The notes under the pieces are model-generated. The model was not told the origin of the DNA, made no database searches, and was given only the letters and a program-made list of their open reading frames with translations. From positions 3,720,001-3,784,000 of the forward strand of contig NW_025963779.1 of the NCBI RefSeq assembly GCF_023055435.1: DNA of 64,000 bases, in the 5' to 3' direction. The DNA comes from Haliotis rufescens. Taxonomy: Eukaryota. Of this stretch, positions 1-64,000 are shown piece by piece. Each line of letters begins with the position of its first letter. Positions within the stretch are counted from its first letter, which is position 1. The position numbers and the translations under genes are program-made.

Positions 1-463
1 AGTCTCTCGCGTCCACGTTTTATATTCATATTAACATGTGAAATAAGTTTTAGCTGCTGCTGTTGTTTTAGTAAATGTACTCAATAATTTAAGATTTAGG
101 TCTAAAGTAATGGGGCATCCAGGCATGGACAGCTATAAACAATGAGGATTGTGTGCGATATATGGAAGGCTGGGAATAGTTTTTACACGTGTATCTCGTT
201 GCGCCAAACACCCGGTCAAGAATCATCACGTTCTTGTACATGTTGTATGCGAATAGTATTGCTATCGTTGTGATACTGCTTCTGTAAATTGCTAAGAACT
301 ATATTACGCTATTATTATTGTGTTCGCAGTCAAAGAGATATTCAAATAGATTTCCGTTAAATTGATAATTGCAATTTTCTGCCATAATGTTCACGAACTA
401 GAAGTGGAAAACTTGAATCCGTTCCACAAACTGATGGTATTTCATTTATCATATTAATGCATG

Positions 464-705
464 GGACTTATACTAATTGTAAGGAGTTATTCTGATTGTA
501 AGGAGTTATTCTGATTGTAAGGAGTTATTCTGATTGTAAGGAGTTATACTAATTGTAAGGAGTTATTCTGATTGTAAGGAGTTATTCTCATCGTAAGGAG
601 TTATTCTAATTGTAAGGAGTTACACTGATTGTACGGAATTATACTAATTGTAACAATTTATACTGATTGTTAGGAGTTATTATGATTGTAAGGAGTTATA
701 TTGAT
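464..705. repeat. 19-bp minisatellite (AAGGAGTTATTCTGATTGT)n, ~12 units, degenerate at edges
   Basis: AAGGAG recurs at 481, 500, 519, 538 (period 19). Confidence 0.95.
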
Positions 706-1589
706 TGAAACGTTAATGTTACATGGTTGAATTGTACATTTTTTACCTTCAGCACTTATTTGACTAGTGCCCTGATTAAATACACGAATGGCTCCAATGT
801 AGTTTTTATGATCATAAAGTTCGTGAAAATTGCCTTGTGTGGGTTTGTAAATGCAAATAAGTAATTCTTTCAAATGTATGTGGGGAATGTATTGTTCCCC
901 AGCTGGGCTGAAACAACACTCTCGGTCTGGCGACACGTGGTCAGATGTAGGCATAGGAAAATAAAGCGAAGTATATTTTAACTACGACCAGCTGTACCGT
1001 ATTCAGGTCTTGTTGTATATAGGAACTGGACATCAGGCCCTGATACTGAACAATAGCCCTGACCTCGTCCACTGACCACTGGCTATTGTTTTCAGAATTT
1101 ACACCCCAGGGATTTCACTCAAGCTGTTTTCATTTGCAACCAGGGCGACCCCTAAACGGTTTTTCTTCATCCGAGGTTAATTGAATTTCTTTAGTTTGTC
1201 GTGAATTGAGGATAAAACCACAAAACATGTTTTGTCAAAAGTTAGTGAGCATATTTGATGTAGTTTGTCATATAAATAGGATATCGTTGGCTTTTATGAT
1301 CCATTTTATTGAAGCTATTTCCGCTTTTGTCATTGGCTTGTACGCGAATATTTGCGTATAATTTGGGTACATGAGCTCAGTGTAGTTTCATACGTATTTA
1401 CCATGGGAAATTAATTTTCAAAGCTGTTTTTGCATTCGCCTTCTTTGAAGATGAAGTCGTGCGACTTTTGCGGGAACATAAGGTATGTCTTCTTTATATT
1501 TTATGCAAATACTGACGTGAAGGTTTTATTTCAAGTGACTTGGACAATAACGTGGAGCGTGGGAAATTTAGAGCTGCTGTTTGTTTATA

Positions 1590-1870
1590 TATACGGAATA
1601 TACAAATCAAGACACACAGCCAGATGTGTTTCGGCATGGCCAGACGGTAATATTGTCGACGCCACTATAAAAGTTGAGTACATTTGACATTACACGTGCA
1701 CAAGGTCGTACCGTGAGGGCAGGACAGACTTACTCTTTTCGAAAACACCTGGTGTCATCACTCATATTCGGGTCATCCATTCACATAATGGTCACCACTA
1801 TTTTACCTTTTACGCCCAATAGAATCTGTTTGGGCGGATGTTCAAGACCGGTTATACCCTGGAGTTGACG
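1590..1870 (+). mobile_element. Decayed Penelope-like element 3' end, subfamily D2 (thumb remnant + 3' UTR)
   Basis: Translation YGIYKSRHTARCVSAWPD loosely resembles the thumb motif GVYISQLLRYNRACS at 63.6 kb. 1700-1870 (GCAGGA..CACCTGGTG.CATCACT..TTACGCCC..GGTTAT.C.CTGG) is similar to 8441-8615. Confidence 0.5.
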
Positions 1871-1880
1871 TTCAGGTGCA

Positions 1881-2085
1881 CTATGCTTGTCGTAAAAGCC
1901 GACTAACGGGATCGGGTGGTCAGGCTCGCTGACTTGGTTGATGCATGCCATCGATCCCAATTGCGTGGATCGATGCTCATGACATAAACCACTGGATTGT
2001 CTGGTCCAGACTCGATTATTTACAGACCGCCGTCATATAGCTGGAATATTGCTGGGTGCGGCGTTAAACAACAAACCAGCCAACC
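1881..2085 (+). mobile_element. SINE family C copy, 5'-truncated
   Basis: ATGCTTGTCGTAAAAGCCGACTAACGGGATCGGGTGGTCAGGCTCGCTGAC...GCGGCGTTAAACAACAAAC matches the other C copies. Confidence 0.92.
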
Positions 2086-2190
2086 ATGTGTTTACTATGC
2101 TCGTGATCAGCTTTGTTGTCGACTTTATAAGCTACCACGAAACCTCCCTGACTCTATGTCATCGGGATCGAGGGAAATATATCGAGCTAT

Positions 2191-3275
2191 CGACATTTCG
2201 AGACAACCGGAGTGTCACCATTAAGCTTAGTACAGATATGTTGTCAGTAATTTTACTTTCCGAATTATTGATGTTCTCTATTATCATTGGAAGTTGTGTA
2301 TTTTCATTCTTTTGGAAAATTGCACGATGTGAGGGGATATATATTACTTAACATGCTTACCAGATTACCCTTTTCCGCATTTGTGACCACCATACATAAC
2401 TACAACAGCTCACACAGCATGTTTGCTCGACGTGAGAGAAATGACGATCTTATGCACATTTCGACATTTCGAGACAACCGGAGTGTCACTATTAAGCATA
2501 GTACAGATAGGATGTTGTCAGTAAGTAAAGTTGCATCACCTTAAAACTAATATATACACAATACTGCATGTTTAAATCGAGTTGATGTACAGACATTGTT
2601 CAACATTCTTTGCACCAACTCCTTGCAGATCCGTGCACGTATCTCATTAAGGCGAAACACGAAATCGCGTTAGGTAGAATTCACGTCGTGATATCATTAA
2701 TGCACAATAAAAGTAGAACGAATTTAACTAACAGTGGATTAACAAGGAACAGACACAAACACATGCGAGATAACACCCCGTGATTCAACACGCAACTCCC
2801 CCCGCCCCCAGCATCTACACCACGGAATGAACCACGTGCACTGCATACGTGCATAAATCACGGTACACTGTCGCCAGAACGAAACGTGTACGACTTACTG
2901 TCTCACTTCAGATATTTACAATTTCGTGGTTCATTTTCAACGATCTCATTACATATAATTATAACATATCGCGTAATCGTCACGAACAGCAATATTGACC
3001 CATAATGCAGAGTCATTAAATGGTTTTTAGTTTAGATTTATGGGTTAAATAGTTGTAAATGTGATATATTAATTTACATTCTGAATTATTCATGTGATGA
3101 TACAATGGAAGTTGTTTATTTTCATCCTTTTGGAACATTGCACGACGTGAGAGATATATGTAGCTTAACATGCTTACCAGGTTTCCCTTTTCAATATTTA
3201 TGACCACGATACATAACTAGAACAGCTCAAACAGCATGTTTGCTGGAAGTGACAGAAGTGACGATCTCATGCATT
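2191..3275. repeat. Old local duplications (~270-bp unit)
   Basis: 2191-2250 matches 2462-2524 (CGACATTTCGAGACAACCGGAGTGTCAC). 2285-2460 matches 3103-3275 (GGAAGTTGT..CTTAACATGCTTACCAG..CAGCATGTTTGCT). Confidence 0.85.
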
Positions 3276-3582
3276 GCACTACAAGTCAGCCGCGTCGCTA
3301 TATGGCTGAAATAGTCCCGATGCCACGTTAAATTTTATTTTTAAATTTTTAATATTATATTTTAACTCTCTACCAGTCAGCATGGTGTGTTTTACGGAGC
3401 AGTCTGCGTTTCTTAGTTGTGGGTCTGAATCCCGGAATATACCCGAGTATTACCCCTGGTTCCTCTGCGCCAAACAAACCCTATGGATATATCCAGCGTG
3501 GCAAACGACCATACAATAGGCTGAAATTGACACAACCTTGCGTAACTGTAATACGGCACTCCAAATGACCCAATCATCAATA

Positions 3583-3866
3583 GGGGGCACGGGTGGCCCA
3601 GTCGTCTAAGGCGCCGCGGTTAGCTGTGCAGAGTTGCGTCCCTTGGGCACGCCAGTGACCTATGATTGTGGGTTCGAATCCCGGTTCGCCCCTATTATGT
3701 TTCTTGGTTTGTCAGCACCATACCCGTGCTCGTGGGTTTCACCGAAGTGGTAAACGTCTGAGACCTGCATCACTTCGGGCTTGCCTTCCACATTAAGCTT
3801 ACACGCCGTGATATAACTGGAATAATGTTAAAAGCGGCGTAAAACCCAACTCACTCACTCAGTCAG
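3583..3866 (+). mobile_element. SINE family B (tRNA-Leu-like head), full length
   Basis: A-box-like GGTGGCCCAGTCGTCTAAGGCG, B box GGTTCGAATCC, tail GCGGCGTAAAAC(ACTC)n. Perfect 9-bp TSD TCATCAATA at 3574-3582 and 3867-3875. Confidence 0.95.
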
Positions 3867-4134
3867 TCATCAATACATTTTATTATCCACAGTATCCTGC
3901 TGAAGACACTATATTCTCTCCTCGCACCTGATTACTGTCCAGCAGAACGTATACGGAATAGGGGATATCATGACTGCTATATATTATAGTGCATACTGAC
4001 CTGATGATGCTACTGTAGTTGAGTTCTACTACGACTATTATTACCTACTTTCTACAAGCAGGTTTCAACCTGTATATATTATTGAAGTTCACATCATAAT
4101 GGGTCAATAGCTGGTAATGATTATGATAAATTAA

Positions 4135-4594
4135 TAGGGCTGTTACAATTCACTCACGTATTCGGTGAATCGAACCGTATCCATTCATGAATTGAATTCG
4201 TTATTCGTGGCCACTAGAATCGAATATTTATGAATATGCAATCATGTGCATTTACGTACCCTGTACCTAAAAATATCCACAAGTACATATTATATGCATA
4301 GATGTCTTCAAAAGACAACACTCTCATACTATTTAATTTGACAGTATTGTTGTCACTGATCATTGTCGCATTTGTGCAGGTACTAGTACCTGGATAAGTG
4401 CAGTATATAAATGTATAATATATTAATAACTAACAAATCATGTCAAATAATTTATGTTATTATTTCACTGAATATAACAAATGATACATCAACTGCTGAC
4501 TTGTTATTGTATTCGTGAATCGCTATTCATATTCGTTACCCTATATTCGTGATACGAATCGTATTCGTCTCATAGTGTATTCGTTGCAGCCCTA
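4135..4594. mobile_element. Non-autonomous hAT-type DNA transposon (MITE)
   Basis: TIRs TAGGGCTG.../...CAGCCCTA, 8-bp TSD TAAATTAA / TAAATCAA (7/8), subterminal TATTCG/CGAAT repeats at both ends. Confidence 0.85.
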
Positions 4595-5174
4595 TAAATC
4601 AAAACCAGTAAATTGAAAATATAAACAGACACGACATATTTTATCATAAGTGACTTTTGTCATTACCACAAGGCCATGTGACCATGTGACTAGTGTCCTG
4701 GTCTAATGCCGGCTGCAATGTTCAGGCAGAGACCATATATAGTCACTGTAATGGCCAGTCTTTGTGGTTCAACTTTCACGTAATCATTATATAAAGGGAC
4801 CCACAGTAAATTCCTTATTATAATGAGGAAGCAGTGAAACAAACCTGGGTACGCGTATTGCACTTTTTAAAGAAGTTAAAGAAATCCTGATTTTTTTCAT
4901 ATGGTTATAGTTACCCTCCATAGCCAGTTCTTTTTAGTAGCATATATTACAACCACATAAATCATAGTAAATCAGATCTTAACGTCCCACGTCCACAGCT
5001 GAAGTGCCGTCTTTGTGAGGTCCTAATAGAATTGTGCCAAACAATATTGTTTTGTAACTTGAGACATGCGGATAAGAAGCCTTATAAAACACGACACCTG
5101 CCATACACTGAACACATAGGTGCCAGACATGGATGGTGAGATTACTAGAACGCCTTGTTTATATGTAATTGTGA

Positions 5175-5344
5175 GTGAGTGAGTGAGTGAGTTTGGTTTT
5201 ACGCCGCTTTTAGCAATATTCCAGCAATATCACGGCGGGGGACACCAGAAATGGGCTTCACACATTGTACCCATGTCGGGATTCGAACCCGGGTCTTCGG
5301 CGTGACGAGCGAACGCTTTAACCACTAGGCTACCCGACCGCCCC
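5175..5344 (-). mobile_element. SINE family A (tRNA-Asp-like head), full length
   Basis: Reverse complement GGGGCGGTCGGGTAGCCTAGTGGTTAAAGCGTTCGCTCGTCACGCCGAAGACCCGGGTTCGAATCCC has A/B boxes and GTC at the anticodon position; (ACTC)n tail. TSD AATTGTGA at 5167-5174 and 5345-5352. Confidence 0.95.
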
Positions 5345-5538
5345 AATTGTGAATCTAAAGCCGACTAGAGTTAATGCAGCACATATTGCATAATTGTGTA
5401 AATGGTTGTTGGGCGGATATGGTATGCTGAGTAATATTTGTTATTTTAAAGTATTTTATTATTTGATGATTGATCACATATATATCATAGACACATTACA
5501 ATACAAGGATACAGCGTAAAATACGTTATTTTATCATA

Positions 5539-5756
5539 TTTGTTAGTTGTTTAACGCCGCACTCAGCAATATTCCAGCTATATGACGGCGGTCTGCAAAA
5601 CAATGAGTCTGAAACAGACAATGCAGTGATTGATAGCATGAGCATCGATCCACTTAATTGGGATACGATGACATGCATCAAGCAAGTCAGCGAGCCGATT
5701 ACGTTAGTCGCCCCTTACGTCCCTTAAAGACCTATTCTGGCCCGGATCTTATCGGG
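5539..5756 (-). mobile_element. SINE family C copy with internal deletions
   Basis: TTTAACGCCGCACTCAGCAATATTCCAGCTATATGACGGCGGTCTG...CCCGGATCTT is the reverse complement of the C consensus. Confidence 0.9.
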
Positions 5757-5791
5757 TCGTTATATCATTGACATGTTTCTAGTTTATAATT

Positions 5792-5870
5792 AATAAAATC
5801 GTCTAAACCCTTTTCATATTCATAAGAAATCCTCGTCAAAAGCAGAGTCGATTGTACGATTCCGACTATA
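5792..5870 (-). mobile_element. PLE family D extreme 3' fragment
   Basis: AATAAAA..AAACCCTTTTCATATTCATAAGAAAT..AAAAGCAGAGTCGATTGTACGATTCCGACT matches the reverse complement of D 3' ends at 22650-22713 and 24800-24858. Confidence 0.6.
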
Positions 5871-7669
5871 TGTGAGATGTCAAAAAAGGCAAAGACCAAG
5901 TGATTCACCTTGCAGTAGTCACGTCACGCTTTTTCTACATTTTGACCTCCACGCCCCCGCAGGTGCTTTCTGTATTTGCTTGAAGTCTTTTTGAGACTTT
6001 GCACCTATTCAAAAGTACTTATCCCGATTATCCCGTACAGGAGTAAAGCACAGTACCCTCGCTTCTCACTCGAGCTGTTCAAGCTTTCACAGCGAAGATA
6101 CAGTATCGGCCAACAGGTGGAATGTCAATTTCTGTTTACACACTATGGGGATCGGATTGGTGGAGGCCACAACAGCTTTGTTTTTACGTCTCCGCCTTGA
6201 ATATACTATCCCAGGAGTGCACGAGAATTCCCGCTAATCCAGTATTTTTTGTCGTGTGTAAAATGTGCAAGCACGCATTCTGAAGAGCTTAAGAATTACA
6301 AGGGTGTGAAGGAATGAAATACCATACGTAGCAGGTACACGGTAGAATATGTGCAACGTGGCTCAGAATGCATGATATGTGGTTATCATATACCTGGCAT
6401 TAAAAAGGCATCGCTACAGTGCATGTTATACAAGTAGGTGCTTGTTGCAATGTCAGTGGTGCAATAGGTGTAGGGTAAGTTCTTTACTATAGGAAAGGTT
6501 GTATAATATACGGTAGCGTTTCAGTATCTAAATACCTGCTGTTTTGAGGTCGTGTTTTGCCATATTTATTACAGAGTTTATAGATTTCAGTTTAACAAAG
6601 ACTTTAAGTGGTACAGTGTTTGTATCCAGACTACTTTTTACAGAATTGTTATATCTTACAGTATACATTTACGTATTGGTCATGTATAGTATAGCCAAAG
6701 GGAACGAATTATAGTGTTTAAAGTGCAGGTAGTTCTGTAGATACAAGCAACCTAACCCGTTCCATAACCACTGTACAATTCCGACTATATCGTGGGCCTG
6801 TGGGTAATTACTATGACATACTAATGATGCCTGGTGTTCGATAAAAGGTGAACTAAGTATTCTGGCACATGTCACAAACACATACAAAGGCAAGTCAATC
6901 GTTCTTCTAAAACACACGGGAATTTAACATATGGTACGAAGTCGTCGTATGACTCTCTTTGAAGTTTTCGTAGAAAGAAATTGTACCTCATATATTAGAT
7001 ATAAACACCAAAAGCACGGGATGTGCAGGAATATTGCTGGACATCAAGGGAAAGTGGACTATTGGAAAGTTGAAGTCATCCCTCTTGTCATACAGCCTTG
7101 TGGAGAGTTTTTCGTCGCTCTGAATCTTTATGCATAGATCTCATAAGGCTGAACATGTCGCAATGTTATATTAAATGAGGTCAACAATTTGGATATTCGT
7201 TCATTCGCTGCTTGAGTTCCGTTTGAGAACTGTCAATGCTAGCCAGTCATTGTCTGTGGCGTAGACAGATGTAGCCTATATTGGTCCAGTCAGGCAAGCA
7301 TGCAATACTTATGCGGTACACTATCAGTTTTATGGCAAGCTTACTTTAAGTGGTTGTTAAATTACACACATCTTGCGCATCTGGATTCAAATAGCTCACA
7401 AACCACTCCAATATATATTCACCGAGTTCAAGAAAAGTTCACACACCTTTCCTACTCGACATGAAACTAATCCCTTCTGCCTTTATTGCACATTAGGCTT
7501 TTCTGAAATAGAAATTACATGGTCGCCTTGTGAGAATCCAATAGCTCCCGAAGGTCCTCGGGGCGTACTCTGCTTCTCTGATGTAGAGATTATATTATGC
7601 AACGTCATGGAGAAATATTTGCTATGGTCAGGATAAGGTTTAACAATGTAACTAAATGCTATACATCTT

Positions 7670-7790
7670 ACATGTGGGATGAGTCATACTTTATGAGAAA
7701 TCTTGGCGTAATGTCCGTCTGTCCATCCGTCCGTCTACTCGTCCGTATGCAGTCCGTGTCCACTATCATGGATGCTACACCATGCCGGCT
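7670..7790. mobile_element. Possible Helentron/DINE-like non-autonomous element fragment
   Basis: Degenerate (GTCC/GTCT)n tract at 7713-7756 of the kind such elements carry; termini not identified. Confidence 0.25.
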
Positions 7791-8260
7791 AGACTAACAT
7801 CTTGTCTCTGAAATGAACATAGTTTACAGAAAAAACAGTTGTTAAATTATAGTTAAAAAATAATAAAAAGGAGCTCAGAGATTTTCTTCATTTTCAGACT
7901 GCAGTAATCTAGACTTGCCAAACATTATAGACTTGCATGGGCTGTATTGGATATATTTGTTTCAGGATCTGTATGACAGACAACATGCCCCCATGTTGCC
8001 CTTGTATCTGTACCCACTGGCTGATGAAGCTGAGACATGATTTGTGTCGTCCAGCAAGAACATCCTTAATTCTCTCATAGAATTCCGAACCAATTTTAAC
8101 CATGCAGCTTAGTGTATCGATGCGTGAAGCAATTGCAACGGTGTGTGTCACTGCATAATTTTATTATATCGTATACATACACAACCACGAACACGTATGT
8201 CAAAGTTCTGGCATCTGTCAGCACTGAGTGCGCCGTTAGGCAACACAGATTTACATTTAA

Positions 8261-8425
8261 TGAGTGAGTGAGTATGGTTTTACACCGCTTTTAGCAATGT
8301 TCCAGCAATATCACGGCGGGGGACACCAAAAATGGGCTTCACACATTGTACCCATGTCGGGAATCGAACCCGGGTCTTCGGCGTGACGAGCGAACGCTTT
8401 AACCACTAGGCTACCCGACCGCCCC
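8261..8425 (-). mobile_element. SINE family A, full length
   Basis: Near-identical to 5175-5344; flanks CATTTAATG / CATTTTATG are a possible TSD. Confidence 0.95.
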
Positions 8426-8440
8426 TCATTTTATGCTACT

Positions 8441-8655
8441 TGTGCAAGTGGCGGTTGTTACCGCTGGAGCAGGACCCTTTTAGCGGACACCTGGTGACAT
8501 CACTGATTTTCCCTGATCATTTGTTATTATACTTTCCATCACTATTTTGCCCCTTACGCCCGATGGAACCTGTTTTGGCAGATAACCGAGACTGGTTATT
8601 CTCTGGCCTTGACGTGTTGTATTTACTACCTTCTTTATCAATTGCTTTGTTTGTT
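8441..8655 (+). mobile_element. PLE subfamily D2 3' UTR fragment
   Basis: Similar to 1700-1870 and to the family D motif GCAGGA...CACCTGGT.CATCACT. Confidence 0.55.
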
Positions 8656-8943
8656 TCCAGGATAATCAGCTATTATTTGCTGTTGACACTACTCATTGTC
8701 CTGCTGCATGAGACAAGTCAACAACAGGTAGGTCACATTTCATGTCTTACTTTTGACGAAAGTCAGTGTTTCTACATATGACTTGGCTCACATACATCCG
8801 TTATTTTCGCACGCAGTGGAAAACATGCGGTTAAAGAAGAGACAACAACTGTTTACAGCACAGCTGGAGGTTCTTGCCCAATGAGTTATCGTCATGTTAT
8901 CACTTGGCGAAACATGTACTGCAGACACCACACTACATGCACA

Positions 8944-9191
8944 CCCGTCTTCAGCAACCCATGCTTGCTGTAAGAGGCGACTATGCTTATCGTGAGAGGC
9001 GATTAAAGTGATCGGGTGGTCAGACTCACTGACTTGGTTGATGCATGTCATCGTATCCCAATTGCGTGGATCGATGCTCATGATGTCAATCACTGGATTG
9101 TCTTGTCCAGACTCGATTATTTACAGGCCGCCGTGATATAGCTGGAATATTGCTGAGTGTCGCGTTAAACAACAAACAAACAAACAAACAA
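8944..9191 (+). mobile_element. SINE family C, variant with duplicated hairpin module and 5' internal deletion
   Basis: ATGCTTGCTGTAAGAGGCGACT followed by ATGCTTATCGTGAGAGGCGATT; (CAAA)n tail. Confidence 0.92.
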
Positions 9192-9871
9192 GCTGCACGC
9201 ATATCGACGATATTGAATGTAAAATTTCTCGAACAAAACATTAAATACTACTAATTACCACATTGTTCTGCCATATGTAATTGAATTAACAACAGTCAAT
9301 GGAAATATGTCCATGGAACACTCTTGCAGTGTTATTGACATAGACAATTGCACATGTTTACTATTTGTTGGATTGTGTTGAAAGTAATGTTCTAAGCACT
9401 GCGATCCTTCTGCACTGAACTCCGTTCACCCCCATCGCAGCTCCTGTCGTAACAACAAGCAGACAACCCCTCGACGCTCTCAAAGCCTACCACAAGTCAC
9501 AGTAACATTTGTGTGGTACGCCCGTGGCGTAATCTTTCCACGAACAAACAAGCACTAAAGTAAATGAAAGTGTCACACTTACACCAAACACTGGCATTCC
9601 TAACGGGGCAGACAATGAAGTACAGCAGTTCACGGTAGTTTCCTCATCTGTGCACACAAACACCGCCACAGGTGCCCCGACCAACAAGCTGGCTGAGATC
9701 TCCGGGGGAACCATCTGTAGGTATAACCCGTGAGGCCACGATGTGAAGCATGTGCCCTTCTCGGTGTGGGAGCTGGTCTGGGCCTTGTGCCGGGTGCTGA
9801 CTAGGGTCTGCCTCAGGGTGCGTTACCTCTTGCGTCTAGTGTAGACAGATCTGAACCAGTGTAAACAGATG

Positions 9872-10119
9872 GTTAGTGAGTGGGTTTCGTTTAATGCTGC
9901 TTTGCACAGTATTCCAGTTATATCGCGGCGTGCCAACTTAATGTTAGAGGAAAGACCGAAGTATTGCAGGTCTCAGACGTTTACCACTATGGTGAAACCC
10001 GAACATAATCGGGGCGAACTGGGATTCAAACCTACGATTATTGATTTCTGGCGTTTCCAAGGGACCAATATCTACACAGCGAATTGCGGCGCCTAAAACG
10101 CCTTTGCGACCCCTGACCC
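9872..10119 (-). mobile_element. SINE family B, diverged copy
   Basis: CAGGTCTCAGACGTTTACCAC..GGTGAAACCC..AACATAATCGGGGCGAAC.GGGATTC matches B copies. Confidence 0.88.
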
Positions 10120-13101
10120 AGGGACAGAAGCGAACCATTCCGGGGATATCGTTTTTTCTCATGCATACCGTTATATGAACAACGTCATGTATTTGTCTAA
10201 CCTACAGGGACATCAGTGCTTGTCTTATAAAGGATTTAAATTCCAATTCACTCAATTGCCCTTCCTTACATGTTTAATTAAGATTGTTTATTTGTTGTTT
10301 AAAAACGTCTTGCACTTGACATGGACTTTATCAAAGGAAACGTTTCATATATGTTGTTTTCTGTATTCTTAAAGTGAAAAGTTCGAATAATGTAAATACC
10401 GATTGGCCATTTCACGACTGATCAAACAGTGCACTTGGTAGTTCAATATCTGATACAAAATACCGTTAACTCTGAAGCAGTCGGTGGTGCAACTTTAAAA
10501 CGTAAAGGACATTCTTTCGTCCTCTTTCTGTTGTTAATGGTCAATCTGACCTCAATTGCCGATCGACATGCGTGTCAACGTGACCGACCATACTTATCGA
10601 GAGTAAACAAACACGTTACAAATGAAGACTAGGTCAAATAGCAGCCCCTTTGTGTTGACATAACAAGGAGATATCTGAACCTGAGGATAACATCTGTTTG
10701 GAAACCTAGGGTGCATTGTATTCAGTAGGCAAGTAAAACACATTGGTGTTGACTTAATGCGGATACACCTCCACAGTTGGTGCACAGCCCGCCAGTGAGC
10801 TGACTCTCTTCTATCGCCGATACATTCTAGACATACCTACATTAATATATATATTTATATATTGGTACACAACGTGGGGCTGATCCTTTTAATATCAAAA
10901 TTGAACAAAAATAGCCCGACTATGGTCCCAGGGCGTGACGTCTAATGATGGTTTAGCTTCACTTTGGGCGCTAGTGTATCGGCCATGGTATTTCCCAGTT
11001 CCGTGTTGGGATTCGAACCCCGGCCATTTGATGCTAGGTTCGTGGTTCGAATCCGATCAAGGGACTAGATATAATACACGAAACCCATCACGGGACTCGG
11101 ATGTATTGTATTATATGACAACTACATAACCACCCGATCCACGTGTCGCCTTTATGATAGCGTTACGAAAACCTGGGTACGGGGGACAATATTACTTCCC
11201 GGAATGTCCATAGGACGGACATGATAACGTCATTCAAATATCAGGGCTGATCATATACACTATAAACTCGTATGTAATAATTTGAAACACAACACATGAG
11301 GTCTTACATCATGCTCTTCTTGAAAGCACACCTGAAATCAATGAACAAAAAGTCCTGTTTGTTTCTTATCGCGCGCTGTATGACAGGTGCGGTGAACGTA
11401 ATCTAGCGTGTGTTCCTCAAGGTTTCTGTCCGTCTTTTCACATACTCAAAACACAATACAACCACTGATACATTTTTTATGCAACACCTGTGTCACAGAT
11501 CCAACGCTGAAATTTATCAGTTTTACCTTGTCTACCATGCTATTTAACACCAGGTAGTTTATGGGCTACTCGGCACGGCTGTCGTGATTGAAGATCCAAG
11601 CATATGTCTTTAATCTGTTAATCTCGCTAATTTGTCACAGGGTACAAAAGCCCGCGCCAGTCTCTGTAATCTGCAGATAGTTGCCGGTCATAGGTGTGAC
11701 GCAAGGGGGGCCCTTTAATCCCTCATCGTCAAGTCATTATATCAAGATTGTGGCGGACGACGAGCGAAGCCAAACACTTTGTGCGGTTAATCCTGTGAAA
11801 TAATACAGCATTGTGTGCCCCGGGACGTAGGTCGGTCTGAGACGTATTACTTCCAGATAACCACTTATTGAAGCTTTCAGAAACGCCGCGTTGATATCTA
11901 CCTCGGGCCCTGGTGTCCAAGGGAACGAAGGTGTGTTTTAAGACCAGACCTAGGACAATCTGACATTATGTCCTTTCAATAACATGATCGTACACCCGCG
12001 TATGTTTACGAGCATCGCGTGTCAGTTCCTTGTATTTTTTATTTCTGTATCAGCGCGTTTTCTGTGTTGGTAAAATTCCTCCTGAATACGTGAAACACGT
12101 TTGAGTATATGTTTCACTATTTGTGAGCTTTCAAACTAGTGAGTCCTTGTGCGTATGACGAATGTATTACATGTGTAATGCTTAACCTATATCAGTAACT
12201 TATAATTAACAAGACTGACGCTTAGTCCAAAAAATAAAGTCACCTTATTTAAAAATATATATCTACAAAATAACAAAATAAAAATGGAGCAAGAACACTG
12301 CTTAATTCCTAGAGATAAGACAAGATAGACTTGCCCAATCATTCTAGACTTGAGTTGGACTCCTTATTTAATTTATTCTATAGAGTCACGGAGACAGGCT
12401 ATAATTTAGCATACGAGTCTGGTTAATCATGTGATATGTAAATGTGCATGACGTCACAGCTATTTGATGTATGTTTTTTACGGGTTGAAATTATACCATT
12501 CCTTATGACTCGTTACTATCTTGTCAAACACTTCACCCTCAAGCGTTTAGCGTCGTTTATGACTTGATGGCGACACACTTTCTGAGCGTGGAAACGCGTC
12601 TGTTGTGAGGTACAGTCTAATTATACAGGCACGGGGCTTAATGATTGAGAGGCTGACAAGTTCACTTCAGTGATGATGTCCTTACTTGATGCATGACAGG
12701 TGTACATTTCATAACCGGGGCAAGATAAAGGGGGCGGGTCAGCGTCTTGTGTCATGGTAATGACTTGCGCCATCCATTCAGCAACTGTTCCGTCCCACTT
12801 AATCAAACTGAGTGTCCACCCCTACCCCACCCCTCAACCCCACCCCACCCCCATCACTACACCAAACCTTCCCCCTCACACACACCAAACCTCCCCATCG
12901 CACACACCAAACCTCCCCATTACATACACCCGCCATCTGGGAAGGCAAATAACCTTAAACGTGTCTTTTTAGGAACCAATTAACATTGTTTAATTTTTCT
13001 TACCTGTAAATATTTACATTGTTGCTGTTATATTTATTGTTTTTTTCGACCACCGACCTCTATGTTTACATAAGCACAAGTCCGTAAATCTAAGAGTGAA
13101 A

Positions 13102-13270
13102 GGGGCGGTCGGGTAGCCTAGTGGTTAAAGCGTTCGCTCGTCACGCCGAAGACCCGGGTTCGATTCCCCGCATGGGTACAATGTGTGCAGCCCATTTCTG
13201 GTGCCCCCGTCGTGATATTTCTGGACTATTCCTAAAAGCGGCTTAAAACCATACTCACTCACTCAGTCAC
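13102..13270 (+). mobile_element. SINE family A, full length
   Basis: GGGGCGGTCGGGTAGCCTAGTGGTTAAAGCG...GGTTCGATTCCCC...AAAAGCGGC.TAAAACCATACTCACTC. Confidence 0.95.
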
Positions 13271-13420
13271 TTAATCAATAAGTAATACCGTGCTTGTTTA
13301 GCCATGCTGCTCCCCTTCATGGCGACAGAACAGTTTGTCCCCTTGCCATGGGGGAATGCTGTAATAAAGTAATGTTACATGACACAGATGTGTAGGTTCT
13401 TAAAGCAGGTTCAGATTGGG

Positions 13421-13566
13421 AGGGGTAGGGGTAGTCCACTTGTTAAAGCGTTGACTCGTCGCGCCGCCGACTCGGGTTCGATTCCCCAGGTGGCTACAAT
13501 ATGTTCAGCCTATCTTGGTGTAACATTGCCAAAAGCGGCGTAATATCGAACTCATCTCACTCACTC
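13421..13566 (+). mobile_element. SINE family A, diverged and internally deleted
   Basis: GTTAAAGCGTTGACTCGTCGCGCC..GGGTTCGATTCCCC..AAAAGCGGCGTAA..CTCACTCACTC. Confidence 0.85.
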
Positions 13567-13858
13567 ATTGACAGTGTCACTGAGGCCTCCTCTGAAACAT
13601 TCCTACCGGTAGTCGGAGTGTGATACTACACTGATACAGCCAGGGACGAAGCCATGTTTCCATGGTGTCAATGTTCAGCGACCTCATTCGACCGGCGACA
13701 CCACACACGTCTACATTTTATAGGCTGTGCCCGAGGTTGTCAATGTCGTCTTAATCACAGACTGCTATCTTAGGTCCACACTTCTCTTTGAAGAGTTTGT
13801 TTTCGTCCGTTACCGCCATTTGGCCGTTCGCAATATATGTCCCATTAGTCGTTTCACG

Positions 13859-14025
13859 CTGGACCAGACAATCCAGTGATTGACACCATGAGCATCGATC
13901 TACACTTGGGATACGGTGACATGCATCAACCAAGTCAGCGAGCCTGACCACCCGATCCCATTACTCACCTCTTATGACAAGCATGGATTACTGAAGACCA
14001 ATTCCAATCGGAATCCTCAATGGGG
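13859..14025 (-). mobile_element. SINE family C, 3'-truncated
   Basis: CTGGACCAGACAATCCAGTGATTGAC...CAAGCATGG.TT.CTGAAGACC; homology stops at CTGG (13859). Confidence 0.9.
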
Positions 14026-14089
14026 TCACCGTATATGAAACTACATTCAATATGTTCTTGATACAAAACCACCTTAGCTGTTGCCTCAC

Positions 14090-14263
14090 TTTCCAATGAG
14101 TCATGCTGTTACAGAGGCCACTGTTCAACGAGGCAATGAGTGACGACGTGTTCATTGTATTGGGTGATTTAAAGGACGTAATCCCATTCACCACAGTGTC
14201 ATCTTCGCCATAGAATGTTAAGAACGCCCTCGTTGAACATGTCAGGTTGTGTAATCTCGACAC
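14090..14263 (-). other. Candidate internal exon (174 nt, open frame VSRLHNLTC...SMTHWK), product unknown
   Basis: Acceptor TATTTTGCACAG|GTG and donor AAA|GTGAGG; 58 codons with no stop; no recognised homology. Confidence 0.25.
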
Positions 14264-15381
14264 CTGTGCAAAATACGATATCGTCATTTAGCTTCACGCA
14301 CCCAGCGGTCTTTGAGTCGCCTAGTCATGTCCAAAACATATTACTTGTCCTAAAAGCTGAAGTGTCATAAACTTGCAAAATCATGTGCGATCTATAGATA
14401 GAGAGAATCAAATCAACCGGCGGCCAGTTCGAGTTACCAGTCTAACGGCATAATCTTACGAAGAAGGTCTAGGTCACGTGGTCGCCCCTCCCTTTCTTGT
14501 CAAGCGACCCTTGGGCCGAAGGAACATGTGTTTCTGGGCGGGGGAGCCTGTCTGGACGTGACATTTGCTGCTGTATTTGCAACAGCTTATACTGAAAACT
14601 AACAATTTCCATAGAATCAACAAACGTCGAATGTTAAGATCACGGGGACGAAACATCACGATTGCCAATTACGTGTTTAGGAAACGTTGGGAACGTATAG
14701 AACAGCAAGTACGGACCAGCACGACACACGGCCTCTGCTTGGGTGGGTCTACCTGGCTAATCAGGGGATGGGGGCAGTGGGGTTAGTACACAGGAAAGAA
14801 AGACATCGAAGAAAGAAAAGTAAGCTTTGTCTGATCACAGACCACTTTACATGAACCAATCGCCGCTCTTTACTAATGTTGTCTGTGATAGGTCCACGTG
14901 GGATTTGCGATAATCGTACGGCTACAATCGTATTCAGACTCCGTCTCCTCTGGGGGTGGGGTCGGGTGTGGCTGTTGTTGTGGGTGGGGTGGGAGATACG
15001 GATAAAGGATACAGAGTCATGTGACAGAAAGGAAGGGATGGGACACGTGTGTGTCAGTCAGCCTCTGGTCACCGGGGTGGATTGTGTGTGATAATCCCAA
15101 GGGTGGTAGGCAACGGTGTGGGGGGAGGGGTGGACCTTAGTAGATTAACATTTGGGTTGGATGAACGTGGCACCCAGGTCTTTACTAAGAAAGGGGAGGA
15201 TGAACCCTCCAGAAGATCTAGACTATTGGGGTGTCGTGGGGGTGGGGCAGGGGACGGGACTGAGACAGAGCAGAAATAGTTGACAGACGAGATGCAACCA
15301 TACACCCCTCTCCTCTTGACCAGTCACATAGTTCTTATAAAAAACAGGATGGACAAGGACGTTAAGCTCTGGTCACATTTC

Positions 15382-15845
15382 TCTGCTTATGGTAGACGTC
15401 GCAGTCAGACATGTTCACATATATCTGCTGTAGTAGACGTCGCAGTCAGACATGTTCACACATGTCTGCTGTAGTAGACGTCGCAGTCAGATATGTTCAC
15501 ATATGTCTGCTGTAGTAGACGTCGCAGTCAGACATGTTCACACATATCTGCTCTAGTAGACGTCGCAGTCAGACATGTTCACATATGTCTGCTGTAGTAG
15601 ACGTCGCAGTCAGATATGTTCACATATATCTGCTCTAGTAGACGTCGCAGTCAGATATGTTCACATATATCTGCTCTAGTAGACGTCGCAGTCAGACATG
15701 TTCACATATGTCTGCTGTAGTAGACGTCGCAGTCAGATATGTTCACATATATCTGCTCTAGTAGACGTCGCAGTCAGATATGTTCACATATCTGCTGTAG
15801 TAGACGTCGCAGTCAGACATGTTCACATATGTCTGCTGTAGTAGT
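15382..15845. repeat. 41-bp minisatellite, ~11 units
   Basis: GTAGACGTCGCAGTCAGA at 15392, 15433, 15474...; each unit contains the inverted repeat CAGACAT..ATGTCTG. Confidence 0.97.
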
Positions 15846-16682
15846 CTGTCCCCAGCCAAAATGACGCAGGTCTTAGTGAACACTTTGATGAAACCTACGA
15901 GCACGGATATGAAGGTAGAGACAAGCAGGAAGATACACTTGGGTTGATCTGGGATTCGAACCCACGCGCCGCCGACCCTAGCGTGGCTGTAGTAGCTTCC
16001 TGTAGAACAGCATCAGTGTCTGAAACAAACGATATTTCCTTGTTTTGTACCAATGTCGCCAAGTAGGGTGGATGTTTTTCCTGACGTGTGGAGGATTCGA
16101 GGACTGGAGAATATGGTGCAGTACCCACAGTGTTGCGAAACGAATATATTTCTTACCGTTTTTCTTTACTTATAAGCAGCAACGTCTCTGCACTTGTACA
16201 AGGAAGATGTAATTCAAAATTAAAGTGCCGTTTTTATTGGTTTCAACAAAATCAGAAACGGTATGCTCGCGTCACTGTATTGTCTAGTTCATTGATCACT
16301 TGATTGTCTGGTTTGACCTCTCATGGCGCACAGTACTGCTGTACTGCGTTAAGCAATAAAACTTACTTTTAACGTAAATTGTATGAAATTGTAGAGACCA
16401 GCATGGTGGCACAGGTAGCACGTGATGTGTGGACTCTGACCATCCTACGTGTAGCACTGGTAATGGTCACATGTCCAACATGACGACGTTCTTGATATAC
16501 GTGAAATAGCAAAGCAAATATTGCGTCAGTCTCCACGCCCCTTGATATTACAAATATGTCATTGTTGCATTTTAAGTTAACAAAACATAACTGAAATTCT
16601 TGTTTTGAAACTGCGTCGAGATATCTTGCTGCTTCATCTAACAGAGGGCGATAAAAAACCATGCGTCATGTATATGGCAACG

Positions 16683-16800
16683 TGAGGGTGATGGTTTTAA
16701 CACCAGTTATATAGTTATATCACAGTGGGTCAGTTTCATGTGGGAGGAGAATCAGGTCGTAGATATCTGCCACTTAGTTCGGTGAACCCCACGAGAACTT
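16683..16800 (-). mobile_element. Old degenerate SINE family B 3' half
   Basis: AGTTATATCAC..GTCAG..TGTGGGAGGA..CCACTT..CGGTGAACCCCACGAG aligns with the adjacent young B copy. Confidence 0.6.
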
Positions 16801-16870
16801 GTACATTGTGATGACGAGGAAACGCTTGAATCTGGGTTTGAAGAAGCGACCGGCGTCCTGGCTTACAAAG

Positions 16871-17160
16871 AGTGAGTGAGTGAGTGAGTTGGGTTTAACG
16901 CCGCTTTTAACAGTATAGTATTCCAGTTATATCACGGCGTGTCAGCTTATTGTGGGAGGAAAGCCCGAAGTGATGCAGGTCTCTGACGTTTACCACTTCG
17001 GTGAAACCCACGAGCACGGGTATGGTGCTGACAAACATTGAAACATAATCGGGGCGAACCGGGATTCGAACCCACAATCATAGGTTTCTGGCGTACCCAA
17101 GGGACGCAACTCTGCACAGCGAATCGCGGCGCCTTAGACGACTGGGCCACCCGTGCCCCC
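16871..17160 (-). mobile_element. SINE family B, full length
   Basis: Reverse complement of 3583-3866; TSD GGCTTACAA at 16860-16868 and 17161-17169. Confidence 0.95.
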
Positions 17161-17238
17161 GGCTTACAAGGAGGGTATGAGGGGATCATTGTACGGATCT
17201 TCTGCCGCTCCTCAACCAGTGAACACCTCAGTTGCCTA

Positions 17239-17513
17239 GTTTGTTTGTTTGTTTGTTTGTTTGTCTGTTGTTTAACGCCGCACAATATTCCGGCTCTATG
17301 ACGTCGGTCGGTAAATAATGGAGTTTGGATCAGACAATCCAGTGATTGACAGCATGAGCATCGAACCACGCAATTGGGATATGATGACATTCATCAACCA
17401 CGTCAGCGAGCCTGACCACCCGATGTCGTTAACTGCCACTTACGACAAGCATGGTCGCCTCTTACAACAAGCATGGGTTGTTGAAGGCCTGTTCTAACCG
17501 GGGTGTTCACGGG
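17239..17513 (-). mobile_element. SINE family C, full length, duplicated-hairpin variant
   Basis: (GTTT)n tail through to ..TTCACGGG; TSD CAGTTGCCTAGT / CAGTCGCCTAGT (11/12). Confidence 0.93.
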
Positions 17514-17568
17514 CCAGTCGCCTAGTATCAACATTTCTGTGTAATACATGACAGAGTTTGGTGAAATG

Positions 17569-17720
17569 AGCCTAGTGGTTAAAGCGTTCGCTCGTCACGC
17601 CGAAGACCCGGGTTCGATTCCCGACATGGGTACAATGTGTGAAGACAATTTCTAAATTTCCCCCGCCGTGGTATTGCGGCAATATTGCAAAAAGCGGCGT
17701 AATACATTACTCACTCACTC
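17569..17720 (+). mobile_element. SINE family A, slightly 5'-truncated
   Basis: AGCCTAGTGGTTAAAGCGTTCGCTCGTCACGCCGAAGACCCGGGTTCGATTCCC...ACTCACTC. Confidence 0.93.
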
Positions 17721-17727
17721 AGGGAGC

Positions 17728-17854
17728 GTGTCCCCATTGCGTAGATCGATGCTCAAGATGTCATTCACTGAATTGTCTGGCCCAATATTTACAGACCACC
17801 GCCATATAGCAGGAATATTGCTGAGTGCGGCGTTAAACAACAAACAAACAAACC
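17728..17854 (+). mobile_element. SINE family C 3' half
   Basis: TTGCGTAGATCGATGCTC...GCTGAGTGCGGCGTTAAACAACAAACAAAC. Confidence 0.9.
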
Positions 17855-18568
17855 ATAGGAAGTGCAACACTGGTCGCCCTATCCTTCAACTTATACGTCG
17901 GGTTTACATCTGAATTATGCTGTGACCTAATTTACATCCACTTCTCTCTGTGATGCCAATATTTCAAACAATCATCGCCTTCACTCTAAGGTATTTACGA
18001 TTCCGATTTGCATTTTATATTTGCTCTTTGTCAATGGTTGAACAAGTACTCCTTGACATAACAATGGTATTATTTATGGAAATTCTCTTATATTTGACGT
18101 GAAAAGGACACGTACTTGAACTGTCGCGCGTTACTAGGCCCCGTAACCACCCGGCTCTTGACGTTAAGGATTCCGCGCTAGTATATATTCCGTCGTACTT
18201 ACTTACCGGAATCGGCGGTAGAAGCTAGGGCCTGTCTGAGAGACGCATCTGTAAACATGTCAACACCTTCAGCAGACATGTCCATAAACACTGATAACAG
18301 GCCTATTACGAGTCTCAAATATTTCTTCTGCATCACAGAGATTCTTCACTGATTACATGGAGATAGGCAGATTTTCGACTCACCTGGTGTATGCAGAAAC
18401 AGGTGATGGGCAACCTTGGTGTAGCTTTATTTCTCGTCTATGTCATCGTCCTTCTCATCACTTTCGATTTCTTCTCATCACATACACCTGCTTCCGCATC
18501 AATCTTATCGTTTTATTTAATTCTGCTTGTGGAGAAAATGACACTGTGTACGCGAGTGGAAGAAGCCC

Positions 18569-19620
18569 AGACAGACCCATATTAGATAAACACTTACCCT
18601 CCTTCCGAACACCAACCTCGCACCAGACCCACATTAACCCTCAGAACACCAGCCTCACAGCAGACTCACATTAACCCTTCCGAACACCAACCTCACACCA
18701 GACCCACATTAACCCTCAGAACACCAGCCTCACACCAGACTCACAGTAACCCTCAGAACACCAGCCTCACACCAGACCCACATTAACCCTCAGAACACCA
18801 GCCTCACACCAGACCCACATTAACCCTCAGAACACCAGCCTCACACCAGACTCACAGTAACCCTCAGAACACCAGCCTCACACCAGACCCACATTAACCC
18901 TCAGAACACCAGCCTCACACCAGACCCACATTAACCCTCAGAACACCAGCCTCACAGCAGACTCACATTAACCCTTCAGAACACCAACCTCACACCAGAC
19001 CCACATTAACCCTCAGAACACCAGCCTCACATCAGACTCACATTAACCCTCAGAACACCAGCCTCACACCAGACTCACATTAACCCTCAGAACACCAGCC
19101 TCACACCAGACCCACATTAACCCTCAGAACACCAGCCTCACACCAGACTCACAGTAACCCTCAGAACACCAGACTCACATTAACCCTCAGAACACCAGCC
19201 TCACACCAGACCCACATTAACCCTCAGAACACCAGCCTCACACCAGCCTCACAGTAACCCTCAGAACACCCGCCTCACACCAGACCCACATTAACCCTTC
19301 AGAGCACTAAACCCCCACCAGACTCACATTAACCCTTCAGAACACCAGACGCACATTAACCCTTCAGAACACCAGACTCACATTAACCCTTCAGAACACC
19401 AGACTCACACCAGACTCACACCAGACTCACATTAACCCTTCAGAACACTAGACTCACATTAACCCTTCAGAACACCAGACTCACATTAACCCTTCAGAAC
19501 ACCAGACTCACACCAGACTCACATTAACCCTTCAGAACACCAGCCTCACAGCAGACCAACATTAACCCGATCAGAACACTAACCTCACACCAAACCAGCA
19601 TAAAACTCTACCGAACACCA
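18569..19620. repeat. 37-bp C/A-rich minisatellite grading into ~27-bp units
   Basis: CATTAACCCTCAGAACACCAGCCTCACACCAGACCCA; CATTAACCC at 18781 and 18818; shortened units after ~19300. Confidence 0.97.
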
Positions 19621-20499
19621 GACCTAAATAGACGACATCTCCTTTTACACCGAATCCAAACCCACAAACCCCCTTATTTAATCTACTCTTCCCTCATCAT
19701 GACGTCTGCCTCACACATATTTGAACGTCTAAACGTTTACTCCAGATTGACTCCCGCGCCCTCCCAGCCATCGTGGACCATCGTAACAACCCCCATGATC
19801 AGCCATTCACAATGTTATCGCACGATTAATCTATCGCCCTCTGGTGTTAATAATTAGCAGGACCGATGACTACATTATTGGGTGATTGCTAGTTTCCCTT
19901 TTCACTAACGCCCATGAAGTTATTTATTGGCTAATTACCCTCGCGGAACCCGGTACCGACCTTCATGCTGGGGAGAGGTCCAAAGAAAGACTTGGAGTTA
20001 AAGATTATGATGCATAGGGTTATATACCGTTATTTAGATCTGACAAGCTCATCGTTCTCTGTGTCCACCCTCTCCGTTCACATCAGAACACTGGAGATAT
20101 GTGTGCCATTAGTGGGGTTTTGAGACAGGATTTTGTCAAAATTGTGCACTTTAGGTTAAAAACACCAAAATGAATCACCCGTTATATATCAGTGCCAATG
20201 AATGTGTTTTTAACATTGGTCAGTGATGTGTTTAAGATATATTTATTATTAATGGAGTTACGATACTATCTTATGTTGATGACGAAGATGGATCGTCCGC
20301 TTGCTGACATTGTATAAGGTGCACATGACTGATGGCGGTATTTGACACGACCGAGCGTTGGCGCCACATGACAAAGTTTTAATGTGTGTCTTACATATGG
20401 AACATGGCACGTGACTGGTGACAAGACAAAGTAGACCACGTGCGTCTGCTCACCTTGAATAGAAAGTGTATGGAAGGCTTGACAGGATACATGATCATA

Positions 20500-22165
20500 T
20501 GTGACCCACCGGAAGAAAAGGGACCTTATGGGTGCTGGGATAAAATTGTGCTATGACGTCATAATGACGTTTGACGTCAACTTACTTCAGTGAAGTTCGA
20601 TATGTGTGATGTCATATATCTCTGTAATACATATGAATTGAAGGTTCTGAATATTCCAGTGTTCCGAAGATGCTTCACCCATAACCTTATTTCATGGTTG
20701 GTCAGGCTTACTAATCACAACTATCGAAAGGTTATCTAAATAATATCGGACTTATTATATAAGACATAATCGCTGTCATTGAATAAAATCAATGCAAAGC
20801 GATACAGTCAATAGGAAGCCAGTGACTAGAGCATTTCAAGGAGTATCCCGTAACATGATGTTCTCCACTGTCACACGAAGGGAGTCCGAATAATGTGTTA
20901 CCACTCCTCTTTCTGTTCCTTTCGGTACCTCATCTCAAAATTACAGCCTGAACTATGGTGTTTCACTCCGAGTTGAGCGCGCGTTGCAGAACTCCAAGAT
21001 CCTGTATGTGGCGCATGGTGCACGTGGCTTCTGTAAATACAGTTCAGGAAAGCAATGCCAATCCATTCTGTGTATGCCGTGTTCTTCAATAAAGCATTGC
21101 CAACATGTACACTATTTGGAGGAGCATTTTCAAAGATCGGGGTACCTCTCCAAAAACGCATATTCCTCATGAATGTACCAAAGGTAGGGCCTCTAACTCT
21201 TCTCTGTAGCGTTATGCGGTGGATTTCTGCCCTCGCAGAAGGTGTAATACCACCAGGACCACCATGATTTTGTTTGTTTGTTGTTTAACGCTGCACTCAG
21301 CAATATACCTGCTATATGACGGCGGTCTGTAAATAATGGAGTCTGGACCAGGCAATCAAGTGATTGATATCATGAACATGAATCCACGCAATTTGGATAC
21401 GATGACATGCATCAACCAAGTCAGCGAGCCTGACCACCCGTTAATCGCTTCTTACGACAAGCATGGGTTGCTGAAGACCTATTCTAGCCCGGATCTTCAG
21501 GGGGCTGGATCCACCATCAAATCAATTCTGCGCCTCAAAAGCATCACCCACAAAACGTTATTGCGCTGTCTGTAAACACGCCTACGGTCATCATGCAAGG
21601 AAAATTGATTCATGTCGACTGAGACCAGAACTGTCGACCATTGACGTTGATTCCAACGCTGATGACATCAGCACAACAAACGAGCTTGTTAATGGCGTGG
21701 TGTTAGTCCTGGGCGACTTGCTAGAAGTCAAGCGGGGAGTCCAGCAGAGCCTAACCAGTTATTATGGTGGTCATGCTTATGCGAACATGTCTGGCATAGA
21801 TGTGCCCATCCTTTCTATGACATGTCGTCAGGAAGCTGTTCCGCAACACAATGTTAACCTGGTTCTATGATGCCTCTTGGTTGTGGCAAAGGAAGATCAG
21901 GTCTTCGTGCCTACGGAACAGCTCCAGTACTTCTCTGCAATAGTACCAGTGGTTATATGAGTATATGGAAACGTATTTGATACCGTTGCCACAGTCTACC
22001 AATAAAACTACGAGTGATGATGAACGTGCAGACTTTGACTATGACCTGTTTGGAGCATCACAGCATCTTCATCTTCATTAGTCAAACATCTACGCATTAT
22101 CTCAAGTGCCTGGTCATACTTAGTTCATATACTCGTGGTTCATTTTAGTTCATAAGTTCCTATTT
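20500..22165 (+). mobile_element. Possible decayed DNA transposon with Cys/His-rich coding remnants
   Basis: Terminus-like TGTGACCCACCGGAAGAAAAGGGACCTTATG at 20500 with a partial inverted match CATAAGTTCCTATTT at 22151; broken frames such as CMPCSSIKHCQHV inside. Confidence 0.3.
21268..21503 (-). mobile_element. SINE family C, near full length
   Basis: Reverse complement head CCCTGAAGATCCGGGCTAGAATAGGTCTTCAGCAACCCATGCTTGTCGTAAG; CCACCAT occurs close to both ends. Confidence 0.93.
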
Positions 22166-22230
22166 AGATCAATAAGGATTGTGACAAGAATCTATCCACA
22201 AGACTGTAAGAGACGAGGCACCACTGTCCA

Positions 22231-22713
22231 ATAATCAACTCTTCCTTCGTGTCGAGATCCAGCCTTTGGTGTCTACAGTTCAATTGTACCTTTTGAGGTA
22301 CAATCGAGCAAGCTCTATCTGCGAAGATTTCAATGAGCGTCTTACGACTTTCGCTCTCAAGTGGTTTATTCAAGCTTACAGCTTTCAAGGCCTTAGTAAA
22401 GCTTTCAAACCGTTTTACTGTAGACATGTAGAGGACATTTCCAAATTTTGAATATTATTGACTAAAATGCTGACCGACGCAATTTCCTATTTTGATGCGT
22501 ACCATATGTCTCCGTGTTCCTGATGAACACACGACTTGCCTTTTCATGTGTTTGTGACGGGTGCAACCGGGCGGGTAGGATACGCTCACCTTTGCGGTAA
22601 CACTTGATATCACTAATTGATCGTGATTCATAAACACGTGCTCAAGACAGTCGGACTCGTACAATGGACTGTTTTAAGCAGAGATTCCTATAACTATGGT
22701 TATGTTGCTTTTA
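22231..22713 (+). mobile_element. PLE family D 3' fragment (RT thumb pseudogene + 3' UTR)
   Basis: Translates LLRYNRASSICEDFNERLTTFALKWFIQAYSFQGLSKAFKPFYCRH, colinear with the 63401-63691 ORF; followed by the TTTGTGACGGGTG module. Confidence 0.88.
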
Positions 22714-23830
22714 CCGTCATCTGCTAATGTTAATGATGTTGAACCAATGTACCCATCCCCTCCACCAAGACACCTATATTCACATCTGTTCATGATACAA
22801 ACACACCTGATTATTTTCCAGAACATAAGAAATAGTTTGAAGCGTGAGATTCCGATTTCCCCATCAACATAAGATTAACTTCAATATCACGCCCTATCGC
22901 GCACTAATCGCCCGTGCAGCTCGCCTCGTGTAATATACGTGACTGTTTACAAGGTGACATACACATAAAAACAATGATGCCATGTGCCACCCATCAGCGC
23001 TGCGCTGCGGTATCGCCCTCAAGTGGCTTCATTCAAAACGATGGTCGTAATCCTCTTTACTGGCCCGGGGGGTCGTACGGCAGATCAAAGGGTAAGGCAA
23101 CACAGTGGCAGACTAGCTGATGTATCTCGAACACTGATGGTGTGATTGTGTAACACCTACGGTGGGAAAGAATTGAAAAAGGAGGGAGGCTATCTGTCTT
23201 CCAGGTATGAGTTTGTCTCGGCCAGACTGGAACAAAATTGGTTGATTTGTATTGGCGTCTTGAAGCAATGAAATTGTTCATTAAAACAGTTTGACGTAAA
23301 AACATGTATGGAATGTGGAGGGCTGCTGTAACGGATAGAGTCTCGTATGTCATGATGTGGGCGAGATGACTCGACCGCAGTGGCGGGTTTGAAGGTTGAT
23401 CCTAGATGGCGAGACAACGAGGGTGGTTCTCGTATGCCTGTCTGTCTACGCTAGCCTTTCGCTTTGCGGTTCGTCGATGGGGGCAGATAATGCGGGGACC
23501 GTGTTGTCAGATTCGGGGGATGCTGTTACTTCGCGGCATCTGATGAGTTGAAGCAAAACATTAACCCCACTTGTGCTATCATGCATCTTGTTAGACGTGT
23601 GTGATTACAGCACATTTCATCTACATTGCTTGTGTAGAAATATGTCACTTTATCGAAATTCCATTTCGGTTGTGTGAATCCATGATGTCATGTTTGGTAG
23701 ATTTGGTCGCATTGGTTTTCAAAGATAGGATCATGTAGGAATAGATTAGGGTCGTCAGTTACGTTAACGGCAGACTAGACTCCGATCTATTCGCTGTCCC
23801 AGTTTGCCTGATTTCAGTCATGTAATATCT

Positions 23831-24066
23831 ACTCTCCACTCCACCACCTCGCTCCACTCCATCACCTCGCTCCACTCCACTGCATCTCCCCTCTCTACTC
23901 CATCACCTCGCTCCACTCCACTCCATCACCTCGCTCCCCTCCATCACCTCGCTCCACTCCACTGCATCTCCCCTCTCCACTCCATCACCTCACTCCGCTC
24001 CATCACCTCGCTCCACTCCATCTCCCCACTCCACTCCATCACCTCGCTCCACTCCACTTGTCTCCA
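23831..24066. repeat. Degenerate pyrimidine-rich repeat (CTCCACTCCATCACCTCG)n, ~18 bp
   Basis: Directly visible; explains ORF 23804-24121. Confidence 0.9.
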
Positions 24067-24151
24067 TCACATGCTTATAGTAGAAATCGCACAATGGATT
24101 TTTTGCAAAGAATTCTTATGATTATGAAAATGGATTTTGTCGCTTTTATTT
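24067..24151 (+). mobile_element. PLE family D extreme 3' fragment
   Basis: CACATGCTTAT..AATCGCACAATGGA..GGATTTTGTCGCTTTTATTT matches D ends. Confidence 0.6.
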
Positions 24152-24698
24152 ACGCTGTGTACCTAGGAGATAATGGTTACCCATGTTCCGCAGTTTCACG
24201 GAGACAGAGACCCAATGTCCACTCAACCAAGGTGCCAAACCCCCTTTTGGTACGCCGGATGCCCTGTTATGTGGTTTTCCGGATGCCGCATAGGGTACGC
24301 TGGATGCCATTAAAGTTCATCTGGTACGCGGATGTCAATATTTCAATGTTGAGTTTCGTTCTTATTCTTTTCTTGCAAAGAGTGAAAATCAACAACTATT
24401 TGGCCCGACACTTAGGACCACGGATAGTAAATGCATTTAATGTGAAAACCCAGTCTAATATATTTGTCCCATGCATCTGGGGACACTGATATGACTAAAT
24501 TGGGTGCCAAATGAATACACATTTAGTGGTACGCCGGACACCTTTGGAGGAATGTGGGTGGTGGTGGGGTGGCACCCTCATCAACACTAATTAAAGCCAT
24601 TCTAGAGGTGGGAGCCGTGAAGCAAGTCTATCTGTAACCATGATGTATAAGGTTCCTGTGTAAGATCCTACATCCGGGACCTACACTTACATATATTT

Positions 24699-24858
24699 AC
24701 ATCTGTTTGTGACGGGTGCCACTGGTGGGGCAGGATACGCTCACGCGAGCACCTGGTATCGTCACTATATGGTACTGATTCATAAACACAAACTCATGAA
24801 ACAGTCGCGGTTTTAGCAGAGATTTCTCATGAATATTAAAAGGGCTTTGTCGCTTTTA
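24699..24858 (+). mobile_element. PLE family D 3' UTR copy
   Basis: TGTTTGTGACGGGTGCCACTGGTGGGGCAGGATACGCTCAC...TTGTCGCTTTTA. Confidence 0.85.
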
Positions 24859-25725
24859 TCTACAAAGTTTCAAAAGATAGTCGTATTCATTACGATTCAT
24901 CTTTGCGGTTTCTGTTTTCCATACTTAATCATTACGTCTGGAACATGGAGAGTAAGAAACATATATGTGTTTTAATAACAAGAGGTACTTCTGCCATTTG
25001 TGACCCTAAATCTCCATTTGTAATCTTAGCATCAGCCATCACACTTCACCAGAACATGGCAACATTAAGTATTAATTTTACTTACTATCAAAGCCCCGTC
25101 ACGATGTCTGAATTACTTACATGGCACGTTACGTACATCACCTGATCAATGCCCGGAGTGTCGATCAAACTGCACTTTGTTTCAACAAATTACTACGCGC
25201 ATGTTGACAAGCCTAACTTTAAGCCCTCTCACCTTTCTTATGTCCCCGCGACCTACTTCGCGCCATTACAAAGGTTAGTGGGGTAGTTAATCCTCGTCGT
25301 TGGATTAAAGGATCAGGTGCTCGTATCCGCCTGTTTGATATATACAGATGTCGACATACAAACAACTCATATTTAGTGGCATTTATCAGTTTACATGGCA
25401 GGTGATGTCACGTCCTCTTTTCCCCGGATATGAAATATCTCCGTTCTCTCTCAACCGAAACGTTTAAATGCCTGCTCTTGTGATAGTGTATAGTAGGTAG
25501 ACTGGTGTAGCACTGGATGGAATCAAGCAGACGAATGGGGGACTAATGACGAAATCTCAGGTAGACGACTCGACTGATGGAGACTCCAGGTGATGAACGC
25601 AGAACCCGCCGGTCAGATGGGTGGACGGGTGGGTGGGTGTTTATAAGGGGTGTACTTTAACCACAACCTCCTTCTCCCAAGCCTTTAAGTGGCACGAGTC
25701 GCTGTTTGCTTGAGTTAAGTTGAAC

Positions 25726-25893
25726 TGAGTGAGTTCGAATCTCAAAGGCGACCCATTTCGTTTCCTTGGTGTGTCAAGGCCATGTCCTGGATAGTGTGTT
25801 CCATGTCACGTTTTCTAAGCCTTCCATTTGCTTTTCTCTCACACCGACATGTCGTGACATCACTGATATACTGTTTGAAGCGGCGCTAAACCA
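25726..25893 (+). mobile_element. Highly degenerate tRNA-derived SINE
   Basis: B-box-like GAGTTCGAATCTC plus the shared tail GAAGCGGCGCTAAACCATCTCACTCA. Confidence 0.55.
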
Positions 25894-26390
25894 TCTCACT
25901 CATCCGTCCTTTCAAAGCACCCGTGTCCCTAGACTTGAACAAGTCTGTAAGGAATTGATTAGTAGTTCCAGCATCATTATTGCGTACCCGTATCATGTAA
26001 ATAATGAGAAAAAGACTTATAAAAGACTGGCGTCATTGTCGGTGTATCTAGACTTGCCGATTAATAGGATTGAATTGATATGCAGCATGGACTTATCATG
26101 ACTTGGAGCAAGGCTACCGAGTCCAGACCACGTGTATTGTGTGTCGATTATGTGTACCTAATTCCACGTGCTCATCACATTCGGTATCACCCTGTTCAGA
26201 ACATCAAACGCTATATTCTCGAGCGGGAAATATCGTGCTCTAACTTGCGGCAAGTCGGACAAACTGCATCAATAGAGTTAACCTCCCGCCGTAATGTGTT
26301 TTACAATGGAAACGACCTTGGTATTAAAAGCTGAGAACGTTGGAAACCCTGCGATGAGGATGCTTCAAGGGATGCTTAGCAGAATGGTTC

Positions 26391-26406
26391 TAGTGCCCCC
26401 TGGCGC
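26391..26406 (-). promoter_or_regulatory. CTCF-like motif
   Basis: TAGTGCCCCCTGGCGC, reverse complement GCGCCAGGGGGCACTA, close to the CTCF core; motif match only. Confidence 0.3.
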
Positions 26407-26691
26407 GTGGAACATATCACCGCAGTCATTGGAAACACGCGCACCTGCTCCCTGACTTGGATTTTCTACTCCCCAAATGCACGTTTCAAGATAGGTTATG
26501 ACATGCAATTTCCTGTGGTAGTGACCCTCTCAGTGTGTATTATCCGATCCTCGTCTCGGCGGGGCTGTGTTCTAGCCCCCATTGCTCTCGGTGGCGTCAT
26601 TAGAGGCATCAAGGCCCTAATACTACGCTGGGAGATGACATTTGCAGAAATGTCGAACCTCTTACAATAAGTTACACCTCGCAAAGACATA

Positions 26692-26722
26692 TATACTGCT
26701 CAAAAGAAGTTAAAGTACACCC
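26692..26722 (+). mobile_element. Solitary Tc1/mariner-like terminal sequence
   Basis: TA-TACTGCTCAAAAGAAGTTAAAGTACAC resembles Tc1-family TIR starts; partner TIR not found. Confidence 0.3.
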
Positions 26723-26757
26723 GATTATTTGCTGACTTTACACACAACATACAACTG

Positions 26758-26758
<1 letters not shown>

Positions 26759-26814
<56 letters not shown>
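26759..26814. repeat. (CA)28 microsatellite
   Basis: Direct. Confidence 0.99.
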
Positions 26815-26816
<2 letters not shown>

Positions 26817-28030
26817 CGGTGAAAGAATGTGGTTATCTTCAACGAAAGCTTATGTGAAGTTTAAACATATACTAGTATATACATTTTGATTAATTATGTC
26901 ATTTTCTGATAACAGTGTTTTTTAACGTTAATATTTTTTATCTAGGAATTTAAATGACATTTCAGTTTTAATGAGATTTTCTTACTTGGGGTTGTGCGTC
27001 GGTATAGTGTTACACAATCTTCCACAAGGAGTTCTACGTCTCCACCTCTTGAAGACGTCCCATGTACGTAATAGCTCCACACATTCACATAATTAACCAC
27101 GAATACACATTCACGTTCGACCATAAAGAGTCACAATATTGGTTTAATTTGGCACTGCTTTGAACAATAATTTTTTTCAAATACCTCAGCTATCTGGTAT
27201 AATTCCCCAAAGCCATAAAACAGCCGTGTTTCGGGGAACCAGATTAGTAGTTTTTTGTTCTTAAAAACTGATGACTCACATGTTTTTTGTGATGTATCTA
27301 ACTGGGACACTAAACCTTCCTTTATGGTAAGGCCAAGCCGGGACATTTCAAAGCATAAGTTTGTTAGTTTTTTGGTGTAAATATGTAACAGAACAGCTGA
27401 TATATGCATGTCATAATGTGATTGAGGAATGAAAACAACCCTCAACTTTAACGGCCAAAAGTAGTGACATTCCATATGATACAGCAGAATGTCAAAGAGT
27501 TTCAAAGTAGAAAGCACGACACCCACACACACGCAATGTATATATGTGTGTACACAAACGTGTCAAAACCTCAATCTCCCGCATTTTAAGTTTGTGGCTA
27601 GAATTACATATACGGTATTTAGATTGCAAGTTTATGAGTGGCCACGCCCGACCGTGGTTCACAGTGCATGCTCCAAGACCCCAAGCCTTCCATTAATATA
27701 CCATCAAGAGCACTATGGCAGTTCCGAAAACATTTTCCTCTAATGCCTGCCTTTGAGGTCCTCGAATATTACGTACTTCAGACTAAAAACTGGTTCCCTA
27801 AAACATGTGGATAATGCACTGATAAAAAAGCTCTCTTTATGATCGAAATGTGTATATTTTGATGATCTTTGTGTATGCTTTATATACGCTTTTATACTGC
27901 TATACGTAAATGTCGATAGGACATGCGATAGGCTGGAAGACATGTGGTAAAATATCCAGAAGGAGAGGGTTCTGTGGATGCTTCTTGGGGAACAGAGTTA
28001 AGGTATCATCCGAATTCCTTTTAATTGGAA

Positions 28031-28300
28031 GGGGGCACGGGTGACCCAGTCGTCTAAGGCGCCGCGATTCGCGTCCCTTGGGCACGCCAGAAACCTATGA
28101 TTTTGGGTTCGAATCCCGGTTCGCCCCGATTATGTTTCTAGGTTTGTCAGCACCATACCCGTGCTCGTGGGTTTCACCGAAGTGGTAAACGTCTGAGACC
28201 TGCATCACTTCGGGCTTGCCTCCCACATTTATCTGACACGCAGCGATATAACTGGAATACTGTTAAAAGCGGCGTTAAATCCAACTCACTCACTCACTCA
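28031..28300 (+). mobile_element. SINE family B with 13-bp internal deletion
   Basis: Perfect 13-bp TSD CTTTTAATTGGAA at 28018-28030 and 28301-28313. Confidence 0.96.
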
Positions 28301-30625
28301 CTTTTAATTGGAAACTCTTACGTTGGGTCTTAGACATATGTGACATTTTACAAACACACGCGTTTGTTACAAAACATATTTAATTTTGTAAATCATTCGT
28401 ATGCGCCCTGGTGGGATGATGTCATCAATCACGTAGAAACAAAACATATAGGTTGTAACTCATTGAATCTGAACGCTCTTATAACGCCGTGCAAGAGGCT
28501 GGAATGTGTTACATAAAGATACCCTTAGTGTGAATGATTACCATTTATTTAATTGTGGATATATGTTGACGTGTGGGTATAATTTTTCATATTGAAGTGT
28601 GGGTATACGTTGAATAACCTTTACTTCACATGCCACATGAAACAGAGAGGAAGAGGTTCCTCGTGTGGCGTTTATATGCACCATGACTATTCCGCCTTCT
28701 ATACCACACCTGGCAAGACTTATTAAATGTAATTTCCTGGAACACTGAACACGGAACACGCTGTAAATAACACTCTGTAATTAAAGCACAAATGTTTTTT
28801 AATTGATTTCTCTCACGCTCGCCGTCCTTTCCCTCCAGCAACCATACTTAACTACAATCAATTACAGTTTTGCCCTCTGTCGCGTCAGATAATGTTTACT
28901 GGACAACTTGTTGAGAAATTGATGAACTTTATGACAACATGATCGGGTGAAGTAAAGGTCAAGACCACCCTTATAAAAACTATTGAGAGACTAAATTACA
29001 ATATCAGTTACAACAAACAAAAGAAGCAATTGTGCCTGCGAGATCTCGCGGGATTAGATTATGACCGATCATATGCTTCAATGGTCTAGGTTTTGGGAGC
29101 TGGCGCCGTGTCGTATCGGTTAAAGAGAATGAATTTCCTTCTTAATTATTCACCTATGGCCGTTAAGTGCGTGTAATGTAAGTTCTCTCTGTTAGGAAAC
29201 ACACCTATATGACAGACTGTACTTGCTTACTGATGTTGATGAATTACGTCTTTATATAATGTTCCACTTCCTGTGTTATTGTCAAGCCATATTTGGAAGA
29301 TCGTCCTTCACGTTGTTTGCCTGGGCAGTTTTGGTACATTGTCCACATTAAAACTGACAAACGAGGTTATCCTTTGTTCATAGTTGATGGTGGTATGTTG
29401 TGTGTTTTTTTAACAATAATAACTAATTCAATACGTTGTTCTGTTTTTCGCTGAAAGCATCAAATTGAGGCCATTAAAATATTATTTCATGGGTAACTTG
29501 GATTGTTTTATTTTGCAACTATCCATCTAATTCACACCTTGTTTTTAGCTGTTGTACATTATAATTGGATGGTTAGCAGCAACAGTTCAACATTAGCTGG
29601 TGGTTGTTTACAAATTGAAAGATGTTTATAAAACCCAAATATTCTTTTACTCAAATAGTAATAATTGAAATCAGAATTAAAACGAAAGAGATTTGTCATT
29701 AATCAAAGTGGCAATTATCACATTAAGAAGGGAATGGGATACCGACAACTCTCCTTGAAAGCCAATTGACATTTAATACTGATATCAACTAAAGTGGTCA
29801 TCGTATTTGTTCTTCGTCAAGTGGAACCATTGCCTGCAGAGAAAACTAGTCTGTCCAAGACCACGTTAATAGCTGTGCTGCCATCTGAACTCGACCACCA
29901 CCAGACCTTGATGGAAGGTCAGCTGATTGTGTCAAGTAGTTCACCTATTGGGTCATGGTCTCTGCGACCAGCTGCTGCTTCAGATGAGCGAACAATACGT
30001 CGAGGCCCGCCTGGAGGCTGATACATTACATATCCTTTTAGTAATTTCCGCTGTGTATTTGGATAATTCTTTAACGTGTATTTTGTCGTGAACAGATAAA
30101 CGTGCAGAGTGGCTTGTCAGAAAAGATAACCATCAAACGAACGTGACTCGGTGGTTAATTTACCGTGTTTATAAAAATCGCTTAAAACTATAGAATGACA
30201 TATCGTTGTATTTTGATTATGAAGTCGAGTGTTTTGACCCACACAAGGAAAGATATTGGATTAGATTCTCCTTACTACTGTATAAACTGAAATTCAGTCA
30301 CTTACTCTGAAGACGCCTTTTTCCCAATAGATATCTGTTTCGGTGGTGTATTTCTAGGTTATCTCCGGAGGTCAATGATGTTATTGATCAGGCAAACAAA
30401 CGTGTATTATGATTGGTTTTAGAGATTATTTTCGCACACAAAAGAAGAGAAAATATTTTATCCTGCTATCATCATTATGTGGTAGTGACCAACTCGCCTA
30501 TCTGTCTCTTAAAGAAAGTGTCGGACTATATTGAAATTAATGCCAAATCCGTCTAAATTCATTACCATTGTTTGAAATAGCCAGTTTATTAACAGGCCTG
30601 ACGAGATACATTCCAACCAACTGCC

Positions 30626-30779
30626 TCGTATCGCATCGCACCTTAATCACTTCCCTTTGCACTGCACCGCACCTTAATCACTTCCGTTTGCACCCCACCG
30701 CACCTTAACCATATTGCTTTGCACCGCACCGCACCGCACCGCACCGCACCGCACCGCACCGCATCGCATCGCATCGCAT
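30626..30779. repeat. Compound repeat: ~31-bp units followed by (GCACC)n(GCATC)n
   Basis: CGCACCTTAA three times, then pentamer runs at 30721-30779. Confidence 0.92.
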
Positions 30780-32051
30780 ATCTATATAATAGATCACAGC
30801 ACATGGACTATCTACAAGGACATTATTGTGTGAGAATGACATCAGTAACCACACAAAGGTTGCAACTGGAGGAAACGTGAGGCCTTCTTTAATTGAATGG
30901 AGACAAATCGGATCGAGACATTTCAACTATATCTGTTTAAAAACATTTCACAAATAACAGTACAGTGTGTGTGTGTGTGGCATTTAGTTTGTTTTCAAAC
31001 AAAGGGGTTATTCACTGATACTATCTTTTATTTATAGCTTTTAAAAGAATTTTGTCACGTTCCCTTAAAAAATTCGAATACGAATCTGTGTTAACCCTTT
31101 TCATCCCTTCACATACAGAAACTCTTAACATAGAGTCTCCAGTCTAATAAATAAACAAAACGAAACCACATTCAGTTCAGCAGTTCTTGCAAAGCCACTT
31201 GCACAAAGTAAATTATATGAATTCAGATAAGATTTGGAAGAAAATAACCGACTTTGTCAGACTTCAATCCAACTAAAAGGAACAATTTGCAGTTTGTGTT
31301 TGTGTAGTGCTAAAGTGCGTTTTTTCATGTAAACCTTTGTTTACAGTTTCACATATGTAATCTCAATTTAGGTGCAATTTATCGCCATACATGTCTTGTT
31401 AATTTGAGCTCAAAGAAAGACTCAGCCATCGTTGGGGGGAAAGACGTTTTATGGTTTGTTGTACAAAGGAAGATAAATTGCGTGAGGCGGAAGAGGGTCA
31501 GGATTAGGGCAAACTGTCTGTTTTCGATTTGTAATTTCAAACAGAACGGCAGAAAACACGATGGGTTATCTCAGCAATAATAAACGTGTTCATTAGAGTC
31601 ATGCAGTTCCGCCATAAACCTGCAGTCAGCGGCACGGCGTAGATTTGCTGGCAGTTCTCGAGATAAGGATTGAATTCACCGTAGGAAGAATTTATTGCTC
31701 TGTAAGTCTATCCAGTTGCTAGACTGCTTGATAGCATAGGTCGCTGTATTTCACACGTTTCCTGTGTAGAGGAAAACCGAGCTTCAAAGACACCAATGAC
31801 GTTTCTGACAGAATGTCAACCATGAATGTTTATTTCTGATAACAAGAGATCAGTTCAAATATTCACATATATCCTTGTTACAGTTGCGCTGATATTCGAT
31901 GTTTTTACTTTTATCCGATCGTTGGATATCGATAAGGCAAAAAATAGCGAAAGTAATTGGAATAATAATGATAATAATTTTTTCGAATAAAAACATAAAT
32001 AATAATAGAGAGCGTCATGGAAAATGATAAATTAATAATAAAATTCTTTAG

Positions 32052-32295
32052 AATAGGCCTGTATACAGCCCAGACCTATCCAGACCCACAAACCTGGTCT
32101 TGTCCTTGTTTTATGATTCCAATTACGTCATTAAATTCTCTGTCCCTTTTGACACTAATGTGATTGACGGGATTCAAGAAAAACACGCAAAATATGCGGA
32201 CCTCGCTTTCGAAACGTCACGCTTGCATCTAAGTACCAAGTTGTCCGACTCCCCATTGTTCTCGGTGCCTCAGGTTTGGCACCTCCCAATCTGTA
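32052..32295 (+). pseudogene. Restriction-like endonuclease (RLE) domain remnant of an R2/R4/NeSL-group non-LTR retrotransposon
   Basis: Frame VIKFSVPFDTNVIDGIQEKHAKYADLAFETSRL, then frameshifted PIVLGASGLAP. This matches the RLE C-terminal pattern (I-D/E-V-x-V-P...K..KY.DL...P.V.GA.G). Confidence 0.6.
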
Positions 32296-33411
32296 GAATG
32301 ACACTGGGAGAGTACCCCGGGTATATCTATTGTGATATACTGATTACAATCTATGAAGCTGGAACACACTTCCTATTAAACATACATCTGCGGTGGACAT
32401 GATAAAGGACATCCCTATTTCTAGACGTCTGTACGTACAGTTTCCTCTGACTGAGAACAAAATCCAGTCAGTTATGACACTAGAGGTTTTGCTCGCAGGA
32501 TCTTACATGTTTTCACTCAAAAGAAATTACAAGTTCACACACACAAGACCTAGTTTTTACGCACATGGGGTTACATATTCTAACTCACACCTATTACCAG
32601 TTTTCACCAACAAATAATCCTGAAAACTGATTGAGGAAAATCTATATTTAATCTAATGCAATTAATGAAAAATGAAACTTAAAATAGGTATGTCTAGCTA
32701 TATATACGTATTCCGCATATGAAAATAGCAATATAATATGTCTTTTTAAACAGAGAAATGTACTTAGTAATACACTACGTGACGTTCAAGGACCGTATGC
32801 CATTCTGACGGAGCATAACATGGCTTGAACTCCCTGTGAGCGTGGACTTTCATCATAGCGTTATGCCCAGGGGGATTTATTTATATATTACATTCAGATT
32901 AAAGTCTTGCTCGTACATTAATGCTAAACTGGAGTGTTTCCCCTCGCCGTCAAAAGGAGTCAGCACTCAAGTCAAGGAATGCACATATCTGCTGCAGCTG
33001 CACATTCCGTTCAAATAAACTGGGCAAACCGCAAAATCCAACAAAAACATGGACTGTTGTCATTCAAAAGTGAGAAAAATGTCAAGACGGATAACGAGGG
33101 CCATACGATCGGAGTGAGCCCCCTGCAACTGTTCAATGTTTTCTGTGTATATAAACCTTTCCTCACAATACCACAAAGACATCCAGATCAAGGATGGTGG
33201 TTTCGTGGTTTTCGTCAATAGTTGCTTTGTTCATTCAATAAACTTGCCAGCGAATAGGACATAATGGAGTGTAAAAAGTACAGGGTTTAACGAACAGTTG
33301 CACATTGGCAACGCTTGTTACACGTCAGAATGGGCTTTTGCTGAATGAAAACATGACCATTTTACATGTATGCACTGTAGTTGTGTTAGATCACGGCATG
33401 CCAACTACTTT

Positions 33412-33870
33412 TGGGAGGGAAGTCCCAAGTGATGCTGGGAGGGAAGTCCCAAGTGATGCTGGGAGGGAGGTCCCAAGTGATGCTGGGAGGGAAGTCCCAA
33501 GTGATGCTGGGAGGGAGGTCCCAAGTGATGCTGGGAGGGAAGTCCCAAGTGATGCTGGGAGGGAAGTCCCAAGTGATGCTGGGAGGGAGGTCCCAAGTGA
33601 TGCTGGGAGGGAAGTCCCAAGTGATGCTGGGAGGGAGGTCCCAAGTGATGCTGGGAGGGAAGTCCCAAGTGATGCTGGGAGGGAGGTCCCAAGTGATGCT
33701 GGGAGGGAGGTCCCAAGTGATGCTGGGAGGGACGTCCTTAGTGATGCTGGTAGGGACGTCCCAAGTGATGCTGGGAGGGAAGTCCCAAGTGACGCTGGGA
33801 GGGAAGTCCCAAGTGATGCTGGGAGGGAAGTCCTAAGTGATGCTGGGAGGGAAGTCCCAAGTGATGCTGG
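33412..33870. repeat. 24-bp minisatellite (GGGAGGGAAGTCCCAAGTGATGCT)n, ~19 units
   Basis: Direct; gives the GREVPSDA-repeat ORF artefact. Confidence 0.98.
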
Positions 33871-36569
33871 GTCGGACTTGGTCTGATTCTCCAAAGAACA
33901 ATTCCGGTAGAACAGGACATGCTTCACCTTGTCGCGAACACCCGTGTAATCGGTGATTTTAACTGATCCAACATAGCGTTTTATCACTATATTGCTTTGT
34001 TACCTCAATGGAATCGGTTTGAGCAGATTCTCGAGACTGACTATTTTCTGTCGTTGACGTTTTGAATTTGAGCTGTGGAAGCCACCTGTTGGTCTGACAT
34101 CGCTATCCTCCACTCTCTGCTACATCTAAACACGGCCCCCTCCTAATGATGGTATTGGAACATTTGGGTCAGGGTTAGTCTATAGATTTAACACCACACT
34201 GATTCGCGTGTTTTGCAAACTAAGAGGTCGGTATAAATATAACGGTCAGGTTGTTCTTTATCAATAAACTTTCCCACGCACATTTGACAGCATCAATGAT
34301 ATTTTTGTGTTTATTTTGAACTATTCCGGTTAATTATAACCGTGTCACCTTGGGGGTTTCTCTTTACTCCATTGGTTCCGATGTAAGAAAATGTTCAAGG
34401 TATTTATTCATTTAATACTTTGTTATTCACAAGTAACAACTATTTTGACAAATATAGCAGTGCACGTCTGAAACATGTTTATGATACGGCAGATACGTTA
34501 CTACTCCGAGAAACACAACATAACCAGCCATTTGTTACCGCTGATTACCGTGGCCAGAGCCTTATCGTGTTCTGATTTATTTTAGAATTAAACTAAAATG
34601 ACTAAGCCAAACACTGCCCTATGTTAGAGTTTATCAGCTATATACATACGGCGTTGTTACCCTGGTCGAGAGAAGGGGATACGCCCACACCGAGTCTAAA
34701 CAAGACGACATGTGTTCAAAGAAATTCGAAGCAAATATTTGAAGGACGCCTGAAATAGTGATTGTTTGCAAAGTGGCATGATCAAAATGTAAAATATATC
34801 GCGATCTTGAAACATGTATACCAGTACGACCGGACAGTTGGCGAGAATGGGATCAGTAAACTACCGGTCAAAAGAAAGTATACACCCATGCTTGATGGTG
34901 GCTAAAATGAAACCAACAATGAATGGTTATCAGATCGTGATGTATTTGATACGGGTGTCATAGTTGTGTGTTGGACCTTATGTTTGCAGTGTTTCAAAGT
35001 CTGTTTTCAGCCAAGTAACCTTTTGATAACGTTCGTAAATATTTTGGTCAAATCCAATTTTTCAAGCGTATACTTTCTTTTGCCCGGTAGTTTAGATAGG
35101 AGGCTGCGGCTGTTAGCCAGGATACAGATACGACGTGGTGTGAATAGGAGAGCATTGTATACTATATGGGGCATAAAAAAGATGCTGATCGGGCACGACA
35201 CAGGCGTCACACTGTAACCGATGCACAGTTCAGTGTTACAGAAGGACGGGCTAGATGGTGGTAATGTTAGGGGCAAAGGGGTTAATGGTTCACGTGGTCC
35301 ATTCCTGTGGTTTGCGCCACTGTTTTGCCTGTGGCGCCGAAAGGACAGGTGTCTGTTTCGGCGGAATAGCCGGGATGGTTGTTCTCTGGCATTGCCGCAA
35401 TATATTAGGTTAAGGGAAACTAGTATTCTGTTTTTAGGTTTTAACGACATGATCTGAATAACGTGCAAAAGGTTTGTGATTTCGCTGACCCCACTGACTC
35501 TACAGCATGTTGGTCACTTCTACTGCCATACAAAGGAACTTACAACGTTCAATTAATTTTTCAACAGGATCTCCTCTGTTGTTATCAAACAAAATTGACA
35601 AATTGACAAATCAAGTACCAGAAACTAGTCACCAATGACTAAAAAAACATAATTATGTATTATTTTAACGGAAATACAAGGCTCTAGACTGTGTCAGTTT
35701 CGTTAAATTAAGGAGATTGATGAAAATAGGTCAAAGACGCTGAGCATGACGGGGTTGACAGCGAGAAGACAGCAGCGTGTACAGACAGTTAATTACCTGA
35801 ATCTTGTCCTTGTAATAATAATACACTTAGCTGATAATGGGGAAACCGCACAAGGGAGATGATCCGTACTTCATACAGTGTGTATCTCGATAATGTGAAA
35901 AGAAATACAGTGATCCTTCGGGGTCCAAATAATTGATGAGCGTTATAAATGATCCGCGGTTAAAAGAAGGTCGAGTCGTAGGTGGTAGATGACCAACAAA
36001 ACAGTATACTTGCTCTGCCTACCTAACACGATCTACCTTGCACGTTTCAGAGTTTCAAAAAATATTAGAATGGATGCTATTTATGATTCATAGTGTAAAA
36101 AAAGTTATCGAGTATTAATATGCGCTCCCAAAAAAACCGCGTATCCCTTCAGCGAATTCAGGTGAATAAACAGGTATAACAAACTTGGTCAATAAAGGTA
36201 TGACATTTGATATAAAACATTACTAGACATGATGATTTACCATTTAAAATGTATTTCCTGCTCTCTAAGGCACTGTTTTATATGCAGAGATTAAGATTAC
36301 CGTGTGTATTTTCTCGTAAACTAAGCCGGAAATAGCAATCAGCTATGCACACGTTTCCTCCCAATCTACCAGTGATTCAGTTGAAAGGTACCCAGCTGTG
36401 ATATAACTTCAAAGAATTTTGATGCAATGGTCGGAAGAAATTGTACCTGAAATGATTATTTTATCAGGAATAATTTATTCCAAAATCGTGTCATTTTAGT
36501 TGCAGCTTCCACCATATATATTTAAAATTATGTATGTACATGGAATAACAATATTTGATCTCGCCTCCG

Positions 36570-37539
36570 AATAACGACCAGTTGTAGCCGTGAATAGTTT
36601 CTCCAAAACAACAAGTTGTAGCGGTGAATAGTTTCCCCATAACGACAAGTTGTAGCGGTGAATAGTTTCCCCATAACGACAAGTTGTAGCGGTGAATAGT
36701 TTCCCCATAACGACAAGTTGTAGCGGTGAATTGTTTCCCCATGACGACCAACTGTAGCGGTGCACATTTTCCCATAACGACCAATTGTAGCGGTGCACAT
36801 TTTCCCATAACGACCAGTTGTAGCGGTGCACAGTTTCCCCATAACGACCAGTTGTAGCGGTGCAAGTTTCCGATAACGACCAGTTGTAGCGGTGCACAGT
36901 TTCCCCATAACGACCAGTTGTAGCGGTGCAAGTTTCCGATAACGACCAGTTGTAGCGGTGAATAATTTCCCCATAACGACCAGTTGTAGCGGTGTATAGT
37001 TTCTCCATAACGACCAGTTGTAGCGGTGCACAGTTTCCCCATAACGACCAGTTGTAGCGGTGAATAATTTCCCCATAACGACCAGTTGTAGAGGTGCACA
37101 TTTTCCCATAACGACCAGTTGTAGCGGTGCACATTTTCCCATAACGACCAGTTGTAGCGGTGCACAGTTTCCCCATAACGACCATCTGTGGCGGTGCACA
37201 GTTTCCCCATAACGACCAGTTGTAGCGGTGCACATTTTCCCATAACGACCAGTTGTAGCGGTGCACATTTTCCCGTAACGACCAGTTGTAGCGGTGCACA
37301 TTTTCCCGTAACGACCAGTTGTAGCGGTGCACATTTTCCCGTAACGACCAGTTGTAGCGGTGCACATTTTCCCGTAACGACCAGTTGTAGCGGTGCACAT
37401 TTTCCCGTAACGACCAGTTGTAGCGGTGCACAGTTTCCCCATAACGACCAGTTGTAGCGGTGAATAGTTTCCCCATAACGACCAGTTGTAGCGGTGCACA
37501 TTTTCCCATAACGACCATCTGTGGCGGTGGATAGTTTCT
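36570..37539. repeat. 33/34-bp minisatellite (CCCATAACGACCAGTTGTAGCGGTGCACATTTT)n, ~29 units
   Basis: Direct; all three minus-strand frames are open only because the unit lacks stops. Confidence 0.98.
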
Positions 37540-38424
37540 CTTGTATCCAAGCAGAACTTACACGTCGTCGAGAAAAGTTTTAAACATCTGAAACACGATC
37601 TCAAATGAATAAGAAATACAATAAAATAAATGCAGGGTGTTGTCTGAAACGTTTCTATGTTAACCACGGCCATATTTATGTGCTTAGCAGCATCGTAAAC
37701 ATTGCAGGAACGATCATTATGTCCATGTAAAAATACTATTGAGAACACCTGCACAGTCTCAGGGTAGATCGCCCCGCTGCATGATGGGAAAGGCTGTCTA
37801 ACATCTCATCACGGCGGCCAGAATCAAGATAATCTACCATGGCTTGTTTTGCAAAAGTATTTTGCTTTCCGGGGAATATCGCTACTGATATAACAGCATT
37901 CATTACATACAAATAAGCCATTAAGACCAGATTGTGCACAACTAGCACTATATAGAGTTTGTTATCATCGGTTAAGAGTATGACGTATTATAGATGTATT
38001 TATGGTTTAAGTTAGATGAGATCCGGAACTTGAAATTGAATTGGTTTCATAATTTCTTTAAAACCCCATGTGTTTACGAGTTTAATCGTGGTTGATGTCG
38101 GATGTAGACCCACATCTGAAGGCATGTCGGTAATATGTTTAGGTATTCTTGTCTAATTATATGTAGAGGTTGCTTGTGTTGTTTTTTGTCATTCTTCGCA
38201 TTGAGGATGTTTGGGCCCCGCATACTTCGGCAGCTGGAGATAAGGCGTTTGAGATAACTCGTGAGCTAAAAACAAATACCTATTCCACTTTACCCTACAA
38301 TCATATAACGCATATTGTATTAATTCCCAGGAAACTAATATTGTAAGATTAATTTAAAATTATTTTGAAATGATTTAACAGGGACTTGGAACTCATCGTA
38401 TTTTATACTAAAAGCACCGTGTTG

Positions 38425-41400
38425 TCTCCCAGTGAGAGGTGGCGGGTTAGCCAAGTGGTTAAAGTGGTCCCCCTCACCCAGATATCTCCCAGTGAGAGGT
38501 GGCGGGTTAGCCCAGTGGGGAAAGTGGTCCCACTCACCAAGATATCTCCCAGTGAGAGGTGGCGGGTTAGCCCAGTGGGGAAAGTGGTCCCACTCACCAA
38601 GATATCTCCCAGTGAGAGGTGGCGGGTTAGCCCAGTGGGGAAAGTGGTCCCACTCACCAAGATATCTCCCAGTGAGAGGTGGCGGGTTAGCCCAGTGGGG
38701 AAAGTGGTGCCACTCACCAAGATATCTCCCAGTGAGAGGTGGCGGGTTAACCCAGTGGGGAAAGTGGTCCCACTCACAAAGATATCTCCCAGTGAGAGGT
38801 GGCGGGTTAACCCAGTGGGGAAAGTGGTCCCACTCACCAAGATATCTCCCAGTGAGAGGTGGCGGGTTAACCCAGTGGTTATAGTGGTCCCACTCACCCA
38901 GATATTTCCCAGTGAGAGGTGGCGGGTTAGCCCAGTGGGGAAAGTGGTCCCACTCACCAAGATATCTCCCAGTGAGAGGTGGCGGGTTAGCCCAGTTGGT
39001 AAAGTGGTCCCCCTCACCAAGATATCTCCCAGTGAGAGGTGGCGGGTTAACCCAGTGGGGAAAGTGGTCCCACTCACCAAGATATCTCCTAGTGAGAGGT
39101 GGCGGGTTAGCCCAGTGGGGAAAGTGGTCCCACTCACCAAGATATCTCCCAGTGAGAGGTGGCGGGTTAACCCAGTGGGGAAAGTGGTCCCCCCCCCCCC
39201 CCCCTCACCCAGATATTTCCCAGTGAGAGGTGGCGGGTTAGCCCAGTGGGGAAAGTGGTCCCCCGCACCCAGATATCTCCCAGGGAGAGGTGGCGGGTTA
39301 GCCCAGTGGGAAAAGTGGTCCCCCTCACCCAGATATCTCCCAGTGAGAGGTGGCGGGTTAACCCAGTGGTTATAGAGGTCCCCCCTCACCCAGATATTTC
39401 CCAGTGAGAGGTGGCGGGTTAACCCAGTGGGGAAAGTGGTCCCCCGCACCCAGATATCTCCCAGTGAGAGGTGGCAGGGTAACCCAGTGGGGAAAGTGGT
39501 CCCCCCCAACCCAGATGTCTCCCAGTGAGAGGTGGCGGGTTAACCCAGTGGTTATAGTGGTCCCCCCTCACCCAGATATTTCCCAGTGAGAGGTGGCGGG
39601 TTAACCCAGTGGGGAAAGTGGTCCCCCGCACCCAGATATCTCCCAGGGAGAGGTGGCGGGTTAGCCCAGTGGGGAAAGTGGTCCCCCTCACCCAGATATC
39701 TCCCAGTGAGAGGTGGCGGGTTAACCCAGTGGTTATAGTGGTCCCCCCTCACCCAGATATTTCCCAGTGAGAGGTGGCGGGTTAACCCAGTGGGGAAAGT
39801 GGTCCCCCGCACCCAGATATCTCCCAGTGAGAGGTGGCGGGTTAACCCAGTGGGGAAAGTGGTCCCCCCCACCCAGATGTCTCCCAGTGAGAGGTGGCGG
39901 GTTAACCCAGTGGTTATAGTGGTCCCCCCTCACCCAGATATTTCCCAGTGAGAGGTGGCGGGTTAACCCAGTGGGGAAAGTGGTCCCCCGCACCCAGATA
40001 TCTCCCAGGGAGAGGTGGCGGGTTAACCCAGTGGTTATAGTGGTCCCACTCACCCAGATATTTCCCAGTGAGAGGTGGCGGGTTAGCCCAGTGGGGAAAG
40101 TGGTCCCACTCACCAAGATATCTCCCAGTGAGAGGTGGCGGTTTAGCCCAGTGGGTAAAGTGGTCCCCCTCACCAAGATATCTCCCAGTGAGAGGTGGCG
40201 GGTTAACCCAGTGGGGAAAGTGGTCCCACTCACCAAGATATCTCCTAGTGAGAGGTGGCGGGTTAACCCAGTGGTTATAGTGGTCCCACTCACCCAGATA
40301 TTTCCCAGTGAGAGGTGGCGGGTTAGCCCAGTGGGGAAAGTGGTCCCACTCACCAAGATATCTCCCAGTGAGAGGTGGCGGGTTAGCCCAGTGGGTAAAG
40401 TGGTCCCCCTCACCAAGATATCTCCCAGTGAGAGGTGGCGGGTTAACCCAGTGGGGAAAGTGGTCCCACTCACCAAGATATCTCCTAGTGAGAGGTGGCG
40501 GGTTAGCCCAGTGGGGAAAGTGGTCCCACTCACCAAGATATCTCCCAGTGAGAGGTGGCGGGTTAACCCAGTGGGGAAAGTGGTCCCCCCCCCCCCTCAC
40601 CCAGATATTTCCCAGTGAGAGGTGGCGGGTCAGCCCAGTGGGGAAAGTGGTCCCCCGCACCCAGATATCTCCCAGGGAGAGGTGGCGGGTTAGCCCAGTG
40701 GGAAAAGTGGTCCCCCTCACCCAGATATCTCCCAGTGAGAGGTGGCGGGTTAACCCAGTGGTTATAGAGGTCCCCCCTCACCCAGATATTTCCCAGTGAG
40801 AGGTGGCGGGTTAACCCAGTGGGGAAAGTGGTCCCCCGCACCCAGATATCTCCCAGTGAGAGGTGGCAGGGTAACCCAGCGGGGAAAGTGGTCCCCCCCA
40901 ACCCAGATGTCTCCCAGTGAGAGGTGGCGGGTTAACCCAGTGGTTATAGTGGTCCCCCCTCACCCAGATATTTCCCAGTGAGAGGTGGCGGGTTAACCCA
41001 GTGGGGAAAGTGGTCCCCCGCACCCAGATATCTCCCAGGGAGAGGTGGCGGGTTAGCCCAGTGGGGAAAGTGGTCCCCCTCACCCAGATATCTCCCAGTG
41101 AGAGGTGGCGGGTTAACCCAGTGGTTATAGTGGTCCCCCCTCACCCAGATATTTCCCAGTGAGAGGTGGCGGGTTAACCCAGTGGAGAAAGTGGTCCCCC
41201 GCACCCAGATATCTCCCAGTGAGAGGTGGCGGGTTAACCCAGTGGGGAAAGTGGTCCCCCCCACCCAGATGTCTCCCAGTGAGAGGTGGCGGGTTAACCC
41301 AGTGGTTATAGTGGTCCCCCCTCACCCAGATATTTCCCAGTGAGAGGTGGCGGGTTAACCCAGTGGGGAAAGTGGTCCCCCGCACCCAGATATCTCCCAG

Positions 41401-42417
41401 TGAGAGGTGGCGGGTTAGCCCAGTGGGGAAAGTGGTCCCCCTCACCCAGATATCTCCCAGTGAGAGGTGGCGGGTTAGCCCAGTGGGGAAAGTGGTCCCC
41501 CTCACCGAGATATTTCCCAGTGAGAGGTGGCGGGTTAACCCAGTGGTTATAGTGGTCCCCCCTCACCCAGATATTTCCCAGTGAGAGGTGGCGGGTTAAC
41601 CCAGTGGTTATAGTGGTCCCCCCTCACCCAGATATTTCCCAGTGAGAGGTGGCGGGTTAACCCAGTGGGGTAAGTGGTCCCCCTCACCCAGATATCTCCC
41701 AGTGAGAGGTGGCGGGTTAACCCAGTGGTTATAGTGGTCCCCCCTCACCCAGATATTTCCCAGTGAGAGGTGGCGGGTTAACCCAGTGGGGAAAGTGGTC
41801 CCCCGCACCCAGATATCTCCCAGGGAGAGGTGGCGGGTTAACCCAGTGGGGAAAGTGGTCCCCCTCACCCAGATATCTCCCAGTGAGAGGTGGCGGGTTA
41901 ACCCAGTGGTTATAGTGGTCCCCCCTCACCCAGATATTTCCCAGTGAGAGGTGGCGGGTTAACCCAGTGGGGAAAGTGGTCCCCCGCACCCAGATATCTC
42001 CCAGTGAGAGGTGGCGGGTTAGCCCAGTGGGGAAAGTGGTCCCCCTCACCCAGATATCTCCCAGTGAGAGGTGGCGGGTTAGCCCAGTGGGGAAAGTGGT
42101 CCCCCTCACCGAGATATTTCCCAGTGAGAGGTGGCGGGTTAACCCAGTGGTTATAGTGGTCCCCCCTCACCCAGATATTTCCCAGTGAGAGGTGGCGGGT
42201 TAACCCAGTGGTTATAGTGGTCCCCCCTCACCCAGATATTTCCCAGTGAGAGGTGGCGTGTTAACCCAGTGGGGTAAGTGGTCCCCCTCACCCAGATATC
42301 TCCCAGTGAGAGGTGGCGGGTTAACCCAGTGGTTATAGTGGTCCCCCCTCACCCAGATATTTCCCAGTGAGAGGTGGCGGGTTAACCCAGTGGGGAAAGT
42401 GGTCCTCGTCACCAGAT
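38425..42417 (+). repeat. 60/61-bp tandem array, ~66 units, derived from a SINE-A tRNA head
   Basis: Unit CCCAGTGAGAGGTGGCGGGTTAGCCCAGTGGGGAAAGTGGTCCCACTCACCAAGATATCT; the last unit runs into SINE-A-like body sequence. Confidence 0.98.
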
Positions 42418-42496
42418 TCGTTCTATTCCTATCGTGGCACAGTATGCAAAAATCAAATATCCTCCGCCCTGTTATTTATGAAATATTGCTGAAAGC
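42405..42496 (+). mobile_element. Degenerate SINE family A body contiguous with the last satellite unit
   Basis: CTCGTCAC..GTTCTATTCC (B-box remnant)..TCCTCCGCC..GAAATATTGCTGAAAGC versus consensus CTCGTCAC..GTTCGATTCC..TCCCCCGCC..GAATATTGCTAAAAGC. Confidence 0.75.
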
Positions 42497-42676
42497 AAAT
42501 GGATAATGATGCTGATGTCATAGCTAGCAATACCAGCCCATCTGTATCATCTACATTTACCTGGGCTATTGCTTGAGTACATTTCATGCAAATATTCCAA
42601 TCTCAATGTACATGATGCACAATCGGTTACTGGTTCCCCTGTCTTGAATAATTATAAGATTTGCTATTTAAGTACG

Positions 42677-42808
42677 GTGCTCGTGGGGTTCACCGAAGTG
42701 GTCTGAGAGCCGAATCACTTCGGCCTTTCCTCCCACATTAAGCTGACACGCCGTGATATTACTGGAATACTGTTAAAAGCGGCGTTAAACCCTATTTATT
42801 CACTCACT
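42677..42808 (+). mobile_element. SINE family B, 5'-truncated (additional tail fragment at 42880-42923)
   Basis: GTGCTCGTGGGGTTCACCGAAGTGG...GACACGCCGTGATA..AAAAGCGGCGTTAAAC. Confidence 0.9.
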
Positions 42809-43185
42809 GTTAATACATCCAGGGACTATAGGTACAATGTGCATTTATGATTTTCCTGATTTTTTTTGTCTTAAGCATTATAACTGGAATACCATTAAAA
42901 GCGGCGTTGCACCCAACCCACTATTTATGTAAGATTTGCTTCATTAAGAAAAATGTATATAATATATATTTATGTACATATTTTACACCTCCAATAATCT
43001 TGAAACCACCCTGCTTCGCTCTACTAGGCTCAGCCACTGGCGTTGTGGTTTACGAGTCGACTATCATGCAAGTGAGACGGCGTGGGTTTGTTCCGACCTG
43101 GCCTTCCAAAAAGCAGCAGTGGTCGTCCTTAGCGCTAGTAGCATCGTACGTGTTTGTGACCAACACAGTGTAAGAAGTCTCTCAG

Positions 43186-43424
43186 CCCGTAAAGATCTAG
43201 GTTAGAATAGGTTTTCAGCAACCCATGCTTGCGTTAAAGGCGACTAGCGGTATCGGGTTGTCAGGCTCGCTGACTTGGTTGATGTATGTCATCGTATCCC
43301 AATTGCGCGGATCGATGCTCTTGATGTCATTCACTGGATTGTCTGGTCCAGACTCTATTTTTTACAGGCTGCCGTCATATAGCTGAAATATTGCTGAGTG
43401 CGGCGTGAAACAACAATAAAAAAA
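43186..43424 (+). mobile_element. SINE family C, full length
   Basis: CCCGTAAAGATCTAGGTTAGAATAGG...GAGTGCGGCGTGAAACAAC. Confidence 0.92.
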
Positions 43425-43785
43425 GTCTGTCTGAAGTTAAGATCGTATGCCAAGTTTAGTTTTTACGATCAAATGCGATTCCACTGTATGGTGACACGAT
43501 CATGCTATTGGTGTGTGTTTATTTGCCTATCGCCTCTTATCATTAAAGTAGGTTTAAAGTGTTGCTTTTACCCTAAATAGTCCAAAGAAATACAACCAAT
43601 TGCAATAGATAAGGAATACATCAATTAACGTGCAGTTAGACAGGTCTTATAATAGATTAAATGATTTACCTCGCTTGCCAGATATTTAATCCTGGGAGGA
43701 ATTCGGTTACTTTCATAGGGGAGTTAAGTACAGGTACATATAAAATGGATTTGTGAATCAGACAGTGAGTTAGGTGTCCAACGGC

Positions 43786-45093
43786 GTTTGATAGGGCGGG
43801 GTGACTTTGCGGGATAGACTGGGTATGGTGTTTGATAGGGCGGAGTGACTTGGCGGGATAGAGTGGGTATGGTGTTTGATAGGGCGGAGTGACTTGGCGG
43901 GATAGACTGGGTATGGTGTTTGATAGGGCGGAGTGACTTGGCGGGATAGACTGGGTATGGTGTTTGATAGGGCGGAGTGACTTTGCGGGATAGAGTGGGT
44001 ATGGTGTTTGATAGGGCGGAGTGACTTGGCGGGATAGAGTGGGTATGGTGTTTGATAGGGCGGGGTGACTTGGCGGGATAGAGTGGGTATGGTGTTTGAT
44101 AGGGCGGAGTGACTTGGCGGGATAGAGTGGGTATGGTGTTTGATAGGGCGGGGTGACTTGGCGGGATAGACTGGGTATGGTGTTTGATAGGGCGGAGTGA
44201 CTTGGCGGGATAGAGTGGGTATGGTGTTTGATAGGGCGGGGTGACTTGGCGGGATAGACTGGGTATGGTGTTTGATAGGGCGGAGTGACTTGGCGGGATA
44301 GAGTGGGTATGGTGTTTGATAGGGCGGGGTGACTTGGCGGGATAGACTGGGTATGGTGTTTGATAGGGCGGGGTGACTTGGCGGGATAGAGTGGGTATGG
44401 TGTTTGATAGGCCGGGATGACTTGGCGGGATAGAGTGGGTATGGTGTTTGATAGGGCGGGGTGACTTGGCGGGATAGACTGGGTATGGTGTTTGATAGGG
44501 CGGAGTGACTTGGCGGGATAGAGTGGGTATGGTGTTTGATAGGGCGGGGTGACAGGGCGGGGTGACTTGGCGGGATAGAGTGTGTATGGTGTTTGATAGG
44601 GCGGGGTGACTTTGCGGGATAGAGTGGATATGGTGTTTGATAGGGCGGGGTGACTTGGCGGGATAGACTGGGTATGGTGTTTGATAGGGCGGAGTGACTT
44701 GGCGGGATAGAGTGGGTATGGTGTTTGATAGGGCGGAGTGACTTGGCGGGATAGACTGTGTATGGTGTTTGATAGGGCGGGGTGACTTTGCGGGATAGAG
44801 TGGGTATGGTGTTTGATAGGGCGGGGTGACTTTGCGGGATAGACTGGGTATGGTGTTTGATAGGGCGGGGTGACTTGGCGGGATAGAGTGGGTATGGTGT
44901 ATGATAGGGCGGGATGACTTGGCGGGATAGACTGGGTATGGTGTTTGATAGGGCGGGGTGACTTGGTGGGATAGAGTGGGTATGGTGTTTGATAGGGCGG
45001 GGTGACTTGGCGGGATAGACTGGGTATGGTGTTTGATAGGGCGGAGTGACTTGGCGGGATAGACTGGGTATGGTGTTTGATAGGGCGGGGGAC
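43786..45093. repeat. 44-bp G-rich minisatellite, ~30 units
   Basis: GTTTGATAGGGCGGGGTGACTTGGCGGGATAGACTGGGTATGGT; TTTGATAGGG at 43787 and 43831. Confidence 0.98.
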
Positions 45094-45400
45094 ATGATGA
45101 GATACTGTGGGGTATTATGTGAATGAGGGGCAAGGGGTGATATCTGCGGGTTGGCACGCTGAGGGGCAGGGTGTGTGTGAGTGAGGTTGCATGTAGTGGG
45201 GTGGCGATGGGTGACTAGGGGTGGTGTGGAATATGAAGGGGTGTGGATGGATCAAGTGTTTGATGTGGTTGGATGTTTGGTTGTCTGTCATTGCTGAGAT
45301 GAACATATCTCAGAACATTGCTCGTTGTCTGTTGAAGACAATCAGTATCAAAGAACAGCATTAGCATTATATATTTTAGTGGAACGTCATCCTAACGAGA

Positions 45401-45569
45401 AGTGAGTGAATGAGGTTGGTTGTACGCCGCTTTTAGCAATATTCCAGCAATATCAGGGCCGGCGAATCCAAAAGATGGGCTTCACACATTGTACCCATGT
45501 GGGAAATTGAACCCGGGTCTTCGGCATGACGAGCGAACGCTTTAACCACTAGGCTAGCAAACCGCCCCC
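45401..45569 (-). mobile_element. SINE family A
   Basis: ACGCCGCTTTTAGCAATATTCCAGC...GAGCGAACGCTTTAACCACTAGGCTA. Confidence 0.93.
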
Positions 45570-47190
45570 TTCCCACACCCCTACCGAGTAGTACCCGCAT
45601 TAATATGAGAATCGACGTACCAAAACAGTTGATTCTTAGTCAATTGAATATTTACTGTGTTCGTAATTAGGGAGGTCCAGGTATTGACAATAAATTCATC
45701 CAGGTAATTGTACGACTAGAACCTTCACGCTTTTCATGGATGGCATAAGCTCTAACGAAGGCACATTCCTGTGTTAATGGTTGAAGACGGTCAACACTGA
45801 GAGGTTTAGTGCTGGGTGTTATCTGAGGATTGGGATACCTCATTGATGAAGGTCCAGACGTTGCGGAAACGCTGACAGTGTTAAAACAGTTGATTGTCCT
45901 TATTTTCTACAGCCAACGTCTGCACTCCGCATTCGGAGCTTACATATGTGTTTGAACATTGAGACTATACCGTGAACATGTTGCGTTTCCACTGTGAGGC
46001 TCTGATTGTACTATACACATGTTATCGCTTTGATCCGTGTAGTTTATTTCAACATTTGTTGATTTTGTTATGTTTTGTAGAATTATGTAAAGAAGAACAA
46101 TATGGTTTAATATATACAACCGCATTTTAAAATCCGTGTGTTTACTACGCAGGGATTGCATTTCCGGTACGCCTCATGTTCAAGTACTTCAAGAAATATA
46201 CATCGCTTCCTTTGTTTTTTCGTTCCCATTAGAAATGAAATCAAAACAATATTATGACATACTTTTTTAGCTGAAGCGCCCCTACTCCACGATGTTTCAA
46301 GAACTCTGACATTTCCTATTCTGATTTTCCATTTAGATGTCAATTTCCGGTAACTTTTGTAGACATGCTCAATGCCATCAGCGGATGTGACAAAATGTAG
46401 GAATTGAATTCGTAAATGAAACAGAGTAACATGATGATAGCGCAGGCATGTAACAAAGCATGCTTATTTTCTCAGTTACCGATCCTGCTTTTTGTATAAA
46501 CACCTGCGCGCCACACCTGCTGTTTATGTTCAAGTCTGCGCATCTGCAGGAAGGCACACGGAATCTGGTGCATTTATGCGTAAGCATTGCTAAACATGTG
46601 CACCGACATGCGTGTACATACCCCATCTGGCGCAGCCCTGATACCGGCAGTTGTGTACTGGTTCTGTTCAGAAAAGCATGAAATAGCGTCTTTTTTATTG
46701 TCTTAATGATCACTTAGCTCCTTGTTAAAAGCCCCGAAGAGAACTTGAACCATAAATGTTTGAATGGCGTCAGAGAGCCAACGACGTAGACATTTAAATA
46801 TTTCAAACTCTCACTTGATGACAGAACGTTTTAAGAATCCTGTCGGCAGATAAAAGGCGTCAGTCTGTGCGGTAAGGATGGTACGTCTGTGGTCAAGGAG
46901 GTGCTTTTTGTACCACTCGATGTACACGAGGTGAATGCACTCCAACTAACAAGTCGAGTTGCAAAACAGTAGCGAAAGAAAGGAGATAAACGCTGCAACA
47001 ATTTTTTTCCCAGATATAAACAGCTCATGGCTTTATTTCGGGAAATGTTGTTGACATACATATATGTTCCTCAACACCAAATTATCCAATACAGCTCTCA
47101 ACAATGAGTTTTCGAAAGTTTGCATGAGTTGAAATGAACGGCCCAATTACCATAAAACTAGGATACAAATAACGCTTAACGACTATGATA

Positions 47191-47530
47191 TACCATATGG
47201 CCCGTGTGTTTTTCAGGTGAACAATTGACTTGCCTTTGCATGTGTTTGTGACGGGTGCCACAGATGGGCAGGATACGCTCACCTTTTCACGAACAACTGG
47301 CATCATCACTATTTGATAGTGATTCATGAACACATGCTCATGATAAAGTCGGAATCGTAAGATTTCTTTTGGCTATGGTTTTGTCGTTTTAATATATATG
47401 CAATTAGCCAGGTCACTGAGTTAACCACACGATCTCCATTTTATCTGGCAAGTCTGAGGTACTTAAATTGGGACCTGTTGGGCTTTTAGCAGAGGTTTCT
47501 ATTGAATATGGAAAGGTTTTATCGCTTTTA
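47191..47530 (+). mobile_element. PLE family D 3' fragment, with a second terminal segment at 47475-47530
   Basis: TACCATATGGCCCGTGTGTTTTTCAGGTGAAC...GCATGTGTTTGTGACGGGTGCC; colinear with the reverse complement of 63221-63430. Confidence 0.87.
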
Positions 47531-48291
47531 CACTGAATGTAAAATCATTATATTATTATCATGTTTATTCTTTTCATGGCCATGGCATCTGACATTGTGG
47601 AAACTTACCAAGGGATTCTAAAGATAACTTAATATAGGGTCCGTCCATTTCTATCCCACCCTGAACGGCCACTCATGAAAAGAGCAATTGGATCTGTGCC
47701 CTACCAAAATTGCTTATAACCGCAAAATGGCTCATAAACTGCGTGTCAAATTTATTGCTGAGATTGGCACGTGTCAAACGGTGTGCTGAAGTGTTTCCCA
47801 CTGATATGATATACACTAAGTCCGACAATCATCATATTTACCTACACATAACACGGCGCCTTCGTCATGAAAGGCTGTCAGAAGGCTAGGCAGCGACGCC
47901 AGCCACGCTCCCCCAAAACTCGACCCCCGGCAAACAAGGGGCCTGGCAAGTATATGACTGGTGGCGGATGATGCGGATTAGTGGGCATCGACAGGCCATC
48001 TAGGGCAGTCGCGAGTCTCTTTAATTTACCCCGGGGCTGGGGATTTGTGTGCTTAAAATTAATAGACTTTTCACACTGATGTGCAAATGGAACCGTTCAG
48101 TAGATTGAAGCCAAGTATTTATAGTGTTTGTGGATTTTTGGTTTTATCGATTCTTTTGGAGTTTACCGCCTCTTAACATGTTCTGAATAAAAACTGAAAC
48201 ATGGATGTTTGATGTATATGTTTATGATGTTATTCTGCGGTGTACTTTTACATCATGTTATAATCGTTTAGGGTTTATATGTTGTTGCGCA

Positions 48292-48523
48292 ACCCGTGAA
48301 GATCCGGGTTAGAATTGGTCTTCAACAACCCATGCTTGTCGTAGGAGGCGACTAACGGGATCGGGTGGTCGCTGACTTGGTTGATGCTTGTCATCGTATC
48401 CCAATTGCGTGGATCGATTAGTATGATGTCAATCACTGAATTGTCTGGTCCAGACTCGATTATTTACAGACCGCTTTCATATAGCTGGGATATTGCTGAG
48501 TGCGGCGTTAAGCAACAAACAAA
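48292..48523 (+). mobile_element. SINE family C, full-length reference-like copy
   Basis: CCCGTGAAGATCCGGGTTAGAATTGGTCTTC...; TSD ATATGTTGTT(G/C)CG at 48277 and 48524. Confidence 0.95.
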
Positions 48524-48704
48524 ATATGTTGTTCCGACCTTGAAAGGTAGCGTAGGACGTTCGGTCATCGCACAGAAAAAAAGTTTGCGTTCTATTCATG
48601 TGGATGAGGAAGTTTAATTTCCATTCACCACTATTCTATATAACTGTGTTGTAGTTACAACCGCACAACACCCAGCCCTGCCCATGATATGTACCTTCGT
48701 GCAA

Positions 48705-48862
48705 GGGTAGCCTAGTGGTAAAAAGGTTCGCTCGTCTCGCCGAAGACTGGTGTTCCATTCCCAAAATAGATACACTGCGTGAAGCCCATGTTTGGTGTCA
48801 GCCGCATTGCTATGGCTGGAAGATCGCAAAGGCGTTGTGACACCATACTCAATATCACTTAC
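48705..48862 (+). mobile_element. SINE family A, diverged
   Basis: GGGTAGCCTAGTGGTAAAAAGGTTCGCTCGTCTCGCCGAAGAC..GTGAAGCCCAT. Confidence 0.85.
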
Positions 48863-49922
48863 CCAATCAGTAATTCACAATCCAATCGCGCTTTTAAACG
48901 GAAAGGTCCAATTATCTCATTATTTATTTGGTGTGAATATCACATGGCTGATTCCTATGGAAGGCCAGATAGTAATATGAGGGAATCGGGTGGTCTTTGG
49001 CATATTTTGAGTCATATAATCTTCACACTATCGACCGCCGGTTTGTTTGGACGACTTTTCTTTTCACCTTTCACAGAATGCAAATTAATTGCCTGTTTTT
49101 ACAACTATCGGTATTAAGTGTTAGAAAATGATGCTTCCTTTTTGAGGTAACTCTTCCTTGACATCAAAAGTAGGAGATCTGTTCACTAAGCTTAGACATG
49201 CGCGGTAAGGGTCACCCCGGGCACGCAACAGCCTATGGCTGCCATTATAACCCATCTGCAGGTGTGTTCAGGTAAGTAATGAAAGGATATACCCTTCATA
49301 CCTTGAACAGCGTTATCATTGAAAGTGATGGTAACTTAACTCCATTTATTCAACGAATCATACTGAATAAAGTTTGCGCCGTTCAGACAATCTGTGCTTT
49401 TCCAGTTAATAATACCTTGTAATCCTTTAATCGGCCCACTTACAGGGAATTGGAAGCTATAAGTGTCCTTCAAGCCATCGCCCATTCACCAACAGTAAAC
49501 AGCTATTTGCCAGTGCAATAGAAGCGGATAGATTCGCCAACTTGAGGAAGAAAGTGGGATCACTCAGTCAAAAGGGCAGTATTTGTTCAGCCTAATGACT
49601 ACACCTCCTTCACGGGAACAAACTAGTGAAGTGTCCTCTAACCCTGGATCTGCCCCTACCTAATTCACACGTTGCTGCTTGGACAGTTCTCGACCCCCCA
49701 CTCCAGGCAGCTGCCCGCCGACCCATGGGTCGTGGTAGTGGTGACCAGTGGTCGGGTGGTCGAGGAGTCACCGCTTCATTATATTACCATTTCGGATTAA
49801 TGCATGAGTGATGGCCTGTTAGTGTCTTTGTTGTGGATAACCAGAAGGCCCGATGTCATAAATATTAAAGGGAGACAACGCTGGGGCCAGTTCCCAGGCC
49901 CGGCAAATCTAATCTGTCTTTC

Positions 49923-49990
49923 GATAAAAGCGACAAAACCCTTTCCATACCCACAATAAATCTCTGCTAAAGGCAGAATCGATTGTACAA
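49923..49990 (-). mobile_element. PLE family D extreme 3' fragment
   Basis: ATAAAAGCGACAAAACCCTT..ATCTCTGCTAAA..TCGATTGTAC. Confidence 0.7.
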
Positions 49991-50035
49991 ACACACTTTG
50001 TCTGTCTGTTACACACTACCTGTAGGATGTCTTAA

Positions 50036-50187
50036 TGAGTGAGTGAGTGAGTATGGTTTTACGCCGCTTTTAGCAATATTCCAGCAATATCATGGCGGTG
50101 TACACCTGAAATGGGCTTCACACATTGCACCTTGGTGGGGACCCCGGACGAGCGAACGCTTTAACTACTAGGCTACCACGCCGCCCC
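50036..50187 (-). mobile_element. SINE family A with B-box region deleted
   Basis: (TGAG)n ATGGTTTTACGCCGCTTTTAGC...GACGAGCGAACGCTTTAAC.ACTAGGCTACC. Confidence 0.92.
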
Positions 50188-50361
50188 GATGCATTAATGA
50201 TAATCCTTTCAATGACATAAATCACTTATTACACCGTCGAGACCAAGATAAAAAGTAGTCCGCCATGACACTGCTAGCAGTGAAAGAGTTATGGAGAAGT
50301 GGTGCATGTGTGCCATGTCTAATTTTGGTTTTAATCCCACCCTGCTCTGAAAACCAATAGC

Positions 50362-51510
50362 ACCCCGCCCACATATACCTACCCCCTCTGTTCTGTCATC
50401 CTTTGCCCCATCCCGCCCACATTTACCCACCTCCTCTGTTCTGTCAGCCCTTGCCCCACCCCGCCCACAATTACCCACCTCCTCTGTTCTGTCATCCTTT
50501 GCCCCATCCCGCCCACATTTACCCACCTCCTCTGTTCTGTCAGCCCTTGCCCCACCCCGCCCACAATTACCCACCTCCTCTGTTCTGTCATCCTTTGCCC
50601 CATCCCGCCCACATTTACCCACCTCCTCTGTTCTGTCAGCCCTTGCCCCACCCCGCCCACAATTACCCACCTCCTCTGTTCTGTCATCCATTGCCCAACC
50701 CCGCCCACATTTACTCACCCCCTCTGTTCTGTCAGCCCTGCCCAAACCCCCGCCCACATTTACCCACCCCCTCTGTTCTGTCAGCCCTTGCCCCACCCCG
50801 CCCACAATTACCCACCTCCTTTGTTCTGTCATCCATTGCCCAACCCCGCCCACATTTACCCACCCCCTCTGTTCTGTCATCCATTGCCCCACCCCCGCCC
50901 ACATTTACCCACCCCCTCTGTCTTGTCAGCCCTGCCCCACCCCGCCCACAATTACCCACCTCCTCTGTTCTGTCATCCATTGCCCCGACCCGCCCACATT
51001 TACCCACCCCCTCTGTACTGTCAGCCCTGCCCCACCCCGCCCACAATTACCCACCTCCTCTGTACTGCCATCCCTTGCCCCACCCCGCCCACAATTACCC
51101 ACCCCCTCTGTACTGTCAGCCCTGCCCCACCCCGCCCAAAATTACCCACCCCCTCTGTAATGCCATCCCTTGCCCCACCCCGCCCACATTTACCCACCTC
51201 CTCTGTTCTGTCATCCATTGCCCAACCCCGCCCACATTTACCCACCTCCTCTGTTCTGTCATCCTTGCCCAACCCCGCCCACATCTACCCACCCCCTCTG
51301 TTCTGCCATCCCTTGCCCCACCCCGCCCACATCTACCCACCCCCTCTGTTCTGTCATCCCTTGCCCCACCCCGCCCACATCTACCCACCACCTCTGTTCT
51401 GTCATCCCTTGCCGAACCCCGCCCACATTTACCCACCCCCTCAGTTCTGTCATCCCTTGCCCCACCCCGCCCACATTTACCCACCCCCTCTGCCCTGTCA
51501 CCCCTGCCCT
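50362..51510. repeat. 48-bp C-rich minisatellite, ~24 units, initially an alternating dimer
   Basis: CCCGCCCACA at 50412, 50460, 50508, with ATTT/AATT variants alternating. Confidence 0.97.
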
Positions 51511-52357
51511 ACCCGCTGAGCAGCATCACATCAACGCGCCAAACAACATCATCCAGGCAGAATGGAATCGTTCAGGGGCAAGTGGCTGAATATCACGTTG
51601 ATTTGTGAAAAGCTTCTAAATTAGCCGTATCACCCGATGGAGCTGCTGAATTAGCTGTATAGCCCAATAATGATATGTGCTACTGTGCAGAATAATCACA
51701 ACCCGTCTGTAAAGCTCTTATAATCCCCGATTAAACACTGTCAAGTGTTATTCTCTGTCATCCCGACGCCACACACGACCCATATATTACAGGCTTGTCA
51801 TTTGGCTCATAATGGAGCTTTAATGTCTCTATCAAGCACTTATTGTATACAAGACCAAATTGTCATCTAACTGCAGGAATATGTTGTTGCCGGAATTTCA
51901 GTAATTTATGGCATGTTCGTCAGGGGTGCATAAATTTTAATGCTCTTTGACGAGATCGTAAATAAACAGTTACCTACATTGTCTATTCGAAGGTATTGAG
52001 CTTGTGCCTTTATTGAATGTGCCCGCGTATTTAAAAGTAAGGCCACATCAAAGAGTCTTTTTGTTTTGGGGAGTTCCCTCAGAAACTGTAAGTCTCGTTA
52101 TCTTTATCTCATAATACATTAAAAATCGTCCTCAGTTGTTGCCTGTGAGTTTTGAAAATGTTCGCACTTACAAAGTCATTTGTAATCACCTCTTTCATAG
52201 TCCTTTTATTGGTGGTAGCGAGCTGTGATCGTTAGTCTTTGCTGACGTTATTCATGTCTACATTCCATGCCAAACGAACCCTTAAAACAGACGTGTGGGG
52301 TGAAAACTGGGATTTGTGGTCGGAGTACTTGGGTATAGCGTACGATGTTCGCGCATG

Positions 52358-52633
52358 TTGTATATCCCCTGTGTATAGTGTATATCCCATGTGAATAGTG
52401 TATATCCCCTGTACATATTGTATATCCCCTTTGTATATCCCCTGTGCATATTATATATCTCCCGTGTATAGTGTATATCCCCGTGCATATTGTATATCCT
52501 CTTTGTATATCCCCTGTGTATGTTGTATAACCCCTGTGTATAGTGTATATCCCATGTGAATAGTGTATATCCCCTGTACATATTGTATATCCCCTTTGTA
52601 TATCCCCTGTGCATCTTGTATATCTCCTGTGTA
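52358..52633. repeat. Degenerate TGTATATCCCC-based repeat with 165-bp higher-order duplication
   Basis: CCCATGTGAATAG at 52386 and 52551. Confidence 0.9.
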
Positions 52634-53364
52634 CACATTCAGAAAGAACCATGTCTGTGAAATGACGTGAACAAATTGCTGGCCATGGGGTTCTTCAGAT
52701 ATGTCATAGGTCATGTCATCATTGTCATTTCACTGACCCTTTATAGCGACAAGATATTTTACTACAAAGGTGTGTTAAAATGAAAAATTATCTTAATGAC
52801 CACTCATGGGTATATCTGGAGCAATAAAATTTCAAACCCAACAAAAAATTATTCTCTTTTAAAAATGATAAATTTGTTGTTATTTAGAGAAAAAACACAC
52901 AATCAGGCCTTCGTATTGTTCCCATTTCCTAATAAGAACTAAATAATTTGTTATGTACGCGATCATGCAGGACTCGAATGACCATGTTTTGTGGCACACC
53001 TCGAAACTGACCTGACGCCCAAACAGCTATAGTCAGGCGGAAGTCCTCTACCACATTGACCAGTCACTGTTGACCTACCAAACCATTGTTTATGTTCCAT
53101 TCCCTTAGTTTCTTATTTCTAGGTCAATATGGATAATATTACCACAGAAAATTGGGTGACTCACACTGCGTTTCTTGCAGGTCATCCAACAGCTATTAAT
53201 CAATGTTGACTGATTCGTCAATGAAACAGGCCAATGTATTAGCCACCTCCATGTTGGTTTTACTCTTTTCTTTTACCAGATATAAAACAATAGTAATACC
53301 ACTAATGGCTTGGCGGTTTCTCCTCCGTGTATTGTTTGGGCCATTGTTTACCTATATCACTTCC

Positions 53365-53976
53365 GTTTAAAAATGTACAATCTTTGTCTCCATCAAATGT
53401 ACCATCAAGGAAGGACTTTCTTTACATTCACAGACACTTTTTGAGACAAGTGGAATTAATAACATGTGGATTTTCAAAAACTAAAAGGATTTGCTTGACC
53501 TTTTACAATCTCAGAAAAGAGCTAGGTTCAATTTTGCCAAAACATTTGATTTTGCACACAACTATCCAACATGACATAAGGTAAAACCTCCTTCCTTGAT
53601 CCATGGGGCATTTGTCACTTGATGTGGTGACCATAGATATAGTTACACATCTATCTTCAGAGGTTCAGGCCAATGAGTCAAAAAGCAAATGCCATGTGAA
53701 GTTTACTGAGAAAATAAGTGAAATGCTTGACTTCCTCATTGAAAACATATATGTATAATTTTGTTGTAAGACATTTAGGCAAGAAGTAGGCATCCCCTTA
53801 TGGGCCCCAACTGCGCTACCTTTAAGCTTCTTGATGATCTGTTTCTTTATGCATATGAATCAGAATTTCTGCCTGGATGAGCAAAGTCCTCTCTCATGTG
53901 TGGTTGTAGTGGTAGATGTGTTACTAATTTATATCTATTCTTATAAAAGTACCGAATTGATGACCTAATGTCGATA
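53365..53976 (+). pseudogene. Penelope-like reverse transcriptase core remnant (stops and frameshifts)
   Basis: Ordered motifs SGINNMWIFKN / KDLLDLL / KTFDF / EMLDFLIENIYV* / FRQEVGIP-MGPNCA / LLDDLFLYAYESEF / IDDL, equivalent to PLE RT motifs (DF..LY; Q..G.PMG..AP..A.L; YIDD). Confidence 0.85.
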
Positions 53977-54496
53977 TGGCCGCAGTAACTGATATATGTT
54001 TGGAAATACATTTAATTTTGTGAATTACTTTCTGTCAATTCCACCTGTCGGGTAAACCCCAAGACTCACTTAGTTTTCGTGGGCCAAGTGAATGGTGACC
54101 TTGACCTTATCAACGACGGACGGTGAACACCTGGTGTCATAGGTTCTGAATGATTCCACTTGGTTTGGCCCCGCCCCTTTCACGTAACGAATAGCACTAC
54201 CCTACAGCTTTGACGTTTTAATTTAATCGAGAAATATCTGCTTACCTTGATGGAAAAGCGACATGATGCCCCAGTCCCGGGCTAGCCTGGACACAGGCAT
54301 AACATCATGGTGACAAGTCAGTTTTTTGCGGCAAACCGAAACATGAACGGTGTGTTAGATCAAAGGTGTTACAATGAATAGCGATGTTTCCGGACGAACA
54401 CAATGTCGGTTCTTTCATACACACAACGACTGTCTAAAGGAGGATTTAAAACCAATTACAATCAACCGAACAACAACGCGACACATCACGACTTAC

Positions 54497-54609
54497 CACC
54501 GGTGTAGACGTACGTCTTGATGCAGCGTGTAGACGTGGCGGTCGTATCACACTCATGACAGGTTGATATGCCGTGCATCTCCAACTGCTTGAACTTCGAT
54601 GTAATATAA
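54497..54609 (-). other. Candidate exon (113 nt), coding status unknown
   Basis: Strong acceptor TTCTATTTCTACTTACTTTTTGCAG| and consensus donor GTG|GTAAGT; two of three frames open. Confidence 0.4.
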
Positions 54610-54825
54610 CTGCAAAAAGTAAGTAGAAATAGAACTGAACCTGTATGGTCTACGTGGCTAACACGTGAAGGTAGACAATCCTTGTCGAGGTGGTATAATC
54701 GGACAATTGACAGTCCAGGCCAGATTAATTCAGGTAAATCAAAAACAGTTTGGTTGTTTGATAACTCAATGTGTATGATCAATATTACCATTATTGGTCT
54801 TTTAATGGGAGACAATAGTCTTATA

Positions 54826-57243
54826 AGTATAGGTCCATCATAGATTATCTCGCTATCAGTATAGGTCCATCATAGATTATCTCGCTATCAGTGTAGGTCC
54901 ATCATAGATTATCTCGCTATCAGTATAGGTCCATCATAGATTATCTCGCTATCAGTATAGGTCCATCATAGATAATCACAATATCAGTATAGGTCCATCA
55001 TAGATTATCTCGCTATCAGTGTAGGTCCATCATAGATTATCACAATATCAGTATAGGTCCATCATAGATTATCTCGCTATCAGTGTAGGTCCATCATAGA
55101 TTATCTTGATATCAGTATAGCTCCATCAAAGATTATCTCGCTATCAGTGTAGGTCCTTCGTAGATTATCACAATATCAGTATAGGTCCATCATAGATTAT
55201 CTTGATATCAGTATAGGTCCATCAAAGATTATCTCGCTATCAGTGTGGGTCCATCATAGATTATCTCGCTATCAGTGTAGGTCCATCATAGATTATCTTG
55301 ATATCAGTATAGGTCCATCATAGATTATCTCGCTATCAGTGTAGGTCCATCATAGATTATCTCGCTATCAGTGTAGGTCCATCATAGATTATCACAATAT
55401 CAGTATAGGTCCATCATAGATTATCTTGATATCAGTATAGGTCCATCATAGATTATCACAATATCAGTGTAGGTCCATCATAGATTATCTTGATATCAGT
55501 ATAGGTCCATCATAGATTATCTTGATATCAGTATAGGTCCATCATAGATTATCTTGATATCAGTATAGGTCCATCATAGATTATCACAATATCAGTGTAG
55601 GTCCATCATAGATTATCTTGATATCAGTATAGGTCCATCATAGATTATCTTGATATCAGTATAGGTCCATCATAGATTATCTTGATATCAGTGTAGGTCC
55701 ATCATAGATTATCACAATATCAGTATAGGTCCATCATAGATTATCTCGCTATCAGTGTAGGTCCATCATAGATTATCTCGCTATCAGTGTAGGTCCATCA
55801 TAGATTATCTCGCTATCAATGTAGGTCCATCATAGATTATCTCGCTATCAGTATAGGTCCATCATAGATTATCTTGATATCAGTATAGGTCCATCATAGA
55901 TTATCACAATATCAGTATAGGTCCATCATAGATTATCTTGATATCAGTGTAGGTCCATCATAGATTATCTTGATATCAGTATAGGTCCATCATAGATTAT
56001 CTTGATATCAGTATAGGTCCATCAAAGATTATCTCGCTATCAGTATAGGTCCATCATAGATTATCTCGCTATCAGTATAGGTCCATCATAGAATATCTTG
56101 ATATCAGTATAGGTCCATCATAGATTATCACAATATCAGTATAGGTCCATCATAGATTATCTTGATATCAGTGTAGGTCCATCATAGATTATCTTGATAT
56201 CAGTATAGGTCCATCATAGATTATCTTGATATCAGTATAGGTCCATCAAAGATTATCTCGCTATCAGTGTAGTTTCATCATAGATTATCTTGATATCAGT
56301 GTAGGCCCATCATAGATTATCTCGCTATCAGTGTAGGTCCATCATAGATTATCTCGCTATCAGTGTAGGTCCATCATAGATTATCTTGATATCAGTATAG
56401 GTCCATCATAGATTATCTCGCTATCAGTGTAGGTCCATCATAGATTATCTTGATATCAGTATAGGTCCATCATAGATTATCACAATATCAGTGTAGGTCC
56501 ATCATAGATTATCTTGATATCAGTATAGGTCCATCATAAATTATCTCGCTATCAGTGTAGGTCCATCATAGATTATCTTGATATCCGTATAGGTCCATCA
56601 TAGATTATCTTGATATCAGTATAGGTCCATCATAGATTATCTCGCTATCAGTGTAGGTCCATCATAGATTATCTTGATATCAGTATAGGTCCATCATAGA
56701 TTATCACAATATCAGTGTAGGTCCATCATAGATTATCTTGATATCAGTATAGGTCCATCATAGATTATCTTGATATCAGTATAGGTCCATCATAGATTAT
56801 CTTGATATCAGTATAGGTCCATCATAGATTATCACAATATCAGTGTAGGTCCATCATAGATTATCTTGATATCAGTATAGGTCCATCATAGATTATCTTG
56901 ATATCAGTATAGGTCCATCATAGATTATCTTGATATCAGTATAGGTCCATCATAGATTATCACAATATCAGTGTAGGTCCATCATAGATTATCTTGATAT
57001 CAGTATAGGTCCATCATAGATTATCACAATATCAGTATAGGTTCATCATAGATTATCATGATATGAGTATAGGTCCTACATAGATTATCACGATATCAGT
57101 ATAAGTCCATCATAGAATATCACGATATCAGTATAGGTCCATCGTAGATTATCATGATAACAGTATAAGACCATCATAGAGTATCACGATATCCTTATAG
57201 GTCAATCATTATAGATTATAACTATATTAGTATAGATCCCATC
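54826..57243. repeat. 32-bp minisatellite, ~75 units, three interspersed variants
   Basis: CAGT(A/G)TAGGTCCATCATAGATTAT[CTCGCT|CTTGAT|CACAAT]AT; AGGTCC at 54831, 54863, 54895. Confidence 0.99.
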
Positions 57244-58076
57244 AGTACAGAAGTACTATGCCAAGCCACTACCAATACGGTAACGTCTACATCCTGTGTC
57301 ACTCATCTTCTTCACCAAGCTGAGATGTCGTCATATAGAGGAAGCACTTTTCAAAGCAGCGTGAAGACCCTAACTCGCTCACCGTAAAAATACATATCAT
57401 ACGTTACCCGGAACTGGGCACCTGTCTACCAATACACATCAATAACACGAGCCTGGTTGCTGCGTATACGATACGAAATACCAGTACAATTAACCTCAGC
57501 TATGGAAAACCGCACCTGAGCGTTACTGCCATGGCCTTTCCACTATAGCAACTTGGGACTTTGACGGCAACTGCACCCCGATGTCGTCCCCAGGGCACGG
57601 GGAATATGTACACATGCGAACAATTTCACGGCTTGTTACAGAGTAATAAAACAGCGGAGAGATACGGAGCTAGCTATTATCAGCGTCCATACTGTGGAGA
57701 CACTATCCCGCTGTGATCGGCTTGACAAAATCCATACAAGACAACGTGTAACCTCTTACGTTCATTCACGCTGGTTTACATGCAATTACCATAATAATGA
57801 TGCACGCTCAGTTTCCAGTACTGTAACACTGCAGGAGAAGGGGATGCACTGACGGCGTTATCCTATCTAATGTACGATCATCGCATGCCCCTGGCCAGCA
57901 AGGGAAGACCTGCAGAATTATGTTACAAGAATCCAACTGCGTGAAGAGATTGCGACCACATGGGTTTACAGTGGAAACAGGAGCACCACCAAGATATTTG
58001 TACCCGATTTTAGGAATAATGTGTGGTTGTATTAATAAAACCAGACGGGTAACCTGATTTTTCTTCATTTAGCACG

Positions 58077-58605
58077 CTCGTGGAGATCCGTGTTAGAATT
58101 TATCTTCAGCAACCCATGTTAGCATAACGTCATGTTAGCAGAACGTCATGTTAGCATAACGTCATGTTAGCAGAACGTCATATTAGCATAACGTCATGTT
58201 AGCAGAACGTCATGTTAGCAGAACGTCATATTAGTATAACGTCATGTTAGCATATCGTCTTGTTAGCATAACGTCATTTTAGCATAACTTCATGTTAGCA
58301 GAACGTCATATTAGCATCAGGTTATGTTAGCAGAACGTCATATTAGCATAACGTCATGTTAGCAGAACGTCATATTAGCATAACGTCATGTTAGCAGAAC
58401 GTCATATTAGCAGAACGTCATACTAGCATAACGTCATGTTAGCAGAACGTCATATTAGCATAACGTCATGTTATCCCGAAAGCAGGGATCGTTGATCATG
58501 CTTTCAGTTACTGGTTCCCTGGGTCCAGATCGTGCTGTTTACAAGCCGTCGAGATATCACTCCCGTATTGTTGTACGTGGTGTTAGACACCATTCCTTCA
58601 GTCAC
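58077..58605 (+). mobile_element. Old SINE family C copy split by a minisatellite
   Basis: Head CTCGTGGAGATCCGTGTTAGAATTTATCTTCAGCAACCCATG (58077-58118); body resumes ATCCC..GGATCG..ACTGG..GGTCCAGA..TTTACA at 58473. Confidence 0.75.
58115..58472. repeat. 16-bp minisatellite (CATGTTAGCAGAACGT)n, ~22 units
   Basis: Direct. Confidence 0.97.
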
Positions 58606-59171
58606 CCCAGGACCCCGTCCTTTCAGCGATCTTATCACAACAACAATGGTAAAACTATGTTCAAGAATGGGAGTTGCATGAACGATGCCCTGGTCGTTGA
58701 AGAAAGACAAAGGGGAATTGCCGACACAGTTCGACCTAGGTTAGCTAGCTACAAGTATTGCAGACAGGCAATAACCTATCCCTGTACTGTGGACAGTTAG
58801 GCTCCCCCAGCACACGTGACCCGACATTACTTGCCATGCCAAAATATTAAGAAACGGAACATCTCCTTAAGTGTTTAAACCTTTTGAACGCTTTTATTAT
58901 CTGTATTTGACAGCTCGGTGTAAACCAGACGCCGTGTTCCAGGCGATGTGGGTTACTTGGCTGAATTGATGTAATACGACATCATCACATTGTCACGGCA
59001 ACATTCTCAGGACTGTTTAATGTGGGAGGGTAGTTTATGACGTGTTAAACTGTGTGTGTTTTCAAAGATAAGATTACAAAGAGCGTCATATGACACTTGC
59101 TTAAAAGTTGTTTGTTCAGGATTACAACATTCAAGGCTTCGGTAAGGCTTTCAAACGTGTAATGGTAGATG

Positions 59172-59430
59172 TGTGGAGGAATATTTCCAAATATGACGCA
59201 TCAGTAACAAAATATAATGCCTAATGCATTTTCCTGTTTTGACTTGTACTATATGTAATTGGCTTTGCATGCATTTGTGAAGAATGCCACCGGTCAATTT
59301 TTCGCGACCATCTGGTATCATCATTATTTCATAGTGATTTATAAACACATGCTTATGATGAAGTCGGAATCGCATAATGGACTCCTTTGAGCAGATACCC
59401 CTATAAAAAGGGGTTTGTTTCTTTTATTTT
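59172..59430 (+). mobile_element. PLE family D 3' fragment, diverged
   Basis: ATTTCCAAATATGACGCATCAGTAACAAAA..TTTTCGCGACCATCTGGTATCATCA..ATAAACACATGC. Confidence 0.8.
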
Positions 59431-60792
59431 CATTGGGGATGTCACTACGTTTGTATGACAAATACCAGTTGATGCTAATTACGACACAGTTCACTGTACA
59501 CATTGATAATGTCGAAACACAGGCTCAGATGATTCGTTCAATCTCTTTATCCGCGAATCGAAAATGTTAAGTTGCCTTTGATGCGGCATCAGATACTGGT
59601 GTTCTACGTTTGTTTTCTGCCTATGAAACACGATCCATCACGTCCTGCTTAATTCTGTCTACGTGTTAAATTGAACATAATTTCGTTGCATAAAGATAGT
59701 GATGTGATTTACTGATGGAGATAAGGATTTAAGAGCTGCTTTATGTGGGAGCCAGGACAGATAAAACCCGTAATCAAAACTTCATCAACATTAAAGAATA
59801 ATATGTATGCAAAGAAAAAACACCCAAACTCGCCTTTTGATCTAATCTAGATTTCCTTACCTTTTATGGTTCTAACATCAACTGAAATTCCTATCGGACG
59901 TTCCGCCAAAAAGGCTTAGTCATTTTATGAATATATTACAGCTTTTCGTATCACAAACAAAGTGCTATTACGGTAAGTCATGGCACAGTAACTGCTCAAT
60001 CCTCATGAGACGCTTAAGGCCAAAAGTGATAAACCTTCCTTGCGTGTAAAATTGTTTTTAAAACTCGACTTACAAAACTTTTAAGAAATATATTTCCATA
60101 ACGAATATGTTTGTTTCACAGCTGGTTTGACAACCAAGGTGTATACATCAATCGTCTTTTAACAACCTTACATCATGTATTCTATGTGAAAGGTGCGTAG
60201 CCTAATAGTATTCAAGCTCATTACCAGAGCGTGTGCCTGTGTCTGAGACAGATGCATTATTTCTTCAGTGTATACGCATAATCACACAGGCCGATACCAA
60301 GGACCACCCAGGGGGGTGTATCAGCTATGTCATATGCTGTTAAACTCTCTCCAGCACCACCAGTAAGTGGGACAAGCCCTTCTGAAGACGCCGTCGTTAC
60401 CATGAACGTGAGCATGTGTTTTTTTTGAAGTCTTACACGTCTTTAATTCGGTATAAATAGAAAACGTCAACGCCAGTGAATAATCAGCGTCGATTATCTG
60501 CCGAGACACATTCCATTGAGCGTAACAGGCAAAAAAATAGGGGAACGTATATGAATGGATCACTGAAAATCAACGATGACACCGGAATGTGTCTATTGAA
60601 TGATATTGGCCATACAAAACATTATCATATGGTATTCTGACAATATTTGTACAGGTAGAATACAGGTAATATTGTAGGTTACACTTCTCACTATTGTAGA
60701 ACTGAAAACAATGCAATCAGAATGCCTACAAATAACTAATGTCCAATCGCTGTCCAACACGTCGTTGCACCTGTATATTGCACTCATCACAT

Positions 60793-61007
60793 CCCCGTGG
60801 ATATTCGTGTCTTAAGCGGCGACTAAATGCACCATGTCGTCGGTCTCAGTGACTTTGTTTATATATTGTGTCATCGTACACCGACGGCGTGGATCGTTGT
60901 TAATAATGTCAAGCACTGGTTTGTCTGGTCAAGACTCGATTATATACTCGCGGCCGCCGTCATGTATCAGGAATATTGTTGACTGTGGCGCTAAACGACA
61001 AACAAAC
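60793..61007 (+). mobile_element. SINE family C, highly diverged
   Basis: GGCGACTAA..GCGTGGATCG..CACTGGTTTGTCTGGTC.AGACTCGATTAT..GGCGCTAAACGACAAACAAAC. Confidence 0.8.
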
Positions 61008-61057
61008 ACACACCTGACTGTAAAACAGGCAATGTAGATCAATGTACCTAACTACTA

Positions 61058-61300
61058 CTCGTGACAATCCGGGTTAGAATAGGTCTTCAGCAACCCATGC
61101 TTGCCGTAGGAGGCGACTAACGGGATTGGGTGGTCAGGCTCGCTGACTTTGTTGATGCATGTCTTCATATCCCAATTCCGTAGATGCTCATGATGTAAAT
61201 CACTGGATTGTCTGGTCCAGACTCGAATATTATCATATGGCTGGACTATTGCTGAGTTACAGAACAGAACAATCAAACAAACAAACTAACAACTAACTAC
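61058..61300 (+). mobile_element. SINE family C
   Basis: ATCCGGGTTAGAATAGGTCTTCAGCAACCCATGCTTG..GGCGACTAACGGG. Confidence 0.92.
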
Positions 61301-61392
61301 AACACATATCCTATTGTCATCTAATACGCATTTATGTAGCTTAAGTCTGCATCCAAAAAATATGGGACAAGCGCTGAAGAAGAGTTTGCTGC

Positions 61393-61538
61393 AACACACA
61401 CATATCTGAGCATGTATTGTAGTCTAACACACATATCTGAGCATGTATTGTCGTCTAACACACATATCTGAGCATGTATTGTAGTCTAACACACATATCT
61501 GAGCATGTATTGTAGTCTAACACACATATCTGAGCATG
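61393..61538. repeat. 31-bp tandem repeat, ~4.7 units
   Basis: CATATCTGAGCATGT at 61401, 61432... Confidence 0.95.
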
Positions 61539-62539
61539 TGGAACAGGCGTTCACCCCTGCTATAATACAGGTCGGACATTGCTAATTTGGCGGATGTTAT
61601 CACACTGAGAAACGAGGACACAACATATGTCATTGTTGCTTGTGTTAGTCATAAGACATGTTGTACAGAAATGGGAAGATTGCGAGCCCTTTTCAAACAT
61701 GACAAAAAGTGTCTGTGTTTTAGTCCCGTTGCTTTTATACTTTATATGCTGCCTTATCTTCCGGACGACCTTTCTACTTAAGCATGTAAATGGTTATCAC
61801 GTTCACAGAGGAACACAGTGTTGGCGTCTATATTCAAATTGGATATTGTGGTGATGCGTTGCTCTTTAATACATGGCAAAAATAATTCATGACTGTTTGT
61901 TCGAGAGAGAGACCCCACTTTTAACGTTTCATGTTCAACGGTGTTTCTGTTCTATATGCAAGAGTTAATAGATAACACAAGCAAGTCCATGCATGTAGGC
62001 TCTGTATTCACAACCCGCCAACACAAGAGATGCATGGGCAGTCCCAGTTACTACCATTGACAAGAAAGAAATACGGTCACATATTTTAGAAAGTCAGTGT
62101 GACATATTTCTTTGCCACAAAAATAAACAATATTGAAATGTTCGGCTGTTTTCACAGTTCCAGTTGACTTGATGCATGTTTGACATGCTGCATGACATAG
62201 CTGGGATATACACATAGTTCAGTGGCATTAGGGTAGCTTGCGACTTAGATGGCTGTCCTTCTAGAATGCAGTCAGACAACAGCAACAACAGCAACAACGG
62301 CAGGGTACGTGCAGCAGCAACAACAGCAATGACCGATGAGATGGCGCTTGTCCAACCTCGAGCCCTTTGTGACGTTGTTTTTGCTTCAGTTAAACTGGGC
62401 GGTGGTACGTTCTTGACGACATATAGACATCGTGAATGAACCCCAATCGGACGTGATGTCGGTTGAATTTATTATACTATGGTCTTGACTGGAGCATAAG
62501 CAAGTGCCTTAAATTGTGCGGGTTAAGAGATGATATCAT

Positions 62540-62960
62540 GTGAATTTATATGGCGCAAAGTTCAATGTATAACTGCGCTTAGATCAAGTTAGATCTTATT
62601 ACCGCGGTCACAGGATCAGTGTTCACTCGATGTTCATTCTCAGCTCCCTGGGGAGTATACAACTGAAGCAGTGTGAGGCGCGAGAAGGTTAACAGTCACA
62701 TTACCCTCTCTTTTACCGTGTACCCATTTTACTGTCGGGTCAGCAGGGGCACTTATCCGTTAAGGTCACGTGCCTGAGGAGACATCACGTGTGGGGAGGG
62801 ACGATAACCCTAGATAGAAAGATCGTCGCTATATGGCTGAAATAATGCCGATGCCACGTTAAATGTTAACTCACTCACTTACTAGATAGGAAGTCTCAGG
62901 AGTAACGCGGCCGAACACGGTCACCCACCCAACACCGACCGACGTTGCTTAACTTCAATT
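62540..62960 (-). mobile_element. Decayed 5S rRNA-derived SINE (SINE3-like) with conserved-core-like body
   Basis: Reverse complement GAAGTTAAGCAACGTCGG...GGGTGGGTGACC matches the 5S internal control region; body has CAGTAAAATGGGTAC and CTCCCCAGGGAG motifs; ends GCGCCATATAAAT. Confidence 0.7.
62821..62881 (+). mobile_element. Severely 5'-truncated SINE tail nested in the 5S-SINE
   Basis: CGTCGCTATATGGCTGAAATAATGCCGATGCCACGTTAAA..ACTCACTCAC (related fragment at 3293-3333); TSD CTAGATAG at 62810 and 62882. Confidence 0.8.
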
Positions 62961-63220
62961 GTAACCTGTGCTCGGCACACAGTGCCAAGCGCCATCACAG
63001 CGTATTTACCTAGTATGATCGTTATTACTTTTTGCCATCTCTTCAGTGACTGTTCCCTCATTCCCCAGATGAAGAAACGAGGCAGCGCCTGAAGCTATGT
63101 AGTAGTTTAAACCATGTCATCCATGCAGGCTATTATCGCATCTAAATGCCTGGTATCCACACTTGATTAGTATCTTATCTAGTTCATCTATAGTTGCTGT
63201 TGCGTCTGGCAGAGGTCATC

Positions 63221-63691
63221 AAATAAATAAAGCGACAAAACCCTTCTCATATCCTATATATATGGTTCCGACTATATCATGAGTATGTGCTCAAGAATCA
63301 CTATCAAATAGTGATGATACCAGGTGTTCGCGAAAAGATGAGCGTATTCTTCCCAACCGGTGGCACCCGTCACAAACACATGCAAAGGCAACTCAAATGT
63401 TCACCTGAAAAAACACGGGAACATATGGTACAGGTCAAACCAGGGAATTGCATCAGACATGATTTTTGTCACTGATGCGTCAAATTTGGAAATGCCCTCC
63501 AAATGTCTACTATTAAACTTTAGGAAAGCTTTACTGAGGCCTTGGGTGTTGTAACCTTGATCAAACAAATTCTGTGCAAGAGTCGTATGACGCTCTTTGA
63601 AATCATGGAAGAAAGAGCATGCTCGATTGTATCTCAAAAGTTGTGAAATGTAGACACCAAAGCCTGGAGCTGCTGGAATATTGCTCGACAT
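63221..63691 (-). mobile_element. PLE family D 3' fragment with uninterrupted RT-thumb frame and 3' UTR
   Basis: MSSNIPAAPGFGVYISQLLRYNRACSFFHDFKERHTTLAQNLFDQGY...FNSRH is a PLE RT thumb; the frame stops shortly after with no C-terminal GIY-YIG. Confidence 0.9.
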
Positions 63692-64000
63692 CGAACCCTT
63701 GTCCTGGCAGAACCATTCGCCGGAAGGTCTCACCTAGAAAATAAAATAGCGTTAAAAGTAAGCGTCAGCGATCAGTGATCCGTCACTGTGGAACTGGGGT
63801 AGACAGGTCGTTTTCCGTTCAGATTCTCCACAAGTCGCCAAGCTTGTTTCACCCCCTATAAAACTCACGGTATTAAATCTCCGTCACTTCCAGACATAGG
63901 GAGAGACACGACCACACATCCTGTGGGTACATGTAGCTATACATTGCAATGGTATGTTCATTTTGACACATACTAATGTGTTTAGAATTATATTAACATG

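What the first reader, a model, noticed from the sequence alone, without database searches (positions are those of the whole stretch)
38425..42496. A 4-kb satellite built from the tRNA head of a SINE: ~66 tandem A-box-like motifs upstream of one B-box remnant
Seen: the first unit reads GGTGGCGGGTTAGCCAAGTGGTTAAAGTGGTCCCCCTCAC versus the SINE-A head GGCGGTCGGGTAGCCTAGTGGTTAAAGCGTTCGCTCGTCAC. The last unit continues directly into CTCGTCAC, a B-box remnant (GTTCTATTCC) and the SINE tail (GAAATATTGCTGAAAGC). Known: TRGCNNAGTGG is the Pol III A box. Inference: 5' flank plus SINE head was amplified in situ, so this is a satellite caught with its parent element still attached. It may bind TFIIIC or be transcribed, although many units have TAACCCAGTGG rather than TAGCCCAGTGG and the B box is mutated.
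Basis: partly seen in the sequence, partly recalled or inferred. Interest (0 to 1): 0.7.

Follow-up and report, generated by a model that had tools for sequence, protein, structure and literature searches.

The report
Minisatellite grown from a SINE head
This 4-kb block is 66 tandem copies of the front end of an old, decayed jumping element, with the rest of that element still attached; it is likely a neutral local repeat expansion, one of many like it in this genome and of a kind already described in reptiles and humans.

Summary
38425-42417 is 66 units of about 60 bp. Each unit is about 10 nt of flank plus the head of an abundant tRNA-derived SINE. The last unit runs on into the decayed SINE body (E 4e-10; 0 of 2000 shuffles). 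The unit occurs at this locus only, so it is a minisatellite, not a satellite family.

It is ordinary here. 22 other loci carry paired SINE heads; 12 are arrays of 6 to about 113 units with different units, 10 of them still joined to their SINE body. No single-unit allele appeared in 4 DNA runs of two species labels.

A Pol III role is unsupported: 22 of 66 units keep the A box, the last does not, and no intact B box exists. The anatomy matches SINE-derived satellites of squamates (PMC10702118). The scan noted other element-derived arrays in this genome before. New member of a known kind; low interest.

The parts
38425..42417 (+). Single-locus minisatellite, 66 units of about 60 bp, 29 unit types, with trimer, 10-unit (604 bp) and about 23-unit (1392 bp) higher-order repeats
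   Evidence: single locus
38425..38484 (+). Unit 1: about 10 nt of 5' flank followed by the SINE head (profile positions about 2-50); the unit most like the SINE in this assembly
   Evidence: 12.5 bits against at most 9.1 for inner units with the window-only profile; 0 of 2000 shuffles
38448..38458 (+). A-box match of unit 1; 22 of 66 units keep the match
   Evidence: G38450A in run X7 breaks it
42360..42417 (+). Last unit; keeps the SINE's CTCGTCAC but has a broken A box (42383-42393)
42372..42496 (+). Decayed parent SINE copy (head, B-box region, 3' body); simple-repeat tail lost; 93 of the first 140 SINE positions match, against 91-136 for 34 dispersed copies
42420..42428 (+). B-box remnant, one mismatch to GWTCRAnnC, 37 nt from the A-box position (44 nt in an intact copy)
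   Evidence: not significant alone; no change listed at the mismatch in runs X7, X12
42460..42496 (+). Match to the SINE 3' body
   Evidence: 0 of 2000 shuffles, z about 10

Best explanation
The array is a single-locus minisatellite whose unit is about 10 nt of flank plus the head of a decayed tRNA-derived SINE copy; it likely began as one local tandem duplication, likely grew by slippage and unequal exchange, and is likely without function. Shown: homology of unit and 3' remainder to the SINE, continuity of the last unit into the body, single locus, nested higher-order repeats, and recurrence of the same anatomy with other units at other loci. Inferred: (1) a SINE inserted and decayed (internal deletions, tail lost); (2) a 60-bp stretch spanning its 5' junction and ending just before the B box was duplicated at the DNA level; (3) misaligned recombination or replication slippage multiplied units singly and in blocks of 3, 10 and about 23; (4) unit sequence drifted, eroding the A box. 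The first duplication likely predates the split of the two species labels sampled.
For: Homology. Single locus. Block duplications. Flank inside the unit argues for DNA-level duplication; Pol III RNA would start at the head (established; PMC4333407 passages for Alu). Region is array-prone: 13 arrays (period 15 or more, 4 or more copies) cover 13,006 of 64,000 bases and 12 of the 13 have no match to this SINE. SINE-like hits cover 2,527 bases outside the array, about 5% of non-array DNA, so one of 13 arrays seeding on one is about an even chance (my arithmetic). The head 17-mer has 47,883 exact copies. 22 other head-head loci form a series: 5 flank-plus-head duplications of 2-3 units, 12 arrays of 6 to about 113 units, 5 SINE-in-SINE insertions (classes read by eye). 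A contig of organism B (X12) bridges flank, unit 1 and 38 nt of unit 2. Runs X7 and X12 carry two letters in the 3' remainder that are nearer the SINE (T42432C, G42442A). No promoter maintenance.
Against: The unamplified ancestor was not seen: no single-unit allele in 4 of 4 runs laid at the left end, and no more distant species was listed, so the order of steps is inferred. The parent is among the most diverged copies (93 of 140) and the B-box region alone is at chance level. The array is shared by two species labels, which neutrality allows but does not predict. Lack of function is argued from motifs only; chromatin and long-RNA data were not available. Gene context is unresolved: 0 of 250 stop-to-stop frames of 55 aa or more passed a Pfam cut-off, but short exons would be missed.
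Confidence: 0.87

Rival explanations
1. The array works as a multi-A-box Pol III or TFIIIC element (transcription unit or chromatin boundary) using the single downstream B-box remnant.
For: 22 of 66 units match TRGYnnAnnnG and one near-B box follows the array; no T4 terminator lies within the array; the array is present under two species labels.
Against: 0 strict B boxes on either strand; the last unit's A box is broken and the nearest intact one is 5 units upstream; A-B spacing is shortened to 37 nt. Unit 1's A box is broken in X7. A and B boxes together form the TFIIIC site and a B-box mutation sharply cut Alu transcription in vitro (PMC4333407 passages; a different mutation from this one). 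B-box words also fall into close pairs (128), so A-box arrays are not singled out.
Confidence: 0.05
2. The first head-head repeat arose by retrotransposition (a SINE inserting into an older SINE head, or a template jump) and only then amplified.
For: 5 of 22 other loci are SINE-in-SINE insertions that leave two heads 48-71 bp apart, and L088 is such an insertion amplified to 24 heads.
Against: Here the unit holds about 10 nt of non-SINE sequence that also stands at the left edge of the array, no second SINE remainder follows the body, and no target-site duplication is seen.
Confidence: 0.05
3. The SINE likeness is chance: a G-rich minisatellite lying next to an unrelated SINE 3' fragment.
For: Inner units score weakly (E 0.03 or worse with the window-only profile) and the middle part alone is at chance level.
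Against: Head and 3' part each beat 2000 of 2000 shuffles, in the right order, strand and near-right spacing; 12 of 12 other arrays do not match.
Confidence: 0.02
4. The 4-kb length or its inner 1.4-kb duplication is an assembly artefact.
For: Short-read contigs cannot span the array; junction-contig depth against flank depth differs widely among runs (about 10x in X5, about 1x in X7; the tool says depth is no copy number).
Against: The two 1392-bp blocks differ by scattered changes (longest exact run 305 nt), and repeat-junction contigs occur in 4 of 4 runs.
Confidence: 0.03

Closest known systems
SINE-derived satellites (sSat) of squamates, Vassetzky et al. 2023, PMC10702118 (parts 1-4 of 5 of the text read; figures and supplements not seen)
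   Same: Tandem unit shorter than the tRNA-SINE and taken from part of it; a terminal unit that runs on into the SINE; alternating di- and trimeric subvariants in long loci; some units with extra non-SINE sequence (sSat3Gja2: 5' part plus about 30 nt of unknown origin); most primary duplications stay single genomic instances.
   Different: Unit 60 bp against about 70-290 nt; the major sSats share one unit over tens to thousands of loci and lean subtelomeric, whereas this unit is at one locus, 3.76 Mb into a 94-Mb contig; invertebrate host (the paper leaves open whether sSats occur outside squamates).
Alu- and B1-derived minisatellites (review PMC9659126, passages seen: 7276 human TE-derived minisatellites, 2663 associated with Alu; Jurka and Gentles 2006 and Bois et al. 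1998 seen only as its references)
   Same: Single-locus minisatellite expanded from a piece of a SINE.
   Different: 7SL-derived SINEs there, tRNA-derived here; here the unit spans the SINE's 5' junction.
Bivalve tandem SINE arrays, PMC11481361 (abstract and section 15 read; Fig. 5 not seen)
   Same: Mollusc tRNA-SINEs in direct tandem arrays, with truncated inner units and fuller end units.
   Different: Those are 2-15 near-whole SINEs; here only the head is repeated, 66 times.
tRNA-related Pol III tandem repeats of amphibians (PolIII/TAN, OAX, Rana/polIII, Hy/polIII; as described in PMC10702118)
   Same: Tandem repeats holding tRNA-like promoter sequence.
   Different: Those units are about 200 nt or longer and abundant, and PolIII/TAN is transcribed in vitro; this unit lacks a B box and is single-locus.

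Membership tests
SINE-derived tandem repeat (sSat sensu PMC10702118) | Unit homologous to part of a SINE family of the same genome and shorter than it | tested here: met
   SINE head is tRNA-like (Rfam RF00005 at 5268-5339 and 8349-8420 above the gathering score)
SINE-derived tandem repeat (sSat sensu PMC10702118) | At least four middle monomers | tested here: met
   64 middle units
SINE-derived tandem repeat (sSat sensu PMC10702118) | Terminal unit extended into the rest of the SINE | tested here: met
   profile positions 3-140 on 42372-42496
Satellite DNA family (multi-locus, heterochromatic) | Same unit at many loci | tested here: not met
   65 of 65 pattern hits (2 mismatches allowed) and 46 of 46 BLAST matches in this array; more diverged or unassembled copies are not excluded
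Satellite DNA family (multi-locus, heterochromatic) | Heterochromatic (centromeric or subtelomeric) location | not testable with these tools
   3.76 Mb from the start of a 94.2-Mb contig; no chromatin data
Minisatellite / VNTR | Single-locus array of 10-100 bp units | tested here: met
Minisatellite / VNTR | Copy number varies among individuals | tested here: inconclusive
   junction-contig depth differs among 4 runs, but contig depth is not copy number
Pol III type 2 promoter / TFIIIC site | Intact B box GWTCRAnnC | tested here: not met
   0 matches on either strand in 38425-42500; one 1-mismatch remnant; consensus from PMC4333407
Pol III type 2 promoter / TFIIIC site | Intact A box at tRNA-like distance upstream of the B box | tested here: not met
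   last unit fails TRGYnnAnnnG; nearest intact is unit 61 of 66
Pol III type 2 promoter / TFIIIC site | TFIIIC or Pol III occupancy, or a transcript | not testable with these tools
   no ChIP data; no RNA holder listed
Named mollusc SINE family (e.g. HalSINE1, MetaSINE; PMC4824008, passages seen) | Match of the parent SINE to the published consensus | not tested
   the consensus is in a figure that is not held; the family is left unnamed ('SINE-A')

The most novel reading that the evidence does not exclude
The tRNA-derived head of this SINE is a real hotspot for minisatellite birth in this genome, seeded both by local duplication across the 5' junction and by new copies inserting into old heads, with hairpin-forming variants favoured during growth; one genome then holds the whole series (2, 3, 6-49, 66, about 113 units) with the ancestral sequence known for each, a ready test bed for how minisatellites are born.
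Probability: 0.2. Interest if true: 0.45.

Novelty: new member of a known kind. Interest (0 to 1): 0.22.

Why it matters
By itself little: it is one repeat in an array-rich region. The useful point is that SINE-derived tandem repeats, described systematically in squamates, recur in an invertebrate genome (abalone according to earlier scan notes; not checked here). Because the SINE gives the ancestral state, such loci allow breakpoints, growth and mutation bias of minisatellites to be read directly. My six literature searches (open-access library only) listed no paper on SINE-head arrays in abalone; that is weak evidence of absence.

Tried and rejected
Coding repeat: frames through the array are open only in stretches and are broken by 61-nt units and C-runs; not pursued. 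Gene context: 250 of 250 non-repeat frames of 55 aa or more were scanned against Pfam; 2 weak hits, both under the curated cut-off; no gene placed, short exons not excluded. True tRNA genes: ARAGORN found 0; Rfam tRNA hits lie only on intact SINE heads, none on the array. Expression: no RNA holder listed; small-RNA run X21 and run X20 gave 0 records on 42296-42670, with no positive control, so no test. Single-unit allele: no loose end leading from unit 1 into the SINE body in 4 runs; X5's flank contig stops at 38356, so its link to the array is not shown; only 4 of 19 main holders were laid at the left end and 2 at the right. Older SINE subfamily as parent: 29 copies picked by likeness to unit 1 are mostly ordinary decayed copies of the same SINE; the 34-copy profile is circular for head identity, so ranks of units rest. 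Junction microhomology: X7's unit ends in the same six letters as the last unit, which fits a blunt junction; a 2-nt microhomology plus one added base fits too; undecided. Hairpin-driven drift: unit dimers fold at z -0.4 to -3.4 (7 windows, both strands) and 6 of 9 common changes stabilise hairpins against 38% of all single changes; inconclusive, and unit 1 is not surely ancestral. A-box specificity: B-box words also form close pairs (128), so no preference shown.

Full report
Observation. The stretch 38425-42417 is a tandem array of period 60 with 66.0 copies and 91% matches. Split at a fixed anchor it gives 66 units of 29 types, 60 or 61 nt long, two lengthened by C-runs. Types recur in blocks: a 181-nt trimer, a 10-unit block (383 exact nt at offset 604) and a block of about 23 units (305 exact nt at offset 1392).

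The SINE. The window holds several copies of a roughly 165-nt element whose head matches Rfam tRNA (3 whole and 1 partial match, 2 above the gathering score). A 17-mer of its head occurs 47,883 times in G000. I could not name the family: the published consensus of the candidate is in a figure that is not held.

Homology. A profile from 5 dispersed copies aligns positions 3-140 to 42372-42496 (E 4.1e-10). Against one intact copy, unit 1, a common unit, the last unit and the 3' remainder each beat 2000 of 2000 dinucleotide shuffles; the B-box piece alone does not (411 of 2000); 10 other arrays score at background. The unit is about 10 nt of flank plus the SINE head and stops just before the B box. 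The parent copy is old: 93 of 140 positions match, against 91-136 for 34 dispersed copies. Its simple-repeat tail is gone and no target-site duplication was found.

One locus. All 46 BLAST matches and all 65 pattern hits in the 1.33-Gb genome lie in this array. It is a minisatellite rather than a satellite family. The window is rich in arrays: 13 cover 13,006 bases, and 12 of the 13 have no match to this SINE.

The same anatomy recurs. An exact search for two head 17-mers 42-72 bp apart gave 100 matches in 22 loci, 0 for the reversed control. This is a lower bound; it does not find the present array. All 22 were examined (classes read by eye). Twelve are arrays of 4 or more heads, each with its own unit of 25-68 bp: 6, 7, 11, 12, 13, 17, 18, 22, 24, 36, 49 and about 113 units (the last; 5.5 kb, longer than this one). 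In 10 of the 12 the last unit continues into the SINE body (9 as far as the tail, 1 to position 96); in L081 and the 113-unit array it does not. Six of the 12 have flank plus head as unit, as here. Five loci are flank-plus-head duplications of 2-3 units and five are SINE-in-SINE insertions; L088 is such an insertion that then grew to 24 heads. Close pairs of the B-box word also occur (128). So a satellite 'caught with its parent' is the usual state of these arrays here.

Other individuals. Nineteen runs under two species labels hold at least half of the left flank's words. Four were laid on the left flank plus two units and two of these on the last two units plus right flank. A contig of X12 (organism B) bridges flank, unit 1 and 38 nt of unit 2; X7's flank contig reaches 30 nt into unit 2, one short of the tool's bridging rule; X5's flank contig stops before the array. 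Short repeat-junction contigs are present in 4 of 4 runs, and none shows a loose end from unit 1 into the SINE body. The unamplified state was therefore not seen, and the first duplication likely predates the two labels. X7 and X12 carry T42432C and G42442A, both nearer the SINE, and no change is listed at the B-box mismatch. X7's first unit has G38450A, which breaks its A box. Junction depth relative to flank differs among runs, a hint of length variation only.

Pol III. With the consensus given in PMC4333407 (passages), 22 of 66 units keep the A box, the last does not, the nearest intact one is unit 61, there is no strict B box on either strand, and the A-B distance is 37 nt against 44 in an intact copy. 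That paper states that A and B boxes together form the TFIIIC site and that a B-box mutation sharply reduced Alu transcription. Binding and transcription were not testable here.

Mechanism. Shown: homology, continuity into the body, single locus, block structure, recurrence. Inferred: insertion and decay of a SINE; one DNA-level duplication across its 5' junction; growth by slippage and unequal exchange in single units and blocks; drift of the unit. Confidence 0.87. Rivals: Pol III or TFIIIC element 0.05; seeding by nested retrotransposition 0.05; assembly artefact 0.03; chance likeness 0.02. A bias towards hairpin-stabilising variants was tested and is inconclusive.

Known kinds. Squamate SINE-derived satellites (PMC10702118, parts 1-4 of 5 read; supplements not seen and may hold closer single-locus cases) have partial-SINE units, an extended terminal unit, alternating subvariants and sometimes extra non-SINE sequence; all three structural criteria are met here. 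Human Alu-derived minisatellites number in the thousands (PMC9659126 passages). Bivalve tandem SINE arrays repeat near-whole elements (PMC11481361 section 15). Membership in a multi-locus satellite family and in Pol III type 2 promoters was tested and not met.

Verdict. Real feature, origin correctly read, function unsupported, kind known and common in this genome. Interest 0.22.

Noticed in passing
L088 (G000:C124, about 6,038,000-6,039,600, minus strand): A SINE inserted into an older SINE head and the 48-bp head-head repeat then grew to 24 heads; whole SINE and remainder of the old copy follow. A clean example of nested insertion seeding a minisatellite.
   Followed up: partly
L101:5964-10000 and L102:1-1496 (G000:C594:22,935,964-22,941,496): About 113 units of 49 bp built from the same SINE head, 5.5 kb, with an oppositely oriented SINE at one end and no SINE body after the last unit.
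   Followed up: partly
L083, L086, L092, L094 (and L088, L090): Several head-head loci break at nearly the same SINE position (46-49 bp period), which may mark a preferred insertion or breakpoint site in the head; not tested against chance.
   Followed up: no
G000:C2:18,398,987-18,399,171; C46:24,742,670-24,742,811; C3:683,281-683,486 and many more: One 43-bp unit carrying a perfect B-box word occurs in short tandem runs at dozens of loci; likely the inner repeat of a dispersed mobile element.
   Followed up: no
window 464-707, 15373-15844, 18607-19623, 23834-24056, 33412-33871, 36571-37538, 43786-45090, 50361-51514, 52353-52631, 54822-57209, 58115-58473, 61396-61539: Twelve further unrelated minisatellites; with this array they cover 20% of the window. 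None matches this SINE.
   Followed up: partly
window 3583-3865, 16870-17160, 28066-28300 and 1954-2089, 5539-5696, 8949-9190, 17255-17486, 21269-21472: Two more dispersed SINE-like families share the 3' end of the parent SINE but have different 5' parts.
   Followed up: no
window 63404-63733 (minus strand): A 110-aa open frame that from recall resembles the end of a Penelope-type reverse transcriptase; no Pfam hit.
   Followed up: no
L029:1508-1844: Two whole SINE copies in tandem, period 168.
   Followed up: no
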